A stretch of 64,000 bases of DNA, from positions 2,944,001 through 3,008,000 of the forward strand of contig OZ253462.1 in NCBI GenBank assembly GCA_965261395.1. The letters are read 5' to 3'. This DNA comes from Candidatus Latescibacterota bacterium. Lineage in GTDB: Bacteria > Latescibacterota > UBA2968 > UBA8231. Below, piece by piece: positions 1 to 64,000 of the stretch. The notes below the pieces were generated by a model that was given only the letters and a program-made list of their open reading frames with translations, ran no database searches and was not told the DNA's origin. The stretch's first letter is position 1, and each line of letters starts with the position of its first letter. The position numbers and the translations under genes are program-made.

Positions 1-772
1 CGCTGGCGATGCGGCAGTAATTTGGCTCTCCGTAGCTGTTGGTACGCTAGTCGCTGTCCTGCTTTGCGCGTACACTTGGTGGCAGGGCACACCGCCGACT
101 CTGTCGTGGCCAGGCGGCCTTTGCCTCGTGGCCACGGGCATTATTCACGGGCTGTACTTCACCCTGCTGGCCGAGGCTTACGAGCACGGCGAAATCTCCC
201 TCGTCTATCCGGTCGCACGTGGGTCGGGCGTGGGGCTAACGGCCCTAGCTGCGTGGCTGGCCTTGGGCGAAGACATTTCGCTGTTGGGTGCCAGCGGCAT
301 CGCCTTGGTCTTGGCGGGGATTTTCTGCTTGGGTGCCCCAGCCCTCAAGCACCAGACACGCGGCTTGCAGCTCGCCTTGGGCGTGGGGCTGACGATTACC
401 TGCTACTCGCTGGTGGATAAAATAGGCGTCGGCTATGTGCAACCGCTCCACTACATCACCGGCATGTGGCTGATCAGCACCCTCGTGTGCTCGCCTTGGG
501 TCGTGCGCCGGTACGGGGCAGGGTTGCTGACGACGGCCCGCGTCCGTTGGCAGACTATCGCCTTGATCGGCGTCGCCTCGTTGGGCACTTATTTCCTGAT
601 TCTCTACGCCTACACCCAAGGCCCAGTTGGCTACATCGTCGCTGTGCGCGAGTCCTCGGTGGTACTCGGGGCACTCCTTGGTTGGGTCTTTCTGCAAGAA
701 CGGCTCACTCTGCTCAAGGCGACCGGCATCCTCGCCATCGTCGGGGGTTTGGTGCTTATTAAGGCCAGTTGA
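1..772 (+). CDS. EamA/DMT family transporter (5'-partial, runs off window start)
   Basis: Multi-TM hydrophobic ORF with AYEHGEISLVYPVARG and RESSVVLGALLG motifs typical of EamA; frame open to the window edge. Confidence 0.85.
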   Translation, partial: AGDAAVIWLSVAVGTLVAVLLCAYTWWQGTPPTLSWPGGLCLVATGIIHGLYFTLLAEAYEHGEISLVYPVARGSGVGLTALAAWLALGEDISLLGASGIALVLAGIFCLGAPALKHQTRGLQLALGVGLTITCYSLVDKIGVGYVQPLHYITGMWLISTLVCSPWVVRRYGAGLLTTARVRWQTIALIGVASLGTYFLILYAYTQGPVGYIVAVRESSVVLGALLGWVFLQERLTLLKATGILAIVGGLVLIKAS

Positions 773-773
773 C

Positions 774-1346
774 ATGGAACCGCGCATTTTCCCCATCCAC
801 CCGCCATCCGCTGCCCTGTTCGGCAAAGTGCTGGCCGCATCTTTTGCTGTGATTACCGCCTTTTTCGCCGTGCTGACCCTCGCGCTCTACGCGGCCATTG
901 ACCCGGACGGCCCGGTCGCCCGCATCGCCGCGCCCGTGGCCTTGGGTTCGTCTTACACGCTGATGCTGTTCATATTTTTCTCGGTTTTCACTTGGTTTTA
1001 CTTGAGCGCCCGCCGCACGGATTTCGTCTTGATAGAGGGGCATCTGCTCATCCGCAACAGCGCCCACGGCAAGCACTTCACCTATGACGAGCTAAAGGTG
1101 GAGGAGGCCCGCGTCGTCGATTTGCCGGCCGCGCCCCAATACCGGCCTGGGACCAAAATTTTTGCCATCAGCGCGTTCTTTTTTTACGGCGGGGCGTTTT
1201 ATCTGCGGAGTGGGGAGAAGGGGCACGTGTTCTATACGGGTGCGCCGCGCGCTGTGTACATTCCAACGCACGGCTCCCATGCCCTCTTGCTCGGCCCAGC
1301 CGATCCAGCCGTCTTTTTGCACGCTTTGCAAGAAGCGGCGCAGTAG
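774..1346 (+). CDS. membrane protein with bacterial PH-like domain
   Basis: Two TM segments followed by GTKIFAI...GAFYLRSGEKG and LLLGPADP, as in bPH-domain proteins; ATG 2 nt after the upstream stop. Confidence 0.6.
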   Translation: MEPRIFPIHPPSAALFGKVLAASFAVITAFFAVLTLALYAAIDPDGPVARIAAPVALGSSYTLMLFIFFSVFTWFYLSARRTDFVLIEGHLLIRNSAHGKHFTYDELKVEEARVVDLPAAPQYRPGTKIFAISAFFFYGGAFYLRSGEKGHVFYTGAPRAVYIPTHGSHALLLGPADPAVFLHALQEAAQ

Positions 1347-1370
1347 GGGCGACCGGCCGGTCGCCCCTAC
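1343..1370. repeat. GTAG-type REP-like perfect palindrome
   Basis: GTAGGGGCGACCGGCCGGTCGCCCCTAC; further copies at 47565-47592 and 62580-62607. Confidence 0.85.
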
Positions 1371-1398
1371 CTTCTAACACCTTTTGGAGGAGATTTTC

Positions 1399-2415
1399 AT
1401 GGCCTATCACGTATATGTTTCAAACTCGGGCAGCAACTTTTTATCGCATTTCCTGATGGACGAAGACACCGGCGCGTTAGAGCCGCAGCCCAATGTCGAG
1501 TTGGAGGACTCCCCTGGGGCGGTGGCCACGCGCCCAGACGGGACTCAGATGTTCGTGGCCCTGCGCTCGGCCCAAAAACTGGCTAGCTATGCGGTTGATG
1601 GGGAGAAGGGGACGCTGGTCAAGCTGGCGGAGACGAGCCTAGAAGAAGGCCCGCCCTATCTGTTTTTGGACAACACCGGTGCCTTTTTGTTGTCGTCCTA
1701 TTATGGGTCAGGTCAGGTCGCCGTGCACGGCGTGGCTGCGGACGGCGCACTCTCGGCCGAGCCGCTGCAAACGATCCCCACCGCAGTACGCGCCCACAGC
1801 ATTCAAACCGACCGTGCGAACCGCTTTGCCTTTGTGCCGCACACCAACCCATCCAACGCGATATTTCAGTTTCGCTTTGACGAGCAAACCGGGCGGCTGA
1901 CGCCCAACGATCCGCCCAAGATACAACCAGCCACGCCCGAAGGCCCGCGCCACTTTGCCTTCCACCCGACCCGCGACCTGCTCTATTCAATCAACGAAAA
2001 CGGCAGCACGGCTTCGGCCCACCACTTCGACCCGGAGGCCGGGACGCTGTCGTCGTTTCAGGTTATCTCGACCTTGCCGGAGGGGTTTGACCGCGAGGAC
2101 AACACGACAGCGGAAATAAAGATCACGCCCGACGGCCAGTTTCTCTACGGGTCCAATCGCGGCCACGATTCCTTGGCCCTCTTTGCCATTGGCGACGATG
2201 GGCGGCTGACGGCCAAAGGACACTACCCGACTGAGGCCACGCCCCGCTTTTTCGAGCTGGATCCGAGTGGCCGCTTTGTCTGTTCGGCTGGTCAGGGATC
2301 GGGACGGATGACCTCGTACCGCATTGACGCCACTACTGGTGCGCTAACGCCCTTAGAGCAACATGACGTAGGCGACACCCCGCTGTGGATCACCTTCGTC
2401 AAACAGGGATCGTAG
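1399..2415 (+). CDS. lactonase family beta-propeller (6-phosphogluconolactonase-like)
   Basis: AHSIQTD, GPRHFAFHP, SNRGHDSLALF and TPRFF motifs; GGAG RBS upstream. Confidence 0.85.
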   Translation: MAYHVYVSNSGSNFLSHFLMDEDTGALEPQPNVELEDSPGAVATRPDGTQMFVALRSAQKLASYAVDGEKGTLVKLAETSLEEGPPYLFLDNTGAFLLSSYYGSGQVAVHGVAADGALSAEPLQTIPTAVRAHSIQTDRANRFAFVPHTNPSNAIFQFRFDEQTGRLTPNDPPKIQPATPEGPRHFAFHPTRDLLYSINENGSTASAHHFDPEAGTLSSFQVISTLPEGFDREDNTTAEIKITPDGQFLYGSNRGHDSLALFAIGDDGRLTAKGHYPTEATPRFFELDPSGRFVCSAGQGSGRMTSYRIDATTGALTPLEQHDVGDTPLWITFVKQGS

Positions 2416-2605
2416 GGGCGAGAGGAAGGCGACTGGGTAGAACAAGGCGATACACTAGTAGAGTTGTAAGATGGTCGCGGATTCCGAAAGATAGATTAGG
2501 GTACTGAGCCATCAATGCTTGCGAGTCGTCCAAGCAATGTTATCTTTACTAGTAAAGAATGTAAAGACCTTTGCTCTCCTTACCTCTACCCAAGCCAATC
2601 CACTT

Positions 2606-2827
2606 ATGGACCCGATCCGAATCAGCACGATCTCATCCAAAGGCCAAACCACGGTGCCCGTGGCCATTCGCCGTTCGCTGGATCTACATCCGGGGGACGC
2701 CATCGCCTATCGAGTAGAAGGCGATAAGGTCAGCATCCACAAAGCCGCAAAAATCGACTTAGAGTGGGTCAAGGCTCTCGAACAAACCCTGGCGGAGTGG
2801 CAGGACGAGGAAGACGATGATCTGTAG
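2606..2827 (+). CDS. AbrB/MazE-family antitoxin
   Basis: STISSKGQTTVPVAIRRSLDLHPGD swapped-hairpin motif; overlaps the toxin start. Confidence 0.85.
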   Translation: MDPIRISTISSKGQTTVPVAIRRSLDLHPGDAIAYRVEGDKVSIHKAAKIDLEWVKALEQTLAEWQDEEDDDL

Positions 2828-3152
2828 CCGCTTTGACATCGTTGATGTGCCTTTCCCGTTCAGCGATGTGCCCTACGCCAAACGCCGCAAGGCCCTGGTA
2901 CTGTCCGACGCTGTTTTTAACCAGAAAAACGCCTCCAGCCTGCTTATGATGCTCACCAGCGCCGCCCGCAGTGCTTGGCATCTCGATGTGTCGCTCGAGC
3001 AGTGGAACCAAGCCGGCTTGCGCAAACCCTGTCTCGCCCGGATGAAGCTGTTCACGTTGGACAACGGACTCATTCTCGGTACGGTGGGGCGCTTGACAGC
3101 GGAAGACCAGCGGAGGGTAACTCAGGCACTGCGAGCGGCACTGCCCTGCTGA
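2817..3152 (+). CDS. PemK/MazF-family toxin
   Basis: FDIVDVPFPFSD...KRRKALVLS...GLRKPC motif; operonic with the antitoxin. Confidence 0.85.
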   Translation: MICSRFDIVDVPFPFSDVPYAKRRKALVLSDAVFNQKNASSLLMMLTSAARSAWHLDVSLEQWNQAGLRKPCLARMKLFTLDNGLILGTVGRLTAEDQRRVTQALRAALPC

Positions 3153-3287
3153 CTTAGACCCCAGACCACCCAACCGCAGCGCCTTTTGCGGATTTGTTAA
3201 TCCTTTACGCCGGGTTTCAGCACCAATCCCATCTCGTGTCAGACGGCTGTCCGCACCGATGCTCACCCGGTGTCAGCCGGTCGCAGA

Positions 3288-3782
3288 TTATTGGTCCGCT
3301 AAAGGGCCGAGCAATTCGTCTAGTTTGGCCTTGAGCTTTTTCTCGTCGCCGGGCCGATATCCTTGGTGCTTGTACCACACCGTCCCGTCGGCTGCAATAA
3401 TCAGGGTCGCCGGGACGCCCGCTAGGTGGAACTGCTTGAGCACCTCGTTGGTCTTGTCGAGCAAGACCGGCAATTTGAGCTTGTGGCGCTGCATAAAGGG
3501 CCGCACCTTGGGCAGGTTTCTGGGGCCATCGACATTGATCGTCAGTACTTGGACGCCGCGCTTGGCGTATTCTTCGGATAGGGATTGGAGCTTGGGTAGG
3601 CTCTTGATACAGGGCTTGCACCAAGTCGCCCAGAAGTCGAAGACCACCGGCCCTTTTTTGAGCGTTTCCACCAGCGAAAAGGTTGAGCCGTCGAGATTTT
3701 CCAACACGAGTTGCGGTGCCTTTTCGGCGCGAGCCGCGCCGCCGAGTAGCAAGCAGGTTGCCAATGCGAAAATTGGTTTCAT
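3288..3782 (-). CDS. TlpA-like thiol:disulfide oxidoreductase
   Basis: Signal peptide; DFWATWCKPC thioredoxin motif; GVPAT. Confidence 0.9.
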   Translation of the reverse strand: MKPIFALATCLLLGGAARAEKAPQLVLENLDGSTFSLVETLKKGPVVFDFWATWCKPCIKSLPKLQSLSEEYAKRGVQVLTINVDGPRNLPKVRPFMQRHKLKLPVLLDKTNEVLKQFHLAGVPATLIIAADGTVWYKHQGYRPGDEKKLKAKLDELLGPLADQ

Positions 3783-3817
3783 TTTAAGGCTCCGTTCTCA
3801 GCTATAGGATCCAAGCC

Positions 3818-5341
3818 ATGCGTTCAGTTTTTGCATTTGTACTGCTGCTAGCAGCCCCCCTCCAAGCCGAGTTGCGTCTTTCGACCCTGACCGAAGCCCA
3901 AGTCGGCAATCTGCCCGGCGCACAGCCCAGCGATTTGCGGACGATCTACCATCAGTTCAGCCTCGACTATGCAGTCGCCGATCTCCAGTTCGGAGTTCGC
4001 GGCGAGACCTTCGGCGCTAGCGCCTCCAGCCGCAACTATGGCGAGCTTCTCCAGCGCTCCGCTGTCTATCGCCGGAGTGGCTTCGAGGCCACCGTCGGGA
4101 ATTTCTACACCATCGTCGGCAGCGGCCTGCTCCTCCACGCCTTTGAACTGCCCGGCGTCATCACCGAGGAGCGGGGTCGCCGTCGCCGCTACCAGATCGT
4201 GCGCGACCTCGATGGCGTTCAGGTGCGCTACCGCGCCAAGCGGGCCGAAGTGTTGCTGTTGCGCGGTGCGCCGATCAACAGTGCCCTGCCGCCCGGATTG
4301 GAGGGGATTGACCGTCGGCCGGACGCGCTCCACGCTGGCTCGCTCCAGCTCAAGCCGCACCCGCATTTCGACGTTGGTGTTAGCGCCATCCGCTACCCAG
4401 CCGGCAGGCGGCAAGAAACGAGCGCGGCCTTCAATGCCCGCTGGCGACTCGCGTCTGTGCTGGCTCGCCTCGGCCTCGCCGGAGTCTATGCCGATGTCCA
4501 AGGCGAGTACGCTCAGCGCGATGTGGCGCTCAAGCGCTTCTTTTCGCTCGACCGCAGTTTGGGCCGCGCCCTGTATCTGGCGGTCACCTTGGCATCTGGG
4601 CCGTGGGGATTGAGCTTGGAATACAAAGACTACGAGGATTTTGCCCTCGAACACATCAACAATCCGCCGCCCCTGATCCGCGAACACTCGGCCTATCTCC
4701 TCAACCGCATCACGCACGATGTGCTCGCCGACGACGAGCAGGGCTACCAAGCCGAACTGAGTTACGCCCTACCTAGCGGCCAAACCCTCACCACCAATGC
4801 GACTCGCGCCACGCGCCGCGGCGACCCAGGCGCAGCCGACGACAATATCCTGCGCGAATTCTTTGTGGAGGTGGAGTCGCCCTTGGGGCAACGCGCCGAT
4901 GTGCAGCTTTTTGCCGACTTTAGCCACAATCAGATTCTCCTCGACGACAAGAGCCGCCTCTTGGGCACGCACTGGGAGTGGTTTCCAGACGGGTCCTACA
5001 CCTTCGAGTTCGACGCCCAGTTCCAAGACGTCGATCGGCGGTTCGGCGACCTCGCGCTTCCTTACACCAATCACTACTATGCGCTAGCAGTCCACCGCGC
5101 CCCCAGTCTCTCCGCCGCCGTGCAGATTCAGCGCACCTCCGACGAATTGGAAACCGGGGCCGATCCCTCTGGCATCACTTGGTGGCGGGGCCTCAACATC
5201 GGTGCCGACATTGGCGAGGGCCACATCATCAATGTTTTCGCCGGCCAGCGCCGCTCGGGGCTAGCCTGCACGGCGGGTATCTGCTATGAGGTGCTAGGGT
5301 TCAAGGGCGTCGAAGTCCGGCTGCTCAACCGCTTCTTCTGA
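3818..5341 (+). CDS. putative outer-membrane beta-barrel (DUF6029-like)
   Basis: Signal peptide; VGNFYTIVGSGLLL motif; C-terminal GLACTAGIC and terminal Phe; adjacent to redoxin genes. Confidence 0.6.
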   Translation: MRSVFAFVLLLAAPLQAELRLSTLTEAQVGNLPGAQPSDLRTIYHQFSLDYAVADLQFGVRGETFGASASSRNYGELLQRSAVYRRSGFEATVGNFYTIVGSGLLLHAFELPGVITEERGRRRRYQIVRDLDGVQVRYRAKRAEVLLLRGAPINSALPPGLEGIDRRPDALHAGSLQLKPHPHFDVGVSAIRYPAGRRQETSAAFNARWRLASVLARLGLAGVYADVQGEYAQRDVALKRFFSLDRSLGRALYLAVTLASGPWGLSLEYKDYEDFALEHINNPPPLIREHSAYLLNRITHDVLADDEQGYQAELSYALPSGQTLTTNATRATRRGDPGAADDNILREFFVEVESPLGQRADVQLFADFSHNQILLDDKSRLLGTHWEWFPDGSYTFEFDAQFQDVDRRFGDLALPYTNHYYALAVHRAPSLSAAVQIQRTSDELETGADPSGITWWRGLNIGADIGEGHIINVFAGQRRSGLACTAGICYEVLGFKGVEVRLLNRFF

Positions 5342-5343
5342 TC

Positions 5344-6186
5344 TCACTGGAGCAGCAGCAGTTTGCGGACCTCTGTGTACTCGCCGGCTCGCAACTGGTA
5401 GAGGTACACTCCGCTGGTCACTGCTCGCCCTGTTTGGTCGCGGCCGTCCCAGCGCACGGAGAACGTCCCGGCCGCGCGAGGCCCCTGTACGAGCACGGCC
5501 ACCGGCTGGCCGAGCAAATTGTAGATCGTCAGCTCGACTTGGCTCGGCTGCGGCAGCGCGAAGCGGATCACCGTATTGCTGTTGAACGGATTGGGCGCGT
5601 TTTGCGCTAGCGAAAAGGCTTGGGGGACGGATGCCTGATTAGACGTCTCCACCGCCGTTTCCACCGTTTCCACCACTTCCTCCTCGATGGGAGGCAGATC
5701 GGCCAGCGCCAGCACCACCTCTTCGCGGAGTTCGTCCATGGGGATCAGGAAATTGGTTTTGAAGCGGATGAAACCCTCGTGGTCGATGATGGCAAAGGTC
5801 TGATAGGCTTGCCCATAGGCGTTTGCCATCTGGCTGGCGTTGAGCAGGAAGGGCATGGTCGCGCCCTTGCCTAAGCGCCAGCGGGTGTGGACCTGTTCAG
5901 CGGTGCCGTCCCACACATCCGCTCCCAAGGCGACAAAGCGCTCGTCGGCAAATTCCTGCCAAAGTTCTTCGAAGCTCTCGGCACGCGAGAGACAAACCCC
6001 TCAGCTATAGCCAAGAAAGAAAATCAGCACGACTTGACCCTCGAAGTCGCTCAAGGTCGCCTGGCCGCCGTCGAGCCGATCTAAGCGGAAATCTGGGGCC
6101 GAATCTCCTATTCGCGACGCTTGGGCATTTATAGCTGAAGCCCCCAACACCGCTAAAGTTGCCAAATGCAATAAAGGTTTGTTCAT
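5344..6186 (-). CDS. secreted AhpC/TSA redoxin with in-frame UGA (probable selenocysteine, UxxC) fused to a FlgD-Ig/Secretion C-terminal domain
   Basis: ORFs 6001-6186 and 5344-6000 are in one frame separated only by TGA (6001-6003): FFLGYS-U-GVC; hairpin CTCTCG-CGTGC-CGAGAG just downstream; C-terminal QNAPNPFNS...SGVYLYQL. Confidence 0.8.
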
Positions 6187-6197
6187 CACTAACCTCC

Positions 6198-7058
6198 TTA
6201 GTTTTGCCGCACGAATTTCTGAATGCGATGATCGGTTTGCACTTCCCCAACGTAGAGGTCGCCTCTTGAGTCCATCCAAATGCCGTGGGGGCAGCCGAGG
6301 AATTCCCCTGGTTGGTCAATGCGCTCGCCCGATCCCCACTGGGCGAGCCATTCGCCGTCGAGGTTGAGAATGCTCACTCGCTGGTCGAGTTCCGCAACAT
6401 AGACCGTATCTCCGTCGAGGAAAATGGTATCGGGATGGTGGAAGCCGCCCCACTCCTCTAGGTAGTTGCCGTCGAGGTCGAAGAACTGGATGCGGTTGTT
6501 GGCGCGGTCGGCCACCATCAGCCGTCCGCGCTGGTCCACGCGCACGCAGTGGGGCAGATCGAACTCCCCCGGGCCGGTGCCCGGACGGCCCCACGTCTTG
6601 ATGAATTCGCCGTCGGGTGAATACTTGTGGATACAGGCGTTGCCGTAGCCGTCAGACACGTAGATACAGCCATCGGCGTCGAGCGCCAAGTCGGTAGGTA
6701 GCCGGAAGGGCTGGCCCTCCGCGCCCTCTTGGTCTGGCGTTCCCAAGGTCATCAGCAGTTCGCCGTCGCGGGTGAACTGGCGCACGCAGTGGGTTTCGCG
6801 CTCGACGCACCAGATTTGGTCGCGGTCGTCGATAAAGATGCCGTGAGCGTCCTTCAGCACCTCTTCGCCCCACGAGGCGATGAAGCGCCCCTCGCGGTCG
6901 AAGACGACCATGGGATGCTCGCTGCGGCTGTACACATAGACCCGATCTGCGGAGTCGCAGGCCACGGCCGGAATCCAGCCAAAGTTCCAGCCCTCTGGCA
7001 ACTCAAACCAGTCTTGCTGTACTGCATAGGTGAATGCTCCGCTACCTACTAATGTCAT
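6198..7058 (-). CDS. NHL-repeat beta-propeller (peptidyl-alpha-hydroxyglycine lyase-like)
   Basis: VSDGYGN, GEFDLPH and VADRANNRIQFF NHL motifs. Confidence 0.85.
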   Translation of the reverse strand: MTLVGSGAFTYAVQQDWFELPEGWNFGWIPAVACDSADRVYVYSRSEHPMVVFDREGRFIASWGEEVLKDAHGIFIDDRDQIWCVERETHCVRQFTRDGELLMTLGTPDQEGAEGQPFRLPTDLALDADGCIYVSDGYGNACIHKYSPDGEFIKTWGRPGTGPGEFDLPHCVRVDQRGRLMVADRANNRIQFFDLDGNYLEEWGGFHHPDTIFLDGDTVYVAELDQRVSILNLDGEWLAQWGSGERIDQPGEFLGCPHGIWMDSRGDLYVGEVQTDHRIQKFVRQN

Positions 7059-7104
7059 GGGACTCTCCTCGTTACAATGGTCTGTGTGCTTCTGTTTAGA
7101 TAAC

Positions 7105-8028
7105 TCAAACCGCCCGCAACCTCTCCATTTCGTCGGCGGACAAAAGCCGCGCTCCGGCTGCGGCGTTGGCGCGGGCTTGGGCCGCCGACTTGGCACCGGG
7201 GATGGCCACGGGTGCGGCCGGTTGGGAAATGATGTACTGGAGGGCTTTTTCCACCATGGCCTCTCCGGGCGCGACGACCTCGGCGAGGCGCTCGACTTGC
7301 GCTAGCTTGGCCTCGAATGCGGCTCGTTGCGCTGCGCCCGCGTTGAAGGATTGTCGTATTTCGTCGGTAAAAACCGACTCCTTGGTGTAGCGCCCAGACA
7401 AAAGCCCCTTGGCCAGCGGCCCTCGCACCAGTACGGCAATGCCGTGCTCTTGGCAATAGGGCAAAAGCTCGGCTTCGGACTGGAGGTTGACCAGCGAATA
7501 GTCTATCTCCACCACTGAGCAGTCACCCCGGGCGTTGAAGCGCTGGAGCACTTCTAGGCTGTCAGTCGAAATGCCAAAGGCCCGCAGCCGCCCCTCCTCA
7601 ACGAGCGCGGCAAAGGCGTCCAAGTAGATCGATGGATCGGCGATGTTGCCTTCGTGGCACAGCAGTACGTCGTGCCAGTCCGTGCGCAGCCGGTGCAGGG
7701 ACGCGTGGGCGCACAGGCGGATCATATCGACCGTGGTTTTGGGCACGCCCTGCCCGGTGCGCGCCCCCCAATTGCCGATTTTGCTGACCACAAAAACTTG
7801 GTGCCGGATGCCGGCCAAGGCGCGCCCCAACCGCTCCTCCGACAGCCCGTTGGGCGTGCCGTAGGACTCAGCCGCGTCAAAGAGGTTGACGCCGCAATCA
7901 AAGGCTGTGTTCACGGTGTCCCAAGCTGTGGCTTCGTCTATGGCTCCCCATTGGTTGCCAATGTTCCAGGTTCCCAAACCGATGGCCGAGACCTGCCAGC
8001 CGGTCCGGCCAAATGCTCTGTACAACAT
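7105..8028 (-). CDS. aldo/keto reductase
   Basis: GRTGWQVSAIGLGTW, FDAAESYG, PLAKGLLSG, IPGAKS. Confidence 0.9.
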   Translation of the reverse strand: MLYRAFGRTGWQVSAIGLGTWNIGNQWGAIDEATAWDTVNTAFDCGVNLFDAAESYGTPNGLSEERLGRALAGIRHQVFVVSKIGNWGARTGQGVPKTTVDMIRLCAHASLHRLRTDWHDVLLCHEGNIADPSIYLDAFAALVEEGRLRAFGISTDSLEVLQRFNARGDCSVVEIDYSLVNLQSEAELLPYCQEHGIAVLVRGPLAKGLLSGRYTKESVFTDEIRQSFNAGAAQRAAFEAKLAQVERLAEVVAPGEAMVEKALQYIISQPAAPVAIPGAKSAAQARANAAAGARLLSADEMERLRAV

Positions 8029-8140
8029 GTGTTGTCTCCTTTCTGCGTTTCAAGGTAAGCGACTGCCTGCGTTGGTCAAGCGGTGCGCGTTGCTGGGGAT
8101 AGCCGAGGTTCCTACCTTAAATACATTAATGGAGGCTGCT

Positions 8141-8341
8141 ATGGAATATTTTGGCAAAGGGCTGTACCTAGTTTTCTTCGCGCTAATTTTCTGGTTCGTC
8201 CACCGGGCTCACGGTCGCGGCCTCGGCCGCCTTGTCGAGGACAACCACCGGGCACACGAGCGGGTCCACCACACCCTAAAAGAGCACCCGGAAGGCGGCA
8301 CGTGGCCCCAATACAAGCAATGGATGGAGGAGGCAGCATGA
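8141..8341 (+). CDS. small single-TM hypothetical protein
   Basis: GGAGG RBS, one TM helix, stop overlaps the msrA start (ATGA). Confidence 0.6.
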   Translation: MEYFGKGLYLVFFALIFWFVHRAHGRGLGRLVEDNHRAHERVHHTLKEHPEGGTWPQYKQWMEEAA

Positions 8342-8880
8342 CTTTGGAAACTACTACTTTGGGCGCGGGTTGCTTCTGGTGCGTCGAAGCCGTGTATCAA
8401 GACCTGCGGGGGGTCGCCAGCGCGGTCTCCGGCTATATGGGCGGTCCGTCGGAAAAACCCACGTACCAGGCCGTTTGCAGCGGCCAGACCGGCCACGCCG
8501 AGGTCTTACAACTGCAATTCGACCCCGAGGCCATTAGCTTTGATGACGTGCTCTATATCTTCTGGCGCACGCACGACCCCACCACGCTCAACCGCCAGGG
8601 CGCGGACTCCGGCACCCAGTACCGCTCGGTGATTTTCTACCACAGCCCCAAGCAGCAAGCGGCGGCTATCGCCTCTAGGGCCGCCACGGACGCGAGCGAT
8701 CTTTGGGCCGATCCGATTGTGACCGAGATCGCGCCCGCCAGCGCCTTTTGGCCGGCCGAGTCGTACCACCAAAACTACTACCGGCTCAATTCCAACCAGC
8801 CCTACTGCGCGATAGTTATCGATCCCAAGATGCGCAAGTTCCGCCGGGAGTTTGCCGACCGCCTCCAGCCGACTGCCTAG
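8338..8880 (+). CDS. msrA: peptide-methionine (S)-S-oxide reductase
   Basis: GAGCFWC, HDPTTLNRQG, AESYHQNYY motifs. Confidence 0.95.
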   Translation: MTLETTTLGAGCFWCVEAVYQDLRGVASAVSGYMGGPSEKPTYQAVCSGQTGHAEVLQLQFDPEAISFDDVLYIFWRTHDPTTLNRQGADSGTQYRSVIFYHSPKQQAAAIASRAATDASDLWADPIVTEIAPASAFWPAESYHQNYYRLNSNQPYCAIVIDPKMRKFRREFADRLQPTA

Positions 8881-8885
8881 GCGTC

Positions 8886-10037
8886 GTGTCCACTGCCATC
8901 AGCCGGCTGCACGCCGCAGACTTTGAAGAGGCCCTCGACGTCCTCAACCTCGCCTTTGGCAAAGCGCCGCCCCGGGATTTTGAGGCCATTTTGCCGGCTC
9001 TGTACCGGTGTGGGGAAGAGGAGATGAACTGGAACTTTGCCTTGCGCGAAAGCGGTCGCATCCGCGCCGTCGTCGGGCTGTTCCCCCTCGCTTACCGATG
9101 GGGAGGTGCGACTCTGCGCGTGGCTGGTATCGGCGGCGTTTCCTGCCATCCGCACGCCCGCGGCCGGGGCTACATGCAGCAGCTCATGGCCCATTGCGTC
9201 CAAGCCGCGCCCGCAGAGGGTTTTCACCTGTCTTGGCTGGGCGGACAGCGCCAGCGCTACGGCTATTTCGGCTACGAGAAGTGCGGCGTTTACTACCGGC
9301 TGACGCTGAGCCAAACCAATGTGCGCCACGTCTTGGGGGCCGCCGATTTTGGGATCGACTTTCACCCGCTCGCGCGCGAGGACCGCACGCACCTGCAAGG
9401 CGCGATTGGCCTGCACGACGCCCAGCCGTTTCGCGGGGTGCGCGATCCTCACCGCTTCTACGACCTGCTCTTGAGCTGGGGGCACCGACCCTATGTGGCC
9501 CGCTCGCGCGATGGCCGCATGATCGGCTACCTCGTGGCCCAAGCTGACCGGACGTGCGTCACCGAACTGTTAGCTGTCAATGAGGGCGAGCCTGAGTTGG
9601 ATATAGCCGCTGCTTGGGTGCAGCGCCACGGGAATACCTGCTTCGAGCTGCCGCCTTGGAGCCGCCTCCTGCCCAAGCTGGCTCAGCTCTGCGAAGGCGC
9701 GAGCGCGTCGAGTTCGGGCAACTGGCAGATTTTCGATTGGGCGACGACGCTCGACGCCTTGCTCAAGACGCGCGCCGCGCTAGTGCCGCTAATGGACGGC
9801 GCGGTCGTCGTGGAGATTGCGGGATACGGCCGGGTGGTGCTGGAGGTGCGAGGCAACGCCGCGCAGTGCGTCCGCACCGAGGCCGCGCCCGCGCTACAGA
9901 TGGATGCCTTCGCGGCCATGCGCCTGCTCTGCGGCCCCCTGCCGCCCTCGCTCGTGTTGCCCCTGCCTGCTGCGGCCGCCCCCCTCGAACAGTGGTGCCC
10001 CCTGCCGCTTTTTTTAGGCCGCCAAGACGCGGTCTAA
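8886..10037 (+). CDS. GNAT acetyltransferase (Eis-like)
   Basis: GIGGVSCHPHARGRGYM acetyl-CoA motif; RYGYFGYE. Confidence 0.8.
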   Translation: MSTAISRLHAADFEEALDVLNLAFGKAPPRDFEAILPALYRCGEEEMNWNFALRESGRIRAVVGLFPLAYRWGGATLRVAGIGGVSCHPHARGRGYMQQLMAHCVQAAPAEGFHLSWLGGQRQRYGYFGYEKCGVYYRLTLSQTNVRHVLGAADFGIDFHPLAREDRTHLQGAIGLHDAQPFRGVRDPHRFYDLLLSWGHRPYVARSRDGRMIGYLVAQADRTCVTELLAVNEGEPELDIAAAWVQRHGNTCFELPPWSRLLPKLAQLCEGASASSSGNWQIFDWATTLDALLKTRAALVPLMDGAVVVEIAGYGRVVLEVRGNAAQCVRTEAAPALQMDAFAAMRLLCGPLPPSLVLPLPAAAAPLEQWCPLPLFLGRQDAV

Positions 10038-10969
10038 TCCTGTAATACCCGCTCGGTGAATAGTTCGAGAAAACGCGCCTGATCCACGTCTATCGCACAG
10101 GCTACGGGCTGCCCTAGCCGCTCTTGGTCGCTTGCCAAGGTGCGCTGGTCAACTACCACCTGCCCGGCGGTTAGCTCGCCGGTGGTTTCCACATCCACCC
10201 ATAGTTGCTGCGTGCGAAAGAGCTGCGGCCACAGGGCCGCTCCCAAGGCCACGGGATCGTGCACGTGCATTCCGGCAAACCCGTAGTGCGCGGACTCAAA
10301 GGCGATCACCGGCTCACACGCTGCTTGGCAAAACGCAGCGCGCGTCCCTGTGCAAGCTTGCAAGGTGGCCTGCTTTAACCAGACCTGCTCAGTGCCGTCT
10401 AGCCCTACTAACACCAGCTCGGCCTCGGACGCGAGGACTTGGCGCGCTGCGTGCGGGTCGGCGTAGAAATTGAACTCGGCCGTTGGCGTGACATTGCCCG
10501 ACACTCGCATGGCTCCGCCCATGATCACCACTTGACGCGCCCGCCGCAGCACGCCCGGCACCTGCGCCTCGGCCTGCGCCAAGTTGGTCAACGGCCCGGT
10601 GGCGACGAGAGTCACCTCGCCGGGCCGCGCCTGCAAGGTACTCAGCAGAAATCCCACCCCATCGCCCGCTGGTGAGGTGCGCGCCTCGGGTAGTTGGGCC
10701 GCGCCTAGTCCCGTCACGCCGTGTACGTCGGCTGCGGCGACCGCGTCTCGCACCAAGGGCCGCTCTGCACCGACGTACACGGAAACGTCGGCCCGGCCCG
10801 CCCACTGCAACAGGCGCAGTGTGTTGTCGGTAGTCCGCAGTAGCGGCACATTGCCGGCCACTGTAGAGACGCCCACTAGCTCTACCTCGGGCGAGGACAG
10901 GGCCAAAAGCAGGGCGAGGGCATCGTCAACGCCCGTGTCGACGTCCATAATCAGGGGAGTTGCAGGCAA
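10034..10969 (-). CDS. nucleoside hydrolase (IUNH family)
   Basis: DVDTGVDDA, TGPLTN, AEFNFYADP, HDP motifs. Confidence 0.95.
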   Translation of the reverse strand: MPATPLIMDVDTGVDDALALLLALSSPEVELVGVSTVAGNVPLLRTTDNTLRLLQWAGRADVSVYVGAERPLVRDAVAAADVHGVTGLGAAQLPEARTSPAGDGVGFLLSTLQARPGEVTLVATGPLTNLAQAEAQVPGVLRRARQVVIMGGAMRVSGNVTPTAEFNFYADPHAARQVLASEAELVLVGLDGTEQVWLKQATLQACTGTRAAFCQAACEPVIAFESAHYGFAGMHVHDPVALGAALWPQLFRTQQLWVDVETTGELTAGQVVVDQRTLASDQERLGQPVACAIDVDQARFLELFTERVLQD

Positions 10970-10972
10970 CGC

Positions 10973-11338
10973 CTACTCTGCGACTTGGGCGCTGATGATC
11001 AAGTGCTCGACCCAGTCGTCCCCCGTGTTGGAAAGCTGGTGCTTGACCCTCGGCGGGATGTGTACCGCGTCGCCCTCGCGCACCTCGTACATCTCCCCGT
11101 CGATCTTCATCCGCCCCTGGCCGCTGAGGAAGTAGTACACTTGCTCGGTGGCCTCGTGTTCGTGGTAATCCCCATCCAGCCCCCCTTGTAGGCGATGGAG
11201 CGTCAGCCCGGAAAACCCTAGGAGTACTGACTCGTTATCGTCCAACCCCTCGGCGCTCTGAGCGCGGAAGATCGACCAGATCAGCTTGGATTCATGCCCG
11301 ACGACGGGCGTGACGTTGCGCCAATTGCGAATGACCAA
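10973..11338 (-). CDS. cupin domain protein
   Basis: HEHEATEQVYYFLSGQG...GDAVHIPPRVKH. Confidence 0.85.
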   Translation of the reverse strand: MVIRNWRNVTPVVGHESKLIWSIFRAQSAEGLDDNESVLLGFSGLTLHRLQGGLDGDYHEHEATEQVYYFLSGQGRMKIDGEMYEVREGDAVHIPPRVKHQLSNTGDDWVEHLIISAQVAE

Positions 11339-11492
11339 AATGTCCTCCTCGCGTTTTAAATCGTGTGGGTGAAATTCGTCGGCTTAACATACCAAACGGT
11401 AGGACGCGGGCAAAGCGCGCCCTGTTGCCAGCACACTGTTTGGTTAGATTTGTCCCGAACTTCTCGCACCCCAACCGAGGGAGTAGCTATTT

Positions 11493-12386
11493 ATGACTAC
11501 CGCCTCTATCGACACAGCCCCTCTGCCGCAAGCCACCTTCGGCAAGACCGGCGCACACGTTCCTTTGCTCGGCTTGGGCACGGCCCCCGGAGGCTTTGGC
11601 CTAGCAGACGCGGATGCCATCGCGCTTTTTGAACGGGCCATTGACCTCGGCGTTACCTACATCGACACAGCCCCTGGCTACGAGCGCGCCCAGAGCCAGC
11701 TCGCGCAGATTGTCCCTCATTGTCGGCGCGAGTTGTTCTTGGTTAGCAAAGCCCACACGGCCCACTACCAAGAGGCGCTCGATATCGTCGAAAAGAATTT
11801 GGACGCCTTGGGCACCGACCATTTGGATCTGATGTACGTCCACTCGCTGGGGCACTTAGACGTAGAACAAGTACTGGCCAAAGACGGTGCTCTCGCCGGC
11901 TTGCGCGAAGCGCAGCGTCGCGGTTGGACCCGCTATATCGGCATCACCGCTCACCACGCGCCCTGGAAATCCGCCAAGGTCCTGCGCGAGGTCGAGATCG
12001 ACGCCTGCATGTTCGCCCTCAACTTCGTCGACTGTCACGTTTACAACTTCGAGGAGGTGGTCCTGCCCTTGGCTCGCGCCCAGAACGCTGCCGTCGCTGC
12101 GATGAAGGTGTACGGTGGGGCCATCGACATGGAGTACGACAAGCCCCGGCCCTCGGAGCTGACCAACAGCGGCTTTGACGATCACGAGCGGGCGCTGCGC
12201 TACGCCTTGGGATTGCCGGGGGTGAGCTTGGCGGTCATTGGAGTGTATAACGAGGAAGAGCTGGTGCAGAATATCGAATGGGTGCGGCGCTACGCGGCGT
12301 TGGATGCTGGTGAACAGCAGGGACTGCTAGCGCAGGGACGGGATATGGCGCGTCAATGGGGGCCGCACTACGGGTCGGTGGAGTGA
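11493..12386 (+). CDS. aldo/keto reductase
   Basis: LGLGT, YIDTAPGY, LGTDHLDLMYVH, AMKVYGG. Confidence 0.9.
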   Translation: MTTASIDTAPLPQATFGKTGAHVPLLGLGTAPGGFGLADADAIALFERAIDLGVTYIDTAPGYERAQSQLAQIVPHCRRELFLVSKAHTAHYQEALDIVEKNLDALGTDHLDLMYVHSLGHLDVEQVLAKDGALAGLREAQRRGWTRYIGITAHHAPWKSAKVLREVEIDACMFALNFVDCHVYNFEEVVLPLARAQNAAVAAMKVYGGAIDMEYDKPRPSELTNSGFDDHERALRYALGLPGVSLAVIGVYNEEELVQNIEWVRRYAALDAGEQQGLLAQGRDMARQWGPHYGSVE

Positions 12387-12390
12387 GCCT
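12355..12390 (+). repeat. ~35-bp direct repeat (AKR gene 3' end), copy 1 of 3
   Basis: AATGGGGGCCGCACTACGGGTCGGTGGAGTGAGCCT; near-identical copies at 13563-13602 and 14060-14096. Confidence 0.85.
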
Positions 12391-12419
12391 CCGCAATACA
12401 AAATATTAATGGGGAATTT

Positions 12420-13553
12420 ATGAAAATCACCAAGGTCAAAGCCCTTGTTTCATCAAGCGGCCATTTTTTCGTGAAGGTAGAAACCGATGCTGGCATCTAC
12501 GGTCTCGGTGAAGGTGGCGTAAGACGACGTGCCCTCGCTCTAGCCGAAGTCGTTCGCTCTTTTGAACCGTTTCTCATTGGTGCAGACCCGTTCCAAATTG
12601 AACATCTGTGGCAAGTGATGTTCCGCGGTGGCTTCTTCCCCGGCGGGGTCGTCCAATCCGCCGCAGTGAGTGCCGTCGATATCGCACTTTGGGACATCAA
12701 AGGGAAAGCACTCAATGTTCCTGTGTACGAACTTTTAGGCGGACGCACGAGGGACAAAGTCGTCTGCTATCCGCACAACGGTGGCGGCACAATTGATGCC
12801 CTCGTTGAGAGTTGTCGAAAGACCCATGAAGCCGGTTGGAAATTCGTCCGCTGGGGCTTGGCTGATGGTGCAGACAAAGGGACGTTTGAACCCAGACGCG
12901 CTATTCAGCACGGTGTTGAGCAGGTGCAGGCCGTTCGCAATGCATTGGGCGATCAGGTCCACATATTAGTTGACGTGCATACCCGTCTCGATCCGGCGGA
13001 TAGCCTCGATTTCTGCAACAAGGTTGCTCCCTACAATCCGTTTTTCATTGAAGATCCGCTGCGGAGTGAAAACCCAGCCAGTCTCCGGCGGCTCCGCCAA
13101 CAGACCTCCGTCCCGCTCGCTGTCGGTGAACAATTTGACAGCAAGTGGACCTTCAGAGAAGTCATTGAGGAGGATCTGATGGATTACTGCCGCGTTGACG
13201 TGTGCATAGCCGGTGGATTGACAGAGGCGCGTAAAATTGCCGGGTGGTGCGAAACGCATTACATCCATCTGGCACCGCACAACCCGCTCGGTCCGGTTTC
13301 CACCGCCGCCTGTCTGCATCTCTGTTTAGCATCCTCACTCGTGGGTGTTCAGGAGCTTCCACGGGCACCGATGTCTTCACTGACCGATGAGTTTCCGGTG
13401 CAGGTGCCGTTTGAATCTGGTTACCTCTTACCTCCCGCAGCCCCCGGCCTCGGTATTGAATTCAACGAGGCAGCATTCACCAACGTGTCAACACAGGACT
13501 ACGGACCACCCGCCGGCTATCAGCGCGATGACGGGTCCTATACAAATTGGTAG
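12420..13553 (+). CDS. mandelate racemase/galactonate dehydratase-like enolase superfamily protein
   Basis: SAVDIALWDIKGKALNVPVYELLGG, DVH, FIEDP, VGE, APHNP; visibly lower GC than neighbours. Confidence 0.9.
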   Translation: MKITKVKALVSSSGHFFVKVETDAGIYGLGEGGVRRRALALAEVVRSFEPFLIGADPFQIEHLWQVMFRGGFFPGGVVQSAAVSAVDIALWDIKGKALNVPVYELLGGRTRDKVVCYPHNGGGTIDALVESCRKTHEAGWKFVRWGLADGADKGTFEPRRAIQHGVEQVQAVRNALGDQVHILVDVHTRLDPADSLDFCNKVAPYNPFFIEDPLRSENPASLRRLRQQTSVPLAVGEQFDSKWTFREVIEEDLMDYCRVDVCIAGGLTEARKIAGWCETHYIHLAPHNPLGPVSTAACLHLCLASSLVGVQELPRAPMSSLTDEFPVQVPFESGYLLPPAAPGLGIEFNEAAFTNVSTQDYGPPAGYQRDDGSYTNW

Positions 13554-13620
13554 GGATTAAAGAATGGGGGCGCGCTACGGGCCGGTGGAGTGAGCCTTTT
13601 ATCCTTGAGGAGGCGATATA

Positions 13621-13923
13621 ATGGTAAGCCAAGATGTAGATTTACCTATAGAGTCAATCAATATATTATGTCGGCGCTATCAGGTGCGAGAGCTTGCACT
13701 TTTCGGATCGGCTCTCGGGGATAGTTTTGGGCCGGACAGTGATCTCGATTTTCTGGTGGAGTTTCAACCAGAAGCACAGGTAGGCTTTATGAAGCTGGCT
13801 AGGATGCAGAGAGAATTTTCGGCTATACTTAATCGCAAGGTAGATTTAGTACCCAAGGGAGGACTGAAGCCAAAAATACGCCAAGCAATACTTTCCGGTG
13901 CAGAAGTACTCTATGCGTCGTGA
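13621..13923 (+). CDS. minimal nucleotidyltransferase (MNT antitoxin)
   Basis: LALFGS...DSDLDFLVEF...RKVDLV motif. Confidence 0.9.
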   Translation: MVSQDVDLPIESINILCRRYQVRELALFGSALGDSFGPDSDLDFLVEFQPEAQVGFMKLARMQREFSAILNRKVDLVPKGGLKPKIRQAILSGAEVLYAS

Positions 13924-14065
13924 AGAACTATATCTTACCGACATGGTAGAGGCTGCAGATGCCATAGGTCAATTTCTCCTTGGTGTCGAGCAGGATGCCT
14001 TTTTTCAGAACGACCTCGTACGTAGTGCTGTCCTACAAAAGTTAATAATCATTGGTGAAGGGGCC
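13913..14065 (+). pseudogene. truncated HEPN/DUF86 toxin
   Basis: LYLTDMVEA...SAVLQKLIIIGE N-terminus, then homology ends at direct-repeat copy 3; no RxxxxH motif. Confidence 0.75.
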
Positions 14066-14092
14066 GCACTACGGGCCGATGGAGTGAGCCTT

Positions 14093-14473
14093 TTATTCTT
14101 CGTCCAGAGCGATAGGCAAAGGCCGAACGCGTATTCGGTCTTCCTCCAGAATCACAATACTGCCCTGTACAAGCGCCTCCTTAAAGCGATCCATATTGTT
14201 GAGTAGAAGCAGAAGCTGCTGTTCTGGTCGGCGGGTCGTATTTCGGCGGAATAAGATGACAGAAGGTTGGGCTGCACGGCGCATAGCTAGTAGGGTGCCA
14301 AAGTCCGTATCAGCCGAGATCACGACTTGCCCCTCCCGAGCTGCACAATCGAAGATGGCGGTATCGGCGGCATCCTTTAGGCCCCGGTCGCGTACATGTT
14401 CGGCCCGATAGCCGGCCTGCCGCAGTCCCTCTGCTAGTCCAGGCGATAGGGCGTTATCCACCAGGAATTTCAT
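14093..14473 (-). CDS. DUF5615 PIN-like toxin
   Basis: [10 protein letters not shown]...D...ISADTDFG motif. Confidence 0.9.
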
Positions 14474-14700
14474 CCTGTGCCTGTCAAAGGCAGCACCTGC
14501 TCGCGTAGCGCTTCCGCCGCATAGTGCAGCGCTTCGCGGATATCTTCCGGTTCAAGGTCGGGATAGGCTTGGAGGATCTCCTGCTGGCTCATGTCTTCGG
14601 CGACCATCCCCACAATGGTTGCCACCGGGATACGCATCCCCCGAATGCAGGGAGTGCCTCCCATTTGAGCTGGGTCTACTGTAATGCGTCTATATCTCAT
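14470..14700 (-). CDS. DUF433 antitoxin-like protein
   Basis: [21 protein letters not shown]...[13 protein letters not shown]. Confidence 0.9.
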
Positions 14701-14715
14701 AAAATGAAAGATGTC

Positions 14716-14799
14716 GAAGAGGCGATGTAATGACAAACCGCAATATAAATACCCCTATAGAGCCAATCAATGTATTATGTCGGTGCTATCAGGTGCGAG
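14716..14799 (+). pseudogene. 5' remnant (RBS plus ~23 codons) of a second MNT gene
   Basis: Homologous to 13607-13690; encodes MTNRNINTPIEPINVLCRCYQVR versus MVSQDVDLPIESINILCRRYQVR. Confidence 0.75.
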
Positions 14800-15676
14800 C
14801 CTTCGTCCCCCTTTGCTGGTAGAGCAGGCCGGCGACGATGAGCACAAGTCCCGCTAAGGTCGCCCAGCGAATCGCCTCTCCCAGCGCGAAGTGAATCAGC
14901 ACTAGGGAGCAGAACGGGGAAATAAAGATTAGGTTGCCGACCTTGGCGGTATTTTCCGCGTAGCGCAGCGCCCATTGCCACAGGACATACGCAATCCCCA
15001 TTTCGAAAAGGCCGATGTACACCGCCCCCAACAAACCCGGCCAAGCAGGTGCCCGCCACTGGCCCATCAGCAGGACACAGCCGAACGCCAGCGGCAGCGA
15101 CAGAGCGAAATTGAGGAAGAGCCGCACCACGGGATCGCGCTCGTCGCGGGTATTGTAGATCCAATAAAAGGCCCATACCACTGTGCTACCCAGCGCCAGA
15201 GCCACTCCGAGCGGATCGGAAAAGCGCAAGGTCCAGATTTCGCCGCGAGTGGAGATGACCAGTACGCCCGCATAACAAATCAAGCCTGCGGCCAGATCGC
15301 GTCGGCCAATCCGCTGTCCCAAGAGCGGGATCGAGAGCCAAGTCAGGGTGAGAGCCCAAGTATAATTGAGTGCCTGCGCCTCTTGGGCGGGCAGAAGCTG
15401 GTAGGCTTTGAAGAGGATCAGATAGTAGAGCAGGGGATTTAACGCCCCTAGCGTCAGCGAGCGGGCGTAATCAGTCGGCCGGCTGCTGAGTACTTGTCCC
15501 ACCTTCCCCTGCGCGACGACCAGCACCCCCAGCGCCCCGGTCGAAGCGCAGCTAGCCCAGAACAGCAGCTCGGCGTAGTCCATATAGCGGAGGGTGATCT
15601 TGAACGCCGACGCCACGGTGGACCACAGCAACACCGCGGCCAACCCGCAGAGATAAGCCCTTTTTCGATTGTGCAT
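14789..15676 (-). CDS. EamA/DMT family transporter
   Basis: 10-TM pattern; LLWSTVASAFK, LPAQEAQALNYTW. Confidence 0.9.
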   Translation of the reverse strand: MHNRKRAYLCGLAAVLLWSTVASAFKITLRYMDYAELLFWASCASTGALGVLVVAQGKVGQVLSSRPTDYARSLTLGALNPLLYYLILFKAYQLLPAQEAQALNYTWALTLTWLSIPLLGQRIGRRDLAAGLICYAGVLVISTRGEIWTLRFSDPLGVALALGSTVVWAFYWIYNTRDERDPVVRLFLNFALSLPLAFGCVLLMGQWRAPAWPGLLGAVYIGLFEMGIAYVLWQWALRYAENTAKVGNLIFISPFCSLVLIHFALGEAIRWATLAGLVLIVAGLLYQQRGTKART

Positions 15677-15690
15677 AAGAAAAATGTATC

Positions 15691-15716
15691 CGCAGATGAA
15701 CGCAGATGAACGCAGA
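15691..15716. repeat. short 10-bp tandem repeat (CGCAGATGAA)
   Basis: CGCAGATGAA CGCAGATGAA CGCAGA in an intergenic gap. Confidence 0.6.
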
Positions 15717-15759
15717 GGCGGGGAATGTTAAGACGGCCTCTATGGCAACCGCCACCCCG

Positions 15760-17145
15760 CTAAAACTGCGTAACCTGCTTGGGGCCAATGTCCACGGCTT
15801 GGGCCAGCGCGTCGAAGTTCTGTTTCAGCAGCGCGAAGCGCACGTCTGCGTAGGCGGGGTCGTCCCAGCGGTTGTCGAACTCGCTTGGGTCTTCCTCTAG
15901 GTCAAATAGCTCTCCCAAGGCGCGGTCGTGGTAGCAGACTAGTTTGTAGCGCTGGTCGCGGATCATCGTGCCGTAGGTGCCTTGGAGATGCTCCCGACCC
16001 GGCGCGTCTGGGTTTAAGGCGCGGTAGTACTCGCTGCGGACGTAGGCGCGGTGCGTCTGGGCTTGGCCGGTTAGCAGCGGCCACAGCGAGCGCCCCTGCA
16101 TCCTCTCGGGCGCGGCGACCCCAGCTAGTTCCAGCAAGGTCGGGGCAATGTCCATCAGCTCGACCAGCGCATCGCAGACGCTTCCTTCGCGCACGTGCCC
16201 CGGCCAGGAGCAAATCAAGGGCACCCGCACTAAGCACTCGTAAAATCGGCACCCCTTGCCCACGAGCTGGTGATCGCCCAACAGCTCGCCGTGATCCGAA
16301 GTGAAAATCACTAGGGTATTCTCGCGCTGGCCGCTTTCTTCTAGGGCTTGGATCATGCGCCCTACATTGTCGTCGATCAATTCGATCATCGCGTAGTACG
16401 CCGCCATAACTTCCTTGGCATGAGCCAAGCCAATGGACGCGGCTCCGTCCACCGGCCCCAGCTTCGCATGGGCTTGGGGGTCCTTTGCGCTCCACAGCGG
16501 ATCGGGTAATGCTGCCGGATCGTAGCGGTCTAAGTACTCTTGCGGCGGATCGAAGGGCGCGTGCGGGTCGAACATGTTGACGCTCATCAGCCAAGGCGTG
16601 GTGCGCTCCTCGCGCATAAATTCGATGGCCTTGTCCGCACACCAAGTCGTCTGGTGCAGCGCGGGCGGCATCTGGGCTGGGTCCTCGCGTAGCTCGGCTA
16701 AGGTGCGGCCCTGGGAGCGGATCCAATCGGCGTACGCGTGGCCTGCGGGCCACTGGTCGCGCGAGTCGTGGCTCCAGTGGAAGACGCGATAGCCGTCGTC
16801 GCCGCGCGGCTCGATCCGGCCATGGGCACCGGCTAGGTGCAGCTTGCCGGCCAATCCGCAGTCGTAAGATGCGGCGTCGGTTAGCAGCTTGGTGACCAGC
16901 GGGGCCGCGCCCGACCAGTGGGCATTGCCATTGGTGCAGCCGTGGACGCTGCTCGGGTACATGCCGGTGAGGAAGCTGGCGCGGCTGGGGGTGCAGATCG
17001 GGCTTTGGCAAAAGGTGTGGGTAAACGCGGTGCCCTCGCCGGCTAGGCGGTCGATGTGCGGGGTGCGGATGTGCTCGTTGCCCAGCGCGCCAATTGTATC
17101 GTAGCGCTGTTGATCGGTGCAGATCCAGAGAATGTTCGGACGCAT
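15760..17145 (-). CDS. Cys-type sulfatase
   Basis: PNILWICTDQQR, CTPSRASFLTG, GKLH, SDHG. Confidence 0.95.
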   Translation of the reverse strand: MRPNILWICTDQQRYDTIGALGNEHIRTPHIDRLAGEGTAFTHTFCQSPICTPSRASFLTGMYPSSVHGCTNGNAHWSGAAPLVTKLLTDAASYDCGLAGKLHLAGAHGRIEPRGDDGYRVFHWSHDSRDQWPAGHAYADWIRSQGRTLAELREDPAQMPPALHQTTWCADKAIEFMREERTTPWLMSVNMFDPHAPFDPPQEYLDRYDPAALPDPLWSAKDPQAHAKLGPVDGAASIGLAHAKEVMAAYYAMIELIDDNVGRMIQALEESGQRENTLVIFTSDHGELLGDHQLVGKGCRFYECLVRVPLICSWPGHVREGSVCDALVELMDIAPTLLELAGVAAPERMQGRSLWPLLTGQAQTHRAYVRSEYYRALNPDAPGREHLQGTYGTMIRDQRYKLVCYHDRALGELFDLEEDPSEFDNRWDDPAYADVRFALLKQNFDALAQAVDIGPKQVTQF

Positions 17146-17195
17146 GGTTGGGTCTCCCATCGTGTCTAGGCGTGGTTGCGTATATTTACCCTATT

Positions 17196-18191
17196 ATGCC
17201 CAATGCTATCAACGCCCTTGTGCTCGCCCTTGTGCTCGCCGGATCGACCTTGGCCGACGACGCCGAGGTCCGCGGCATCACCATTTCCACCCACGGCATC
17301 GGCCGCGACTGGGGCACCGACGCCATCGTGCCGACGCTAGAGGATATTCGCGCCGTCGGTGCCAACTGGGTGGCGATCCATCCCTACGCCAGAATCAGTG
17401 CCGACGGCACACTCCGGTGGTCGGACATCGATCCGGCCGATCCGCCAGCCCATATCGTCCGCCCCATTCGCGAGGCTCACCGCTTGGGATTGCGCATCTA
17501 TATCAAGCCCCATATTGCCTATTGGCGCTCGCCCTTCTCCTGGCGGGGCGAGATCGCCTTTACACGCGATGAGGATTGGCAGCGGTTTTGGCGGGACTAT
17601 CGGGAGTGGATCGCGCTGTTGGCCACTGTCTGCCGGGAGGCCGATGGCTTCGTCGTCGGCACGGAGCTCGACCGCATGTTGGCCTTTGAGGAAGAATGGC
17701 GCGCACTCATCGCCGAGGTGCGCCAGCGCACCGACGCGCCCCTGACCTATGCGGCCAATTGGACCGATTATCGCCAAGTGCCCTTCTGGGACGCTCTCGA
17801 CGTCATCGGCATCCAGGCCTATTTCCCCCTCACCGATGATCCCGCGTACGACGAGGAAGACATCCGCGCTGGTTGGGCGGAGCGCATGAGGGAACTGCGG
17901 GCCTTTGGCGAGCAACACAACCGCAATATCCTCTTCACTGAACTGGGCTACAACCAGTCGCACCAAGCGCCGATCGCGCCGTGGACGTATCCGGTGGATG
18001 GCGAGGATGCGCTCCCCGTTCAGGTGGCCTGTCTGCGCACTGCGCTCGACGCCATCTCCAAGGAGCCGCGCGTCGTTGGTGCCTTGCTGTGGAAGTGGTT
18101 CCCGCATCCGCGCCCGGTCGGTCGCAACTTTCAGCTGGCGATCCCGCCGATCAAGCGCGTCATTGCCGAGGCATGGCTTAGCCCGCAATAA
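17196..18191 (+). CDS. secreted glycoside hydrolase (GH113-like TIM barrel)
   Basis: Signal peptide; IKPH, GTEL, TYAANW, FWDALDVIGIQAYFPL, FTELGY. Confidence 0.75.
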   Translation: MPNAINALVLALVLAGSTLADDAEVRGITISTHGIGRDWGTDAIVPTLEDIRAVGANWVAIHPYARISADGTLRWSDIDPADPPAHIVRPIREAHRLGLRIYIKPHIAYWRSPFSWRGEIAFTRDEDWQRFWRDYREWIALLATVCREADGFVVGTELDRMLAFEEEWRALIAEVRQRTDAPLTYAANWTDYRQVPFWDALDVIGIQAYFPLTDDPAYDEEDIRAGWAERMRELRAFGEQHNRNILFTELGYNQSHQAPIAPWTYPVDGEDALPVQVACLRTALDAISKEPRVVGALLWKWFPHPRPVGRNFQLAIPPIKRVIAEAWLSPQ

Positions 18192-19173
18192 GCCCGGTCC
18201 CGCGCAGCAAGGTTTCCTGCACTAAAAGCTCGTGGTCGAGTGAGCGGTCTGGCCCGTGCTCGCCCTTGAGCACTCGTACAAGGGACGCCAATTCGAGTTC
18301 GTAGAGTCCCTGCCGCGAAATTCCTTCAAAAGGCACCATTTGCATGCCTTCTGCATAGCCGTCGGCTGCCTCGGTCAGGCAGAGCCGGATGGTGTGGCCC
18401 GGCTCAAAAGGCTCTAGCAAAATCGCGCTGCCGCGCTCGCCATAGACTTCAAAGCGCCGGGCCATCGGCTGTGGCTCCATCGCCGCAATATCGACCCAGG
18501 CCATGGCCCGCTCGTATTCAAAAACGCCGAGCGTGTTGTCTTGAAACGCAGGCACGATTCCGGTGTCGTTGCGCAGGAAGGTCGTCACCTTGTCCGGCCG
18601 CCCCAGAATCCACACCACTTGGTCGAGCATGTGCCCGGCCAGATCGTAGAAGATGCCGCCGTGGTGACCGGCGGCGATTACTTCGCGCCCGGCTGTGGTA
18701 ATGTTGGTGGACATGTGGGCGCGCACCGAATAGACATTGCCCAAAACCCCCGACCGCGCCCACGCCGCGATCTGGCTGAAGCCAGGATGGTAGCGCAGCA
18801 TAAAGCCCATTTGCACTTGTAGATCGGCGGCCTGCGCCTCCGCTACGACCCGCTGCCACTGCGCCCAATCGTCCCCGGCGGGCTTGTCGTACCACACGTG
18901 CTTGCCGGCTTGGACGATGCGCCCGGTTTGGTCCAGGCTCTCGTCGTTGCGGCCCTCGGAGGCGACGGCGACAATGGAGCTATCGCCGAGCAGCTCTTCT
19001 TCACTGTCCAAGAAGCGGACCTGTCGATAGGGTTCGTCGTCGGCAACTTGTCGGCGGCGCTCGTCGTCGGGTTCGTACAGGCCGACGACTTCGACTTCGG
19101 GGTTGTCGAGCATTGCCTTGAGTTTGCCGGCGGCGTGCCCGTGCTTGGTGCCGTATTGCGCCATGCGGATCAT
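18178..19173 (-). CDS. Gfo/Idh/MocA oxidoreductase
   Basis: AGKHVWYDKP, GGIFYDLAGHMLD. Confidence 0.9.
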   Translation of the reverse strand: MIRMAQYGTKHGHAAGKLKAMLDNPEVEVVGLYEPDDERRRQVADDEPYRQVRFLDSEEELLGDSSIVAVASEGRNDESLDQTGRIVQAGKHVWYDKPAGDDWAQWQRVVAEAQAADLQVQMGFMLRYHPGFSQIAAWARSGVLGNVYSVRAHMSTNITTAGREVIAAGHHGGIFYDLAGHMLDQVVWILGRPDKVTTFLRNDTGIVPAFQDNTLGVFEYERAMAWVDIAAMEPQPMARRFEVYGERGSAILLEPFEPGHTIRLCLTEAADGYAEGMQMVPFEGISRQGLYELELASLVRVLKGEHGPDRSLDHELLVQETLLRGTGLIAG

Positions 19174-19327
19174 GGGATCTCCTCGTTGTAAAGGGGGAAG
19201 CAAAACCCGAGCAAACGTTGAAAATTGTCGTAAGATACTGTTTTTACAAGATATTTTAACATCCGAGACATCCGCTTATCGCCCAAAATCAAAACCCGAT
19301 CAAACGTTGGCCTCTCACGCCCAAAAC
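19139..19327. repeat. ~180-190 bp imperfect direct repeat, copy 1
   Basis: Matches 20818-20993, including CAAACGTTGAAAAT.GTCGTAAGATACTGTTTTTACAAGA and TCACGCCCAAAAC. Confidence 0.85.
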
Positions 19328-20778
19328 GGCACGTAGCCCGATTGCGGACGCTCGGGGTCGGCGACTTTGATGAGTTGCCGGTCTCGCGCTCGTCGGATCA
19401 CCTGCGACACTTGTGCGGCATTTCGCGTATCTATACCTAAACGTGCTCGCAGGCTGCTGTTTTTCATCAATTCTCCATTCACGAACTTCAATACGGCGTG
19501 CTGATAGCACGCCCGGATGCGCTCTTCGACCGTCATCGCGGCAAATCGGCGCGGCGCAAAAAGAACCGCACAAGTCGCCTCTATCCCGCCTTCCTGGACG
19601 CGAAAATCCGGTGGCGGCAACTGATAGAGCTCCACAGCCGCCACGACCTTGTCGATACCTGTACCTTGCTCCTCGCACAACTTCATGCGCCGCATGAAAG
19701 CGGCAAGTGCTTCGTTTCTCGAGCGCGGCGGGGAGTCGATAAACCGATTGGGGCTGATCAGAGGCTTGCCCGGATTGGTGACCTCCAGCCGATTGCTGAA
19801 GAGTTCAATCGACGGTCCGGCTCCGGTAATAGTCATGTCTTGGTGAATAAGCGCATTGGCGATCAACTCGCGGAGGGCAATCGGCGGGAACAGCGGCTGC
19901 TCGATTCGGAAAACTTGGTCAATTTGCTCGTTCCTCGGTAACAGCCGGTCGATAAACTCAACAAGCTTGGCAAAGCCAACGGCATAACCGCGTGGTTCGT
20001 CGTGCCGGTGGGTTACCACATCCGCGCGTCCCATTCCATTGTAGGCCGTGAAGCGCACCGCCTTACGCGCAATCCGCGAGTCGAACTCATCGAGGCGATT
20101 GGCAAACAGAATCGCGCCCAGATTGGTGATATTCCAGCGGCCACCGACATCCGGGGTGATGATTCGGTCTTGGTTCAATCGCTCCAAGATTGCTTGCGGA
20201 TTGGCCATCAGTGATTGGTCCATAAGCGCGAAATAGCTCGCATAGTCAATGCGGGCCAGTACGTCATCGTCTGTGAGGAACTGTGCGGCGATGCCGCTTT
20301 CCCAGAGGTATGGCTGGAGTTTGTTCCAGAGAGTTTTCTGACGGTCAGGATAATCGGATAAGCGCGGTGTCGCCGAACCGATTCGGCAATATGCAGTGCG
20401 CTCAAACTCCACCGGACTTGTGGTTGCGGAGGGAATCTCAAGCAGAACCAGCCTTCCCTCTGGATGCGCCACAATCTGAAATGTGAAGGCGACATCTGGG
20501 CTGAGCCGCTGCGCCAGCCAAAACGCCAGCGGCTGGCCATGGCGTTTGACGGCATCCGGATCAAAGTGCGTCCCGGTTATGGCGCGATCAGAATCCCGCA
20601 CCCCCCAAAGCAGATAGGCGAAATCTCGCTCTGCCAGCGCAGCGGCATTGGAAAGAGCCGAGATGTATTTGCCGATCACGGGGGGCGCAAAGTTGTTTTC
20701 CTTGAACTCAACACAGGTGGTTTCGGCAGACGCCGCCAGCAAATCGTCGATCAGCGCGAGGGTGCGGGTGTCGTTCAT
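19315..20778 (-). CDS. Schlafen/AlbA_2 domain protein with HATPase_c_4 domain (RecG-C-like)
   Basis: ETTCVEFKEN, ISALSN, LLWGVRD; ALRELIANALIHQD, RLEVTNPG, SRNEALA, EEQGTGI. Confidence 0.85.
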   Translation of the reverse strand: MNDTRTLALIDDLLAASAETTCVEFKENNFAPPVIGKYISALSNAAALAERDFAYLLWGVRDSDRAITGTHFDPDAVKRHGQPLAFWLAQRLSPDVAFTFQIVAHPEGRLVLLEIPSATTSPVEFERTAYCRIGSATPRLSDYPDRQKTLWNKLQPYLWESGIAAQFLTDDDVLARIDYASYFALMDQSLMANPQAILERLNQDRIITPDVGGRWNITNLGAILFANRLDEFDSRIARKAVRFTAYNGMGRADVVTHRHDEPRGYAVGFAKLVEFIDRLLPRNEQIDQVFRIEQPLFPPIALRELIANALIHQDMTITGAGPSIELFSNRLEVTNPGKPLISPNRFIDSPPRSRNEALAAFMRRMKLCEEQGTGIDKVVAAVELYQLPPPDFRVQEGGIEATCAVLFAPRRFAAMTVEERIRACYQHAVLKFVNGELMKNSSLRARLGIDTRNAAQVSQVIRRARDRQLIKVADPERPQSGYVPFWA

Positions 20779-20817
20779 GCGTTCATCCCCCTGCGGTCCC
20801 GTCTAGTCGGCAGTGCG

Positions 20818-20993
20818 CCGTGCTTGGTGCCGCTTTGCGCCATACGGTCTCGCGGAAAGGTGGAATCAAAACCTGATCAAACGTTGAAAATCGTCGTAAG
20901 ATACTGTTTTTACAAGAGACTTTAACATCCGAGACATCGGCTTTGCGCCCAAAATCAAAACCCGATCAAACGTTGGCCTTTCACGCCCAAAAC
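20818..20993. repeat. ~180 bp imperfect direct repeat, copy 2
   Basis: Copy of 19139-19327 with an internal deletion. Confidence 0.85.
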
Positions 20994-21003
20994 ATTGGTG
21001 AAT

Positions 21004-21084
21004 CGGTTTGGGGCGGGTCGTCGTTTCCTCGGACAGGCGCGTATCCAAGCCGCCCGCGGGAATCAGGGCCTTCGTAATATGCAC
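21004..21084 (-). pseudogene. N-terminal fragment of a sugar-1-phosphate nucleotidylyltransferase (RfbF/GalU-like)
   Basis: KALIPAGGLDTRLSEETTTRPKP matches the GGLGTRLSEET...PKP signature, then runs into the direct repeat. Confidence 0.7.
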
Positions 21085-21316
21085 TTACTTTTAAATAAAC
21101 AAATCATTGTTTTTTAAGGACATTTGCCTTCGTTGAGCGGCGGGATGCACGTTGCAATAAAATAAAGTTTGCGCCAAAAGTCCAAATCGCCCTGCCGGTA
21201 GCCGAGCGTTTTGTGGATGGCTGCGGCTTGGCACGACAACTCGGATCACACTGCGACCAAGCCGTTATAAAATGCGGAGAAAATCAATTGTCAAACGAAA
21301 GAATGATTTTGCCACC

Positions 21317-24300
21317 CGGCTCATCCCCGCGTGTGCGGGAACATATTGCAGAGAGTCGCGGCGTAACAACTTCACCCGGCTCATCCCCGCGTGTGCGGGG
21401 AACATTTAATAGTTTGCCACATAATGTGGTTAACTAGCGGCTCATCCCCGCGTGTGCGGGGAACATACAATGTGAAATCTACGCTGGGGCACCGCATCCG
21501 GTTCATCCCCGCGTGTGCGGGGAACATCACCATTCGCAGATCGTAGTCGTTCACGCTAACGGTTCATCCCCGCGTGTGCGGGGAACATCAGGTTCATCGG
21601 ATATAGAGCGCCAGCGGCGACGGTTCATCCCCGCGTGTGCGGGGAACATTTGGTAGGCAACCCCCCATCATTGGACCAGGCCGGTTCATCCCCGCGTGTG
21701 CGGGGAACATATGCTGATGCTGGCGAGGGCGAAGGGGTTCATCCCCGCGTGTGCGGGGAACATCTCGACAAGGCCCGCGACCGGTCAGCCAAGACCGGTT
21801 CATCCCCGCGTGTGCGGGGAACATATGGTGGAGGTCATAGTCACCCTCTCCAAGCTCGGTTCATCCCCGCGTGTGCGGGGAACATTTGCAGATGTTGACG
21901 GGTGCATAATGCGTATCCGGTTCATCCCCGCGTGTGCGGGGAACATGATGTAAATTTCCTGTGTCGCGCGCCGTCTGCCGGTTCATCCCCGCGTGTGCGG
22001 GGAACATTTCACGCAGGCGGCCAAAGAAGGCAACGTCCGCGGTTCATCCCCGCGTGTGCGGGGAACATTCCCTGGTCTGCCGAACCGAATCGCTAAAATC
22101 CGGTTCATCCCCGCGTGTGCGGGGAACATATTAACGCTCATAGCATCCAGCCCCACCACGCCGGTTCATCCCCGCGTGTGCGGGGAACATGGGGTCAGAA
22201 TACCCATCAGGATATTTCCTTTCGGTTCATCCCCGCGTGTGCGGGGAACATCGCCCCAAGTGGTGCATCATGCACACCAAGGTCGGTTCATCCCCGCGTG
22301 TGCGGGGAACATTGCTCAATCCAAGTCGAACCCGATCTTTCGAGCGGTTCATCCCCGCGTGTGCGGGGAACATCGGCCTCAGTCCCTCTACAATAACATG
22401 ACCATCGGTTCATCCCCGCGTGTGCGGGGAACATCAACAGCTCGAAGACCTCATCGTCAGACAACTCGGTTCATCCCCGCGTGTGCGGGGAACATTGGTG
22501 GTGGTGGCCCTCCGCCGCCGATGTAAACGGTTCATCCCCGCGTGTGCGGGGAACATAGATTATGTATATATCGGCGCAACATCTACGCCGGTTCATCCCC
22601 GCGTGTGCGGGGAACATACCATGGCAACGCAAAACGTATTTCAGATCATCGGTTCATCCCCGCGTGTGCGGGGAACATCCACTTCGGTTTTTTTGAACGC
22701 GAAGGCTTCCCGGTTCATCCCCGCGTGTGCGGGGAACATCCACTTCGGTTTCTTCGAACGCGAGGGTTTTCCGGTTCATCCCCGCGTGTGCGGGGAACAT
22801 ACGACCTAGGATACAATTACAACTCAGCCGGCCGGTTCATCCCCGCGTGTGCGGGGAACATCAAGTCTCAGCCGAGCCCCATTTCTTCTCAGACGGTTCA
22901 TCCCCGCGTGTGCGGGGAACATAAAAACTCGCCTTTTTTGATCGCGTTGAACGCCGGTTCATCCCCGCGTGTGCGGGGAACATAAGCTCGGCCCCATGAC
23001 GTTGCGGTACTCTAACGGTTCATCCCCGCGTGTGCGGGGAACATCTGGGGCTTGAGCCTATGTCGGGGTCGCTTATCGGTTCATCCCCGCGTGTGCGGGG
23101 AACATTCGCAATGCCTTATTGCTTTGCGCGTCAACGTCGGTTCATCCCCGCGTGTGCGGGGAACATCTCCCTGTCGTCAAGGTGAAACAAGGTGCGACCG
23201 GTTCATCCCCGCGTGTGCGGGGAACATTTCGCGCAAGCCCTTTGCCGCTTCTGCGATCTCGGTTCATCCCCGCGTGTGCGGGGAACATTTCGTCAAAGCC
23301 TTTATGCTCGCCCGCAAAGCCGGTTCATCCCCGCGTGTGCGGGGAACATATGCTTGTAACCTTCTGAATGAGGTTGCAAGGCGGTTCATCCCCGCGTGTG
23401 CGGGGAACATTTCCCTATCGAGCAACAGCAGAGAATCAAAGTCGGTTCATCCCCGCGTGTGCGGGGAACATATCTCCTTCTTGACCGCGCTCGCGTCGAT
23501 GTCCGGTTCATCCCCGCGTGTGCGGGGAACATTTCGCATCTGAGCGCGTCCAGCACAAATTTCCCGGTTCATCCCCGCGTGTGCGGGGAACATTTTCGTC
23601 AAAGCCTTTATGCTCGCGTCGATGTCCGGTTCATCCCCGCGTGTGCGGGGAACATATGCAAGCAACCTGCTGAATGAGGTTGCAAGGCGGTTCATCCCCG
23701 CGTGTGCGGGGAACATCTATTGTATTGATTGTATTGAAACGCGAAACACGGTTCATCCCCGCGTGTGCGGGGAACATTAGGGTCAGTATCCTGCGAAGCG
23801 ATGCAATCCTGGTTCATCCCCGCGTGTGCGGGGAACATAAGCAACTGACGTATTGTATTGACGCGAAACACGGTTCATCCCCGCGTGTGCGGGGAACATT
23901 GTAAAGGAATCGCTCGCCGACTCGCTGCCGACGGTTCATCCCCGCGTGTGCGGGGAACATATCGCCAGTCAATGCAGTCCGGTAGAGTCAAGCGGTTCAT
24001 CCCCGCGTGTGCGGGGAACATACGGCGAAACTGCTCGACACCTATGTCGATAGCGGTTCATCCCCGCGTGTGCGGGGAACATACGCCGGGACAATCCGGC
24101 AAAACGCTTTACCACGGTTCATCCCCGCGTGTGCGGGGAACATATACAGATCAGATCAGATCAGATCAGATCAGCCGGTTCATCCCCGCGTGTGCGGGGA
24201 ACATTTTAAAATAGTGGTGGAAAGTGCTTGACAATGCGGTTCATCCCCGCGTGTGCGGGGAACATAAAAGGCCAGCGGTTAAAATTTAACTATTGACCGG

Positions 24301-25424
24301 TTCATCCCCGCGTGTGCGGGGAACATGTTTAACTCCCCTCACGGGAGGAGCCTATCACCGGTTCATCCCCGCGTGTGCGGGGAACATGCGCGCTCGGGGC
24401 TTTTCTCGATGCGCGTTTTCGGTTCATCCCCGCGTGTGCGGGGAACATAGGTAGGCCGTGTACGGCCCGGTTGCCGATACCGGTTCATCCCCGCGTGTGC
24501 GGGGAACATCGGTTTAACTGCCATTGCTGGCAGCCCATCACCGGTTCATCCCCGCGTGTGCGGGGAACATTGCGATAGGGAGCGCGTTTATTGTGCGTGT
24601 TACGGTTCATCCCCGCGTGTGCGGGGAACATTCTCAATTATTGCTTGTGTTGGTATCGGCTACCGGTTCATCCCCGCGTGTGCGGGGAACATCGGTTTAA
24701 CTCCCGTCGCCGGGAGCCCATCACCGGTTCATCCCCGCGTGTGCGGGGAACATTTCTGCAAAGCCTTTATGCTCGTCCTCAGGGCCGGTTCATCCCCGCG
24801 TGTGCGGGGAACATTGTAAAGGAAACGCCCGCCGGCTCGTCGCCGACGGTTCATCCCCGCGTGTGCGGGGAACATTCCGGTTGGAACAAGGTAGGTTTTT
24901 CCTGCTACGGTTCATCCCCGCGTGTGCGGGGAACATGTGTGGGCTGAACTTTGGATCAGCCCGTGCGGCGGTTCATCCCCGCGTGTGCGGGGAACATCCT
25001 TGTGAGTGTGCTGCGTTTCCTGGGCTGAGCGGTTCATCCCCGCGTGTGCGGGGAACATAATATCGGCCAGCTTGGCCGATACAATGTTCGCGGTTCATCC
25101 CCGCGTGTGCGGGGAACATTGAGCAACTTCGGCAATCAGCAAGGCAAGGGCCGGTTCATCCCCGCGTGTGCGGGGAACATCCTCTATCGTCAAGTATCTC
25201 TGGGTGCTGCGTCGGTTCATCCCCGCGTGTGCGGGGAACATCGGGTGCTAATGGCGTTGAATAGTGCGAGTAGCGGTTCATCCCCGCGTGTGCGGGGAAC
25301 ATCTGGTATTCTTCGTCCAGGTGTTTGCGAGCATCGGTTCATCCCCGCGTGTGCGGGGAACATAATACCCGCACTCACATGAGGTAAATTTCAATCGGTT
25401 CATCCCCGCGTGTGCGGGGAACAT
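21317..25424 (-). CRISPR. type I-E CRISPR array, 68 repeats / 67 spacers
   Basis: 29-bp repeat CGGTTCATCCCCGCGTGTGCGGGGAACAT (+) = ATGTTCCCCGCACACGCGGGGATGAACCG (-), 61-bp period, mostly 32-nt spacers (one 24 nt, one 33 nt). Degenerate CGGCTC repeats at the 21317 end mark the trailer. Confidence 0.99.
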
Positions 25425-25529
25425 ACTTAATCGTAACTGCTTGCTACAGTTTAGGTTATATGCCATGCAAAATAGCTACCGACTATTTGACCCCCGATTC
25501 ACCCACTCCACATATGCCGAGAACATACT
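25425..25529 (-). promoter_or_regulatory. CRISPR leader
   Basis: AT-rich non-coding segment between the cas2 stop and the conserved end of the array. Confidence 0.8.
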
Positions 25530-25808
25530 TCACTCAGGCAAAAAAGATACGAGTCGAAGACCGTCAAAATCCACAGGTATCCGGCGGTTTGTGCCAAAGG
25601 TTTCAAACTCAAACCCCGCGTCATTGGGGGCGGCCCAAGCAATCACAGCATCACCGTCGCCGATGAGCTCGCACACATTGTCGCGGATCATAGCGCGGGT
25701 CTTTGCCGAGTAGTTGCCGATATAGACACCGGCTCGAAGTTCCAGAAGCCAAACCGCGAGCCGGCCCCGCAGGCGCGGCGGCACATTATTAGTCACCACT
25801 ATCATCAT
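25530..25808 (-). CDS. cas2: type I-E Cas2
   Basis: PPRLRGRLAVWLLELRAGVYIG...VDFDGLRLVSF. Confidence 0.97.
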   Translation of the reverse strand: MMIVVTNNVPPRLRGRLAVWLLELRAGVYIGNYSAKTRAMIRDNVCELIGDGDAVIAWAAPNDAGFEFETFGTNRRIPVDFDGLRLVSFLPE

Positions 25809-26752
25809 CCTCGATGGCCCTCATCTCCGCTTGAAGGTGGATCGGCAAAGGCCGGGCCTACCGCATCATCTGGCATTTTCGGCGGCGGCAACTCGCCCGC
25901 TGCGAGCACTTCTCCGATGGTTGGAATCAGTCGCCTGAGCAGCTTGGTTCTGCGGAACGTGTCCCGACACGCCAAGCGCACTTCGCGCACAGGCTCGGCA
26001 GAACGCCCCTTCGCGTGCTGTCCCGCAATGCGAAACGCTGTCGGCACCGCCGTCTCAAATTTGAATAAATCGGCAATGTCGTACACAAAGGAGAGGGGTT
26101 TACCAGTATGCAAGAAGCCGACTGCTGGGGCATATCCAGCCGCGAGCACGGCGGCTTCCGTAATGCCGTAGAGGCAGGCAGTTGCTGCCGAGAGGCAGCG
26201 GTTGGGCACATCGGAGAAGTTCCAATCCGAAGGATCGTAGCTGCGCCTTTTCCACTGTACTCCAAACTGCCGCGCCAAATTCTCATAAAGCGCACGTACA
26301 CGCGCCCCCTCAATTCCGCGAAGCTGTTCGACAGAACGGCGTTGCGGCGCTCGCTCGTCAAATCGGATTTGATACATCCGCCGCACGATCTTCAGCCGAG
26401 CGTCGGGGTCAAGCGCGAGGCGGCACTGCCACAGAAGCCTGTCGGACCGGGCACCTCCCGGCTGACCAGCCGCGTATAGGCGCACCCCGGCTTCACCGAC
26501 CCATATCAGCAAAGTACCGACCCGTGCGGCGAGTGCCACTGCAGCATGACTGACCCGCGCACCAGGTTCGAGCATGATGCAAGCCAACCCGCCAACGGGG
26601 ATGTGCGTCCGCACCCCCTTTACATCTACGAGCACAAAAGCTCCATCGAGTACGTCGAGTTGGCCCTTCTCCACAAAAACGATAGAGGTGCGGTCCTTTA
26701 TGGGGATCGGCTTGGGGGGCGGAGCACCCGGCATTCTGTCAGGGCTAGCCAT
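25805..26752 (-). CDS. cas1: type I-E Cas1
   Basis: LEPGARVSHAA, VGEAGVRLYA, QLRGIEGARVR, GFLHTGKPLSFVYDIAD. Confidence 0.98.
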   Translation of the reverse strand: MASPDRMPGAPPPKPIPIKDRTSIVFVEKGQLDVLDGAFVLVDVKGVRTHIPVGGLACIMLEPGARVSHAAVALAARVGTLLIWVGEAGVRLYAAGQPGGARSDRLLWQCRLALDPDARLKIVRRMYQIRFDERAPQRRSVEQLRGIEGARVRALYENLARQFGVQWKRRSYDPSDWNFSDVPNRCLSAATACLYGITEAAVLAAGYAPAVGFLHTGKPLSFVYDIADLFKFETAVPTAFRIAGQHAKGRSAEPVREVRLACRDTFRRTKLLRRLIPTIGEVLAAGELPPPKMPDDAVGPAFADPPSSGDEGHRG

Positions 26753-26775
26753 CAAGCGATCCTGCGTATAAGCGA

Positions 26776-26865
26776 TGGTTCATCCCCGCATGTGCGGGGA
26801 ACACAGAGGTAGTCATCAGGCGATCCTGCGCATGAGTGGGTCATCCTCGCGTGTGCGGGGAACAT
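26776..26865 (-). CRISPR. mini-array (degenerate repeat-32 nt spacer-degenerate repeat) at the cas6e/cas1 junction
   Basis: Repeats 26776-26804 and 26837-26865; spacer 26805-26836 matches 26741-26772 at 26/32. Confidence 0.9.
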
Positions 26866-27608
26866 CTGCGTATAAGCATCAGGCCGCAGCCAAATGCCTT
26901 GCCGCGCCCGAATCCCTGCCGAAGGCGGGCGAGAAACGAGTTAGGCTCGGTTATGGTCAAAGCACCTTTGAGGTCGAATATGCCCAAAGTGCCGAATTTC
27001 CCACCGCGCCGTGCGAAACGCTCGGCTCGATAGCCTTCGAGCATCAGTGCGTCAAGGCAGAATCCGTATGCTTCGGCCCGCGCCGCTAGCCAGTCGTAGG
27101 CCGCCTTTTTGGCAAACTGCATCCGATACTTGGCGCGGTTGAGGGATTCATCCCCGCGTGTGCGGGGAACATTCTTGAGCAAGTCCATGGCCACATCGCA
27201 GCGTTGCCGTATGGCCGGTTCATTCCCGTGTGTGCGAGAAACTTTCCGATCGACCGTGGCGTTAAGGCGCAGATCGAACGCCAGCCGGTCTCCTGGCGAG
27301 AGTGTCGGCTCGAAGGGCTTCGTCTCGATAGCGAAGAAGGGAGAGTCTTCCAAAGGCTTGGGGCCGAGAAGATAGTACCGCCCGCGCTGGCGGTCGGCCC
27401 GCCAAAGAAACGCGGATTTCGGCGTACCGGCAGTCCGGCTCTGCTCTACCTCAGTACGCACATTTGGCGGGATGACCGTCCAGATCAGCCGGTGATCTAC
27501 CGCGAGGCGGTCAGACGACTTTGATGGCTGAAGGACCTGTAGCAGGGGAGCTATGTCTGCGGCGTCGCGCCGGAGCGTAAGACGCGAAAAGTGGAGTGGC
27601 TCACTCAT
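26841..27608 (-). CDS. cas6e: Cas6e (Cse3/CasE) with repeat-derived insertions
   Basis: HRLIW, LAFDLRLNAT, GFGRGKAFGCGLML Gly-rich loop. Confidence 0.95.
   Translation of the reverse strand: MSEPLHFSRLTLRRDAADIAPLLQVLQPSKSSDRLAVDHRLIWTVIPPNVRTEVEQSRTAGTPKSAFLWRADRQRGRYYLLGPKPLEDSPFFAIETKPFEPTLSPGDRLAFDLRLNATVDRKVSRTHGNEPAIRQRCDVAMDLLKNVPRTRGDESLNRAKYRMQFAKKAAYDWLAARAEAYGFCLDALMLEGYRAERFARRGGKFGTLGIFDLKGALTITEPNSFLARLRQGFGRGKAFGCGLMLIRRCSPHTRG
27144..27244 (-). CRISPR. two CRISPR repeats embedded in frame in the cas6e CDS, 43 nt apart
   Basis: 27144-27172 matches consensus at 27/29; 27216-27244 at 24/29. Confidence 0.85.
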
Positions 27609-28321
27609 TGCGAAGCCTCCTCTTGGTCAGTGGGAACGTATTCGTATTCGCGCCGTTGCCCGAACTGCCAGCTCGTGCGGTCGCCCGGCTCGTCCATCCG
27701 CAGTCGCATCCGCAAGGAAGCATCGAGAGGACCGAGGTCCGCCCGATCCTCCACGGCGATTAGGCCATTCGGCCCATCGCTATGGCGCTTGAACGCATCA
27801 ACGACCGTTTGTGCTTCAATGATCTCCGGCGCGAGTGGGTGGGACAGTGGGCAGGACTTGCGCCCTAAATACAATGTATAAGCTGGCTTCTCAAACCCAG
27901 CTTTGAGGTCCCGCAACGAGTATCGTCCGCCCGATATGGCTCGGTAAGCCGCCTGATAGCGCACATCTGTGCGGTACTCTCGGTGGGTGATACTCGTCGC
28001 AAGGTCCAAGGGATGGGAAAGTGCCTCCGCTCTAGTTCGGGGATGTCCCTTGGCCGAAGGCAGCGACTGGTAAGTGTGAAAATCCGTCACCAACGTCCCG
28101 GCGCACAGGGTGCGAGTAGCGACGCGGAAAGAGGCAGCAAGCGCCCGCTGCCCTTCCGCATCGGCGCGATCAATACCCAGCGCCGCGCCCGCCATCCCCA
28201 AAAGGGCAGATCGCGTTGGACGGTCGGCCGTGCCACGCCGCACATTGCCTGCCTCTTCGCCGAAGCTGGCAAAGGGTGCGGCCAAGGTAATAATTAACCA
28301 TTTCCTCGGTTCACCATTCAT
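27605..28321 (-). CDS. cas5: Cas5e (CasD)
   Basis: LAAPFASFGE...PTRSALLGMAGAALG, DFHT, REY, LYLGRKSCP. Confidence 0.96.
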   Translation of the reverse strand: MNGEPRKWLIITLAAPFASFGEEAGNVRRGTADRPTRSALLGMAGAALGIDRADAEGQRALAASFRVATRTLCAGTLVTDFHTYQSLPSAKGHPRTRAEALSHPLDLATSITHREYRTDVRYQAAYRAISGGRYSLRDLKAGFEKPAYTLYLGRKSCPLSHPLAPEIIEAQTVVDAFKRHSDGPNGLIAVEDRADLGPLDASLRMRLRMDEPGDRTSWQFGQRREYEYVPTDQEEASQ

Positions 28322-28353
28322 TTTAGTCCCTTCGGGAATATATGTGGTTCGTG

Positions 28354-28443
28354 CGGTTCGTCCCCGCGGATACGGGGAACATCCTACGTGTAGTTGGATG
28401 TCGTCGCTTCAATCCGGTTCATCCCCGCAGGTGCGGGGAACGT
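28354..28443 (-). CRISPR. mini-array (repeat-32 nt spacer-repeat) between cas7 and cas5
   Basis: CGGTTCGTCCCCGCGGATACGGGGAACAT (28354-28382), spacer 28383-28414, CGGTTCATCCCCGCAGGTGCGGGGAACGT (28415-28443). Confidence 0.9.
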
Positions 28444-28462
28444 TTTGCCAAATAGCAAATTG

Positions 28463-29521
28463 CTACAGTTCCTCCGCTGCGAAGGCGGCTAGCTCCTCCA
28501 ACATGGCACTATCCTCTTCACCTACATGGAGTTCGCTGGCTTCCCAATCGTCGTCGTAGGTCTTCGCAAAGGCGGTACGCTGCTTCTTGAGTACCTTTAC
28601 GGACTCCCCGAGTTGGTCTTCCGATTTTACCGGCTTGGTGAAGGCACTAGCCAAGCTGCGAGGTTGGCTATCCCCGCGCTCTAACAACATGTATTCGGCG
28701 CGTACGTGATTGGCGAAGCTGTTTTTCTTACCGGAAGGCGATGCGGTCGCCGCAGCGCGTACTAGCGCGGAGAGCGCACGGCCTGCCAGTTCTGTATCGC
28801 TCGCAAGATTTTCCAGCAGCAGGACCCTATTTACGCAGATGTAGAGATAGAAGACGCCAGCGCCGAAACCCGCCTCTCCGATGAAACCCGCGCCCGCATC
28901 CTCTTCTGGGGTCTTCAGATCGTCAACAGCCGTGTAGTAGTCATCTTCAATATCGACTCGGTTGGTGGTAAAGGCATGAGCCACTTGCACGGCGGCATCG
29001 CGGTTGAAGTCGGGGTTGTCAGCCAACATGCGCCCGAACATAGCAATGTCCACGGCACCGTCGGCAGTGCTTAGGACCTGTTTCGCCAGTTCCTTTTCCT
29101 TCGGTAAGGTTTCCCCGCTCAGTGCCTTTTCTGCCAAATCGAATGCAGCAGCGCGTTCCTCCGGCGAGATGAAGGCTAGCTGTTCGGTATAGGCCGGATT
29201 TGGGTCTTTCTCATTCTTTACTTTACCGAACAGAGCAGCGATGGTCCGGGCGATTTCGAGCGCCTTGTCCTCCGAAGCACCCTTTTCTAGCAGATGCTCT
29301 CGCACCTTGTCGCCCATACGCTGCGTGCGCTCGCCTAGCTTTCCCGTTAGGGCGGACCGGAAAGCGTCGTCCGTGCGGATGGCGCGTTTGAGGGCTTGGC
29401 TGGAAATGCGCATCCGCGACACACCGCCGATGAAAGCGGTCTTGGGACGGCCGAGGTCGTCTCGGTTGGGGTTAGACGGTGGATAGGCTGTCAGAACGTG
29501 CATTTGCACAAAGCGGCTCAT
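28463..29521 (-). CDS. cas7: Cas7e (Cse4/CasC)
   Basis: YPPSNPNRDDLGRPK, RISSQALKRAIR, DIAMFGRM, DYYTAVDD, PSGKKNSFA. Confidence 0.97.
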   Translation of the reverse strand: MSRFVQMHVLTAYPPSNPNRDDLGRPKTAFIGGVSRMRISSQALKRAIRTDDAFRSALTGKLGERTQRMGDKVREHLLEKGASEDKALEIARTIAALFGKVKNEKDPNPAYTEQLAFISPEERAAAFDLAEKALSGETLPKEKELAKQVLSTADGAVDIAMFGRMLADNPDFNRDAAVQVAHAFTTNRVDIEDDYYTAVDDLKTPEEDAGAGFIGEAGFGAGVFYLYICVNRVLLLENLASDTELAGRALSALVRAAATASPSGKKNSFANHVRAEYMLLERGDSQPRSLASAFTKPVKSEDQLGESVKVLKKQRTAFAKTYDDDWEASELHVGEEDSAMLEELAAFAAEEL

Positions 29522-30090
29522 AGTTGAGTCTCCTCTTGGGGTTGGGTGTTCTCTGCGGCATCGGTCCGCCGCGTGTGATAGTAATCAAAGGTCCATTTCT
29601 GCCGAGTCTGGTCGTTAAAGAAAAGCACATCGCCGATAAAGCGAGGAACGTCGAATGGCGCATCGCCCAAAATAGCAAGGGTCCGGCGCAGTGCCCGTGC
29701 GAACATGTCCACATCAGTGCCATCCTTGAGCAGGTTGCTGAAGCGCATGGGCGACAGGCGTGGACGGGCGTCGCCTTTGGGGATGGAACCATCCCACGTG
29801 AGGCCCAAGGCGTCAGCGAAGGGGGGGAGATGGGCGGTCCTCTCGGAGGGTTTAACCCGCGCAAGGGCCATAGCCAGCACGGCGAGGCGCTGCTCAAGCG
29901 CGTGGCCGGCGGTAGCCTTTTCATGCACACTGGCGATCAACCTGTGGGTTTCTGGCTCTAAGAGGGCGTCGAATACGCTTTCGCAGCGCTTCAGCCGCGC
30001 CCGTGCACCCCGGTCTCCGTGGTCCGCGTGAAGCGATACCCACCAGTTCACCACTGCATTGACGGTAGGGTTATTTCGGTTGAGCTGCAT
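29518..30090 (-). CDS. cas11: Cas11e (Cse2/CasB)
   Basis: DRGARARLKRC, LSPMRFSNLL, WTFDYY; position between cas8e and cas7. Confidence 0.92.
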   Translation of the reverse strand: MQLNRNNPTVNAVVNWWVSLHADHGDRGARARLKRCESVFDALLEPETHRLIASVHEKATAGHALEQRLAVLAMALARVKPSERTAHLPPFADALGLTWDGSIPKGDARPRLSPMRFSNLLKDGTDVDMFARALRRTLAILGDAPFDVPRFIGDVLFFNDQTRQKWTFDYYHTRRTDAAENTQPQEETQL

Positions 30091-31748
30091 TAAGCGGTCT
30101 CCTTTTTGGTTTTGGATTTTTTCTCTGGCAAAGGAAGTTCGAGCTTGTCGTAAAGCGACTTGCTCTGCTTGGTCCAGCCAGCAAAGGTTGCGTTCAAGAT
30201 GCCGTAGGCATTGACGATTGTCTTGGCCTTCTCGGCGTCTTGCAAGGGCACGGGTGCCAGTCGGTCAAAAGTCGCAAGGGCTGCGCGGCGCATGATACCT
30301 AGCCAGTGCCGTGCGAGAGCGGTCTGGTCGAAGCCCCCATCTTCGGGCATTTCTTGGAGCAGATCGTCGAGCAGGTGGTGGAATTGGTCCTCGGTTGCGT
30401 CGAAGAAATCAGCCCGCGCTTGGTCGAGAATCCCCTTATCGTTTGAGGCATTCTTCTGGCCGCTGAAAAGTGCCTTTTTCAAGGCTGTTAACAACTGAGA
30501 AACCGCTTGATCGGCGGCTTCGGAGAAATGTCGGGCGAGATCGTCGAGAGCCTGTTGTTGATCGGATGTATTCGCCAGATGCAAAGGCTCCTCGGCGATG
30601 AGATAGGCGATTGCTTCCATGTTGTTCATGGCCCAACCGCCAACGCGGATGCGAGCATCGGCCGCTTGTTTATTCTGGCTAAGGGAATGGGAGCGATTAT
30701 TCTTGGAGAGCTTGATATTTGTGGGCTGTTCAGCCAGCTTGCCATCCTTGCTCCCTACCGTGACGGCAACCCAGTCTCGATAGCCAAAGCGTCCTGATTT
30801 TGGCTTGGCCGAATACGGCTCCCCTGCCTCTTTCAGGCGGCGGTAGGGCGTCAGCGGATGCTGCCATAGCCCATAATTTGTGCCGTAGGGCCTCTGGATA
30901 AATCCGGTGACCAGCGGTTCTTTTCTGCCGGTCATGGAGCAGATGCCCGGCTCGCTGGAAAAGACTAGCTGGATGCGGCGCGGCATACCGAAATACGCCT
31001 GCAAGGGGTGGGCGTCTGCTAGAGATACAGTACGACTTTTTTCCGATGTGAGTGTCGGGGCCATCCAAGGCAGGGCCTTGGGCAACTCATCTATTGGGAG
31101 TCGTTTATCGCAAGGCACCACATTGGCGAAAATTTTGTGCCACAAAGGCACGGGCGTTGCATCGTCATTAGTCGCCGGAACGACCAGTGCCGTCAAAGGC
31201 CCGCCTCCACGCATGGAAGTGCGGTTCCCGGCACCGCCGGCCGGCGCGTAGGCTTGCAGGGTGTACAGCGTCATGGCCGCAGCCGGTAGGCCAAGGGCAG
31301 CATAGCGGTTGCGGTGAGTCAATAGGTCCGAGTTTTTGCGCTGGCCGTTTTGCCCTGGTGTGTCGATGAGCAGTAGTTCAATAGGAGTTTCGTTGCCTTG
31401 CAGGGGCTCATAGTCCTGTAGGAAGCGCGGCCCTTCGCCGTTGAGATAGAAGGCAGAAACAAGAGGGGCGAGCTTTTCGGCGAGCGCGTCTCTATCCGGC
31501 GGATTGGTCCAAAAAGGACGCCAGTCGTCCTCTTCGCGGATATCGAAGGCCAACGAAATCACGCCGATGCAGAACTCGAAGCTCGCCATGTTGAAATCCG
31601 GGCGCGGCCAGTTAAACTCGACCGGGTAGTCTTCATCCAAGCCGTTGCTTTTGGGTCCAGCCACTAGTTCGGGAAAGGCAAGCCATCTCTGTGCTCCAGA
31701 TCGCATGACGACCGGGAGAAAGGGATCACTGAGCAGATTAAAAGTCAT
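30090..31748 (-). CDS. cas8e: Cas8e (Cse1/CasA)
   Basis: FNLLSDPFLPV, PRFLQD, APAGGAGNRTSMRGGGPLT, MPRRIQL, HPLTPY; AAGGAG RBS. Confidence 0.96.
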   Translation of the reverse strand: MTFNLLSDPFLPVVMRSGAQRWLAFPELVAGPKSNGLDEDYPVEFNWPRPDFNMASFEFCIGVISLAFDIREEDDWRPFWTNPPDRDALAEKLAPLVSAFYLNGEGPRFLQDYEPLQGNETPIELLLIDTPGQNGQRKNSDLLTHRNRYAALGLPAAAMTLYTLQAYAPAGGAGNRTSMRGGGPLTALVVPATNDDATPVPLWHKIFANVVPCDKRLPIDELPKALPWMAPTLTSEKSRTVSLADAHPLQAYFGMPRRIQLVFSSEPGICSMTGRKEPLVTGFIQRPYGTNYGLWQHPLTPYRRLKEAGEPYSAKPKSGRFGYRDWVAVTVGSKDGKLAEQPTNIKLSKNNRSHSLSQNKQAADARIRVGGWAMNNMEAIAYLIAEEPLHLANTSDQQQALDDLARHFSEAADQAVSQLLTALKKALFSGQKNASNDKGILDQARADFFDATEDQFHHLLDDLLQEMPEDGGFDQTALARHWLGIMRRAALATFDRLAPVPLQDAEKAKTIVNAYGILNATFAGWTKQSKSLYDKLELPLPEKKSKTKKETA

Positions 31749-31770
31749 TGATATCTCCTTAAAATATATA

Positions 31771-31821
31771 ACTAACCAACAGCTTACTACATACTCTAAA
31801 GAGGCAATCGTACCTTGTCAA
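31771..31821 (-). promoter_or_regulatory. sigma70-type promoter of cas8e with adjacent ATG PAM and crRNA-like RNA target
   Basis: TTGACA (31821-31816), 17 bp, TAGAGT (31798-31793), then ATG (31792-31790) and TAGTAAGCTGTTGGTTAGT (31789-31771). Confidence 0.8.
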
Positions 31822-31842
31822 GGGCAAGTTGCGGTCCATCAT

Positions 31843-31919
31843 TAATTAATCCCCGTGTGTACGGGGAACACGTTAGCCGACAGCATACTACGGCTCATTC
31901 CCGCGTCTGCGGGACAACA
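31843..31919 (-). ncRNA. CreR/CreA-like crRNA-like regulatory RNA (degenerate repeats with a 19-nt spacer)
   Basis: Repeats 31891-31919 (overlaps the cas3 stop) and 31843-31871 with compensated stems; spacer TAGTATGCTGTCGGCTAAC matches the cas8e promoter region. Confidence 0.85.
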
Positions 31920-34633
31920 AATCTAAAGCCCAGTCGGGCACAGTACATAAAATAACCGTCATCCTTCGCCCCTTCCAATCGCACCCTACTGCCCCCTTCT
32001 ACCACGGCTATCAATATTTCGCGTTCCCACTCCGGCCAGTCGCTTTTGGCCTGCTCTTGAAGGGCTTGGTCCTCGGGCGATGGCGAGGCTCCAGCGAGAA
32101 AATTCTCCCGTACCCGGATTTCAGACAAGGCCCAAGCCCTGTTGGGATCGTCGTCGGGTACCGTGCACCAAGGAATAAGACGATCTTCCTCTATACGAGC
32201 CAAACGCAACATAACGGTCGGCTCTCCCAGCCGAGTGCCAATATCTTCTGTGCCGCTCAATTCCGTCGGCAGGCTACCGTAGCCCTCTTCTAGGCTGACG
32301 ACGTTAAATCGGCCCAGCGAGCGACTGCCCATTTCCTTCCCTTCGTCTTCGATTTGCTTTTCTTCAAGGGCTGGCGGCACATCCCCATTGGCGTAAACGT
32401 ATTCAATCAACGGGCGAAAACTTTCCGGCGTGTCAATACATCCAGCGTCGGACAGGGCCTTCGCGCTGCGCCACATCACGCCGGCATTTTGATAGACAAA
32501 CGCTGCCTTGCCGAGTGCCGGCTCAAGCCAGTTTTGGTCTTCTACCTGATCCGGGTCCGGCGAGACTATGAGGGTATGCGGACTCTCTACAGGGCGGCTT
32601 TCCGGTGGACGCTTGTCCAAATGACGCCACATCCGACCAGCGCGCTGGATGATAAGATCCACTGGCGCGAGGTCCGAAATGACGAGATCAAAGTCGAGGT
32701 CGAGGCTTTGCTCAACCACCTGCGTGGCTACAAGGATATGGCCGGCCCGGCCTGTCGCTTTGGCGTCGCGCCCGAATCGGCGCAATACATCATTTTCTAT
32801 GACCTGCCTATCGCTTTGGGCAAACCGAGCGTGGAAGAGGTGAATGTGATCTGGGTTGTCCATTTGGCCCACAAGCGATTCATATACAGCGATGGCCTCA
32901 TCTACTGCGTTGCAGATGACCAGCACGGCCGCTTCCTCTTTTGCTGCGGAGAGAGCTCGTGTCTCGGCGGTTATTCGGTCGGGCAGGCGTTCTACCGTTA
33001 CGCTACGACGCAACGCAGAATCGAATCCCGACTCGCATTCCTGTACTCCGCCGATTGTGGCCGAGGTGAGCAGCGGGTACGCCTCACTGCATAGTTGATC
33101 GCTCAGATCTTCTGGGTCGCGCAAGCCGAGACCCTTGGCAAACGCCTCTGCCATATCGCGACGTTGCTGCAGAGATAAGGTCGCAGAGAGCACTATGGCG
33201 GAGCCGCCGTTTTGGGCGTGAAGTTCCAGCAGCGCGGAAAGTTCCTCGCCCATATAGGCATCAAAGCAATGGGCTTCATCAACTATGAGGATGCGGCCAG
33301 CCAGCCCGTATTGACGCAAGGTTAGATGTCTTTTAGGGAGGATCGAGAGAAAGGCTTGGTCAATGGTCCCCGCTCCGACATCTGCGTAAAAGGCTTTTCT
33401 TCGGTCGTCTGCAATCCATTGGGCGCAAAAGGCGGATGCGGTTTCATCCTCGCTGCCATTGGCCATGTCAGTGGAGTTGACGATGGCGCGGAACGCCTCG
33501 GACAGGTTCGACCTGCCGTGTGCCAAGACGAGTGAGAGGTCTTCGGAGGCTGAAGTTTCAAACAGCTTCTGGTAAGTCACCGCCAGCCGCTCGTACATAG
33601 CGTTGGCCGTTGCCATAGTCGGCAGCGCAAAGTACAGACCCTCGCCTTTGCCCGCCGCCATCATCCGGGCTGCGAGCATGATGGCCGCTTCTGTTTTACC
33701 GGCCCCTGTGGTGTCTTCTAAGATGAACAACTGCGCTCCGTCCTTGAGCGGTGCTTCTTCCGCCAGTTTCTGCATGGGTCTTGGATGAGGGGCAGCTTGT
33801 GGAGCAAAACTAGCATAACTCGGACGGGACTCCGGGGACTGGGCCAGTAACCCCTTTCCCACTAGGGCTTTTTCGGCCTGAGTAAGCGCCCACTCCCAAT
33901 AGTCCTCCAGCCTCGTATCGACCGATTCAAAAGAGAAGTAATCGGAGTCTGAACCGACCCAGTCGGCCAGTGTGACAAGCCCTGACAAGCGCCAAGACCA
34001 CTGCGCCGTCTGCTTCTGCTTTTCGAGAGACGATAGAGGCAGAGGCTCTATCAGGTTCCGGAGCATACAAAAGGCAGTATGAGCCGCGTCCACGCATTCC
34101 TCACCAAGCTGCTGGTCGCGCCGAGCTTTGCCTGGATCGGCATTTACTTCATCCTGTCCCTCGGGTGGTCGTCCATGGTGCCCCGCAATGGCAGCAATGA
34201 TCGGTGCTATATCATAAGGGATGCTAGGGAATAAGCTGGCGAACTCTTGGGATATTGGCTCGGCCCTGAGAAGGATAGCCGTGTTGCGCCAATGACCACG
34301 GTCGGCGATTTCTCTCTTCGGGCCAAGGACCTGCTCTGGCCACAATTGGGGTACCTTCGCCTGAAAGCTGCGTGAAAATTTGCCAAGATCGTGTATGCCA
34401 GCCAGAAAAGCAGTGATCTTGGATAAGCACTCTGGACTCGCTTTCAACAAAGCGGCCTCGCGCTCAAGACGGGCAGGATTCAATTGCTGCCATCGCAGGG
34501 CGACAGCAGCGACATCCATCAAATGATGTAAGACAGGCTTATAGCTACGTGTATCATTGAATACAGTTTCCGAGGAATTGCCAGCACTACGAAGCGTCTT
34601 GCCCCAAAATTCCAAGAGGCGGGCGGCTTCCAT
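31895..34633 (-). CDS. cas3: Cas3 HD nuclease-helicase
   Basis: HLMDVAAV, HDLGK, HHG, DWVGS, TTGAGKTE, DEAH, LSAT, ATQVVEQSLDLDFD, QRAGR; likely start MEAARLL 1 nt after the upstream stop. Confidence 0.97.
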   Translation of the reverse strand: MEAARLLEFWGKTLRSAGNSSETVFNDTRSYKPVLHHLMDVAAVALRWQQLNPARLEREAALLKASPECLSKITAFLAGIHDLGKFSRSFQAKVPQLWPEQVLGPKREIADRGHWRNTAILLRAEPISQEFASLFPSIPYDIAPIIAAIAGHHGRPPEGQDEVNADPGKARRDQQLGEECVDAAHTAFCMLRNLIEPLPLSSLEKQKQTAQWSWRLSGLVTLADWVGSDSDYFSFESVDTRLEDYWEWALTQAEKALVGKGLLAQSPESRPSYASFAPQAAPHPRPMQKLAEEAPLKDGAQLFILEDTTGAGKTEAAIMLAARMMAAGKGEGLYFALPTMATANAMYERLAVTYQKLFETSASEDLSLVLAHGRSNLSEAFRAIVNSTDMANGSEDETASAFCAQWIADDRRKAFYADVGAGTIDQAFLSILPKRHLTLRQYGLAGRILIVDEAHCFDAYMGEELSALLELHAQNGGSAIVLSATLSLQQRRDMAEAFAKGLGLRDPEDLSDQLCSEAYPLLTSATIGGVQECESGFDSALRRSVTVERLPDRITAETRALSAAKEEAAVLVICNAVDEAIAVYESLVGQMDNPDHIHLFHARFAQSDRQVIENDVLRRFGRDAKATGRAGHILVATQVVEQSLDLDFDLVISDLAPVDLIIQRAGRMWRHLDKRPPESRPVESPHTLIVSPDPDQVEDQNWLEPALGKAAFVYQNAGVMWRSAKALSDAGCIDTPESFRPLIEYVYANGDVPPALEEKQIEDEGKEMGSRSLGRFNVVSLEEGYGSLPTELSGTEDIGTRLGEPTVMLRLARIEEDRLIPWCTVPDDDPNRAWALSEIRVRENFLAGASPSPEDQALQEQAKSDWPEWEREILIAVVEGGSRVRLEGAKDDGYFMYCARLGFRFVVPQTRE

Positions 34634-34634
34634 C

Positions 34635-35402
34635 TCAGCGGCCCATCCACCCGCCATCGACGATTGCGATGGTCCCATGGACGTAGTCGGCTGCTCGCGA
34701 CGACAGCCACACCACCGCGCCTTTTAAGTCGTCCGGCGTGCCCCACCGGCCCGCTGGAATCCTCACCAGTAGTTGCTCGTTGCGCACGGGGTCGTCGCGC
34801 AGGGCCTGATTGTTGTCGGTGGCGATATAGCCGGGGGCAATGGCATTGACGTTGACCCCGCGACCGGCCCATTCGTTGGCCAGCGCCATCGTCAACTGCC
34901 CGATCCCGCCCTTGGCCGCGGCATAGCCCGGCACTGTGATCCCGCCTTGGAAGGTCAGCACCGAAGCGGTAAAGACGATCTTGCCCCGGCCGCGGGAGAG
35001 CATCTGCTTGCCGAATTCCCGCGCCAGCACGAACTGCGCGTTTAAGTTGACCTCGATGACGTGATCCCAGTCTTCGTCTCCATGTTCCTCAGCCGGGGCG
35101 CGCCGAATGGTACCGGCATTGTTGATGAGGATGTCGATTGGGCCGACCTCGGTGTTGACCTGCTCGACGAAGGCGCGGACCGCTGCCCGGTCGCTGAAAT
35201 CGCAAGCGTATCCTTTGAAGCGCTTGCCGCGCTTGGCAATGTCTTTGCCGACCTCGGAGTCTACTTCCAGCGAGGCGCTGACGCCGACGATATCTGCGCC
35301 CGCCTCGGCCAATGCTTGCGCGAACCCGCGTCCGATGCCTCGACGGCATCCGGTGACCAGCGCCGTTTGGCCGTCGAGCTTAAAGAGATCCAAAATCCCC
35401 AT
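34635..35402 (-). CDS. SDR oxidoreductase (2-dehydro-3-deoxy-D-gluconate 5-dehydrogenase KduD-like)
   Basis: TGCRRGIG, NNAGTIRR, FQGGITVPGYAAAK, DGGWMGR. Confidence 0.85.
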   Translation of the reverse strand: MGILDLFKLDGQTALVTGCRRGIGRGFAQALAEAGADIVGVSASLEVDSEVGKDIAKRGKRFKGYACDFSDRAAVRAFVEQVNTEVGPIDILINNAGTIRRAPAEEHGDEDWDHVIEVNLNAQFVLAREFGKQMLSRGRGKIVFTASVLTFQGGITVPGYAAAKGGIGQLTMALANEWAGRGVNVNAIAPGYIATDNNQALRDDPVRNEQLLVRIPAGRWGTPDDLKGAVVWLSSRAADYVHGTIAIVDGGWMGR

Positions 35403-35403
35403 G

Positions 35404-35778
35404 CTATTCTCCTTGGTTCTGTCCTTGAAGAACGGTCAATGCATCCCACGTCGCCGGAAATCCGCCGAAAGCGCTCATCTGCAACATGACCTCCTCAATC
35501 TCCGTCCTTGTGGCTCCACAACCAAGGGCTCGGTCGATGTGAACAGCAAGCTGTTCCGGCCTGCCGAGAACCGTCAAGGCCGCGATCGTACACAGCAGAC
35601 GGGTCTTGATGTCCAGCCCGTCCCGTCCGTACAGGTCATGCATCACGTGCTCCATCACGAGTCGCTCGAACTCGGGATGAAGTGTGCGCATCTTCTTGGC
35701 AGCGGCCTCTGCAGCGGCCTCTCCGAGCATCGTCGAGAGAACTCTGCGCCCTGCTTCGTAGCGTTGACTTTCAGTCAT
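35404..35778 (-). CDS. carboxymuconolactone decarboxylase family protein
   Basis: RDGLDIKTRLLCTIAAL...H...GATRTEIEEV...GFPA. Confidence 0.85.
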   Translation of the reverse strand: MTESQRYEAGRRVLSTMLGEAAAEAAAKKMRTLHPEFERLVMEHVMHDLYGRDGLDIKTRLLCTIAALTVLGRPEQLAVHIDRALGCGATRTEIEEVMLQMSAFGGFPATWDALTVLQGQNQGE

Positions 35779-36805
35779 ACATCCTCCCCCCTTGGGTGTC
35801 GATTAAAATTTTGACCGCGTCGGTGCCCGCAGTCAGCCGGGCAAAGGCGTCGGGCAGTGCGTCTAGGGGAAGGTGCTCGGTAATCAGCTCGTTGAGCGGC
35901 AGCGCGCCGCTGGCCGCTAGCTCGATGGCGCGGTCGTAGTCTTCGGGTTCGTACACGCGCACGCCGCACATTTTTAACTCGCGCCAGAAGAACTGAAAGA
36001 GATCGACTTTAGGCGCGTCAGTGAAGATCGCCACTACCACAATCCGCCCTCGGACCTTGGCGAGTTTAGTCATCACCTCGGCTCCGGCCGGCGAGCCAGA
36101 GACCTCGAAGACTGCGTCGGCCCCGCCGCCTCCGGTCCAAGCTTCGATGTGGGCGACCAAGTCCTCCTCCAGTGGGTGGACGGTTTCCAGCCCCAGCGCA
36201 TGCGCTGCCTTCAGCCGATAGGCATTGACCTCGGCCACCCGCACCTCGGCTCCCGCGTGCTGCGCCACCAGCGCATTGAGCAGGCCGATCGGGCCGCCGC
36301 CGATTACCACCACTCTCTCGCCCGGTGCCACCCCGCCCAAGCGCACGTCGTGGCAGGCGACTGCCAGCGGCTCGACTAGGGCACCCAGTGTCAGGGACAT
36401 GTCGTCCGGCAGGCGATGCAGTGTATGGGCCGGCACCGTCCACGACCCCTGAAAGGCCCCCGGACTGTCGATGCCGATGAAGTTTAGGTTCTGGCAGATA
36501 TGGCCATTGCCGGCGTTGCAGGCCGGGCACGCGCCGCAAGCCTCTAAGGGACGCACTACGACCGGATCGCCCACGGCCCAGCCTTCGACATCGGCCCCGA
36601 CTTCCGCGATCCGCCCCGACATCTCGTGCCCAATGACTTGGGGCATGTCGATCCGGCGGTCCTGATGGCCCAGGTAAATGTGAATATCCGTGCCGCACAC
36701 CCCGCAATAGGCCACTTCGATTCGCACCTGACCCGCGCTAGGGGATTGCACTCGACACTCGCCGATTTCGACCGTGCGGTCGCCGCAGTAGTAGGCCGCC
36801 TTCAT
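35771..36805 (-). CDS. Zn-dependent sugar/sugar-acid dehydrogenase
   Basis: GVCGTD, GHEMSG, CGACPAC...C, GGGPIG. Confidence 0.92.
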   Translation of the reverse strand: MKAAYYCGDRTVEIGECRVQSPSAGQVRIEVAYCGVCGTDIHIYLGHQDRRIDMPQVIGHEMSGRIAEVGADVEGWAVGDPVVVRPLEACGACPACNAGNGHICQNLNFIGIDSPGAFQGSWTVPAHTLHRLPDDMSLTLGALVEPLAVACHDVRLGGVAPGERVVVIGGGPIGLLNALVAQHAGAEVRVAEVNAYRLKAAHALGLETVHPLEEDLVAHIEAWTGGGGADAVFEVSGSPAGAEVMTKLAKVRGRIVVVAIFTDAPKVDLFQFFWRELKMCGVRVYEPEDYDRAIELAASGALPLNELITEHLPLDALPDAFARLTAGTDAVKILIDTQGGRMYD

Positions 36806-38700
36806 CGCAGGTGCCAGTCTGCGTCTTCGAGTGCCTCGTAGACCACGCCGCCCTCCACCTGCTTGGGCATGGGGATGCCCAGCAAATAGCACAGCGTCGG
36901 CGCGACATCCACCGCCCGCACCTGCCGCCTGAGTGCCAGCCCTTGCTTTACGCCGGCACCGGCTAGCACGAACGTGCAGTGCTGCCCACCGATACCGAGG
37001 GTGGCCGAGGGTAGCTGCTTGCCGTGTGCTCCGTCGTATTCGGGCCGCAGCGCATAGACCACGTCGCCGACAAGTTCGCCCGACAGATTGACCATTTCCG
37101 CGTCTTCCCTGGTCAGCGCGAGGGCAAAAGGACAGCGCTCGGTCTGCGGATGGCTATAGGCGTGGAGGGCTTCGATGAGGTCGAGCCGCGTCTGCTCGTA
37201 GTCGCTGGGCTCGACGATCCCCGTAGGCTCGCGTCCCTTGAGATTGATGAAGATGTGTACCAGCCCCACATTGGCCGCCAGCGTTCGCTGCCAGTCGATT
37301 TGTTTTTTCTCTGCGTCTGCATAGACCAAAAAGCCCGCCTGTTCCAGCACCTCGGCGATATCGACCGGTCGGTGCTGGTTGGGGGTGCCGCCGTGGTCGG
37401 AGACGACCACGACGACCGTGTCGTCGTCGGCCAGCGCGGCGATGCGGCCGATCATGCGATCTATGGAGGCGTAGGTCTCGGCCACGCCCGCTTGGCAGCG
37501 CGCAAGGGTGTGCGGGTCGGCTCCGCTGCACTCGTCGGCCTGCGAGAGGAAGAAGTGGCTGGTGTAATCCGAGGCGTGGGTTTCGATGAACAGCACGTCC
37601 CAGTCGTTGCTCTCCGTCAGGTAGTCAGCCACATCGGCCAACCGCTGGTGGTGGAAGTCCAATAGCTCGAAATAGGTCGCGTCATCGACTACGCCCAAAG
37701 CGTCGCGCCCTGGATTCTGCAGGAAATTGCCGACGTGTTCGTCGATCTGCTGCGCCACTTCCTCCGGCTGGGTGTAGCCGGTCGCTGGCCAGACCTGCGG
37801 CACAAAAAGCTCAAAGACATCGCCTGCTGCGCTCAGACTGACGAGTTTCATGCGCACGTAGCCTGCCAGTGCTTGGCCATCGATTTCAAAGCCGTCCTTC
37901 CACCACTCGGTCCACTGGCCCACGGCCAGCTCGGCGACCCGATCATTCGCATCGCGGCTGCGGCAAACGAGCAGCCGGTCGTAGCCGTTGTCGGCCGAGG
38001 CGTATATCAGGCCGTAGAAATGCTTAGGCGGCCCCCCTCGGCCTGGGTGCATATCCGATCGCCCGCGCTTGAGCGGTTCGATGACTAGCTCCACTTCTTT
38101 TGGCGGTAGCGCGGATGCGGGCGCATCTTGCCACCCTTCCGCCGGGACGATCTCCACCGGATCGACGCTGCGCACCTTTTGCAGGGCGCTCGGGTCCAAA
38201 GTCTCAGGATCGCGCGGCCCGCCGATCGGCCGGGGCGTCCAGCCGCCGCCGACAAAGAGATGGTAGCCGGTGATCTGATGGACATTGGACACGCCCGGGC
38301 CGGTGCCCTCGACTTGGATGCCGGTCTCCACAGTCGGCGGCCACGACATCTCCCACTTGACCAAGATCGGCTTTTTGCCAACTCGCTCGAAGGTGTTCCA
38401 CAAGTACTCGGCCTGCGAGAGCTGGGTGTTGATCCCCCACACGGTCTCGTCGAGACGCCCACCTAACTTGCGGATATTAAAGTCCATGACCTGATGGGTT
38501 CCCGGCCAAGCCCCGGTCGAAGTCGCCGTCCAGCCGGGTGGCGTCAGGGTTGGAAAGACGCCGATCATGGGTCGTTTGACGCCCTGCGCCATGAGTTGAC
38601 CCAAGTGGGGCATGTGACCTTGATCCACCATGTGTTGCACCAACTCCATGGCGGCTCCGTCCATGCCGATGACGATGGCTTTTTGTGCCGGACTCTGCAT
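36802..38700 (-). CDS. alkaline phosphatase superfamily (nucleotide pyrophosphatase-like)
   Basis: IGMDGA, PTLTPPGWT, VSDHG, DVAPT. Confidence 0.85.
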   Translation of the reverse strand: MQSPAQKAIVIGMDGAAMELVQHMVDQGHMPHLGQLMAQGVKRPMIGVFPTLTPPGWTATSTGAWPGTHQVMDFNIRKLGGRLDETVWGINTQLSQAEYLWNTFERVGKKPILVKWEMSWPPTVETGIQVEGTGPGVSNVHQITGYHLFVGGGWTPRPIGGPRDPETLDPSALQKVRSVDPVEIVPAEGWQDAPASALPPKEVELVIEPLKRGRSDMHPGRGGPPKHFYGLIYASADNGYDRLLVCRSRDANDRVAELAVGQWTEWWKDGFEIDGQALAGYVRMKLVSLSAAGDVFELFVPQVWPATGYTQPEEVAQQIDEHVGNFLQNPGRDALGVVDDATYFELLDFHHQRLADVADYLTESNDWDVLFIETHASDYTSHFFLSQADECSGADPHTLARCQAGVAETYASIDRMIGRIAALADDDTVVVVVSDHGGTPNQHRPVDIAEVLEQAGFLVYADAEKKQIDWQRTLAANVGLVHIFINLKGREPTGIVEPSDYEQTRLDLIEALHAYSHPQTERCPFALALTREDAEMVNLSGELVGDVVYALRPEYDGAHGKQLPSATLGIGGQHCTFVLAGAGVKQGLALRRQVRAVDVAPTLCYLLGIPMPKQVEGGVVYEALEDADWHLR

Positions 38701-38714
38701 AGTGTTCTCCTGTG

Positions 38715-40190
38715 TTAGATTCCCAAGCGTTCGTACTGCTCCGGTGGAGCTTCACACTCTTCCATGACCCCGCGCAACAATTGCTGCATCCGCTGCTCCA
38801 ACGCCGCGTCGGCGAGCGGGGCCTCCTGTCGTGGGTCTTGCTCTAGGTCAAAGAGCAGGGTCCCGTACTCGTGCTGTTTGCTCCGCGTATGTCCTTGCGT
38901 CCGCAGCAGTCGGCAGCCCTTGCTAAAACCAAACGGCTCGGCTAGCTCCACGCCGGCAAATTCATCGACTGAGAATAGGTCGCGCATGTGCGAGGGCATG
39001 AGCGTGTAGTTGTACAGGGGCTGGTTGTCGGGCCGGGTGGGCGCGCGCATGTACACGTAGCGGCCATCGGTGACGTTGACCTGCCCGCCGTGGTTGCCGA
39101 AAATCGCGGCCTCGCGCACGGGTGAGTCGCTCGCGCAAACGTCGCGCAGGCTCTGGCCGAGCATGTCCGCGGTCGGCTCCACCCCAAAGAGGTCCAGCAA
39201 GGTCGGTCCTAGGTCGATCGACGGTTGCACCAAGCTCTGCCGCCGCTGGCCGGCTTGGCCGCAGCGAGGATCCCAGACGAAGAACGGCGTGTTGGACAGC
39301 TCGCGGTACCAAGGCATTTGTATCTTGGCCCACAGGTCGTGCTCGCTGAGCAGGAAGCCGTGGTCGGTCCACACGATGAGCATGGTGTCGTCCCACAGCG
39401 CGAGGCGGTCCATTTCGTCGAGGATGTCGCCGAGACGGGCGTCGCACATGCTCAGCAGCGATGCGTAGTGGCCCCGGCATTGATCGACGAGTGATTGTTC
39501 TTCGGTTACTTGGCCGTAGGTCGGCCAGTCGAACAGCAGGGACGAGCGATTTTTAAAAAGCTCTGGGTAGAGGTCTTGGTATTGACGCTGGGTGAAAAAT
39601 GGCTCGTGCGGATCAAAGGTCTCGATCTGCAAAAACCAGTCGTCTTCCGCGTGGTTGCGGCGGATGAACTCGACGCCGGCCTTGAAGGTCTGGGTTTGGG
39701 GCTGGTCCTCCTCGCGGCGCATGTATTGCCGATTGACGCGGTCTTGGCGATGCCACATGCTGCGGCCTGCATTGCTCGCGTGCGCCTCTACGGGCGGTGG
39801 GTCGGCCACCTGCCCGATCCACGGATCGCCCTCTTGGCCGCGGAAAAACTGCCAAGTGCTGTACTGGGTGTGGTAGGTGGCTCCGCCGGCCTCCCAATAG
39901 TGGTAGTGGTCGCTGATGAGGTGCGACGAAACCCCGGCGTCGCGCAGCATCCTCGGCGTGGAGTCGTCGAAAGGCTCCAGCGGCCCCCAGGAGCGGTGGA
40001 GAAAGTTGGGTCGCCCGGTGTGCAAATCGCGGCGAGCCGGCATGCACGGCATGGAGCAGACGTAGCTGGTATCGAATGTCAGCGTCCGCTCGGCGAGCCG
40101 CTGGAAATTGGGCGCGTGCGTCCAATCGCAGCCGTAGGGCGGCAACATGTGCCGGTTGAGCGAGTCGAACATGACCATAATTACCTTCAT
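38715..40190 (-). CDS. sulfatase
   Basis: MFDSLNR, CMPARRDLHTGR, FDPHEPF, TDHG. Confidence 0.92.
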   Translation of the reverse strand: MKVIMVMFDSLNRHMLPPYGCDWTHAPNFQRLAERTLTFDTSYVCSMPCMPARRDLHTGRPNFLHRSWGPLEPFDDSTPRMLRDAGVSSHLISDHYHYWEAGGATYHTQYSTWQFFRGQEGDPWIGQVADPPPVEAHASNAGRSMWHRQDRVNRQYMRREEDQPQTQTFKAGVEFIRRNHAEDDWFLQIETFDPHEPFFTQRQYQDLYPELFKNRSSLLFDWPTYGQVTEEQSLVDQCRGHYASLLSMCDARLGDILDEMDRLALWDDTMLIVWTDHGFLLSEHDLWAKIQMPWYRELSNTPFFVWDPRCGQAGQRRQSLVQPSIDLGPTLLDLFGVEPTADMLGQSLRDVCASDSPVREAAIFGNHGGQVNVTDGRYVYMRAPTRPDNQPLYNYTLMPSHMRDLFSVDEFAGVELAEPFGFSKGCRLLRTQGHTRSKQHEYGTLLFDLEQDPRQEAPLADAALEQRMQQLLRGVMEECEAPPEQYERLGI

Positions 40191-41233
40191 ACATTCACCT
40201 CGTGTAGGAGTTGGAGAGCCTGCTGCCCGCGCTCGGACTCAGGATCGCGCCGCGCAATGCGCCGCAATTGGTACAAGGCCCGCTGGTCGCCGTCGCGCGC
40301 TAGGGACAGGGCCTCGGCAAACCCTTGATCTCCCCAGCGGGACAACTGCGGCACTACCTCTAGGTCTAGATCCTGCCAATAGTATTGCAATGCTTTGCTT
40401 TGCCAGCCCGCGTAGCAGGTTTCCCAGTTAAAGTCGGTGACGCCAGTCAGGTGCGGCTCCAGCATGTGCCGCGCAATCGGCTCGCCTTGTGCCTGATAGC
40501 GGTTGTCGAGCGAAATGCGCAGGCGATCTTCGGTGTAGTTGGGCAGGGCTTGGTGGACGGTCAGGCTCGGAAAGATCAGCGCGTCCCCCGCTTCGTAATT
40601 CGCGCTGAGCCAGTGCCCGGCCAGTTCGGATTCGTCCACGGCTAAGCCGCCGGCCCCCAACGAGAAGTGGTGCTCCCGCACCTTGCCGATTTTGTGCGAC
40701 CCTGGCAGCACCGCCAACCCCCCCAACTCCAGCGGACAATCGCCCACGGGTGCCCAGAAGGTGTAGGTGTTGAAACTGCCTTGGAAGTGGACGAAGTCTT
40801 GGTGCATGGGCGTGGTGTGCTCGGTGTATTGGGGAAACCACAGCCGGGCGATCTTTTGGGGATGCGGCAGCACCGGGCCACCGACGACTTGCTCCATCAC
40901 GGCTAAGACCTCCGGCCAATGACCGGCCTGGTGAAAGGCCTCCAAGCGGTACACTTGGTGATACACCTCGGCGTATTCGGGGTCGCCTTCGGTACACTGC
41001 GCGCTGATCTGCGCAATACCTTCCATGGGATCCGTGCCGGCGACCAACCACCCGGCCTCCATCAACACTTCCGTCATCTCTTGCCGCAGGGATAGCAGCT
41101 TGTCTTTGGCCATGATCTGCCGCAAAAAGATGTACCCTTGTTCGTCCAAGCGCCGCCGCAGCTCGGCGCTGTCTCCGAGAGCATCGTTGGCTTCTTGCAG
41201 CAGGCCGACTGCACTCGCGTCTTTTGCTGTCAT
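40187..41233 (-). CDS. phytanoyl-CoA dioxygenase (PhyH) family
   Basis: TPMHQD, LAVLPGSH, GDALIF...H. Confidence 0.9.
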   Translation of the reverse strand: MTAKDASAVGLLQEANDALGDSAELRRRLDEQGYIFLRQIMAKDKLLSLRQEMTEVLMEAGWLVAGTDPMEGIAQISAQCTEGDPEYAEVYHQVYRLEAFHQAGHWPEVLAVMEQVVGGPVLPHPQKIARLWFPQYTEHTTPMHQDFVHFQGSFNTYTFWAPVGDCPLELGGLAVLPGSHKIGKVREHHFSLGAGGLAVDESELAGHWLSANYEAGDALIFPSLTVHQALPNYTEDRLRISLDNRYQAQGEPIARHMLEPHLTGVTDFNWETCYAGWQSKALQYYWQDLDLEVVPQLSRWGDQGFAEALSLARDGDQRALYQLRRIARRDPESERGQQALQLLHEVNV

Positions 41234-41255
41234 CAGGCTCGTCCTTGGTGCGGGG

Positions 41256-42068
41256 TTAGCTGGCCGCTGCCTCCATTTCGTTGTCCCGAAATCCGGCCAC
41301 GACGATGTTGTTGTTGCGCTCCAGCACGTTGTCTTGGTCGATGCGATGCGGGTTGTCCTCAGCGCGTCCCACCGGCCGTAGCTCCGTGCTGTGATAGCCA
41401 AAGCGCACGGATTTGCGCCAAGAGTCCGTGCGGTTGCAATCCGACCAGTGGATCGTCTGGTAGCTGAAGAAGATCATGTCGCCGCGCTGCGCTGGCACGG
41501 CGACGCTGTCGAGGTGGTCGGGATGGAATCGCTCCGGCGGCAGATGCGGGGCTGTATCCGGCCCTAGCACGTGCTCTAGCGGCCCCTGCTTGTGGCTGCC
41601 CGGCACGACCATCAGCGCACCGCTCTCCAGCGGCGTGTCGTCTAGGTGCAGCAAGCAGTCGACGAAATCCGGGCCGTCGTGCGGGTAGAACGGATAGTCT
41701 TGGTGCATGGGGAAGGGCGTGCCTTTCTCCGGCGGCTTGGCGTGCAGGACTGTGTGATGCCACTGCACTGGACCGTCGATGAGCTGCCGCACGCAGGTGA
41801 TCATCGCCTCGTGGAAGAGGACGCGGCCCCAAGCGGCCGAGTAAAAGTGCGGGTTGTGCATGAAGACCGCCCGCGTGTTGAGCCGGTCTTCTTCGTCGAG
41901 GTAGCGATCGCGCCAGGGGCCGACCCAGCCGATAGACTCCTGTCCCCATTGTTCGATCACTCGCACCATCTCCGAGGCCAGCTCTGCGGTTTCCTCGGGT
42001 GTGAAGAGTTGGGGGATCTTGAGATAGCCTTTTTCGCGATATTGCGTCACCTGTTCATTACTCAGCAT
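41256..42068 (-). CDS. phytanoyl-CoA dioxygenase (PhyH) family
   Basis: KPP...PMHQD, VVPGSHK, GDMIFF...HWS. Confidence 0.9.
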   Translation of the reverse strand: MLSNEQVTQYREKGYLKIPQLFTPEETAELASEMVRVIEQWGQESIGWVGPWRDRYLDEEDRLNTRAVFMHNPHFYSAAWGRVLFHEAMITCVRQLIDGPVQWHHTVLHAKPPEKGTPFPMHQDYPFYPHDGPDFVDCLLHLDDTPLESGALMVVPGSHKQGPLEHVLGPDTAPHLPPERFHPDHLDSVAVPAQRGDMIFFSYQTIHWSDCNRTDSWRKSVRFGYHSTELRPVGRAEDNPHRIDQDNVLERNNNIVVAGFRDNEMEAAAS

Positions 42069-42070
42069 GT

Positions 42071-43081
42071 CTAGCTCCTTTCTTCTTCGGCCCTTTTTTG
42101 TAGGGCGCGCATGTAAGCCAATGTATAAGCCGTGCCCAGCCGCCCGTCGTCGCCCATCTGCGGGATGTGATCTGGGATCAAGGTGCCGTCGTACCCGACT
42201 TCGGCCAGCGTGCGCATGGCCTGATACATGTCGAAGTATCCGTCATCGACAAAGGTCTCGACAAAGTGCGGCAGCGGCTTATCTACGTTGCGGTAGTGGA
42301 CCTTGAATATTTTGCCCTGCCCGCCGAAGTAGCGGATCGTCTCCACTACGTCGCGGCCCATGGCCTCGCCGCCCTCCAGCCAGCAGCCGATGCACAAGCA
42401 CATTCCCACGTTGGGGCTGTCGGCGATTTCGAGGGCGCGTTTGTACCCCTCAAAACTGCTGAAAATGGGGCGCGGCACTCCGCCCAACGGCACTCCGGGC
42501 GGGTCGTCCGGGTGAATGCCAATGCGGACGCCGGCTTCCTCGGCGACCGGTGCGATTTCCCTGGCAAAGGAGGCGAAGTTGTCCCACAGCTCTTCCTCAG
42601 TGTATTCGCGGCCGTGCGTCAGTCCCTCGCCGGTAAAGCCGCCGCCGGCCGCCTCGGCGAGCCGCGCCATGTCAAAGGCCCGCGCCCTAGAGCCGCCCCG
42701 GCTCTGCTCCGGCGGCGTGCTCCACACGCTGTTGGCCATGTGGGCATAGGTCGTATAGGGAATGTCGGCTTGGCCCAAGTTGCGGATGTGCGCCTTGTAC
42801 TCGGCGACTTTCTCGTCGCGGTTGGGCAGGTTGAGGGTGATGGCATCGACGTTGTGGACGCTGCCATTGCCCAAGCCGTAGAGCTGGATGCCGCCGCGGG
42901 CAAAGTGCTCTCGGCGACTGCGATAGTACTCGGGGCTGGCCTTGGCTGCACCGACCCAAGCCACTGCGTATTCGACGCCCATCTGCCGCACAAAGGCCAT
43001 TTCCTCCTCGCTCGGCTCTGGGGACATCTGGGCCGCGACCTTGAGGCCGGGCGCTATTTCAATGTGGCTTTTGACGGCCAT
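42071..43081 (-). CDS. mannonate dehydratase (UxuA)-like protein
   Basis: HPDDPP, VHYRNV, IPDHIP motifs. Confidence 0.8.
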   Translation of the reverse strand: MAVKSHIEIAPGLKVAAQMSPEPSEEEMAFVRQMGVEYAVAWVGAAKASPEYYRSRREHFARGGIQLYGLGNGSVHNVDAITLNLPNRDEKVAEYKAHIRNLGQADIPYTTYAHMANSVWSTPPEQSRGGSRARAFDMARLAEAAGGGFTGEGLTHGREYTEEELWDNFASFAREIAPVAEEAGVRIGIHPDDPPGVPLGGVPRPIFSSFEGYKRALEIADSPNVGMCLCIGCWLEGGEAMGRDVVETIRYFGGQGKIFKVHYRNVDKPLPHFVETFVDDGYFDMYQAMRTLAEVGYDGTLIPDHIPQMGDDGRLGTAYTLAYMRALQKRAEEERS

Positions 43082-43238
43082 GGCGATCTTCCTTTCGCTG
43101 CAAAGGGCAGGGGTGGGATTGCGCCGCAAATCTAAGGCTCGAGCCGTGCGCTATCAACAGAGAAACGCAGGCGATAAATCAAATATGTCGCTATACTTTG
43201 AGAGCGGAAGTGATACGTGTAAAATGCAGAATAAACTC

Positions 43239-44027
43239 ATGCGGAGTCCGACCCCAATCGTCACGTTGACGACGGATTTCGGCTGTGGCGACTACTATGT
43301 CGGCGCGATGAAGGGAGCCATCCTACGCATCGCACCGGAGGCCCAGCTCGTGGATATCTCCCACCAGATTCCGCCCCAAGACGTGCTCGCCGCCGCTTTT
43401 GTTCTGCGCCACGCCGCGCGCGAATTCCCGCCCGGCACCGTGCACCTGGCCGTTGTCGATCCCGGCGTAGGTACCCGCCGCCGCCCCCTCGCCCTGCAAA
43501 GTAGCGGCCACTTGTGGGTGGGGCCGGACAACGGCCTCTTCAGCTTCGTCCTCGACCGCGCCGACAGCCGGGCGTACGAGATCGCCCGGCGCGACCTCGG
43601 TCGGCCCAACCCGAGCAGTACCTTCCACGGCCGCGATCTGTTCGCTCCGCTGGCCGCTCACCTCTGTCGCGGCTTGGACCTCGCGGCGGTCGGCCCACCG
43701 GTTGCCGATCCGGTGCGCTTGGCCGAATCCGCACCTTGTAAATCTGCTGGCCGCATCGACGGCCACATCGTCCATATCGACGGCTTTGGCAACTTGGTAA
43801 GCAATATTGCGGCCGCCGATATTGCGCCGTGGGGCTCCGCGCTGCGCATCCGCCTCGGTGCGAACGTACTGACGGAACTTTGCCGCACGTACGAGGATGT
43901 CGAGCCGGGTACGCCGCTTGCTTTGATCGGCAGCGCCGGTCTGTTGGAGGTTGCGATCAACGGTGGCAATGCCGCCCGCCAACTGGGCGTGCAACGCCGC
44001 GCAACCCTTGTCGTCGAAAAGCTTTGA
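43239..44027 (+). CDS. SAM hydroxide adenosyltransferase (DUF62 family)
   Basis: LTTDFG, VVDPGVG, GPDNG, TFHGRD, IDGFGN. Confidence 0.9.
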   Translation: MRSPTPIVTLTTDFGCGDYYVGAMKGAILRIAPEAQLVDISHQIPPQDVLAAAFVLRHAAREFPPGTVHLAVVDPGVGTRRRPLALQSSGHLWVGPDNGLFSFVLDRADSRAYEIARRDLGRPNPSSTFHGRDLFAPLAAHLCRGLDLAAVGPPVADPVRLAESAPCKSAGRIDGHIVHIDGFGNLVSNIAAADIAPWGSALRIRLGANVLTELCRTYEDVEPGTPLALIGSAGLLEVAINGGNAARQLGVQRRATLVVEKL

Positions 44028-44042
44028 GAAAGAAATAAAGTT

Positions 44043-45401
44043 ATGTCTAGTGCTCCGCTCATTGTCAGTATTTCTGGGATTCGCGGTCTCGTCGGCCAGT
44101 CGCTCACCGACGAGGTGGTCGCTCGCTTTGCCGCGGCCTTTGGCACCACCTTGACGCCGGGTGCTACCGTCGTCCTCGCCCGCGACACGCGCCCGTCTGG
44201 AGCGGCTTTTGCCCAAGCTGCGGCTGCCGCCCTGTGCCAGACGGGCTGCCGCGTCGTCGATGTGGGTATGTGCTCCACGCCCGGGGCCAAGCTGATGGTC
44301 GCCGCGCTCAATGCCCAGGGCGCGATCATCATCACCGCCAGTCACAACCCGGCTCCTTGGAACGGTCTCAAGCTGGTGCGCGGCGACGGCGTCTTCCTCA
44401 ATGCGGAAGAGGGTGCGCGCGTCGAGGCCCTCTTCCACGCGGGCCAGTTTCGCTGCGCTGCGTCCGGCGTGTTAGAAACGCGCGATTCAGACGCCGTGGT
44501 GGCGCACCACGTCCAGCAGATTGTGGACTATGTCGATGCCGATGCCATTCGCCGGGCCGGGTTCAAGGTGGCCGTCGATCCCTGCAATGGCACGGGGGCC
44601 TTGGTGGTTCCGAGCCTGCTGGACGCCTTGGGCGTCGAAGCCACCTTCATCAACGCGCGGCCCGACGGCGATTTTGCCCACAACCCAGAGCCTGTGCCCG
44701 CCAACCTCGGCCAGCTCGGCCAGGCCGTGCGCGACAACGGTTGCGCCATCGGCTTTGCCATTGACCCGGACGCCGACCGCGTCGCGTTGGTCGATTCGAG
44801 CGGCGCGCCGGTGGGTGAAGACTACACGCTCGCGCTTGCAGTTCAAGCGGCGGCGGCGCGTCAGCCCGGCCCGGTCGTCACCACCCTCTCCACCTCGCAG
44901 GCCGTTACCGACGCGGCCACGGCCCACAACTGTCCGGTTTTTCTTACGGCGGTCGGCGAGGTCCATGTGGTGGAGAAGATGATGGCCGAACGCGCTGCCA
45001 TCGGCGGCGAGGGCAACGGCGGCGTCATCGTCGCCCAAGTCGGCCCCAGCCGCGACGCGGCCGTCGGCTTGGCCCTAGTGCTGGAGGCTATGGCATGTAC
45101 CGGTCGATCTCTTGAGGAACTGATCGCCGCCCTACCCAGCTACGCCATCGACAAGCGCAAAATTACTTGTACCCCAGAGCAGCTAGCCACCGCCCTCGCC
45201 GCGCTGCGCGAACGCTATCCCCAAGCGTATGTCCACCCGGTGCGCGATGGTTCCAAGCTCTATCTGAGCGGGCAGCTCGAATGCCCTTGGATCCACCTCC
45301 GCGCCTCCAATACCGAACCCATTGTCCGCGTCATCGCCGAGAGCGCGAGCGCCGCAGAAGCCGCTCTGCTCTGCGACGAGGTGGAAGGGTTGTTTGGGTA
45401 G
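44043..45401 (+). CDS. phosphohexomutase (phosphoglucosamine/phosphomannomutase)
   Basis: SISGIRG, TASHNP, DPDADR, GGEGNGG, RASNTEP. Confidence 0.9.
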   Translation: MSSAPLIVSISGIRGLVGQSLTDEVVARFAAAFGTTLTPGATVVLARDTRPSGAAFAQAAAAALCQTGCRVVDVGMCSTPGAKLMVAALNAQGAIIITASHNPAPWNGLKLVRGDGVFLNAEEGARVEALFHAGQFRCAASGVLETRDSDAVVAHHVQQIVDYVDADAIRRAGFKVAVDPCNGTGALVVPSLLDALGVEATFINARPDGDFAHNPEPVPANLGQLGQAVRDNGCAIGFAIDPDADRVALVDSSGAPVGEDYTLALAVQAAAARQPGPVVTTLSTSQAVTDAATAHNCPVFLTAVGEVHVVEKMMAERAAIGGEGNGGVIVAQVGPSRDAAVGLALVLEAMACTGRSLEELIAALPSYAIDKRKITCTPEQLATALAALRERYPQAYVHPVRDGSKLYLSGQLECPWIHLRASNTEPIVRVIAESASAAEAALLCDEVEGLFG

Positions 45402-45426
45402 GGGAAGGGACGATATACACCCATTG

Positions 45427-46329
45427 ATAATACGACGTCCTACATTATATCAGCTCGTCCAAGAGGATTGCTTCGCGTGGATGGAGCATCGTCCTCCCAA
45501 TAGTGTCCACGCCATCGTCACCGACCCGCCTTACGGCCTGAAAGAGTACACTACCCAAGAAAAGGACAAACTCCGGCGCGGACGGGGTGGTGTCTGGCGC
45601 ATCCCCCCAGCTTTGGACGGCTGCGTCCGCCAGCCCCTGCCTCGCTTTACTGTCCTCAGCAACGGCGATAAGCAGCAGCTTTCCACGTTCTTTGGGCAAT
45701 GGGGCGAGCGGGCACTGCGAGTGCTCGTGCCGGGGGGGCACGTTTTCATTGCCGCCAATCCCCTACTGTCGCACTTGGTCTATGCGGCCCTTGTCGAAAG
45801 CGGCTTTGAGAAACGCGGCGAGATCATCCGCCTAGTGCAGACGCTGCGGGGCGGCGACCGCCCCAAGAATGCACACGACGAATTTGCGGACGTCACTGTT
45901 ATGCCCCGCTCTGGCTGGGAGCCTTGGGGCCTGTTTCGCAAGCCGTGCGAGGGCCGCGTGCAGGACAATCTGCGCGTGTGGAAGACGGGCGGACTGAAGC
46001 GGATCAGCGCCGAGCGTCCTTTCGGCGATGTCATTCGCAGTGCGCCTACCCGGCCGGCGGAACGCGACATCGCGCCGCATCCCTCCCTCAAGCCACAGAG
46101 CTTTATGCGCCAAGTCGTGCGCGCGGCCTTGCCGCTGGGCGAGGGGATCGTGCTCGACCCGTTCATGGGCGGGGGTTCGACCATCGCTGCCGCGTGTGCA
46201 GTGGGTTATGAGAGTATTGGCGTTGAGAGCGATCCCGCGTTTTTCGATATCGCAAAAGCCGCAATTCCGCAATTGGCCACGCTGGAGGTCAACGGAGAAG
46301 GCAAGCCGGCACCGACAGCCGGGACATAG
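45427..46329 (+). CDS. beta-class N4-C/N6-A DNA methyltransferase (start uncertain)
   Basis: TDPPY before HPSLKP and DPFMGGGST. Confidence 0.85.
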   Translation: MIRRPTLYQLVQEDCFAWMEHRPPNSVHAIVTDPPYGLKEYTTQEKDKLRRGRGGVWRIPPALDGCVRQPLPRFTVLSNGDKQQLSTFFGQWGERALRVLVPGGHVFIAANPLLSHLVYAALVESGFEKRGEIIRLVQTLRGGDRPKNAHDEFADVTVMPRSGWEPWGLFRKPCEGRVQDNLRVWKTGGLKRISAERPFGDVIRSAPTRPAERDIAPHPSLKPQSFMRQVVRAALPLGEGIVLDPFMGGGSTIAAACAVGYESIGVESDPAFFDIAKAAIPQLATLEVNGEGKPAPTAGT

Positions 46330-46580
46330 GAGGAACCCCTCGGGCTCGAAGACACCCCGCTTGGCTTTCCTTGACGAAATATCCGTTGGCATTAGTCTTT
46401 TTAGGCAACAAGTACCTATCCGGGAACCTGACCGTCGGTCCGAAAGCCAGCTAGAAGGCAGGGCAAGGCCAGCCTCTCCTTCTCAGCCGCTCGGATTCCT
46501 GGGAAGTTTTCAGAGAGTTTTTATACCTATGTGACAGAAGACACTCCTGCCGGGGTGCCCACTCAGAAAAAGGAGAGACA

Positions 46581-47492
46581 ATGTACAGAATCATCTTCGT
46601 TTCGCTTGCAGCGTTGTTGGCTTGCACCGATCCAGAAGGCCCACAAGGCCCTGTAGGTCCCGTAGGCCCCCAAGGCGAACAAGGCCCGCAGGGCGAACAA
46701 GGCGAACAGGGCGAACAGGGCGAACAAGGGCCACGAGGCCCGCAAGGTGAACAGGGTGAACAAGGCGAACAAGGCGAACAAGGCGAACAAGGGCCACGAG
46801 GCCCGCAAGGTGAACAGGGTGAACAAGGCGAACAAGGCGAACAAGGGCCACAAGGGTCACGAGGTCCGCAAGGTGAACAGGGCGAACAAGGCCCGCAAGG
46901 TCCCGCAGGCCCGCAAGAAGCTATAGGAACAGATGTCTTTAGTCTCTTTACGTTCTTTAGGGAGGACTTCAGCAATACAGATCCACTGGGGGATTGGACC
47001 AAACGAGGTACTGGAACTTGGCGAGTACAAGGCGGGAGACTAATTGGACTGGGTAGTGATAACCGTTATTTAACGAGTCTGACCGCAGACCCCGACTTTA
47101 AAGGACCACTCTACGTCACAGTCACGACCCAATGGCTTAGTGGTGTTAAGTACTCTATGTACGGTATCCGGTTTTATTCTGAGAGTAGGGATTTCTACGG
47201 ATTTAGTATAAGTGCCAATGGGAGTTTTGTATTAAGTCGATGGGATGACGGAGGCGACCCCATATCACTGGTTGATTGGACTTATAGCTCATCCATCAAT
47301 CAAGAGGGAACCAATGAGCTAAGTGTTTTTATTGAAGAAAGCTGGATAGAAGCATACATCAACGGAATTCTCGTCGCTGGGGTCTTTAACAACGCCTACA
47401 CCAAAGGAAGCGTAGGTGTCCTAATAGGAGGAGACCAAACAGTGGCCTTCGACGATCTGACCGTAGGGGCGACCATTCCTTTGTCAGACTAG
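46581..47492 (+). CDS. collagen-like lipoprotein with C-terminal beta-sandwich (DUF1080/concanavalin-like)
   Basis: LLAC lipobox, ~31 Gly-X-Y triplets (46638-46916), AGGAG RBS, lower GC. Confidence 0.85.
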
Positions 47493-47564
47493 GTCGAATC
47501 TGTAGCCCGTTAGGCCACACCAGCCGACTTAGCGAATGGCCTCTTGTATTTTGCTTGAAATAGG

Positions 47565-47592
47565 GTAGGGGCGACCGGCCGGTCGCCCCTAC
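47565..47592. repeat. GTAG-type REP-like palindrome
   Basis: Identical to 1343-1370. Confidence 0.85.
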
Positions 47593-47645
47593 ATTTATGC
47601 AAACAACCCTTCCACCTCGTCGCCGACGTCGGGCCTAGAGAAGGG

Positions 47646-48152
47646 TCAACTAGCGGCGACGATATCCCCGTAGGAGCCTGTGACTAGCTGGTCGCTGGTG
47701 ATTTCCAATGCCCGCATCAGGGCCTCGACGCGTCGGTGCGACTCTTCAATGCCCTTTTCTTCGGTCACGGCCTCTAGCTCGACGAACTGGCCGAGGCCCT
47801 TTACGTCGTCGAGATGGATGCGCACGTTTTCCCACAGCCAGACCTGGCGCGTCTTCTCCACCTCGACCCAGATGCCGTGGATGACGCTGAGGATGTTGCG
47901 CAGGCCCTCGGGGTCTTCGGTCTTGGCAATCTCGTAGTCGCTGCGCTTGGGGCCGGCTAGGTCCTCGCGCTGGTAGAAAATCAGATGACCTTCGTCGGTT
48001 CCAAGCTCGCGCAGCTTGAGCCGTCCTTGGGCGACGTTGAAATAGGTATCCTTCTGGTGGAAGGTCCCCGCCAGCCCCGCGCCGAGGGCGTTGAGGTTTT
48101 CTTCGGCGCGCTCGCCGTCGTGACAGTGTGCCTTGATCTCGATATTGGTCAT
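47646..48152 (-). CDS. CYTH domain protein (class IV adenylate cyclase-like)
   Basis: NIEIKA, QKDTYF, RLKLRE, HLDDVKGLGQFVELE. Confidence 0.9.
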   Translation of the reverse strand: MTNIEIKAHCHDGERAEENLNALGAGLAGTFHQKDTYFNVAQGRLKLRELGTDEGHLIFYQREDLAGPKRSDYEIAKTEDPEGLRNILSVIHGIWVEVEKTRQVWLWENVRIHLDDVKGLGQFVELEAVTEEKGIEESHRRVEALMRALEITSDQLVTGSYGDIVAAS

Positions 48153-48249
48153 GTTGGACGCGTTTCGTTAAATGCGGATTGAAAATTTACGCCCGTCCCT
48201 CGATTCGTCAAGCTTGCGCTTCACTTTCCGATACATCAAAGTATAGGCC

Positions 48250-49224
48250 ATGAAAGCTATAACCGTAGCCACCGACGCTGGCCACTCGCTCTGCTGGCAA
48301 GAAGTCCCAGACCCCACCTGCGGTCCGGGCGAGGTCCTCGTCGATGTCCATGCCACAGCCGTCAATCGCGCCGATCTCCTCCAACGCGCTGGCAACTACC
48401 CGCCGCCCCCGGGCGCGTCCCCCTATATGGGCTTGGAAATGGCCGGCATGGTCGCCGCCACTGGCGCGGCCGTAACGCAGTGGCAGCCCGGCGACCGCGT
48501 CCTCGGCCTGCTCTCCGGCGGCGGGTACGCCGAGCGCGTGGCCGTTCCCGCCACCCATTTGCTGCCCCTGCCCGGCGACCGCGACTTCACGTGGGGCGCT
48601 GCCATCTGCGAGGTTTTTCTTACGGCTTTTGTCAACTTGTTCCGCGAAGCTGGCTTGCGCGCCGGCGAGACCGCCCTTATCCACGGCGGGGGTAGCGGCG
48701 TCGGCACGGCCGCTGTGCAGCTATGCCGCCAAGCTGCCGCCAAGGCGATCGTCACGGCTGGTAGAGATGACAAGGTGGCGTGCTGCCTAGCGCTGGGCGC
48801 GGAGTTTGGGGTCAACTACAAGGAGCAAGACTTTGCCGAGGCCATTCTCGCCCACACCGACGGAGTCGATGTGATCCTCGACATCGCGGGGGCCGACTAT
48901 TTGGCGCGCAATATGCGGCTGCTCAAGTCCGGTGGCCGCCTCGTGATCATCGCCGTCCTTACCGGTGCTGAGGCTCAGATCAACCTCTTGGAACTACAGA
49001 GAAAGCGGCTGCGCCTGATCGGCTCGGTTTTGCGCAGCCGCTCGGACGCGGAGAAAACCGCGATCGTCGCGGCCTTCCAAGAGCGCTTCTGGCCGCTGCT
49101 AGTCGACGGGCGCATGCGAGCCGTGATCGAGGACGTGCTGCCCATTGAGCGCGCGGCCGAAGCCCAGGACATCCTGCGGCAAAACCGCAATATCGGCAAG
49201 GTCGTCCTGCAAGTTAGGAACTGA
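48250..49224 (+). CDS. NAD(P)H-quinone oxidoreductase (PIG3 family)
   Basis: VNRADLLQRAGNYPPPPGAS, HGGGSGVG, GSVLRSR, GKVVL. Confidence 0.92.
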   Translation: MKAITVATDAGHSLCWQEVPDPTCGPGEVLVDVHATAVNRADLLQRAGNYPPPPGASPYMGLEMAGMVAATGAAVTQWQPGDRVLGLLSGGGYAERVAVPATHLLPLPGDRDFTWGAAICEVFLTAFVNLFREAGLRAGETALIHGGGSGVGTAAVQLCRQAAAKAIVTAGRDDKVACCLALGAEFGVNYKEQDFAEAILAHTDGVDVILDIAGADYLARNMRLLKSGGRLVIIAVLTGAEAQINLLELQRKRLRLIGSVLRSRSDAEKTAIVAAFQERFWPLLVDGRMRAVIEDVLPIERAAEAQDILRQNRNIGKVVLQVRN

Positions 49225-49365
49225 CATTACGCACGGCACCTAGGTATGAGATGCTTCGACTCCGCTCCGCTCCGCTCAGCATGACAGAGGCTGACGCGCT
49301 TCTTCCTTGTCATGCTGAGCGTAAGCGATGCATCCCATACCTAAGAAGTCGGTGCGTAACATCAC
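49221..49365. mobile_element. 145-bp MITE-like palindromic element
   Basis: Ends TGACATTACGCAC / GTGCGTAACATCA; internal inverted repeats CGCTCAGCATGACA / TGTCATGCTGAGCG; flanking TTAGGAA direct repeats. Confidence 0.7.
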
Positions 49366-49385
49366 TTAGGAATTAGGAGTTTTCT

Positions 49386-50435
49386 ATGAGTACTCGTTAT
49401 CGCCACATTGAAGTCAGCGGCCCACCGCGCGAGTTGGGTCGCCAGATCGGGGAGGCCGCCCGCGACGAAATTCGCGGCTTTGCCGCCATCGCCTTAGAGC
49501 GCGTCAACAAGACGGTGCGCATCTCGCGCGCCCGCGCCATGGACATAAGCCGCCGGAGCATGGATTGCACGGCTGCGTACGCGCCCGACATGCTGGATGA
49601 GTTGCGCGGCATGAGCGAGGGCGCTGGCGTCGCGCTCGACGAACTGATGCTTTTGCAGGTGCGCAATCAGCTTTGCCCGGAGGAGGACGCGGCCTGCACG
49701 GGTTTTGCCATCGCTCCCCAGCGCAGCGCCGAGGGTTGGGCGATTGCAGCGCAGAACTGGGACAACGACCCCGCGTTGGACCCCTTCACCATCGTGCTGA
49801 CGCGCCGCCCGGCCGGCAAGCCCGCGCTGATGAACGTCACCCAAGCGGGCCTGATCGCCTACATCGGCTGCAACGACGCTGGCATGGGCGTCTGCATGAA
49901 CACCCTGCCGGCCCCCAGCCGCCCGGTCGGCGTCCCACACTACTTTGCCGTGCGCGCCATCTACGAACAGACCTCGCTCAGCGACGCGGTTGCCGCGGTG
50001 CGCCGGGCCGATCGCGCCATTCCCGGCAACGTCCTCCTCGCCACCCCGCAGGGGCCGGCCGATCTCGAACTCACCTTGGGCCAGGTCCACGTCTTGCGCG
50101 ACGACGAGTTCGTCGTCCACACCAACCACTGCCTGCACCCGGAGCTGGTGCCGATCAATCGCGACTTTCCCGAGCTGATTGAGTCCGGCCCGCGCCAGCG
50201 CCGCATCGAACAGTTGCTTGGCCCCGAGCAGCTCGTGAGCATGGCGCAGGTGCAAGAGGCCCTGCGCGACCACGACCGGCACCCGCACTCCATTTGCCGC
50301 CACGTCAACGACCACCCGCAGACCGGCTTTTGGGCAAGCGTGTTTTCGGTGGTGATCGAGGCCGATCAAGGCCGCATGCACATCAGCCGCGGCAATCCCT
50401 GCGCGGCTCCGTACGAAACGTATTCGCTCAACTGA
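49386..50435 (+). CDS. C45 family peptidase / acyl-CoA:6-APA acyltransferase-like (Ntn hydrolase)
   Basis: AACTGF, AQNWD, GCNDAG, HTNHC. Confidence 0.85.
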   Translation: MSTRYRHIEVSGPPRELGRQIGEAARDEIRGFAAIALERVNKTVRISRARAMDISRRSMDCTAAYAPDMLDELRGMSEGAGVALDELMLLQVRNQLCPEEDAACTGFAIAPQRSAEGWAIAAQNWDNDPALDPFTIVLTRRPAGKPALMNVTQAGLIAYIGCNDAGMGVCMNTLPAPSRPVGVPHYFAVRAIYEQTSLSDAVAAVRRADRAIPGNVLLATPQGPADLELTLGQVHVLRDDEFVVHTNHCLHPELVPINRDFPELIESGPRQRRIEQLLGPEQLVSMAQVQEALRDHDRHPHSICRHVNDHPQTGFWASVFSVVIEADQGRMHISRGNPCAAPYETYSLN

Positions 50436-50447
50436 CAGGAGGGAGCT

Positions 50448-51893
50448 ATGGGTACTCTGCACGGCACGATTATCGACGCAGTCACCGGCGAATCGCTCGA
50501 CGCCAAAGTCCACGTACTCAACGCCACAGGCACCTTTTCCCAGCCGCCGAACACCATGCTGAAGCGCGGCCCGGGCACGCCGTTTTTCTTTTGCGATGGC
50601 GCGTTTGTCGCTGAGGGCAGCCGGGGTCGCACGGATGTGCTGGTCGAGCGCGGCACCGAGTACGAACCCTATCGCACGACCGTCGAATTGCCCGCCAAGG
50701 GCCGCGTCGATTTGGAGATTCCGCTGCGCCGTTGGTACCGCCCCCAAGAGGATGCTTGGTATCCGGGCAACACGCACATCCACTACGACGAAAAGGAGAC
50801 CCGGCCCGACGAGCGGCTCGGGATCGATTGCAGCGTCGAGGGATACAACGTCACCTGCGTCAGCGTGCTCGACCGCCGCCAACTGCCCTACGCATCCAAC
50901 AAGTATCCCCTCGGCGTGATGAACGAGTTTACGACCGCCCATCACGTCCTCGATATCGGCGAGGAAAACCGCCACTACGGAGATAACTCGCCGTGGGGCT
51001 TTGGCTACGGCCACGTGATGTTGCTCAACATCCGCAACCTCGTGCAGCCCGTCAGCCGCGGCCACACTCTCGCCGGGCAATTCGACCCGGACTACCCGCC
51101 GTTGTGCTTTTGCTGCGACGACGCCCGCGAGCAGGGCGGCTTGGTCATCTGGTGCCACAACGGCCGCGGCATGGAGGCTCCGGTGGCCGCAGCGCTCGGC
51201 AAGCTCGACGCCTTCAACCTGTTCGACCCCTTTTGGATGGATCCAGAATACGACCTCTGGTACAAGCTGCTCAACTGCGGTCTGCGGCTGCCAGCCTCGA
51301 CCGGCACGGACTGGTTTGTGTGCTCCAACAACCGCGTGTACGTCCAAGTAGATGGGGAATTTTCGTATGCGAACTGGATCGAAGGCATGAAACAGGGGCG
51401 GACCTTCATAACCAACGGCCCGGCCCTCCAGCTCACACTCAACGAGCGTCCGATGGGCGAGACCGTGGAATGCGAAAGCGGCGCGGAGTTAGAGGCCGAA
51501 GTGAACTTTAGCTCGTTTTATCCCATTGAACGCGCCGAGTTGGTGGTCAACGGCTCGGTAGTCCAGCGCTGGGAATGGCTAGGTGGTCGGCGCGAGGGCA
51601 CATTGCGCCACGGCTTCAGGGCCGAGCGCGACGGCTGGGTTGCCGCCCGCCTGTGGGGCGACTCGCGCGACAGCTTCGGCCAGTCCATGTACGCGCATTC
51701 GAGCCCGAGCTATTTCCGCGGCGGCGCGCCGTCGGCTGAGCGCGACGCGGCCGCGAGCTTCTTCCTCCGCTCGATCGACGAATCGCTCAAGTGGATCGGC
51801 ACCTATGGTCGCTACAACAACAACCAGCAGCGCGAGGACGTGCGGGAATTGTTCAGGAGGGGGCGCGAGGTGTACGCGGGGTTAGCTGGCTAA
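50448..51893 (+). CDS. CehA/McbA-like PHP metallohydrolase
   Basis: VERGTEY, GNTHIH, WYKLLNCG, TGTD, GRTFITNGP, AHSSP. Confidence 0.8.
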   Translation: MGTLHGTIIDAVTGESLDAKVHVLNATGTFSQPPNTMLKRGPGTPFFFCDGAFVAEGSRGRTDVLVERGTEYEPYRTTVELPAKGRVDLEIPLRRWYRPQEDAWYPGNTHIHYDEKETRPDERLGIDCSVEGYNVTCVSVLDRRQLPYASNKYPLGVMNEFTTAHHVLDIGEENRHYGDNSPWGFGYGHVMLLNIRNLVQPVSRGHTLAGQFDPDYPPLCFCCDDAREQGGLVIWCHNGRGMEAPVAAALGKLDAFNLFDPFWMDPEYDLWYKLLNCGLRLPASTGTDWFVCSNNRVYVQVDGEFSYANWIEGMKQGRTFITNGPALQLTLNERPMGETVECESGAELEAEVNFSSFYPIERAELVVNGSVVQRWEWLGGRREGTLRHGFRAERDGWVAARLWGDSRDSFGQSMYAHSSPSYFRGGAPSAERDAAASFFLRSIDESLKWIGTYGRYNNNQQREDVRELFRRGREVYAGLAG

Positions 51894-52650
51894 GCGGCCA
51901 CCAAGCGCGGGTGATTTCGCCGAACTCGCGCGGTGTGACCGTGTACACGGGTTTGTTCTTGATCTTCTTGCTCAGGTTGGCGGCTGCGGGGACGATCTGC
52001 TGGACGCGCTCTTGGCGGCGGGCAAAGAGGCTTTCCAAGACCTGCCTAAAGAAATCTTCGGACGGCACGGCGAACTTGGGCTTGGTGCGCTTGATGAGTA
52101 CCAGCGCGCTCTCGACCTCGGGGCGGGGAGAAAAGGCGTCTTTGCCTACCTGCTCGATCCACTCTACTTGGGCCAGCCGCCCCACGGCGACTCCTAGCCG
52201 ACCATAGCCCTTTTGGCCGACGGTGGCGCACAGCCGCTGGGCCAGCCGCTTGGGCAACATGAGCACGGCCCGCTCGAAGCGCTGGTTTAACAGCTTGAAT
52301 ACAATCGGCAGGGCCACTTGATACGGCAGGTTGGCCACCGCCTTGTCAAAGGGCGGAAAATCCACGGCCAACGCATCGCCCCATAATACCTTGAGATGCC
52401 CGTGCCGCCGCTGTAAGTCCTTGAGACACGGGGCGAACTGGCTATCTTGCTCCACTGCCACGACCTGCCCGGCTCGCTCTAGCAGCAACTGCGTCAGATT
52501 GCCGATTCCAGCCCCGATCTCCAGCACCGTATCCCCGGCCGCAATGTCGGCGCAAGCCACTTCCCGGCGCAGGATTGCGGTGTTGGTGAGGAAGTTCTGG
52601 CCGAGACTTTTCTTGGGGCGGATGGGGTAGTTACGCCAAAACTCACTCAA
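51853..52650 (-). CDS. rsmA: 16S rRNA dimethyladenosine transferase
   Basis: KKSLGQNFL, LEIGAGIG, ANLPYQ, FSPRPEVES. Confidence 0.88.
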   Translation of the reverse strand: MSEFWRNYPIRPKKSLGQNFLTNTAILRREVACADIAAGDTVLEIGAGIGNLTQLLLERAGQVVAVEQDSQFAPCLKDLQRRHGHLKVLWGDALAVDFPPFDKAVANLPYQVALPIVFKLLNQRFERAVLMLPKRLAQRLCATVGQKGYGRLGVAVGRLAQVEWIEQVGKDAFSPRPEVESALVLIKRTKPKFAVPSEDFFRQVLESLFARRQERVQQIVPAAANLSKKIKNKPVYTVTPREFGEITRAWWPLSQLTPRTPRAPS

Positions 52651-52663
52651 ATCACAGTCCAGA

Positions 52664-53599
52664 CTAATGCGCTAAAAATCGCTCGGCCTCGATCGCCGCC
52701 ATACACCCAGTGCCGGCTGCGGTGACGGCTTGTCGGTACACGGAGTCCTGCACGTCGCCGCAGGCAAAAACTCCGGGGATGGCGGTCGCGGTCGAATCCG
52801 GGTTGGTGAGGATGTAGCCTTGCTCGTTCATGGCCAATGCGCCCGCGAAAAGCTGGGAGTTGGGCACGTGGCCGATGGCCATAAAGACCCCCTCGCAGGG
52901 AAATTCGCGCGTCTGACCCGTTTGGGTGTCGCGCAGCAGCACCCCGCGCACGGCTAGCTCGCCCTCGGTCTGCAAAATTTCGTCGATTGTGGCGTTGATC
53001 ACGAAGTCGATCTTGTCGTTGTCCTGCGCGCGCTTGAGCATGATTTTGGAGGCGCGAAACTCGTCGCGGCGGTGGACGATGGTGACCTTGGAGGCGAATT
53101 TCGTCAGGTAGGTCCCTTCCTCCATGGCGGAGTCGCCGCCGCCGCCGACGACTAGCTCCTTGTCGCGGAAGAAAAAGCCGTCGCAGGTGGCACAAGCCGA
53201 GACCCCATGTCCCATGAGCCGCGTCTCGGACTCTAGGCCGAGCAGGCGCGCCGACGCGCCGGTGGCGATGATCAGCGCGTCGCAAGTGTAGGAGGCGTCG
53301 TCGCTTTTGACGGCAAAGGGCCGCTTGGATAGATCGACTTCGGTCGCAATTTTGAATTGGCACTCGGCCCCAAAGCGCTGTGACTGCTGGCGCATCAGAT
53401 CGACGAGTTCTGGCCCCATGATGCCGTCGGGGAAGCCTGGGTAATTCTCTACGTCTGTGGTAATGGTTAGCTGGCCGCCCGGCTGCAAGCCCTCTAGGAC
53501 GAGCGGGGCGAGGTCGGCTCTGGCCGCGTACAGGGCGGCGGTCAGCCCGGCCGGCCCCGAGCCGATGATGACGACCTTGTAGTGATGATTCTCGCTCAT
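52664..53599 (-). CDS. trxB: thioredoxin-disulfide reductase
   Basis: [39 protein letters not shown]. Confidence 0.97.
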
Positions 53600-53611
53600 T
53601 GTTCTCCTTTT

Positions 53612-54568
53612 TCAGACGATGCGGCTCAAAAGTTCTCGGCTCTCCAACCCGGCCAGCAGATTGCCGACCGACCGCTCGGCCATGGCTTGGCGCGTCTGGT
53701 GCGTTGCGCTGCCTAGGTGGGGTATGATGACGACGTTGTCCAGCGCTAGGAGGGGATGGTCGCGGGGCAGGGGTTCGGGTTCGGTTACGTCGAGGGCGGC
53801 TGCGTGGAGGCCGTTGCTTTGCAGGGTTTCTAACAGCGCGTCGTGATCAACGACGCCTCCGCGCGCGGCGTTGACCAGTACGGCCGACTTCTTCATCAGA
53901 CCCAACTCGCGTCGGCCGATCATGCCCCGCGTCTGAGCGGTCAGTGGCATGTTCAAGGTCACGAAATCCGCCTGCTGGAGCAGTTCGTCCAGCCCGACGT
54001 AGCGCGCTCCGAGGTCGGCTTCGGCCTTGGGGTTGCGATGGCGATTGTGGTACAAGATGGTCATGTCGAAGGCCAGCCCGCGGCGCGCTACTTGGTAGCC
54101 GATGCTGCCCAGCCCGATGATGCCGAGGACTTGGTGGTGGACCTCCTGCCCCAGCATGAAGCTCGGATCGTAGGCCACAAAATCCGGGCCGCGGGCAAAG
54201 TGTTCGCCTTGGATGAGGTTGCGCGCTGCGGCCAAGAGCAGGGCGAAGGTTATATCGGCCGTCGCGCCGTCGAGGACGTTGGGGGTGTTGCCTACGGGGA
54301 TGCCGCGCTCTTGAGCAGCTTGGAGGTCGATGTGATCGACGCCCACGCCGTAGTTGCTGATGACGCGGAGGTCGGGCATGAGATCCATGTATGCGGCGGT
54401 GAAGGCGTAGTGGCCGTAGTTGTACACGCCTTCGATGGTGCGGAGGCGTTCGGTCGGGGGCTGCGGGTGCAGCGGATTCCAGCGCACGATCTCGGCGTGT
54501 TCCTCGATCATGGGAATGATGGTGTGATACGGTTCGATTTCCGAGCGGATTAGGACTTTGTAGGGCAT
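53612..54568 (-). CDS. D-2-hydroxyacid dehydrogenase (glyoxylate reductase-like)
   Basis: GVGVDHID, GIIGLGSIG, NAARG, LDVTEPEP, PHLGSAT. Confidence 0.92.
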   Translation of the reverse strand: MPYKVLIRSEIEPYHTIIPMIEEHAEIVRWNPLHPQPPTERLRTIEGVYNYGHYAFTAAYMDLMPDLRVISNYGVGVDHIDLQAAQERGIPVGNTPNVLDGATADITFALLLAAARNLIQGEHFARGPDFVAYDPSFMLGQEVHHQVLGIIGLGSIGYQVARRGLAFDMTILYHNRHRNPKAEADLGARYVGLDELLQQADFVTLNMPLTAQTRGMIGRRELGLMKKSAVLVNAARGGVVDHDALLETLQSNGLHAAALDVTEPEPLPRDHPLLALDNVVIIPHLGSATHQTRQAMAERSVGNLLAGLESRELLSRIV

Positions 54569-54678
54569 CGGGCAATTGGGGATTAGGGATTGGGTTCCAA
54601 AGGGAGGGAATATAAAGAAGGCGTCCGTTTCAGCAAGAGACCTTGACGCCTAGGATGGTGTGCGCGACCTTGAGCTTC

Positions 54679-55428
54679 ATGCTGATTGCACACCCCAAAG
54701 GACACTATCGCTTTCTCCAGGGCATTGACCCCTATTCCTGTGGCGTCGTCGCCGAGCCGGGCTGGGAGATTGTCCGCGTCGTGCTCGCCGAGCCGCTGCC
54801 GTGGCGAGAGGGTTTTGAGCGCGTGGATGCGTATCTGGCGGCGGAAGGGTGTGACCGCGTCGCGCTCTGTGCGATGGAATTGCGCTCGCCCGCGCCCTTT
54901 ACCATGCAGGGATTCATCGACTTCAACCGCGAGTACTGCGCCGTCCTGCGGGCGTGGGGTTTGTACGTGGACGAGCTCAATCCGGTGGCCCGCACGAACG
55001 TTGCGCCGGCGTGCGACCCGCCGTCTGTGCCTTCGCTGTATGCCTTTTCCTACGCGGTTCCCAATGACCGGATCGACCGCAAAACCCTGATCGTGGCTGG
55101 GGCCGGCGAGTTGCGGGGTGGTCGCCTCGTGGCCGAGGGGATTATTCGCTCCGGTGACACGTCGCCCGCTGCCATGCGTGAGAAGGCCGCTTATGTGGCG
55201 CAGGTTATGGGCGAGCGGCTCGCGGGCCTCGGCGGGACTTGGGATCTGATCGACGCGGTTGACGTGTACACCATCTATCCCTTAGCGGAAATCTTCGAAG
55301 AAATTCTCCTGCCGACGATGGGTGCGGCGCGGCGCGGCGGCGTCTGTTGGCACTACGCTCGGCCGCCGGTTGTGGACATCGACTTTGAGATGGATCTGCA
55401 CGGCGTGGTGACGCAGCGGATCGTCTAA
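54679..55428 (+). CDS. CnbZ-like (2-amino-5-chloromuconate deaminase-like) protein
   Basis: PYSCGV, ELRSPAPFT...F..FN, NPVARTNVAP, RPPVVDIDFEMD. Confidence 0.7.
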   Translation: MLIAHPKGHYRFLQGIDPYSCGVVAEPGWEIVRVVLAEPLPWREGFERVDAYLAAEGCDRVALCAMELRSPAPFTMQGFIDFNREYCAVLRAWGLYVDELNPVARTNVAPACDPPSVPSLYAFSYAVPNDRIDRKTLIVAGAGELRGGRLVAEGIIRSGDTSPAAMREKAAYVAQVMGERLAGLGGTWDLIDAVDVYTIYPLAEIFEEILLPTMGAARRGGVCWHYARPPVVDIDFEMDLHGVVTQRIV

Positions 55429-55730
55429 GGCCGCCAGCGCCAGCCCCGCATCCTAAAAAATCCGATTTTTTTCTGCAACGAACATTCCCTGTCCGCTTAG
55501 AGCTTATCTTTATAACTGCTCCCAAAGGAGATGACGGTATGAAAGCTGCAAACGTATGGCTCATCGGACTCTTTTTCGTCGTCTCCGCGTCGGCGGAGCC
55601 GCTGTTTGGGTAGTGGTCTATTTTGAAATTCAGGCCGCAGACCGTTTGCGATAGGTCTTGGGGCGGCGCGGCTTGGGTTCGAGCGCGGCGACGTGATCTA
55701 CTATCCAGCCTATATCGTAGAGGTGATCGG

Positions 55731-56320
55731 TTATCCCTGTTCAACCGATTGCGGGAGAAAATAAAGGAGACGAAAATCGAAATCGCCGAGCTGAAAGCAA
55801 AGGTTCAGCAAATGGAAAAGGTCGAGGCGTATCTGGTGGAGAAGCACTCAGACCCCACGCTTGAGTTCCTTGTGGACTTCTGGGCTAAGAAGCCGTCTGA
55901 AAATTCCGGTTGCCGTCCCTTGCGTGCAGAAAAAGGCCTAGGCTCCAGCGTGTCTCGCCCTATGAAAAACGCTTGACGCACAGATCGCTTGGACGACCCT
56001 TGAGGTGGTCCGCAGGGGGTTTTCAGACAGCTTCTAATGAATTTACTGTGGTTATTGAAGGGGCACAGCAAGTGCCGCGCGTGGGACCGACCGAAGCGGT
56101 TCGTCAACTATTCGCCGAGGCTGATACACCTATGACCGCGGCCCAGGTGCGAGACATTCTAGAGGATATGCGTCAGCAGGGGCAGATTGAGACACAAGTA
56201 AAGCTGTTCGATTCCGATAAGACGAATAAAATCTTGCGAAACTTGGCCAAGCAAAAATTCCTTTTGAAACAGGTCAAAGAAGAAGGAAATCGCCGTATTA
56301 GCCTCTACGTCAAACGTTAA
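55731..56320 (+). pseudogene. coiled-coil plus wHTH-like protein disrupted by a MITE (start uncertain)
   Basis: Removing 55889-56037 joins ...LVDFWA to NEFTVVIEG... in frame. Confidence 0.7.
55889..56034. mobile_element. 146-bp MITE (IS5-like ends)
   Basis: TIRs GAAGCCGTCTGAAAA / TTTTCAGACAGCTTC (14/15), TAA target duplication, no transposase. Confidence 0.85.
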
Positions 56321-56377
56321 GAAGGGTGATTTTGAAATTGACCCTTCGGCCTGGCCTGCGTATCAGCAGGGCGTCCA

Positions 56378-56940
56378 TGTTGGGGCAACCACTACCCAGA
56401 AACGGAAGGATTTTCGTGGAGGCAGAAGGCTACTCGTCGCGCGAACAGATCATGGCGCACATCTTTGAAACCGCTGAACGCGAGGCCTGGTCGGACGGAA
56501 AACTTACGCTCCGGCTTGAGGAGCTCAGAATCACGGCCAGCTCTCTCAAGCAGATAATGAGGGTGTATCGGGAACACAAGAAGGTTTACGGGAAAATAAC
56601 GGAGGCCCAGTGGCGTGAAGTGCTAAACGCTTGGCGTGACGAAAAAGAAACGATGACGGGCCCGTATAACGCATTGCGTTGCTACGAGGTTGCCAAGGAA
56701 GTTGAAGGAGAGCTACGACACTACGAGGGCATATCTGTACGGTGGAAAACGGGTGGTTATGATCATACCGTCAAGTCCGAGGAAGAATACCTGGAACTGG
56801 AGATAGGGTGCGGTGCGGACCTTGTCGCTATTATCGAAGAGATTTACGAGAGGGGTTGGTACGGACTCTCCGGCAGAGCGCAAAACTTTCTAGAAAAGCT
56901 GTGCAGGAGGGAGAAATATCGCCGCAGCCTATTCGATTGA
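56378..56940 (+). CDS. hypothetical protein (start uncertain)
   Basis: Long ORF with protein-like composition, followed by a terminator. Confidence 0.55.
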
Positions 56941-56965
56941 GCTTGCGGACCTTTGGCCTGGTAGA

Positions 56966-57002
56966 GGGGCGATCCAGTCAGGTGGATCGCCCCCGTTTTT
57001 TT
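56966..57002 (+). terminator. intrinsic terminator
   Basis: GGGGCGATCCA-loop-TGGATCGCCCC followed by a T7 tract. Confidence 0.75.
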
Positions 57003-57214
57003 GGGGGAGACTTGCACGGCTTGCTTGGAGGCGGCAAGATTGAGCGCTGTTCCAGTCGGTCAATCGCCTCGTGGACCACCGTGTGAGCTAGTTGATTTGG
57101 GTCGCGTGGTCGTTTGGGCTTGCTCTTGGACATGCTATAAATATGGGGAGTGGCCCAACGCCAAGCAAGCAGATTTCAAAACTGGGTCAATCATCTCAAA
57201 CCGGGGGTAATGCA

Positions 57215-57772
57215 ATGAAGATCGCCAGTTACGTCCTGTTGGGCCTTTTATCTTGCGTTGAGGTCTTGGCCGGAGAGACCGCCTTTGACAAAGCCGTAGA
57301 GGCATATCGGATCTACAAGAAAGCCCGGCACGCCTATTTTGAAGCCATTGACGTCCACGAGGAAATAAGACTGGCCTGGGATGCTGCTTGGGCCGCAGAT
57401 CGCGCTGATAAAGAAGCCCACAAGAAAGCCTGGGCGGCCTTTAATAAAGCCAGAGACGCAAATAAAGAAGTTAAAGGTGCCTATGCGATTTATCGTATAA
57501 GGGCAAAAGCCTATAACGAAGCCCAGCACGCGATTGAAGAAGTCCGGCTAGCCTTTGCCGCTTTGGAGGAAGCCCAGCGTGCCCTCGATGAAGCCAACCA
57601 TGTCATCGATGAAGCCCATCGTGCTGGCCGACCAGCCAGCACCAAAGCCTTTCGTGTTGCCGATGAAGCCCTCGCCGCCTTTGATGAAGCCAACGACACC
57701 TACTTGACTGTCCTTGAAGTCTTTGATGAAGCCATCAAAAAAGCCTACGAGAGGGGCGAAAAAAACCATTGA
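57215..57772 (+). CDS. secreted Ala-rich alpha-helical protein
   Basis: Signal peptide MKIASYVLLGLLSCVEVLA; repetitive helical AFDEA/AYNEA pattern. Confidence 0.65.
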   Translation: MKIASYVLLGLLSCVEVLAGETAFDKAVEAYRIYKKARHAYFEAIDVHEEIRLAWDAAWAADRADKEAHKKAWAAFNKARDANKEVKGAYAIYRIRAKAYNEAQHAIEEVRLAFAALEEAQRALDEANHVIDEAHRAGRPASTKAFRVADEALAAFDEANDTYLTVLEVFDEAIKKAYERGEKNH

Positions 57773-59421
57773 TTCAGTTTCAAAATAGACCACTACCGCT
57801 GTTTGAGGGGCAGGTGCGGTTGGAGTCTGGCGAACCGGTCGCGGATGCGCAGGTGCGGCTGTTTGATTTGACCGATCTGCGCCGATTCGTCGGCACGACC
57901 ACGGACGAGACCGGGCATTTTGTGCTGCCACTGCAAGCCTTTTCTACGGACAGGGGCACGGCTCTGCCGACCGATTTTGCGCTAGGGGAGAATTACCCCA
58001 ATCCGTTTAATCCTTCCACTATGAAAGCAGATGGTTCGGTCTATGGGTTGACCGTTTCGGGCGAGGGGTTGGTCGCGTATGTGAACCCGGCTTTTCGGGT
58101 CGGGGTTGGTGAGGTGGACATTGTGGTTGAAGAGCACGGCGGCATCCCGCGGATGAAGCGCGCTGCAGGTGGGATTTTGGGGGATGTGGACGGCAATGGC
58201 CAAGTCGATGTCTTCGATGTGCTGTATGTGCTGCTGTATAGCGTGGATCCGTCCATTGTGCTCCCCAACAACGGCGATATTTCCCGTGGCGATGTGAACG
58301 GTGATGGCATGGTCGAGGTAGCTGACGCGGTGCTCCTTCTCCGCTACCTCAGCAATCCGTCCGATCCCGCATTGCCTCTAGGCATCGGCCAGGATTCCGA
58401 CGACACCCTTGCTGGGGCGACTGAGGTGTCTTTAGGGAGCATGGATGGTGATTATCGGACGTGGCATCTACCTGACGGCGCGATGGCTCGCCTAGGAAAA
58501 GGAACCATTCGCGACATAGCCTTCTCACCGGTGGGTCCATACCTCGCGGTGGCCAGTAGCATCGGCGTGTGGATATACGAAGTGGCGACGTCTCGTGCCC
58601 TGATGCTGCTACCGACTGCAAGTGGGGTCTATTCGGTATCGTTTTCGCCGGATGGGGCGACCCTTGCTTCCGGGTCATTAGATGGCACGGTTCGGCTGTG
58701 GGCTGTGGCGACCGGCGAGCCTATCGCCCCCCTTGAAGGGCCTACGGGTGGGGTCTATTCGGTATCGTTTTCGCCGGATGGGGCGACCCTTGCTTCCGGG
58801 TCATGGGATGGCACGGTTCGGCTGTGGGCTGTGGCGACCGGCGAGCCTATCGCCCCCCTTGAAGGGCCTACGGGTGGGGTCTATTCGGTATCGTTTTCGC
58901 CGGATGGGGCGACCCTTGCTTCCGGGTCATGGGATGGCACGGTTCGGCTGTGGGCTGTGGCGACCGGCGAGCCTATCGCCCCCCTTGAAGGGCCTACGGG
59001 TGGGGTCTATTCGGTATCGTTTTCGCCGGATGGGGCGACCCTTGCTTCCGGGTCATGGGATGGCACGATTCTGTTGTGGGACGTGGCCGAATGGACGAAC
59101 TCGGGGACTGCCGTCGCGGCGAATAAGTTGATCGGTCTGCCGGATGAACTTCAGTTGCAGCAAAACGCGCCCAACCCGTTCAATAGCCAGACGATCCTCT
59201 CCTACTTCCTGCCGAAATCGGGTCCGGTGCGCCTAGAACTGTTTTCGGTGACCGGGCAGCGGGTGGCGGTCCTGCGCCAAGGGCCGCAGCAGGCGGGCTA
59301 CCACCGGCTCGCCTGGGAAGCCCAAGACGACGCAGGTCGCCCCTTGGCCAGCGGCATCTACTTTTACCGGCTGAAGACAACTAACGGCATCTTGACGCGT
59401 AAATTCACCCTGCTACGCTGA
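57769..59421 (+). CDS. dockerin + WD40-repeat + FlgD-Ig/Secretion C-terminal domain protein (possibly 5'-truncated)
   Basis: GDVDGNGQVD...GDVNGDG dockerin, SVSFSPDGATLASGSWDGTVRLW repeats, QNAPNPFNS...SGIYFYRL. Confidence 0.8.
   Translation: MIQFQNRPLPLFEGQVRLESGEPVADAQVRLFDLTDLRRFVGTTTDETGHFVLPLQAFSTDRGTALPTDFALGENYPNPFNPSTMKADGSVYGLTVSGEGLVAYVNPAFRVGVGEVDIVVEEHGGIPRMKRAAGGILGDVDGNGQVDVFDVLYVLLYSVDPSIVLPNNGDISRGDVNGDGMVEVADAVLLLRYLSNPSDPALPLGIGQDSDDTLAGATEVSLGSMDGDYRTWHLPDGAMARLGKGTIRDIAFSPVGPYLAVASSIGVWIYEVATSRALMLLPTASGVYSVSFSPDGATLASGSLDGTVRLWAVATGEPIAPLEGPTGGVYSVSFSPDGATLASGSWDGTVRLWAVATGEPIAPLEGPTGGVYSVSFSPDGATLASGSWDGTVRLWAVATGEPIAPLEGPTGGVYSVSFSPDGATLASGSWDGTILLWDVAEWTNSGTAVAANKLIGLPDELQLQQNAPNPFNSQTILSYFLPKSGPVRLELFSVTGQRVAVLRQGPQQAGYHRLAWEAQDDAGRPLASGIYFYRLKTTNGILTRKFTLLR
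58622..59067. repeat. 126-bp near-perfect tandem repeat (~3.5 copies) encoding WD40 blades
   Basis: Units start at 58622, 58748, 58874, 59000. Confidence 0.92.
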
Positions 59422-60148
59422 GCGTACCGTGCGCCAAGCGCCAGCCCCGCATCCGCCAATCCACGCCAGCCCCGCACAAAGCCGCCACGTATCCGTCCGC
59501 CGGTTCCAAAGCCATCAACTTCCACCGCTCCACCTCCTCCCTCCCCTCGTCCGAGCGCAAAAGCGCCGCCTCCGCTCCCAGCGACACCGCAAAGGTGCCG
59601 AGGCCAGCGGCTATACCGTCGCCTCGCGCCTTGACATAGGCTTCCTTGCGCGTCCAGATATTGTAAAAAGCCGCCCGCCGCGCCTCGTCCGGCACCTGCG
59701 CCAGCGCCTCCTGCTCCTCCAGCGAAAAGAAGCGCGCGGCAATTTGCTCGTGCGCGACTTGGGGCCGCGGCCATTCGACATCAATGCCGACCTCGCGGTT
59801 ACGCGCTATCGCGTACAGAGCCAGTTCGTGGGTATGAGACACGTTGAAATGCAGCCCGCCCTTTTGCAGAAAGGGCTTGCCGTGCGCGCCGCGCGCAAAA
59901 GCTACCGCGCCGGGATCTTGGTCGAGGTATAGCCCCAAGAGCTGGCGCAGCATCCCCCGCGCCACCACAAAGCGTCGCTGATGGGTGCCGGAGAGCAAAC
60001 CGCTCGCTCGCTCACTCTCTTCCGCGCTAAGACAAGCCGCGAGCACGGCTACCTCACCGGCCGCGTCCAACTCGACGCACCAGACGTGGATTTCATCGTC
60101 GCTGAGCAGAGGCCAGCTCGACGGGGTTGCCCAAGCAATAGTCATCAA
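59405..60148 (-). CDS. Sfp-type 4'-phosphopantetheinyl transferase
   Basis: GKP, FNVSHT, VGIDVE, WTRKEAYVKARG. Confidence 0.92.
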   Translation of the reverse strand: MMTIAWATPSSWPLLSDDEIHVWCVELDAAGEVAVLAACLSAEESERASGLLSGTHQRRFVVARGMLRQLLGLYLDQDPGAVAFARGAHGKPFLQKGGLHFNVSHTHELALYAIARNREVGIDVEWPRPQVAHEQIAARFFSLEEQEALAQVPDEARRAAFYNIWTRKEAYVKARGDGIAAGLGTFAVSLGAEAALLRSDEGREEVERWKLMALEPADGYVAALCGAGVDWRMRGWRLAHGTLSVAG

Positions 60149-60238
60149 AGGTTCACTTGACGCCGTGGTTTATCGCATTCAGATTAGGAATTGCGAATTT
60201 TCTGAAAACACTTAATCCATATATAAAAAGGAGTGCCC

Positions 60239-62548
60239 ATGGCTGCCTTTTCCAGCAAAGATTATCCCAACTACACGTCCGACGGCAAGTACAAAGTCAT
60301 CGGCACCCGCCCCATTCGCCACGACGGCGTCGATAAGGTCACCGGTGCCGCCGTGTACGGGGCCGATGTGCGCCTGCCGGGCCTGCTCTACGGCAAGGTC
60401 CTGCGCAGCCCGCATCCCCACGCCGAGATTATCTCAATCGACACCTCCAAGGCCCTCGCGCTCGACGGAGTGCGCGCCGTGGCCACGGCCGACGATTTGG
60501 TCGAGACCGTAGATAAGCTGTCGCACATTGGCGAGACGATGGTCAATGTGCGCGAGATCGCCAAAAACTCGCTGGCCTCGGACAAGGTGCTCTATACAGG
60601 CCACGCGGTCGCGGCCGTCTGCGCGGTCAGCCCCCACATCGCCGAAGAGGCCCTCGACCTAATCGAGGTCGAGTACAAGGTCTTGGAGCCGGTCGTCGAT
60701 GTCCGCGAGGCCATGCGCGACGACGCCCCGCTTCTCGACGAAGAGCGCACCACGCGCGCCCTCGGCGAGGACACGGGCAAGAAGAGCAATATCGCCTCCC
60801 ACAATCAGCACGCCATGGGCGACCTCACAGCGGGCTTTGCCGAGGCCGACGTGATCGTCGAGCGCGAATTTCACACGGCGACCATTCACCAGGGCTACAT
60901 TGAGCCGCACAACACGACCGTGTGGTGGAAGAAGGACGGCAGCGTCACCGTGTGGGTGAGCACGCAAGGGCCTTTTGAGATCCGCTCGCAGGTCTCGGAA
61001 GTCCTCAACATTCCGGTCTCCAAGGTCAAGGTTATCCCCTGCGAAATCGGCGGCGGCTTCGGCGGCAAGTTCCCCATCTATATGGAGCCCGCCGCAGCCA
61101 TTATGTCGCACAAAACCGGCCAGCCGGTCAAAATGATTATGAGCCGCACTGAGGTCTTTCAGGGGACTGGCCCGGCTCCTGGCTCCTATATAAAGGTTAA
61201 GATGGGGGCCAAAAACGACGGCACCATCACGGCGGCCCACTGCTACATGGCCTACGAGGCCGGGGCCTATCCCGGCTCGGCCGTGGGGGCGGGAGCGCAG
61301 TGCATTCTCGCGCCTTATAACATCGCCAACGTCACCATCGACGCGTACGACGTGGTCGTCAACAAGCCCAAGTCTTCGGCCTACCGCGCTCCTGGGGCAC
61401 CCAACGCGGCCTTTGCCTCGGAGAGCGTCATCGACGAGCTAGCCGAAAAGATCGGCATCGATCCGCTGGAGATGCGGTTACAGAACGCTGCCAAAGAAGG
61501 GACGCGCCGCGCCGACGGCACGGTGTACAGGCAGATTGGCTGCGAGCAAACCGCGCAAGCTGCCAAGGACTCGGAGCACTACCAGAGCAAGCTCGAAGGC
61601 CCTTGGCGTGGCCGCGGCGTGGCCGGTGGTTTTTGGTTCAACGGCGGCGGCATGTCTTCGGCCGCCATTGCCGTCAACGACAACGGCACGATCAATCTCA
61701 CTGAAGGCTCAGTTGACATCGGCGGCAGCCGCGCCGCGATGGCGATGATCGTCGCCGAGACCTTGGGGCTGCGGGCCGAGGACATCAATCCCTCCATCCC
61801 GGACACCAGCTCGATTGGCTTCACCGGCGGCACCGGCGGCAGCCGCGTGTGCTATGCCACCGGCCATGCCTGCTACAACGCGGCCGAGGACGTCAAGGCC
61901 GAGATGTGTGGGCGCGCTGCGCGGCAGCTAGAGGTCGCCGAGGACGACATCGAGTTCGAGGACGGCAGCTTTGTCTGCAAATCCGATCCCGCGCAGCGGC
62001 TCACCTTTGCGGAGGTCACCGCCAACCAGGGCAGCACCGGTGGCCCGATCACCGGCAAGGGCACGATCAACGCCGGTGGCGCGGGCAACGCCTTCGCCGT
62101 GCACGTCGTCGATGTGGAGATCGATCCAGACACCGGCAAGGTCGAGATTTTGCGCTACACCGCGGTGCAAGACGTGGGCAAGGCCATTCATCCCTCGTAT
62201 GTCGAGGGCCAGATCCAGGGTGGGGCCGTGCAGGGCATTGGCTGGGCGCTCACGGAGGGCTACTTCTACACGGCCGATGGCCAGATGGCCAACCCGACCT
62301 TCCTCGACTATCGGATGCCGACCACCTTTGACATTCCCTTGATCGAGACGATTTTGGTCGAAGTGCCCAATCCGGCCAGCCCGCACGGGATCCGCGGCGT
62401 CGGCGAAGTGCCCTTGGTGCCGCCGATGGCCGCTATTGCCAACGCCATCTACGACGCCATGGGTAGTCGCTTAGGCGAGTTGCCCATGAGTCCGGATCGG
62501 GTCGTCGCCGCCTTGCAGGAGCATCAGCTCGGGGAGGCGGCTGGCTGA
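60239..62548 (+). CDS. xanthine dehydrogenase family molybdopterin-binding subunit
   Basis: DKVTGAAVY, IGGGFGGK, YRAPG, GQIQGGAVQGIG, GVGE. Confidence 0.92.
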   Translation: MAAFSSKDYPNYTSDGKYKVIGTRPIRHDGVDKVTGAAVYGADVRLPGLLYGKVLRSPHPHAEIISIDTSKALALDGVRAVATADDLVETVDKLSHIGETMVNVREIAKNSLASDKVLYTGHAVAAVCAVSPHIAEEALDLIEVEYKVLEPVVDVREAMRDDAPLLDEERTTRALGEDTGKKSNIASHNQHAMGDLTAGFAEADVIVEREFHTATIHQGYIEPHNTTVWWKKDGSVTVWVSTQGPFEIRSQVSEVLNIPVSKVKVIPCEIGGGFGGKFPIYMEPAAAIMSHKTGQPVKMIMSRTEVFQGTGPAPGSYIKVKMGAKNDGTITAAHCYMAYEAGAYPGSAVGAGAQCILAPYNIANVTIDAYDVVVNKPKSSAYRAPGAPNAAFASESVIDELAEKIGIDPLEMRLQNAAKEGTRRADGTVYRQIGCEQTAQAAKDSEHYQSKLEGPWRGRGVAGGFWFNGGGMSSAAIAVNDNGTINLTEGSVDIGGSRAAMAMIVAETLGLRAEDINPSIPDTSSIGFTGGTGGSRVCYATGHACYNAAEDVKAEMCGRAARQLEVAEDDIEFEDGSFVCKSDPAQRLTFAEVTANQGSTGGPITGKGTINAGGAGNAFAVHVVDVEIDPDTGKVEILRYTAVQDVGKAIHPSYVEGQIQGGAVQGIGWALTEGYFYTADGQMANPTFLDYRMPTTFDIPLIETILVEVPNPASPHGIRGVGEVPLVPPMAAIANAIYDAMGSRLGELPMSPDRVVAALQEHQLGEAAG

Positions 62549-62579
62549 GGAACAGCGCTCTTAGCATTAGTGCCCGGTT

Positions 62580-62607
62580 GTAGGGGCGAGCGGCCGCTCG
62601 CCCCTAC
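62580..62607. repeat. GTAG-type REP-like palindrome (compensated variant)
   Basis: GTAGGGGCGAGCGGCCGCTCGCCCCTAC. Confidence 0.85.
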
Positions 62608-62625
62608 AGGTCCGGGTTTTGTATT

Positions 62626-63474
62626 ATGGCCGAAAATATCGCCCCCGACGACTTTATCGACGCGCTACTCCCGGTCGTCGGTCAGTGTGCCCGCGCCTCG
62701 CTGATTTTCTACGGCCAAGTTGCCGACATTGGCAAGGCCGCGGACAAGAGCCTCACCGGTAGCAAGGCGCAGGACGCCTGCACGGCCTTCACGGTACTCG
62801 ACGCGGCCGTGCAGGACATCCTCCTCGCGGCCGTGCTGCAGCACTTTCCGTTTGTGCGCTGCATCGCCGAAGAGCGCACGCCGCTCAAAAAGCGGTTTGC
62901 CGGCAATGCCTCGCCCTACGCGGTCATCCTCGATCCCATTGACGGCACCTTGCACTTCAAGCGGGGCGACGCTCCCTATCACATCTCCATAGGCTTGGCC
63001 TGCGACGGCCAGATGCGGGCCGCGATTGTCGCGCGGCCCGCAGAGGATAAAATATTCACGGCCATCAAGGGCGAGGGTGCTTTCGTGCGCGTCGGCAATG
63101 GCCGCCCTCGTCGCTTGCAGCTACCTAGCACGCCGCGCACGAACAAAGTCTTCATTTCCTCCAAGGCCCGCCCCTATCAGGCCCTCGCCCGCCCCGCGTT
63201 GGATCCGCGCGAGAGCCCCATTGGTGCGGCATTGGTCCTGACGGAGATCGCCGAGGGCGCACTGTGCGCCTATCTGACGCGCCAAGTAGAAATCTATGAC
63301 GTTGGCCCGCCGTCGCTGATTGCCGAAGAAGCCGGAGCGCGCTGCTACATTGGGGAACATCGTCGCCCGACTTATACTCAGCGCCGCAAATTCGGGCACT
63401 TCTTGGCGGCGGCCAACGACGAAATCGCCGAACACCTCTTTGCCATCCTGCGCCGCGCGCGCCGAGGCCAATGA
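62626..63474 (+). CDS. inositol monophosphatase family protein
   Basis: IAEE, LDPIDGT, YD...LIAEEAG. Confidence 0.85.
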   Translation: MAENIAPDDFIDALLPVVGQCARASLIFYGQVADIGKAADKSLTGSKAQDACTAFTVLDAAVQDILLAAVLQHFPFVRCIAEERTPLKKRFAGNASPYAVILDPIDGTLHFKRGDAPYHISIGLACDGQMRAAIVARPAEDKIFTAIKGEGAFVRVGNGRPRRLQLPSTPRTNKVFISSKARPYQALARPALDPRESPIGAALVLTEIAEGALCAYLTRQVEIYDVGPPSLIAEEAGARCYIGEHRRPTYTQRRKFGHFLAAANDEIAEHLFAILRRARRGQ

Positions 63475-64000
63475 CTATGAGCCACGAAATCAAAGACGTC
63501 CTGCCGGTCGTTCACATGCCGTACACCGACGACCAAGCCATTGATTACGCCGTATTGGCAGACGAAGTCGATTACCTTTTCGAGACGGGGGCGCATGGGC
63601 TGTGCCTCGCCTTGGTATCCGACCTGTTGCGCCTGACGGCTGCCGAGCGGCTGGCGCTGCCGGCCCGGCTAGTGGAGTTTGCCCGCGGGCGCGGCCCAGT
63701 CATCATCGGCGTTGGGGCCGAAGGCACGGCCCAGGCCCGGCTCTACGCCCGCGCCGCTGAAGACGGTGGTGCGGCGGCCGTCATGGCCATTCCGCCGATT
63801 TCCCGCTCCTTGGGCGAGAGCGAGCTGCGCGCTTATTTTACCGCCCTGCTCGCCGAGGTCTCCATCCCGGTCATGATCCAAGACGCCAGCTCGTATGTCG
63901 GCAACCCCATGAGCATTGAATTTCAAGCGTCGCTTTTCCGCGACTGCGGCGAGCGCATCCTCTTCAAACCCGAGGCTACTCCTTTGGGGCCTTGCATCTC
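63471..64000 (+). CDS. dihydrodipicolinate synthase (DapA) family protein, 3'-partial
   Basis: Read directly: VLPVVHMPY...GAHGL...VIIGVGAE...AVMAIPP...IPVMIQDA...FKPE. Confidence 0.8.
   Translation, partial: MTMSHEIKDVLPVVHMPYTDDQAIDYAVLADEVDYLFETGAHGLCLALVSDLLRLTAAERLALPARLVEFARGRGPVIIGVGAEGTAQARLYARAAEDGGAAAVMAIPPISRSLGESELRAYFTALLAEVSIPVMIQDASSYVGNPMSIEFQASLFRDCGERILFKPEATPLGPCI

Follow-up and report, generated by a model that had tools for sequence, protein, structure and literature searches.

Repeat-spacer-repeat units inside a type I-E cas operon of an uncultured Latescibacterota bacterium

Why would a cas operon carry paired, degenerate copies of its own CRISPR repeat between and even inside its genes? 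We addressed this question in a window of 64,000 nucleotides, the whole stretch of DNA that was analysed (contig OZ253462.1, positions 2,944,001 to 3,008,000; coordinates below count from its first letter). The organism, a Candidatus Latescibacterota bacterium, is uncultured. An earlier note had proposed that four repeat-spacer-repeat units, called A to D here, form a multilayer autoregulatory system. With moderate confidence, we favor instead one mature regulator (A) and three younger relics (B, C and D) made from the operon's own material.

The operon and its eight degenerate repeats

The locus is of type I-E, with cas3, cas8e, cas11, cas7, cas5, cas6e, cas1e and cas2e in a single operon. 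Seven of the eight Cas proteins scored above the curated cut-off of a type I-E NCBIfam model, and Cas3 passed generic domain models only (cas3_core and cas3_HD). The array downstream of cas2 has the 29-nt palindromic repeats and 61-nt period of a type I-E array, and recombination between spacers is visible within it. The components are as follows.

31895 to 34678, minus strand: cas3 (ORF, NCBIfam Cas3 models); its TGA stop, 31897-31895, lies within positions 23-25 of repeat R_A1
30090 to 31748, minus strand: cas8e (cse1; ORF and NCBIfam)
29518 to 30090, minus strand: cas11 (cse2; ORF and NCBIfam)
28463 to 29521, minus strand: cas7 (ORF and NCBIfam)
27605 to 28321, minus strand: cas5 (ORF and NCBIfam)
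26841 to 27608, minus strand: cas6e, 255 aa, intact, with an invariant His39; its TGA stop, 26843-26841, lies in positions 23-25 of repeat R_D1
25805 to 26755, minus strand: cas1 (ORF and NCBIfam), listed from the TTG at 26755, with an ATG at 26752
25530 to 25808, minus strand: cas2 (ORF and NCBIfam)
21317 to 25424, minus strand: main CRISPR array, 68 repeats (63 exact, 4 with one change, 1 with six changes) and 32-nt spacers

The 29-nt array repeat was used to search both strands of the window with a tolerance of 10 mismatches. Exactly eight matches were found outside the array, all in the cas/array sense and forming four pairs, just where the earlier note had placed them. The stretches between paired repeats measure 19 (A), 32 (B), 43 (C) and 32 (D) nt. 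Elsewhere in the 6.55-Mb genome there are three sites at 8 mismatches and none at 7 or fewer; under a composition model, 3.5 such sites are expected genome-wide and 0.0024 within the operon on its cas strand, so that chance would place about 0.002 copies there. An Rfam search of 25400-35000 gave no match at E up to 1.

The stems are largely kept, as had been claimed. The 35 mismatches of the eight repeats break only 3 of 56 stem pairs, whereas random placement of the same numbers of changes would break 12.7 +/- 2.6 (P about 5e-5). Three stem changes are fully compensatory, two of them in unit A, and two give G-U wobbles. All eight repeats were predicted to fold in the canonical register, six of them at -11 to -14.4 kcal/mol and two more weakly (C1, -5.3; D1, -7.4 kcal/mol). 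The handle part of the repeat contains the cas3 stop codon in 7 of 9 loci and the cas6e stop codon in this genome. Also as reported before, three of the spacers resemble nearby cas DNA in the same orientation (A, 14/19; B, 20/32; D, 26/32).

Unit A between cas3 and cas8e

31891 to 31919, minus strand: R_A1, 8 mismatches; stem kept through a compensatory change of C-G to T-A; predicted Cas6e cut between 31899 and 31898
31872 to 31890, minus strand: spacer A, 19 nt
31843 to 31871, minus strand: R_A2, 7 mismatches; compensatory T-A pair, degenerate 3' part
31793 to 31821, minus strand: promoter-like site TTGACA-17-TAGAGT upstream of cas8e, 10/12 consensus positions
31771 to 31792, minus strand: ATG PAM (31792-31790) and spacer A target (31789-31771), from a genome-wide seed search

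The promoter-like site is the best one in 25400-35000, and its TTGACA is kept in seven loci. The target of spacer A adjoins it directly on the downstream side. Spacer A matches this target at positions 1-5, 7-11 and 13-14. The I-E PAM set of E. coli comprises AAG, ATG, AGG, GAG and TAG; with this set, the target is the only site of the genome that combines a 10/10 seed match with a PAM. PAM inference from protospacers in the genome itself was uninformative, yielding only three partial matches, all to spacers of relatives. The ATG PAM and the pairing are kept in 7 of the 8 loci compared, where mismatches fall at positions 6 and 12 and from 15 onward; L020 has diverged. In two cases the seed is preserved by covariation, with position 5 reading G:G in L102 and position 9 reading C:C in L015.

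These features recall CreR of the Salmonella enterica I-E system, a degenerate repeat, short spacer and degenerate repeat between cas3 and cas8e/casA. The CreR spacer has a partial, PAM-flanked match at the cascade promoter, with the 5' handle kept in repeat 1 and the hairpin in repeat 2 (bioRxiv 10.1101/2023.03.10.532045, accessible part). Unit A likewise has a degenerate repeat pair, a PAM-flanked seed target beside a cas promoter, and co-conservation of the two. It resembles what that text describes of CreR in position, repeat-spacer-repeat layout, promoter target, handle and hairpin, but differs in its 19-nt spacer, in its ATG PAM in place of AAG, and in that R_A1 runs into the 3' end of cas3 and contributes the stop codon of that gene. 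The spacer is short; a 24-nt I-E example has been published. Regulatory RNAs of this kind also occur in the I-B system of Haloarcula hispanica, where the crRNA-like RNA of CreTA lies between cas6 and cas8, Cascade represses a neighboring promoter, and CreA guards a toxin gene (bioRxiv 10.1101/2023.03.10.532045, 10.1101/2023.03.03.530964, accessible parts). Unit A and CreTA, as described there, are both crRNA-like and located between cas genes, whereas the target of unit A precedes cas8e itself.

Unit A thus bears, as far as sequence can show, every mark of a CreR-type autorepressor of the cas8e promoter. Its RNA, once processed by Cas6e, would load into Cascade and pair with the ATG-flanked site where the cas8e transcription unit begins. 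Because so short a match would not allow attack by Cas3, the complex would repress cas8e-cas11-cas7 and the downstream genes, and this repression would scale with free Cascade. The earlier proposal that the units release guides against the operon is supported by sequence for unit A, whose target is PAM-flanked, covarying and promoter-adjacent, but not for units B, C and D, which have no such target.

Public sequencing runs include two RNA libraries containing small shares of the sequence and five runs of unknown kind that contain it. In one RNA library (X1), a 470-nt contig from a relative (30 differences) covers the end of cas3, unit A and the start of cas8e; the public-run data are contigs that carry no ends, strands or levels, and this one does not show transcription.

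Proposed origin and distribution of units B, C and D

28521 to 28552, minus strand: mutated remnant of the spacer B protospacer, 20/32 to spacer B
28415 to 28443, minus strand: R_B1, 3 mismatches; perfect stem and 5' handle; predicted cut between 28423 and 28422
28383 to 28414, minus strand: spacer B, 32 nt; matches 3' cas7 sequence next to an AAG in L018 and L021 at 27/32 positions
28354 to 28382, minus strand: R_B2, 4 mismatches; one G-U wobble; predicted cut between 28362 and 28361
27216 to 27244, minus strand: R_C1, within cas6e, where it encodes a beta-hairpin tip; 5 mismatches; perfect 5' handle, weak stem
27173 to 27215, minus strand: "spacer" C, 43 nt of cas6e coding sequence that is native to the gene and shared by all relatives
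27144 to 27172, minus strand: R_C2, 2 mismatches; perfect hairpin; encodes a low-confidence loop; predicted cut between 27152 and 27151
26866 to 26879, minus strand: ATG PAM and first 11 nt of the cas6e/cas1-junction protospacer, interrupted by R_D1
26837 to 26865, minus strand: R_D1, 3 mismatches; one stem pair broken; encodes the last 9 cas6e codons and the stop
26805 to 26836, minus strand: spacer D, 32 nt, family D16; 26/32 to the sequence after R_D2, at the cas1 start
26776 to 26804, minus strand: R_D2, 3 mismatches; perfect hairpin; predicted cut between 26784 and 26783
26741 to 26772, minus strand: full-length copy of the junction protospacer at the cas1 start, with TCG in front, not ATG

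Spacers B, C and D copy protospacers of the cas operon, and sister alleles carry AAG, AAG and ATG PAMs, respectively, in exact register. Each protospacer lies within 140 nt of its own unit. The probability of three PAMs by chance is about 5e-4 and that of three such placements about 3e-5. Given this register of the sister-allele PAMs, the adaptation machinery would have chosen the three spacers from the operon's own protospacers. They would then have been fixed at or within 140 nt of those protospacers, each of which has since been disarmed in its own way, leaving the units with no usable DNA target. In unit B the target has been altered by mutation: the AAG of the sister alleles reads GAC in this genome, 3 nt are missing, and the unit sits some 70 nt beyond its protospacer, not inside it. 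In unit C the end of a repeat stands in place of the PAM; sister alleles have AAG (or AAA) directly upstream of "spacer" C, with AAG in L016 and L021. In unit D, a 104-nt insertion found in this genome only, the target is split, and the 12 nt at 26877-26866 are repeated at 26773-26762. We compared 473 array spacers of eight loci with eight cas operons and obtained only chance matches of 14-19 nt. The main arrays of these loci thus contain no surviving donor of B, C or D.

The three units differ in their distribution. Unit B is present in 3 of 9 related loci (L016, L017 and L020), and its 90 nt differ from G000 at 8-9 positions, whereas fourfold-degenerate sites in cas5 and cas7 differ by 21-36% (one-sided Fisher P 0.02 to 2e-6). 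No stem pair is broken in it. The 22 nt flanking the unit are identical between loci. We looked for an internal promoter in unit B and found none on the cas strand. Unit C occurs in one other locus, L015, where its hairpins have decayed, and unit D in none of the nine. Random decay of stems in homologous operons, which the earlier note had named as an outcome against its proposal, is what unit C shows in L015.

Units other than A might be scars left when array and operon recombined, neutral or slightly harmful, with no role in RNA processing or regulation and with stems intact only because they are young. We regard this as possible, though rather unlikely. The restriction of C and D to one or two loci, the decay of C in L015 and the stem-breaking changes already present in C1 and D1 fit this alternative, as do the recombining array and the mosaic structure of the related operons, which was apparent from identity comparisons. 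It accounts poorly for a number of broken pairs four times below expectation, with three compensatory changes (though two of these are in unit A), and for the retention of unit B in four loci at no more than a third of the fourfold-site divergence. The low divergence of unit B could also reflect recent exchange between loci instead of selection, which is conceivable given the mosaic operons and the identical flanks. Perfect Cas6e hairpins in a transcribed operon would moreover hardly escape the enzyme, making an effect on the mRNA likely whether selected or not. When breakpoints were sought at the units across the related loci, no general pattern emerged, the only change of identity being near unit A in L019.

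The multilayer circuit of the earlier note, in which all four units are selected and their guides bind operon DNA so that interference, adaptation and Cascade stoichiometry are each adjusted on their own, appears quite improbable to us. Stems kept far above chance, the sense orientation of every unit, the likeness of three spacers to adjacent operon DNA, the position of the units at borders of functional modules and the conservation of unit B in a subclade all argue for it. Against it, PAM-flanked seed matches of units B, C and D do not exceed chance level: sites with a 10/10 seed and a PAM number 1, 5 and 1 in 13 Mb, with weak overall matches, and the copies near the units are missing either the PAM or the seed. 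In the PAM-flanked copy of the spacer D protospacer, seed position 3 is mismatched and the sequence breaks off after 11 nt; the full copy is flanked by TCG. The inter-repeat stretch of C is cas6e itself, with hairpins lost in L015; D is absent from the nine related loci, and no units at the B, C or D positions were found among 136 other I-E loci outside the genus. We also considered the mismatches of spacer D at positions 6, 18, 24 and 30 as a sign of Cascade-type pairing with period 6. We rejected this: in cas6e, positions 3, 6 and 18 fall on the third base of a codon, and at positions 24 and 30 the letters are those of alleles found in relatives.

A misjoining of array sequence into the operon, the assembly chimera that the earlier note had raised, is extremely improbable: repeats are a classic cause of misassembly, and many short array contigs of runs X3 and X4 align to the internal repeats as spurious joints, but the units are in frame or in register with intact genes, A and B recur in other genomes, and contigs of X4, a run from a different study, bridge units C and D together, B, and A with 0 differences. 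A single contig of X3, which may be the source of the genome, spans 26700-32000, also with 0 differences.

Cas6e, the cas mRNA and related systems

In the preferred reading, one regulator and three relics, Cas6e would also act on the cas mRNA. Cas6e matches TIGR01907 (E 8e-27), and its residue H39 and glycine-rich loop G232-M244 are invariant in 20 sequences. We take H39 to be the catalytic residue, by analogy with E. coli CasE. Our predicted cut positions follow from the 8-nt 5' handle reported for I-E crRNAs and presume the exact bond cleaved in the repeat. In the predicted structure (pLDDT 85.9), the parts encoded by repeats are the least confident loops and the tail. As cas6e is intact and the conserved His39 is kept, the enzyme is plausibly active, and cutting at the operon hairpins is plausible from sequence and model.

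Six of the eight repeats keep a strong hairpin, C1 and D1 being weakened, and Cas6e thus probably cuts the cas mRNA there. Cutting would uncouple cas7 from cas5 and cas6e from cas1, genes that overlap in loci without the units (cas7/cas5 as ATGA in L015, L018 and L021; cas6e/cas1 as TAATG or TGATG in 7 of 7 relatives aligned). Cas6e would also cut its own message inside the reading frame, and the stop codons of cas3 and cas6e would be removed. What the data show directly are the sequences, how they are conserved, the register of the PAMs and the target of A; cleavage of the mRNA, processing of guides, repression and any benefit from B, C or D are what we infer from them. The locus also offers a naturally occurring candidate case in which Cas6e would cut cas mRNA, with its own message and the two stop codons among the places cut; if true, this would be a post-transcriptional layer of CRISPR control, a description of which we did not find in our literature search. 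Engineered Cas6/Csy4 hairpins split synthetic operon mRNAs into independently expressed cistrons; the uncoupling proposed for units B and D is the same, but natural here and engineered there. The same search found no natural cas operon punctuated by its own repeats.

How might such units arise? The locus could be an age series of the birth of regulatory mini-arrays, a scheme that we put forward only tentatively and hold to be unlikely as a whole. A self spacer selected by its PAM from the operon would cause the cell to attack its own DNA; we considered primed adaptation through the partial target of unit A as a source of such spacers. Repair of the break would draw on the one copy that escapes cleavage, namely the spacer between its repeats in the array close by, so that a repeat-spacer-repeat unit would land at or beside its own protospacer and remove the PAM. 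Most units would decay, as C in L015, some would stay as Cas6e sites (B), and a promoter-adjacent one would become a mature CreR (A). Removal of stop codons and cuts inside cas6e would, as a side effect, place both Cas3 and Cas6e under the control of Cas6e.

Regulatory mini-arrays such as CreR and CreA are common, and units B, C and D may bear on how their spacers come to match the adjacent promoter. About 19% of bacterial I-E loci are reported to have a mini-array, mostly by cas3, with a PAM-flanked target at the cas8 promoter and mismatches tolerated every sixth position (Shmakov et al., bioRxiv 10.1101/2023.03.03.530964, accessible part). The same text places mini-arrays in long intergenic regions by cas3, or by cas6 in I-B, and proposes that they arose when the last unit of the array was duplicated. 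Units B, C and D, which lack the promoter target described for CreR, differ from these in pointing to local, PAM-flanked capture: three exact-register copies of PAM-flanked DNA within 140 nt argue against drift of a duplicated unit. The text of Shmakov et al. reports no mini-arrays at cas7-cas5, within cas6e or at cas6e-cas1, although its supplementary tables may list some. The earlier note's remark that it knew of no described locus of this kind agrees with our literature search only as regards the positions of B, C and D, whereas a unit of the kind and position of A is already in print. Among 56 genome loci, 19 have a repeat-like match at or just before the cas3-cas8e junction, in agreement with the mini-array survey.

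Repeats within the cas operon

We identified a complete type I-E system on the minus strand of the window by gene calls and NCBIfam models. Seven of its eight Cas proteins passed the curated cut-off of a type I-E model, the exception being Cas3. The array is the only one in the genome (6.55 Mb, one contig).

Features of the locus (cas genes by gene call and NCBIfam; units are repeat-spacer-repeat pairs)
31895-34678, minus: cas3 (passes the generic cas3_core and cas3_HD domain models only)
31919-31891 and 31871-31843, minus: repeats of unit A, inner stretch 19 nt, at cas3/cas8e
30090-31748, minus: cas8e
29518-30090, minus: cas11
28463-29521, minus: cas7
28443-28415 and 28382-28354, minus: repeats of unit B, inner stretch 32 nt, at cas7/cas5
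27605-28321, minus: cas5
26841-27608, minus: cas6e
27244-27216 and 27172-27144, minus: repeats of unit C, inner stretch 43 nt, inside cas6e
26865-26837 and 26804-26776, minus: repeats of unit D, inner stretch 32 nt, at cas6e/cas1
25805-26755, minus: cas1
25530-25808, minus: cas2
21317-25424: CRISPR array downstream of the operon, 68 repeats of 29 nt, spacers of 32 nt

A Hamming scan of the window with the array repeat yielded eight further copies with 2 to 8 mismatches, all in the cas operon and in the cas sense, exactly those listed in the earlier note. Elsewhere in the genome, the closest sites are three with 8 mismatches; a composition model expects 3.5 such sites genome-wide, in agreement with this count, but 0.0024 in the operon. 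An assembly chimera, which that note had considered, is dismissed, as contigs from a separate study (run X4) cross all four units without a difference. A single contig of run X3, itself possibly the source, covers the entire stretch from 26700 to 32000.

The claim that the stems are largely kept was borne out, with 3 of 56 pairs broken compared with 12.7 ± 2.6 when changes are placed at random; three changes are compensatory and two are wobbles. All eight repeats fold in the canonical register, six of them at -11 to -14.4 kcal/mol, and the first repeats of units C and D form weakened hairpins (-5.3 and -7.4 kcal/mol, respectively). Judging from the sequence, Cas6e could plausibly cut the cas mRNA at six of these eight hairpins.

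The main array has irregularities of its own. The spacer at 23594-23655 is chimeric, starting as the spacer at 23288-23349 and ending as that at 23471-23532, fused at a common GCTCGC. Next comes, at 23655, a variant of the spacer at 23349. A block of two spacers has apparently been duplicated about 306 nt away and has since diverged. At 22651-22800, adjacent spacers are approximately 80% identical variants of a single protospacer, the pattern expected if spacers are acquired anew as a target escapes. Near the old end (~21682-21763), a repeat spacing of 53 rather than 61 nt reflects a shortened spacer, and the terminal repeat at 21317 carries six changes.

Unit A, a putative CreR-type mini-array

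Spacer A matches 31789-31771 at 14 of 19 nt, with ATG directly before the match. No other site in the genome combines a PAM with a full seed match (positions 1-5 and 7-11). The matched site lies upstream of the cas8e ribosome-binding site and is directly preceded by TTGACA-17-TAGAGT (31821-31793), the best promoter-like site in 25400-35000 when both strands are scored. ATG and pairing are kept in seven of eight comparable related loci; the mismatches there fall at 6, 12 and from 15 on. At position 5, spacer and target both carry G in L102 and A in the others; at position 9, both carry C in L015 and T in four other loci. Position 9 is mismatched in L018, and L020 has diverged. By its sequence, unit A is of the same kind as CreR of Salmonella I-E (10.1101/2023.03.10.532045) and the cas3-adjacent mini-arrays described for about 19% of bacterial I-E loci (10.1101/2023.03.03.530964); a 24-nt spacer of this kind has been reported for I-E (10.1101/2024.10.29.618823).

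In seven of nine loci the cas3 stop is a TGA at positions 23-25 of the first unit A repeat, and we found no description in the literature of a cas3 stop codon within a repeat. As the TGA lies 3' of the bond that Cas6e is expected to cut, cleavage there would leave a cas3 mRNA without a stop.

Two related loci vary around this unit. In L015, three repeats stand upstream of cas8e (oriented 4860-4997): a 19-nt CreR-like spacer comes first, and a second spacer, of 32 nt, is bordered by two near-perfect repeats, so spacer uptake by unit A may have continued in that locus. Identity of L019 to the window (32250-31950) is 68-80% across cas3 and 88-90% from unit A on, which suggests a recombination breakpoint at the cas3/cas8e border.

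Units B, C and D

Unit B is present in the genome under study and in L016, L017 and L020, and absent from L015, L018, L019, L021 and L102; in L015, L018 and L021 the cas7 stop and cas5 start overlap as ATGA. Spacer B matches the 3' sequence of cas7 in L018 and L021 at 27 of 32 positions, in exact register and preceded by AAG. In our genome this source site lacks the AAG and is 3 nt shorter; in L016, L017 and L020 it retains the AAG but differs at positions 6-11. Across its 90 nt, unit B shows 8-9 differences between our genome and the other carriers, compared with 21-36% of fourfold-degenerate sites in cas5 and cas7 (one-sided Fisher P, 0.02 to 2e-6). We read unit B as maintained by selection. 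Alternatively, its low divergence may reflect recent exchange of the stretch between operons, and the cas operons of the related loci are indeed mosaic. No stem pair of unit B is broken. Stem decay in homologous operons, raised in the earlier note, is seen at unit C, both hairpins of which are lost in L015.

The multilayer guide circuit proposed in that note is supported for unit A alone. Spacer B has no PAM-flanked target above chance in the whole genome. If selection does maintain unit B, its most likely role would be a Cas6e site parting cas8e-cas11-cas7 from cas5-cas6e-cas1-cas2. A stretch of 22 nt (28444-28465) separates the cas7 stop from the first repeat of unit B and contains a small inverted repeat, TTTGC...GCAAA; L017 and L020 share the stretch unchanged, and in L016 part of it is duplicated.

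The inner 43 nt of unit C are normal cas6e coding sequence (A-I-R-Q-R-C-D-V-A-M-D-L-L-K) in every relative, preceded by AAG in L016 and L021 and by AAA in L017-L020. Its repeats replace two variable Cas6e loops, and more distant Cas6e sequences identify the repeat-free gene as ancestral. Elsewhere, a repeat-derived version occurs only in L015, with at least 8 mismatches. A structure model of Cas6e (pLDDT 85.9) has its lowest confidence in the residues encoded by repeats, which form the tip of a beta-hairpin, a loop and the C-terminal tail; these residues are probably tolerated by the protein. The second repeat is a perfect hairpin within the reading frame, from which the enzyme would be predicted to cleave the cas6e message itself.

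At the cas6e/cas1 junction, all seven aligned relatives have a TAATG or TGATG overlap, and our genome alone has 104 additional nt: repeat, 32-nt spacer, repeat, TC and a second copy of the 12 nt that precede the insertion. Spacer D is a variant of the junction itself, matching the copy after the insertion at 26 of 32 positions. ATG precedes the copied sequence in all relatives; the insertion leaves an ATG-flanked copy that ends after 11 nt and a complete copy with TCG in the flanking position. The first repeat encodes the last nine cas6e codons and the stop (repeat positions 23-25).

Origin and occurrence

The inner stretches of units B, C and D, three independent cases, copy PAM-flanked operon sequence in exact register (chance, ~5e-4), and each lies at most 140 nt away from the source (chance, ~3e-5); unit B lies about 70 nt past its protospacer. 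PAM register and proximity together indicate that the adaptation machinery selected these stretches and that they were put in place by a local event dependent on homology. We hypothesize that a self-inflicted break was repaired from an array copy, leaving a repeat-spacer-repeat unit at the target, which would explain the placement, the PAM loss and the 12-nt duplication. No donor spacer for the three units is left in the main arrays.

We surveyed 56 genomic loci, each with an array and five cas genes, for repeat-like matches outside arrays. Nineteen had one at or just before cas3/cas8e and two at cas7/cas5, both of the same genus (L016 and L017 again); a single marginal match (8 mismatches) lay at cas11/cas7, and none was found in cas6e or at cas6e/cas1. 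Of 80 metagenomic loci that encode a cas6e relative, 43 have an array; many lie on short contigs that leave some junctions uncovered, and matches occurred only before cas8e or after cas1/cas2. Full-text searches of the literature yielded neither a mini-array at cas7/cas5, inside cas6e or before cas1 nor a Cas6 enzyme that cleaves the cas mRNA encoding it at a repeat within that mRNA.

The G005 bin contains two I-E loci, L019 with unit A only and L020 with a degenerate unit A and unit B; labelled with another phylum than the remaining relatives, it may be mixed. Our genome has, well away from its CRISPR locus (C1:325920-325948), a site that agrees with a spacer of L021 at 28 of 29 positions, possibly in a mobile element common to the genus.

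What the first reader, a model, noticed from the sequence alone, without database searches (positions are those of the whole stretch)
26741..26879. Mini-array inserted into its own protospacer at the cas6e/cas1 junction
Seen: the spacer (minus strand) CTCATGCGCAGGATCGCCTGATGACTACCTCT matches CTTATACGCAGGATCGCTTGATGGCTAGCCCT (26772-26741, spanning the cas1 ATG) at 26/32, with mismatches at positions 3, 6, 18, 24, 28 and 30. CTGCGTATAAGC is duplicated on both sides of the unit (26762-26773, 26866-26877). The upstream copy keeps an ATG PAM plus 11 nt; the full-length match is preceded by TCG. Known: every sixth crRNA base is flipped out in I-E Cascade, and four of the six mismatches are at such positions. 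Inference: the ancestral junction was PAM plus protospacer, the unit landed in it and split PAM from full target, leaving a non-lethal Cascade roadblock on cas1-cas2. Alternative: the spacer came from a homologous cas operon, since 3, 6 and 18 are also third codon positions.
Basis: partly seen in the sequence, partly recalled or inferred. Interest (0 to 1): 0.85.

Follow-up and report, generated by a model that had tools for sequence, protein, structure and literature searches.

The report
Mini-CRISPR inserted in its own target
A tiny CRISPR unit (two repeats, one spacer) sits inside the very sequence its spacer resembles, at the boundary between two CRISPR-associated genes, and an uninterrupted version of that site exists elsewhere, so it shows how such small arrays can arise inside their own gene cluster.

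Summary
On the minus strand, a complete type I-E operon carries a 92-nt repeat-spacer-repeat unit plus a 12-nt target duplication. The unit is inserted exactly in the cas6e-stop/cas1-start overlap.

All 7 close homologous operons in 6 congeners lack the insert. A metagenome contig holds the identical uninterrupted site (ATG PAM plus 32/32 protospacer). Contigs from three other studies carry the insert unchanged.

The spacer was not copied from the resident junction. It looks like an allelic junction: at 4 of the 6 mismatch positions it has the base seen in other alleles. Its best effective match is a congener's intact junction with an ATG PAM.

By E. coli rules, both of the operon's own sites are poor Cascade targets (seed mismatch at position 3; TCG PAM, or only 11 nt).

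My reading is a captured array unit lodged at its homologous site, which split the PAM from the target. It is now co-transcribed, and its intact downstream repeat probably acts as a Cas6e cut site that uncouples cas1-cas2.

The operon holds three further repeat-derived elements. Two of them also carry spacers that resemble allelic cas sequence. New variant of a known kind; moderately high interest.

The parts
26877..26879 (-). ATG, the PAM of the ancestral protospacer, now followed by only 11 nt of protospacer
   Evidence: All 8 uninterrupted alleles have ATG here.
26866..26877 (-). Upstream copy of the 12-nt target duplication GCTTATACGCAG (PAM base -1 plus protospacer nt 1-11). Last native codons of cas6e.
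   Evidence: (the two flanks overlap by 12 nt on the G003 operon).
26837..26865 (-). Repeat RA. 26/29 to the main repeat (differences at 19, 26, 29). A C.A mismatch in the stem gives a hairpin of -7.4 against -14.3 kcal/mol. It contains the new cas6e stop codon TGA at 26843-26841.
26805..26836 (-). 32-nt spacer. 26/32 to the adjacent junction. 26/32 to the G003 junction, where the only mismatches outside every-sixth positions are 28 and 31.
26776..26804 (-). Repeat RB. 26/29 to the main repeat (differences at 1, 15, 29). Hairpin intact at -14.4 kcal/mol. Predicted Cas6e cleavage site.
26774..26775 (-). Two filler bases (TC) between RB and the downstream duplication copy. They turn the PAM position of the full-length copy into TCG. 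The region can also be read as a 14-nt duplication of ATGCTTATACGCAG with one C inserted.
   Evidence: direct reading.
26762..26773 (-). Downstream copy of the 12-nt duplication.
26741..26772 (-). Full-length protospacer-like site. It spans the former cas6e stop, the cas1 ribosome-binding region (AGGA) and the cas1 ATG (26752-26750). It is identical (32/32) to the uninterrupted allele in metagenome contig L049.
26841..27608 (-). cas6e (255 aa). Its C-terminus changed from ...LMLIRRIA* to ...LMLIRRCSPHTRG* by reading into RA.
25805..26752 (-). cas1e, followed by cas2e (25530-25808). In this genome it is no longer overlapped by the cas6e stop codon.
21317..25424 (-). Main CRISPR array. 67 repeats ATGTTCCCCGCACACGCGGGGATGAACCG and 32-nt spacers. 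This is the reference for repeat identity. None of its 66 spacers matches a cas operon.

Best explanation
Shown:
- This is a genuine repeat-spacer-repeat unit of the resident type I-E system. It was inserted as 92 nt plus a 12-nt target duplication into the cas6e-stop/cas1-start overlap.
- The spacer is an allelic version of that same junction, not a copy of the resident one.
- The insertion separated the ATG PAM (left with 11 nt) from the full-length protospacer (left with TCG).
- The insert is absent from all related operons examined and present in several strains.

Inferred origin:
- The unit came from a CRISPR array that had acquired a spacer from a related I-E operon.
- It was captured at the homologous site in one of two ways. 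One is repair of a crRNA-guided lesion: the insertion point, between protospacer nt 11 and 12, is where E. coli Cas3 nicks the displaced strand. The other is homology-guided illegitimate recombination.
- It survived because it neutralises the near-self target.

Inferred present action:
- The unit has no promoter of its own and is transcribed with the operon.
- Cas6e cuts at the intact RB hairpin. This severs cas1-cas2 mRNA from the Cascade genes.
- Translational coupling is already lost, because cas6e now stops inside RA, 87 nt upstream of cas1.
- Together these lower or uncouple expression of the adaptation genes.
- Any crRNA made binds the operon's own two sites poorly, but would recognise uninterrupted allelic junctions.
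For: Insertion and empty site:
- 7 of 7 close homologous operons (6 of 30 congeners) lack the unit.
- The flanks overlap by 12 nt on the G003 operon.
- Metagenome contig L049 has the uninterrupted site, identical for 47 nt upstream and 62 nt downstream. The two operons are otherwise 86-90% identical.

Allelic origin of the spacer:
- Both duplication copies differ from the spacer at positions 3 and 6.
- The spacer has the base of other alleles at 3, 18, 24 and 30.
- RA and RB already differ from each other at 4 positions, and from the main repeat at 3 positions each, inside flanks that are unchanged.

Poor fit to own DNA and good fit to an allele:
- Own sites: mismatches outside every-sixth positions are 3 and 28, with PAM TCG; or 9/11 with PAM ATG.
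- G003: mismatches outside every-sixth positions are only 28 and 31, with PAM ATG.
- E. coli rules: binding needs PAM plus at least 5 bp of seed, interference needs more than 18 bp, and roadblock repression is weak (PMC5904413, passages).

Cas3 nick position: the main cut is 10-11 nt downstream of the PAM on the non-target strand (PMC9427990, passages).

Processing and co-transcription:
- RB hairpin -14.4 and RA -7.4, against -14.3 kcal/mol for the main repeat.
- No promoter-like or terminator-like site in 26500-27300.

Loss of coupling: cas6e ends at 26841 inside RA. In relatives its stop overlaps the cas1 ATG.

Reality and persistence: bridging contigs in X2 (0 differences in 2171 nt), X7 (3 in 541, none inside 26741-26879) and X8 (1 in 250). 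That is 4 runs laid out of 24 listed.
Against: - No RNA data exist, so neither transcription nor Cas6e cleavage is shown (one search lists no RNA holder).
- Four of the six mismatches to the operon's own site fall on flipped-out positions (P = 0.002, uniform null). This is what selection for pairing with the own site would give.
- The same operon demonstrably uses a crRNA-like regulator (MA3, with spacer/target covariation). A regulatory use of Cascade here is therefore not far-fetched.
- The PAM and seed rules are taken from E. coli, not from this organism. TCG is not named in the text I could read.
- The unit is unchanged in strains whose upstream cas genes differ by 4.6-6.6%. That could reflect selection rather than a shared recombination block.
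- The source array and the exact-match allele were not found.
- No route explains the 12-nt duplication and the TC filler in detail.
Confidence: 0.5

Rival explanations
1. CreR-like autoregulator. The unit yields a crRNA-like RNA that parks Cascade, without Cas3 cleavage, on the cas1 start. This acts as a roadblock that holds down cas1-cas2.
For: - Degenerate mini-CRISPRs that autorepress cas genes are established for I-B, I-E, I-F and V-A (10.1101/2023.03.03.530964 and 10.1101/2023.03.10.532045, passages).
- This operon has one upstream of cse1, with an ATG PAM and spacer/target covariation.
- Only 2 of the 6 mismatches to the own site fall outside flipped-out positions. P = 0.002 under a uniform null.
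- The unit is kept unchanged in 3 further studies' contigs.
Against: - There is a seed mismatch at position 3 in both own sites.
- The full-length site has a TCG PAM and the ATG site has only 11 nt.
- The match pattern is the reverse of known regulators: a long distal match with a poor PAM and seed.
- The target is inside the transcription unit, with no predicted promoter. Roadblock repression by Cascade is weak in E. coli (PMC5904413).
- RA, which must be cut to make the 5' handle, has a weakened stem and 2 changes in the 8-nt handle.
- Positions 18, 24 and 30 vary among operons without the unit.
- The unit is absent from all 7 close operons and from 14 further I-E loci of the class.
Confidence: 0.2
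2. Selfish or anti-allele mini-CRISPR. The guide attacks uninterrupted allelic junctions of rival I-E operons, either on incoming DNA or on a second resident copy. Its own allele is immune because the insert disrupts the site. Recombinational repair from the insert-bearing allele could then copy the unit in, a homing or gene-drive logic.
For: - The insert sits in its own recognition site and empty alleles exist.
- The guide's best effective target is an intact congener junction with an ATG PAM and a perfect seed (G003).
- Two other elements of the operon show the same pattern:
  - The cas7/cas5 mini-array spacer is 27/32 to the cas7 3' end of G003 and G013, with an AAG PAM. It is at most 21/32 to alleles of its own class.
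  - The 43-nt unit inside cas6e is 39/43 to G003, with an AAG PAM.
- One congener (G005) carries two operon copies.
- The insert-bearing 3' half of the operon is at least 99.4% identical in strains whose 5' half differs by 4.6-6.6%.
- The operons are mosaic, with a breakpoint at the insert.
Against: - The only empty allele identical to the flanks (L049) has the position-3 seed mismatch, so it is not a good target.
- The near-identical block in X7 and X8 spans all of cas1-cas2, so it is not a short conversion tract.
- G003-likeness may simply reflect ancestral states.
- There is no evidence that the crRNA is made.
- 0 of 66 main-array spacers match cas operons, so inter-operon targeting is not general.
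- Homing does not explain the first insertion event.
Confidence: 0.15
3. Inert accident. Illegitimate or repeat-mediated recombination with an array dropped the unit here. It makes no functional RNA and has no effect beyond a 5-residue change at the Cas6e C-terminus.
For: - Both repeats are degenerate and RA's hairpin is weak.
- The unit is confined to one species-level lineage.
- Shmakov et al. argue that mini-arrays are generated at random by recombinogenic repeats (Discussion passages).
- The operons of this genus are highly mosaic.
Against: - Landing inside the one 32-nt site in 6.55 Mb that resembles the spacer needs homology or targeting, not a random event.
- RB is an intact Cas6e-type hairpin inside an expressed operon, so cleavage is hard to avoid.
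- The insertion removes the stop/start overlap that all relatives keep.
Confidence: 0.15

Closest known systems
CreR/CreA-type regulatory mini-CRISPRs (crRNA-like RNAs). Sources: Shmakov et al. 2023, 10.1101/2023.03.03.530964; 'Degenerated CRISPRs widely regulate Cas expression', 10.1101/2023.03.10.532045. Passages read.
   Same: - Two repeat-like sequences, one of them degenerate, lie inside a cas locus.
- The spacer is partly complementary to a site in the same locus.
- There is no leader.
- About 19% of bacterial I-E loci are reported to hold mini-arrays.
   Different: - Reported I-E cases lie between cas3 and cas8e and target the cas8e promoter, next to a canonical PAM and with an intact seed.
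- This unit lies between cas6e and cas1.
- Its own-site match has a bad PAM or seed and a long distal match.
- It targets a start codon, not a promoter.
- It is lineage-specific, and an empty site is known.
Tolerated self-targeting spacers and autoimmunity escape. Source: review PMC6990116, passages. Stern et al. 2010 is recalled.
   Same: - A spacer resembles the host's own DNA.
- It survives because the PAM or target is disrupted and the adjacent repeats are mutated.
   Different: - The spacer unit is not in the array. It is physically inside its target.
- The disruption is caused by the unit's own insertion.
Homing endonuclease genes and synthetic CRISPR gene drives (recalled general knowledge; no paper read).
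   Same: - The element is inserted in its own recognition site, which protects the carrier allele.
- Uninterrupted alleles exist in relatives.
   Different: - No evidence of copying by repair.
- The nuclease genes lie around the insert, not inside it.
- The flanking site carries a seed mismatch to the guide.
- A 12-nt duplication flanks the insert. Homing does not produce one.
Off-target ('neo-CRISPR') spacer integration by Cas1-Cas2 (Nivala et al. 2018, recalled. The paper is not in the library; the listing shows only papers that cite the idea).
   Same: A new repeat-spacer-repeat arrangement arises outside the array.
   Different: - That mechanism duplicates a repeat-length (about 28 bp) host sequence around a single new spacer.
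- Here the repeats are true CRISPR repeats that already differ from each other.
- The duplicated host sequence is 12 nt.
Solitary repeat units and RNA anti-CRISPRs (PMC10651486, abstract start only; solitary-repeat passages in Shmakov et al.).
   Same: Repeat hairpins outside arrays can bind Cas6 and other Cas proteins.
   Different: - Those are phage-borne or stand-alone.
- This unit is embedded in the cas operon mRNA and carries a spacer.

Membership tests
CRISPR repeat-spacer unit of the resident I-E system | Two direct repeats closely matching the system's own repeat, in the array's orientation | tested here: met
   RA and RB are each 26/29 to the 29-nt main repeat and on the same strand.
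CRISPR repeat-spacer unit of the resident I-E system | Spacer of the system's canonical length | tested here: met
   The spacer is 32 nt. 64 of the 66 main-array spacers are 32 nt.
CRISPR repeat-spacer unit of the resident I-E system | Repeat hairpin able to form (the Cas6e substrate) | tested here: inconclusive
   RB is -14.4 kcal/mol, like the main repeat at -14.3. RA is -7.4 with a C.A mismatch. Cleavage itself is not testable here.
CreR/CreA-type regulatory mini-CRISPR | Degenerate mini-array inside a cas locus, with a target in the same locus | tested here: met
CreR/CreA-type regulatory mini-CRISPR | Target flanked by a functional PAM | tested here: not met
   The full-length site has TCG. 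ATG is left with only 11 nt. ATG and AAG are the PAMs seen at the other targets of this operon family. TCG is not named in the readable text of PMC6568314.
CreR/CreA-type regulatory mini-CRISPR | Uninterrupted seed pairing next to the PAM, with complementarity fading distally | tested here: not met
   There is a mismatch at seed position 3 in both own sites, and pairing runs out to position 32. MA3 in the same operon meets this feature.
CreR/CreA-type regulatory mini-CRISPR | Target at or next to a promoter of the regulated genes | tested here: not met
   No sigma-70-like site in 26500-27300. The target covers the cas1 RBS and ATG inside the operon.
CreR/CreA-type regulatory mini-CRISPR | Evolutionary conservation with spacer/target covariation | tested here: not met
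   Absent from 7 of 7 close operons and from 14 of 14 further I-E loci of the class. It is present only in near-identical strains, so covariation cannot be seen.
Homing / gene-drive-like element | Insert interrupts its own recognition site, and uninterrupted alleles exist | tested here: met
Homing / gene-drive-like element | The guide can cleave the uninterrupted allele | tested here: inconclusive
   The G003 allele has an ATG PAM and a perfect seed, with mismatches outside every-sixth positions only at 28 and 31. The allele identical to the flanks (L049) has the position-3 mismatch. Cleavage itself is not testable here.
Homing / gene-drive-like element | Spread by copying into empty alleles (conversion tracts, tree incongruence) | tested here: inconclusive
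   The insert-bearing half of the operon is at least 99.4% identical in X7 and X8, whose other half differs by 4.6-6.6%. The shared block covers all of cas1-cas2.
Off-target Cas1-Cas2 integration (neo-CRISPR) | Duplication of a repeat-length host sequence around one new spacer | tested here: not met
   The duplicated host sequence is 12 nt. The flanking 29-mers are true CRISPR repeats and differ from each other at 4 positions.

The most novel reading that the evidence does not exclude
The operon carries a set of anti-allele guides. These are the cas6e/cas1 unit, the cas7/cas5 mini-array and the in-frame unit inside cas6e. Each is derived from a PAM-flanked site of a rival version of the same I-E operon. 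Each sits at or beside the homologous place in its own operon, which is immune through disruption or divergence. If so, allelic CRISPR-Cas operons fight each other. The junction unit would then be a natural homing ('gene-drive-like') mini-CRISPR, born at a Cas3 nick in its own protospacer.
Probability: 0.15. Interest if true: 0.9.

Novelty: new variant of a known kind. Interest (0 to 1): 0.62.

Why it matters
Mini-arrays inside cas loci are known as regulators, but how they arise has been left to conjecture. The passages I read in Shmakov et al. suggest duplication of a terminal array unit, or random generation by recombinogenic repeats.

Here both states of one event are on record. The filled site has a 12-nt duplication. 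An identical empty site still carries its ATG PAM. The spacer is an allelic copy of the very site it interrupts, and the breakpoint lies where E. coli Cas3 nicks.

This gives a concrete, testable route from near-self targeting to a cas-embedded mini-CRISPR. It also shows that such a unit can be born in a form that does not yet meet the design rules of a regulator.

If the uncoupling effect is real, it would be a simple way to set the adaptation genes apart from the interference genes. If the anti-allele reading is real, it would be a new kind of conflict, between versions of one defence system.

Tried and rejected
Source of the spacer.
- An exact scan of genome contigs with spacer nt 1-23 gave 1 hit. 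It lies inside a non-cas ORF of an alphaproteobacterial MAG (L048). It has no ATG before it and no match beyond nt 23-24. I judged it a chance match.
- A metagenome scan with nt 7-27 gave 0 hits.
- A viral-contig scan with nt 1-23 gave 0 hits.
- A pattern with positions 6, 18, 24, 28 and 30 masked and up to 3 mismatches was run over 31 genomes of the genus. It found only the spacer, the operon's own junction and the G003 junction.
- The exact-match allele and any array holding this spacer remain unfound.

Plasmid origin. A distant blastn of 26450-27100 against plasmids found only the conserved cas1 core at up to 74% identity. Nothing crossed the junction.

Targeting of cas operons by the main array. 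0 of 66 spacers matched the 7 related operons or the organism's own genome outside the array. One apparent hit ('sp60') is a missed repeat, not a spacer.

A genomic target for the cas7/cas5 spacer. The best own-genome matches are 21/32, which is chance level. A 17/18 hit at genome position 4,825,096 lies inside an ORF of about 1000 aa and was set aside.

Leader-derived origin. The leader ends in ...GATTAAGT, which has no similarity to the insert's flanks.

Routes to the insert that I considered and could not make fit the observed order (protospacer nt 1-11, RA, spacer, RB, TC, full protospacer):
- a single crossover between spacer and junction;
- unequal sister exchange;
- integration of a circular intermediate;
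- out-of-register strand annealing after break repair;
- crRNA-templated repair.
I leave the route open.

Rfam. No family matched 25300-32100 at E up to 0.1.

RNA evidence. No RNA holder is listed among the 24 runs. Expression could therefore not be examined.

For run X9, no bridging piece was among the pieces listed. 809 pieces were not shown.

PMC3764190 was searched for PAM triplets and returned nothing.

Supplementary files of papers are closed. Tables S5 and S6 and supplementary file 3 of Shmakov et al. may list I-E loci with repeat-like sequences near cas6e/cas1, and I could not see them. My statement that such a position is unreported rests on the main-text passages and on searches only.
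Full report
CONTEXT.
The window is G000:C1:2944001-3008000 of a single-contig genome of 6.55 Mb. A complete type I-E operon lies on the minus strand. All eight genes pass NCBIfam models:
- cas3, 31895-34678
- cse1, 30090-31748
- cse2, 29518-30090
- cas7, 28463-29521
- cas5, 27605-28321
- cas6e, 26841-27608
- cas1, 25805-26752
- cas2, 25530-25808

Downstream lies an array of 67 repeats (ATGTTCCCCGCACACGCGGGGATGAACCG) with 32-nt spacers, at 21317-25424. No other array or repeat-like site was found elsewhere in the genome with the core motif.

THE OBSERVATION.
Read on the minus strand:
- cas6e runs ...CTG ATG CTT ATA CGC AG.
- Repeat RA follows at 26865-26837. It is 26/29 to the main repeat.
- A 32-nt spacer follows at 26836-26805.
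- Repeat RB follows at 26804-26776, also 26/29.
- TC follows, then GCTTATACGCAG again.
- The rest of the junction follows, including the cas1 ATG at 26752-26750.

The spacer matches 26772-26741 at 26/32, with mismatches at 3, 6, 18, 24, 28 and 30. The next best match in 13.1 million positions is 23/32.

RA has a C.A mismatch in the stem (-7.4 kcal/mol against -14.3 for the main repeat) and two changes in the 8-nt handle. RB folds like a normal repeat at -14.4. cas6e now reads into RA and stops there, giving ...LMLIRRCSPHTRG*.

IT IS AN INSERTION, AND THE EMPTY SITE EXISTS.
- A Cas1 search of 60 relatives and a DNA search of the 30 other species of the genus found 7 close operons in 6 genomes (90-93% Cas1 identity). 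All are in the same chromosomal context.
- None has the unit. Each reads ATG + CTCATA(CGCAG/AAAAG/AAAGG/AAGAG)G... The cas6e stop overlaps the cas1 ATG by one base, and Cas6e ends ...LMLI(K/R)(R/G)(I/V)A.
- Against G003, the two flanks of our insert overlap by 12 nt. The event is therefore 92 nt inserted plus a 12-nt duplication.
- The event can also be read as a 14-nt duplication of ATGCTTATACGCAG with one C added in the downstream copy. That reading equally destroys the PAM.
- A degenerate pattern for the cas6e 3' end found one metagenome contig, L049. Its junction is identical to ours without the insert, for 47 nt upstream and 62 nt downstream, with ATG directly before a 32/32 copy of the protospacer. 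The rest of that operon is only 86-90% identical to ours.
- 14 further I-E loci in the class (22 Cas1e loci in 19 of 132 genomes) show no repeat-like 20-mer, at up to 5 mismatches, anywhere upstream of their arrays.

IT IS REAL AND SHARED.
Of 24 listed runs, 20 hold the stretch, from 8 studies. I laid four. Contigs bridge the unit without gaps in three studies:
- X2, 25500-27670, 0 differences.
- X7, 26634-27174, 3 differences at 26684, 26690 and 26972. None is inside the unit.
- X8, 26655-26904, 1 difference.

X7 and X8 are other strains. Their contigs differ from the window by 4.6% (168 of 3653, at 27145-30809) and by 4.8-6.6% over cse1. From the middle of cas6e to cas2 they differ by at most 0.6%. 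X2 may be the same strain as the window.

WHERE THE SPACER CAME FROM.
- Both copies of the duplication carry T at position 3 and A at position 6. The spacer has C and G there.
- L049 shows that this junction allele exists unchanged without the insert.
- The mismatches therefore predate the insertion. The spacer was not copied from the resident site.
- At positions 3, 18, 24 and 30 the spacer has the base found in other alleles. Only positions 6 and 28 are its own.
- RA and RB were likewise already different from each other (4 positions) and from the main repeat (3 each).
- The unit was thus an old array unit whose spacer had been taken from a related operon's junction, next to ATG.
- I could not find that allele or that array.
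- The local sequence is also a phylogenetic breakpoint. The 150 nt upstream of the insert are 94-96% identical to the G011, G021, G005 and G013 operons and 76-88% to G003. The 150 nt downstream are 90-95% identical to G003 and 68-87% to the others.

WHY THERE.
A 92-nt unit landing inside the one site in the genome that resembles its spacer cannot be random. Either homology or crRNA guidance placed it.

One coincidence is worth recording. The insert begins after protospacer nt 11. E. coli Cas3 makes its main cut in the displaced strand 10-11 nt downstream of the PAM (PMC9427990, passages). The other edge of the duplication lies at the last PAM base. A staggered lesion at an R-loop, repaired with array DNA as filler or template, would give this picture.

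This is inference. I could not derive the exact order of parts from any simple recombination scheme (see Tried and rejected).

WHAT IT CAN DO NOW.
- There is no promoter-like or terminator-like site in 26500-27300. The unit is therefore part of the operon transcript.
- RB is an intact Cas6e-type hairpin. Cleavage there would leave cas1-cas2 on a separate RNA with a 31-nt leader that keeps the AGGA ribosome-binding site.
- Cleavage at RA would cut off the cas6e stop codon (26843-26841). That may be why RA's stem is weak.
- In all relatives cas1 starts on the cas6e stop codon. Here the stop is 87 nt upstream, so translational coupling is lost.

Binding to the operon's own DNA looks poor by the E. 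coli rules. Those rules are: PAM plus at least 5 bp of seed for binding; more than 18 bp for interference or priming; weak roadblock repression; every sixth base not paired (PMC5904413). ATG and AAG are consensus PAMs and the repeat-derived CCG is inert (PMC6568314).
- The ATG site has 9/11 matching, with a mismatch at seed position 3.
- The full site has the same seed mismatch and a TCG PAM.

By the same rules the intact G003 junction would be a good target. It has an ATG PAM and a perfect seed, and its only mismatches outside every-sixth positions are at 28 and 31.

THE 'EVERY SIXTH BASE' ARGUMENT.
Four of six mismatches at positions 6, 18, 24 and 30 has P = 0.002 if mismatches fall uniformly. 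However, 18, 24 and 30 are also variable among the operons that have no mini-array. Positions 3, 6 and 18 are third codon positions of cas6e. I therefore treat the argument as weak support for pairing with the own site, not as proof.

THE OPERON HOLDS MORE SUCH ELEMENTS.

(a) MA3, between cas3 and cse1.
- It consists of a degenerate repeat (31920-31891), a 19-nt spacer (31890-31872) and a second repeat (31871-31843).
- The spacer matches ATG + TAGTAAGCTGTTGGTTAGT (31792-31771). That site lies directly after the -10 box of a TTGACA-17-TAGAGT promoter. Mismatches are at 6, 12, 15, 18 and 19.
- It is conserved in 5 of the 7 close operons and in L049.
- In L049, spacer and target both carry G instead of A at position 5.
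- This is a textbook cas8e-promoter regulator of the published kind.

(b) MA2, between cas7 and cas5.
- It consists of repeats at 28443-28415 and 28382-28354 around a 32-nt spacer.
- It is shared with G011, G021 and G005b.
- Its spacer is 27/32 to the 3' end of cas7 in G003 and G013, and 26/32 in G008. An AAG PAM precedes each of these sites.
- It is only 19-21/32 to the cas7 of operons of its own class and of L049.
- It carries TGA where cas7 has TGG, at position 6.

(c) A unit inside cas6e, in frame.
- A degenerate repeat lies at 27244-27216. It is 24/29, and its last 8 nt are the exact handle.
- 43 nt of ordinary cas6e coding sequence follow.
- A near-perfect repeat lies at 27172-27144. It is 27/29, and its first 21 nt are exact.
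- G008 has the same 18-nt and 3-nt insertions in decayed form.
- The 43-mer is 39/43 to G003, after AAG.

In two of these three elements, and in the junction unit, the spacer is therefore an allelic version of nearby cas sequence next to a proper PAM. G003 is the best match each time. This pattern fits two readings:
- Homology-dependent capture: only units whose spacers resemble the operon can land in it.
- Selection for guides against rival versions of the operon.

COMPARISON WITH WHAT IS KNOWN.
- Mini-arrays in cas loci and their regulatory use are established.
- In I-E they are reported between cas3 and cas8e, aimed at the cas8e promoter.
- I found no mention of a unit between cas6e and cas1, of a target at the adaptation genes, of a spacer derived from an allelic cas gene, or of a filled/empty pair with a target duplication. 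This rests on searches and on the passages. Supplements were not visible.
- The junction unit fails four of the six features that I take to define a CreR-type regulator: PAM, seed, promoter target and conservation.
- It fails the defining feature of off-target Cas1-Cas2 integration.
- It meets the structural feature of a homing element, but copying is not shown.

VERDICT.
- The insertion-into-own-protospacer reading and the allelic origin of the spacer are well supported, at about 0.85 for that structural part.
- The roadblock function is not supported.
- I commit, at 0.5, to a captured and self-neutralising array unit whose present effect is Cas6e-dependent uncoupling of cas1-cas2.
- The rivals are a regulator (0.2), an anti-allele or homing element (0.15) and an inert accident (0.15).

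Noticed in passing
window 31771-31920 (minus strand): A mini-array lies between cas3 and cse1: a degenerate repeat overlapping the cas3 stop, a 19-nt spacer and a second repeat. Its spacer matches ATG + 19 nt directly after the -10 box of a TTGACA-17-TAGAGT promoter, with mismatches at 6, 12, 15, 18 and 19. It is conserved in 5 of 7 close operons and in L049. In L049, spacer and target change together at position 5. It looks like a standard cas8e-promoter autoregulator.
   Followed up: partly
window 28354-28443 (minus strand): A mini-array lies between cas7 and cas5 and is shared with G011, G021 and G005b. Its 32-nt spacer is 26-27/32 to the cas7 3' end of G003, G013 and G008 (AAG PAM). It is only 19-21/32 to the cas7 of its own class of operons. 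The spacer has a stop codon (TGA) where cas7 has TGG.
   Followed up: partly
window 27144-27244 (minus strand), inside the cas6e ORF: An in-frame crRNA-like unit lies within cas6e. It consists of a degenerate repeat (24/29, exact 8-nt handle), 43 nt of native coding sequence and a near-perfect repeat (27/29, exact 21-nt hairpin part). G008 has the same insertions in decayed form. If Cas6e cuts here it would cleave its own mRNA.
   Followed up: partly
window 26600-27350; loci L041-L047, L049: The operons of this genus are mosaics. Breakpoints lie at the junction insert (G011-like upstream, G003-like downstream) and around the cas6e-internal repeat (27322-27072 is closest to G008). In runs X7 and X8 the divergent and near-identical halves of the operon meet near 27145-27230.
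   Followed up: partly
G005 (loci L043, L044): One congener carries two copies of this I-E operon on different contigs. One copy has the cas7/cas5 mini-array and lacks the cas3/cse1 one; the other copy is the reverse.
   Followed up: no
G008 (locus L046, about 5160-5300 in operon orientation): G008 has a three-repeat array in the cas3/cse1 gap. It has the same 19-nt regulatory spacer plus an extra 32-nt spacer between two canonical-type repeats.
   Followed up: no
mini-array repeats in window 26776-26865 and in G011, G021, G005b, G008: Many mini-array repeats end in CCA where the array repeat ends in CCG. The last base is the one that E. coli takes from the PAM (recalled). This may be a shared feature of non-array repeats in this genus.
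   Followed up: no
window 21300-25430 (main array): The array contains near-duplicate neighbouring spacers (22680-22800, about 80% alike). It has a partial internal duplication of about 306 nt (23198-23777, 1.9 copies). It has one irregular unit near 21710-21735 and three older repeats ending GAGCCG at the far end, like the G003 repeat.
   Followed up: no
locus L048, 4896-4918: A 23-nt exact match to the junction spacer lies inside a non-cas ORF of an alphaproteobacterial MAG. About 0.02 such matches are expected by chance in 596 Gb on a uniform base model. I treated it as chance.
   Followed up: partly
window 46664-46917 and 58622-59087: Two tandem repeats reported by Tandem Repeats Finder lie far from the cas locus. 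One is a 9/18/63-nt GC-rich array at 46664-46917. The other is a 126-nt repeat (3.7 copies, 97% matches) at 58622-59087. Neither was translated or examined; from the repeat units alone they might encode collagen-like and WD40-like repeats.
   Followed up: no

What the first reader, a model, noticed from the sequence alone, without database searches (positions are those of the whole stretch)
26837..31919. cas3 and cas6e take their stop codons from a repeat handle, so Cas6e cleavage would create non-stop mRNAs
Seen: cas3 ends GTC CCG CAG ACG CGG GAA TGA GCCG (VPQTRE-stop, 31895) and cas6e ends TCC CCG CAC ACG CGA GGA TGA CCCA (SPHTRG-stop, 26841). In both, the TGA is the one in the 8-nt ATGAACCG-type handle. 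Known: Cas6e cuts 8 nt from the repeat 3' end, which is 1 nt before these TGAs, and non-stop mRNAs trigger tmRNA tagging and proteolysis. Inference: maturation of the regulatory RNA would strip the stop codon and route Cas3 and Cas6e to degradation, a post-transcriptional brake. The cas6e-end stem has one C-A mismatch that may weaken cutting.
Basis: inference. Interest (0 to 1): 0.8.

Follow-up and report, generated by a model that had tools for sequence, protein, structure and literature searches.

The report
cas gene stops inside mini-CRISPR repeats
Two genes of a bacterial CRISPR immune system end inside copies of the CRISPR repeat that belong to small regulatory mini-arrays, so the enzyme that trims CRISPR RNA could also cut off these genes' stop signals, which is plausible but untested.

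Summary
On the minus strand, a complete type I-E locus has cas3 and cas6e ending on the TGA at positions 23-25 of a 29-nt repeat-like element. The canonical Cas6e cut, between positions 21 and 22, lies 1 nt upstream.

Both elements are the first repeat (psiR1) of degenerate mini-CRISPRs. Array A, at the cas3 end, is a CreR-type regulator. Its 19-nt guide matches an ATG-flanked site next to the cse1 promoter, and the array is a conserved island in four relatives.

The cas3 stop lies in the handle in 11 of 61 usable I-E loci, which needs at least 5 changes on a Cas3 tree. In 10 others the stop sits 0-17 nt upstream of psiR1. Stop removal is therefore not needed for the regulator. TGA is the only stop in any frame of the repeat.

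The cas6e case (array B) occurs only in this genome and has a weakened hairpin.

The operon holds four mini-arrays. One lies inside the cas6e ORF and includes a repeat whose 21-nt hairpin is identical to the array's.

The non-stop mRNA follows if psiR1 is cut. tmRNA is present. No cleavage data exist. A selected brake is unproven.

The parts
31895..34678 (-). cas3 ORF (927 aa). The conserved core ends at residue 919 (..GFR). The last 8 codons and the stop are encoded by psiR1-A.
31891..31919 (-). psiR1-A, a repeat-like element with a 6-bp hairpin and handle ATGAGCCG. The cas3 stop TGA is at 31897-31895 (repeat positions 23-25). The predicted Cas6e cut lies between 31899 and 31898.
31872..31890 (-). 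psiS-A, the 19-nt guide of the CreR-like RNA.
31843..31871 (-). psiR2-A, the degenerate second repeat (intact hairpin, handle decayed to ATTAATTA).
31793..31821 (-). Sigma-70-like promoter TTGACA-17-TAGAGT upstream of cse1 (10 of 12 matches). It is the only minus-strand promoter-like site found in 25200-35600.
31771..31792 (-). ATG PAM (31792-31790) plus the 19-nt target of psiS-A. They differ at guide positions 6, 12, 15, 18 and 19, which is 2 of the 16 positions that are not every sixth.
30090..31748 (-). cse1 (cas8e), first gene of the Cascade operon.
28354..28443 (-). Mini-array C between cas7 and cas5: two near-canonical repeats and a 32-nt spacer with no target in this genome. It is shared with L002 and L003.
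26841..27608 (-). cas6e ORF (255 aa). The last residues CSPHTRG and the stop are encoded by psiR1-B.
27144..27244 (-). Mini-array-like pair D inside the cas6e ORF. psiR1-D is at 27244-27216 and psiR2-D at 27172-27144. The first 21 nt of psiR2-D are identical to the array repeat. Both are read in the stop-free repeat frame (VSRTHGNEP ... NVPRTRGDES).
26837..26865 (-). psiR1-B, whose hairpin has one C-A mismatch and whose handle is ATGACCCA. The cas6e stop TGA is at 26843-26841. The predicted cut lies between 26845 and 26844.
26805..26836 (-). psiS-B, a 32-nt spacer that is a diverged copy of the cas6e/cas1 junction.
   Evidence: (family D14)
26776..26804 (-). psiR2-B, a near-canonical repeat.
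26741..26775 (-). TCG followed by a 32-nt site matching psiS-B (6 of 32 differ; 2 of the 27 positions that are not every sixth). It covers the cas1 ribosome-binding site and start, and it is the ancestral cas6e-stop/cas1-start overlap.
25805..26755 (-). cas1, with cas2 following at 25530-25808.
21317..25424 (-). Main CRISPR array: 68 repeat hits with a 61-nt period.

Best explanation
The two stop codons belong to psiR1, the first repeat of two degenerate mini-CRISPRs embedded in a type I-E cas operon.

Array A (cas3 end) is a CreR-type regulator. Cas6e would cut psiR1-A and psiR2-A out of a transcript reading through from cas3. This would give a short crRNA-like RNA that guides Cascade to an ATG-flanked, partly matching site just after the -10 box of the cse1 promoter, repressing the Cascade operon.

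In this lineage the 3' end of cas3 has become fused to psiR1. The gene now reads through the hairpin and stops at TGA, the only stop in any frame of the repeat. Array B (cas6e end) is a recent, lineage-specific insertion of repeat-spacer-repeat into the old cas6e-stop/cas1-start overlap. It rewrote the cas6e tail in the same frame.

The stop-in-handle layout is therefore mainly a structural by-product. Its consequence is real if psiR1 is cut: each processed cas3 mRNA ends 1 nt before its stop. The same may hold for cas6e mRNA. Such an mRNA becomes a non-stop template that trans-translation would tag and clear.

Shown: the anatomy, conservation, guide-target pairing and presence of tmRNA. Inferred: cleavage at psiR1, the fate of the truncated mRNA, and any effect on protein levels.
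For: Guide A:
- The best non-self matches of guide A in the genome have 2 mismatches in the 16 scored positions. There are two such sites, and one lies 100 nt downstream with an ATG PAM beside the promoter.
- The same unit occurs in L001-L004 and L006. Guide and target change together at positions 9 and 12.
- In 22 distinct guide/target pairs from related loci, positions 6, 12 and 18 differ in 45 of 66 cells, against 33 of 330 at other positions. The pairs were chosen by low mismatch at those other positions, so that figure is biased low. Positions 1-5 differ in 1 of 110 cells.

Conservation and structure:
- The mini-array is a conserved island: 6 of 77 columns vary, against 96 of 287 in the cas3 3' part.
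- The hairpins are kept.

Fusion and insertion:
- Cas3 of L006, L015, L007 and L009 aligns only to residue 919, followed by unrelated tails. The window and L001-L005 align to residue 927.
- Array B is absent from L001-L007, where the cas6e stop overlaps or abuts the cas1 start on the same sequence that lies downstream of psiR2-B here.

Survey and supporting facts:
- The cas3 stop lies in the handle in 11 of 61 usable sources. This needs 6 changes on the Cas3 tree (5 forced by well-supported branches). No listed case reads through psiR1 in another frame.
- tmRNA is present, with the tag DETNTYALAA.
- From the literature: Cas6e cuts 8 nt before the repeat end and keeps the hairpin bound; a 21-nt hairpin alone directs Cse3 cleavage; I-E CreR and mini-arrays upstream of casA are known.
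Against: - No RNA ends were seen. Only contigs of two RNA-labelled runs with small shares were available.
- One RNA-library contig (X19, record 4, about 93% identical) runs uncut from 31568 past 32000. That is either unprocessed read-through RNA or DNA carried in the library.
- psiR1-A has A, not G, at position 21 and only a 6-bp stem. psiR1-B has a C-A mismatch. Cas6e tolerance of these changes is unknown.
- The hairpins lie in translated sequence, so ribosomes may melt them.
- The absence of a separate promoter for the guide rests on one consensus scan.
- The mismatches between guide B and its target at positions 3, 18, 24 and 30 equal the letters found in relatives such as L003. They may therefore reflect polymorphism rather than selection for Cascade pairing.
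Confidence: 0.6

Rival explanations
1. The stop-in-handle layout is a selected post-transcriptional brake. Cas6e strips the stops of cas3 and cas6e mRNA. tmRNA tags the products for proteolysis, which holds Cas3 and Cas6e down when Cas6e is abundant.
For: The geometry fits and tmRNA is present. The cas3 layout recurs in 11 of 61 sources, with at least 5 changes on the tree, and has been stable across a clade with 73-87% Cas3 identity. All overlaps seen use the frame with the stop. L005 keeps psiR1, with a 7-bp stem, at the cas3 stop although psiR2 and the promoter are gone. A repeat with an unchanged hairpin also sits inside the cas6e ORF. Repeat-like sequences are in general depleted in cas genes, so their presence in an ORF has consequences.
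Against: In 10 of 61 relatives the stop lies just upstream of psiR1, and in 4 it lies far away. The label is no more clustered on the tree than shuffled labels (104 of 500 shuffles as low). The TGA is conserved anyway, as part of the handle. The single frame can be explained by selection against long read-through tails. The cas6e case is unique to this genome, recent, and has a weakened stem. There are no expression data.
Confidence: 0.2
2. The overlap has no consequence. psiR1 inside translated mRNA is not cut to any useful extent, or the guide comes from its own start site. Full-length cas3 and cas6e mRNAs are then translated and terminated normally at the TGA.
For: An RNA-library contig bridges the cas3-end site uncut. 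psiR1-A departs from the array repeat at position 21 and at the base of the stem, and psiR1-B has a mismatch. Ribosomes unwind coding hairpins (established knowledge).
Against: psiR1-A is far more conserved than the neighbouring codons, and its only changes keep the hairpin. This is hard to explain for an 8-residue tail beyond the conserved Cas3 core. A crRNA-like guide needs its 8-nt handle, which Cas6e makes. No other minus-strand promoter-like site was found in 25200-35600.
Confidence: 0.2
3. Arrays B and D, and perhaps C, are non-functional scars of ectopic repeat insertion. Possible sources are recombination with the array or repair after self-targeting. They persist only because they fell in tolerated frames.
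For: B is found only in this genome. D is found only here and, decayed, in L006. C is found only here and in L002 and L003. Spacer C has no target in the genome. The letters of spacer B at four mismatch positions match relatives' alleles. The protospacer in relatives carries an ATG PAM, which fits a captured self or near-self spacer.
Against: The 21-nt hairpin part of psiR2-D is identical to the array repeat, while the L006 copy is decayed. Spacer C differs at only 2 of 32 positions between the window and L002/L003. Neither is expected of old neutral scars.
Confidence: 0.4

Closest known systems
CreR (Cas-regulating RNA) of type I-E, Salmonella enterica, upstream of casA (bioRxiv 10.1101/2023.03.10.532045; abstract, passages and section 9 read)
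   Same: It is a degenerate mini-CRISPR in the cas3-casA gap. Its spacer partly matches the casA/cse1 promoter region and predicts Cascade autorepression. Array A fits on anatomy, PAM and guide-target pairing.
   Different: Here psiR1 overlaps the last 8 codons and the stop of cas3, the guide is 19 nt, and the target lies after the -10 box. 'Stop codon' occurs 0 times in that text. Repression was not tested here.
Regulatory mini-arrays / repeat-like elements in CRISPR-cas loci (bioRxiv 10.1101/2023.03.03.530964; passages and section 20 read)
   Same: Mini-arrays occur in about 19% of bacterial I-E loci. Their targets lie at the cas8 promoter with a PAM, with mismatches at every sixth position. 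Cargo genes lie between the mini-array and the cas genes. The relatives surveyed here show all of this.
   Different: [quoted passage not shown] The ORF-overlapping psiR1 at the cas3 and cas6e ends, and the pair inside cas6e, are the class they left out. Supplements were not seen.
CreTA (CRISPR-repressed toxin-antitoxin), type I-B and others (as described in passages of the two preprints above)
   Same: A crRNA-like RNA with partial complementarity represses an adjacent promoter.
   Different: No toxin gene is evident between array A and cse1 in the window. The gap is 146 nt.
Viral Cracr and Racr RNAs (bioRxiv 10.1101/2024.10.29.618823, passages read; PMC10651486, search listing only)
   Same: They are short crRNA-like guides or solitary repeats that engage Cas6 or Cascade. 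A 24-nt I-E guide is processed by Cas proteins, which shows that short guides work.
   Different: Those are phage-borne. No viral copy of guide A was found: all 8 of 8 pattern hits lack a repeat.
Non-stop mRNAs made by endoribonucleases and rescued by tmRNA-SmpB; synthetic Cas6/Csy4 sites used to cut mRNAs (recalled; listings only)
   Same: A site-specific cut upstream of the stop would leave a template without a stop. tmRNA with an ..ALAA tag is encoded here.
   Different: Nothing here shows that this happens naturally for cas mRNAs. Searches listed no paper that, by title or abstract, links Cas6 cleavage to non-stop cas mRNAs.

Membership tests
CreR / regulatory mini-CRISPR of type I-E (array A) | Two repeat-like elements flank a spacer-like stretch inside the cas locus, in the array's orientation. 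| tested here: met
CreR / regulatory mini-CRISPR of type I-E (array A) | psiR1 keeps the hairpin and an 8-nt handle. | tested here: met
   6-bp stem, -11.0 kcal/mol, handle ATGAGCCG (equal to the L005 array handle)
CreR / regulatory mini-CRISPR of type I-E (array A) | The guide partly matches a PAM-flanked site at the effector promoter. | tested here: met
   ATG PAM, 2 of 16 scored positions differ, directly after the -10 box
CreR / regulatory mini-CRISPR of type I-E (array A) | The seed is conserved and every sixth position is free, across relatives. | tested here: met
   45 of 66 cells differ at positions 6/12/18 against 33 of 330 elsewhere, in 22 pairs
CreR / regulatory mini-CRISPR of type I-E (array A) | Cascade-dependent repression without DNA cleavage. 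| not testable with these tools
   needs a reporter assay
Cas6e substrate | A 21-nt hairpin (7-bp stem, 4-nt loop) like the array repeat. | tested here: inconclusive
   psiR1-A has 6 bp, psiR1-B has an inner C-A mismatch, psiR2-D is identical to the array hairpin
Cas6e substrate | G at position 21, next to the cut (stated for Thermus Cse3 in a passage). | tested here: inconclusive
   psiR1-A has A and psiR1-B has G. Whether this Cas6e needs G is unknown.
Cas6e substrate | RNA ends observed at the cut site. | not testable with these tools
   only contigs were available
Non-stop mRNA / trans-translation target | The mRNA 3' end lies upstream of every in-frame stop. | not testable with these tools
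   follows from the geometry only if the cut happens
Non-stop mRNA / trans-translation target | A tmRNA with a degradation tag is present in the genome. | tested here: met
   194 bits, over the cut-off; tag DETNTYALAA
Non-stop mRNA / trans-translation target | Tagged Cas3 or Cas6e protein. | not testable with these tools
   needs proteomics

The most novel reading that the evidence does not exclude
In this I-E lineage, Cas6e acts as a post-transcriptional regulator of its own operon. It would cut repeat hairpins placed at the cas3 stop, between cas7 and cas5, inside its own ORF and at its own stop. Making the CreR guide would then inactivate the cas3 mRNA it came from (non-stop, then tmRNA), and rising Cas6e would destroy cas6e mRNA. 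The result would be a self-limiting loop that also keeps Cas3 low while Cascade sits on a self target.
Probability: 0.2. Interest if true: 0.8.

Novelty: new variant of a known kind. Interest (0 to 1): 0.5.

Why it matters
Regulatory mini-CRISPRs are known, but they have been catalogued only where they do not overlap genes. Here the first repeat overlaps the end of cas3 in 11 of 61 related loci, and a repeat with an unchanged hairpin sits inside cas6e.

If Cas6e cuts these sites, control of cas genes has a second, RNA-level layer coupled to ribosome rescue. Censuses of such elements would then be undercounting them. The idea can be tested directly with a reporter and a catalytic Cas6e mutant. 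If Cas6e does not cut them, the case is an ordinary by-product of compact loci.

Tried and rejected
- **RNA evidence.** One run search gave 2 RNA-labelled runs, each with a 0.05 share. Laying them gave contigs only, with no ends, strand or level. Parts without cover say nothing.
- **More relatives from metagenomes.** One search gave no answer. The repeat of it matched 136 stretches, none a relative. A 20-nt DNA pattern found 0.
- **Viral mimic of guide A.** There were 8 pattern hits in viral contigs. None of the 8 has a repeat hairpin upstream, so they are chance.
- **Array-borne copy of spacer B.** No copy with 9 or fewer mismatches was found in the window or the 80 loci, apart from the junction sites.
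- **Every-sixth-position argument for array B.** Four of the 6 mismatches fall at positions 6, 18, 24 and 30. My own hypergeometric estimate is about 0.002; it was not computed in a call. I do not rely on it. Positions 3, 18, 24 and 30 carry the letters of relatives' alleles, and positions 3, 6 and 18 are third codon positions of the old cas6e frame.
- **Handle-like words at the cas3 stop of L010 and L013**. I dropped these as chance: the hairpins are poor, 4 of 15 positions mismatch, and there is no AAG or ATG PAM.
- **Rows dropped from the Cas3 tree**. Five of 61 rows were dropped, including L002, L003, L004 and L049. Their Cas3 could not be read as one frame from the tblastn start, or it was under 700 aa.
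- **First genome scan for spacer targets**. The thresholds were too loose and the output was cut. It was redone.
- **Supplements** of the papers were not seen. Their tables may list loci like these.

Full report
**What is there.** The window holds a complete type I-E locus on the minus strand:
- cas3 at 31895-34678
- cse1 at 30090-31748
- cse2 at 29518-30090
- cas7 at 28463-29521
- cas5 at 27605-28321
- cas6e at 26841-27608
- cas1 at 25805-26755
- cas2 at 25530-25808

An array follows at about 21317-25424. It gives 68 repeat hits with a 61-nt period, and its minus-strand repeat is ATGTTCCCCGCACACGCGGGGATGAACCG. The repeat folds into a 7-bp stem with a 4-nt loop over positions 5-22. This leaves AUGAACCG as the 8-nt handle. 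A review states that Cas6e cuts exactly 8 nt before the repeat-spacer junction. It also states that the ends are a 5'-OH and a cyclic phosphate and that the hairpin stays on Cas6 (passages).

**The observation.** cas3 ends ...GTC CCG CAG ACG CGG GAA TGA. cas6e ends ...TCC CCG CAC ACG CGA GGA TGA. An ungapped scan puts repeat-like elements at 31919-31891 and 26865-26837, with each stop at repeat position 23. The predicted cut is therefore 1 nt before each TGA. Only one of the three frames of the repeat contains a stop, so a gene that runs into a repeat stops in the handle one time in three.

**What the elements are.** Each is the first repeat of a repeat-spacer-repeat unit.

Array A consists of:
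- psiR1 at 31919-31891
- a 19-nt guide at 31890-31872
- psiR2 at 31871-31843

Downstream of array A lies the only minus-strand promoter-like site in 25200-35600. It is TTGACA-17-TAGAGT at 31821-31793. Directly after it comes ATG plus a 19-nt site that differs from the guide at positions 6, 12, 15, 18 and 19. Genome-wide, the guide's best non-self matches have 2 mismatches in the 16 positions that are not every sixth. There are two such sites, and this is one of them.

The same unit is present in L001-L004 and, fully intergenic, in L006. Guide and target change together at positions 9 and 12. In 22 distinct guide/target pairs from related loci, positions 6, 12 and 18 differ in 45 of 66 cells, against 33 of 330 at other positions. 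The second figure is biased low by how the targets were picked. Positions 1-5 differ in 1 of 110 cells. This is the signature of Cascade pairing.

It also matches published I-E CreR and regulatory mini-arrays. Array A is thus a new member of a known kind.

**How cas3 came to end in psiR1.** Cas3 of L006, L015, L007 and L009 aligns only to residue 919 (..GFR) and then carries unrelated short tails. In L006 a small ORF and about 400 nt separate cas3 from the mini-array. The window and L001-L005 align to residue 927, which is through psiR1. The 8-residue tail lies beyond the conserved core.

Among the window and L001-L004, the share of variable columns is:
- psiR1: 3 of 29
- the guide: 1 of 19
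- psiR2: 2 of 29
- the preceding cas3 sequence: 96 of 287
- third codon positions of that cas3 sequence: 43 of 92
- the neighbouring non-coding segments: 32-58%

The three changes in psiR1 are two loop positions and one C-to-U that keeps a G-U pair. This argues that psiR1-A is kept as RNA, most simply as a Cas6e site. It is therefore a fair deduction that processed cas3 transcripts lose their stop.

**How general it is.** Using Cas7, I fetched 80 related loci (the best 80 of 557 relatives). Of these loci plus the window, 61 of 81 sources had both a cas3 3' end and a cse1 start.
- The cas3 stop is the handle TGA in 11 of them: the window, L001-L005, L020, L049, L055, L058 and L065. Nine came from the automatic filter. 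L005 and L020 were added.
- In 10 the stop lies 0-17 nt upstream of psiR1. L064 and L080 look the same by eye.
- In 4 the stop is more than 100 nt away.
- In 36 no unit passed the filter.

On a Cas3 tree of 56 rows the in-handle state needs 6 changes, of which 5 are forced by well-supported branches. The state is no more clustered than shuffled labels. Of the 10 just-upstream loci, 4 are in frame with the handle TGA (my arithmetic on the positions). That is about the one third expected by chance. No listed locus reads through psiR1 in another frame.

The regulator therefore does not need the stop to be removed. When an overlap exists, it always uses the frame with the stop. This may mean only that longer read-through tails, or ribosomes running over the guide, are selected against.

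**The cas6e end.** Array B consists of:
- psiR1 at 26865-26837
- a 32-nt spacer at 26836-26805
- psiR2 at 26804-26776

It is absent from L001-L007. There the cas6e stop overlaps or abuts the cas1 start on the very sequence that lies downstream of psiR2-B in the window. No other source has a repeat-like hit at its cas6e stop, so the window is 1 of 75.

The spacer is a diverged copy of that junction, with 6 of 32 positions different. In relatives the homologous 32-mer has an ATG PAM. In the window the copy after psiR2 is preceded by TCG.

Four of the six mismatches fall on every-sixth positions. However, the spacer's letters at positions 3, 18, 24 and 30 equal those of L003, so polymorphism is an equally good account. 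Array B is a recent insertion that rewrote the cas6e tail from ..RIA to ..RCSPHTRG. Its function is open.

**More repeats in the operon.** The operon holds two further pairs of repeat-like elements.

Array C, at 28443-28354 between cas7 and cas5, has two good hairpins and a spacer with no target in this genome. It is shared with L002 and L003.

Pair D lies inside the cas6e ORF, at 27244-27216 and 27172-27144. It is read in the stop-free frame as VSRTHGNEP and NVPRTRGDES, on either side of a conserved Cas6e segment. L006 has a decayed version, and L001-L005 lack it.

The first 21 nt of psiR2-D are identical to the array repeat. A paper on Thermus Cse3 reports that a 21-nt hairpin tag alone directs complete cleavage, whatever the next nucleotide (passages). 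If the same holds here, cas6e mRNA carries a full Cas6e site in its own coding region. That is a stronger case for self-cleavage than the stop-in-handle.

A published census kept only repeat-like hits that do not overlap ORFs, and it found such sequences depleted in cas genes. This locus therefore goes against a general trend.

**Mechanism and its limits.** If psiR1-A is cut, the cas3 mRNA ends ...CGGGA with Cas6e bound to the terminal hairpin and no stop codon. Ribosomes reaching that end would need rescue. The genome encodes tmRNA (194 bits) with the tag DETNTYALAA. It is established knowledge that such tagging leads to proteolysis.

Several things remain unknown:
- how much cas3 mRNA is cut
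- whether ribosomes protect the site
- whether A at position 21 is tolerated
- whether the guide has its own start site

The only RNA data were contigs. One RNA-library contig of a relative, about 93% identical, bridges 31568 to beyond 32000 uncut. This shows either unprocessed read-through RNA or DNA in the library.

**Literature.** 'Stop codon' occurs 0 times in the three preprints searched by text. Searches listed no paper that, by title or abstract, links Cas6 cleavage with non-stop cas mRNAs. Supplements were not seen.

**Verdict.** The best reading has confidence 0.6. In it, the stops sit in psiR1 of regulatory or recently inserted mini-CRISPRs as a structural by-product, with a likely but unmeasured cost to the upstream mRNA when Cas6e cuts. 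A selected brake has a probability of about 0.2. Novelty is a new variant of a known kind, and interest is 0.5.

Noticed in passing
window 27144-27244 (-): Two repeat-like elements lie inside the cas6e ORF, read in the stop-free frame. The second has a 21-nt hairpin identical to the array repeat, so cas6e mRNA may be a substrate of its own product. L006 has a decayed copy, and L001-L005 have other residues and 6 fewer amino acids.
   Followed up: partly
window 28354-28443 (-); L002 11082-11171; L003 11093-11182: A mini-array of two near-canonical repeats and a 32-nt spacer lies between cas7 and cas5. It is shared by three genomes with only 2 spacer differences. It has no target in the window's genome (best 7 of 27 mismatches).
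   Followed up: partly
window 26741-26865 (-): Array B looks like a repeat-spacer-repeat cassette inserted into the cas6e/cas1 overlap. An 11-nt stretch (CTTATACGCAG) is present before psiR1, in the spacer, and after psiR2. Its origin is unexplained (ectopic integration, or repair from an array copy).
   Followed up: partly
L006 7198-7822; L015 3487-3867; L005 7760-7814: L006 has a small ORF and a three-repeat mini-array between cas3 and cse1. L015 has a decayed version. L005 keeps psiR1 at the cas3 stop but has lost psiR2 and the promoter (51-nt gap).
   Followed up: partly
L020, L024, L026/L028, L032, L033, L014 and others, between the mini-array and cse1: In alphaproteobacterial relatives the guide's target sits beside a TTGAC box. 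The promoter there is followed by a strong hairpin and small ORFs (350-750 nt) before cse1. This fits the 'cargo' or toxin-like genes described for mini-arrays.
   Followed up: no
window 22651-22800, 23288-23410 and 23594-23716 (array): Several array spacers are near-copies of one another (80-89% over repeat plus spacer). One unit is 53 nt instead of 61, near 21682-21735.
   Followed up: no
window 19190-19327 and 20856-20993: A 138-nt direct repeat (92% identical) flanks an ORF at 19315-20778, just beyond the far end of the array. It may be a mobile element.
   Followed up: no
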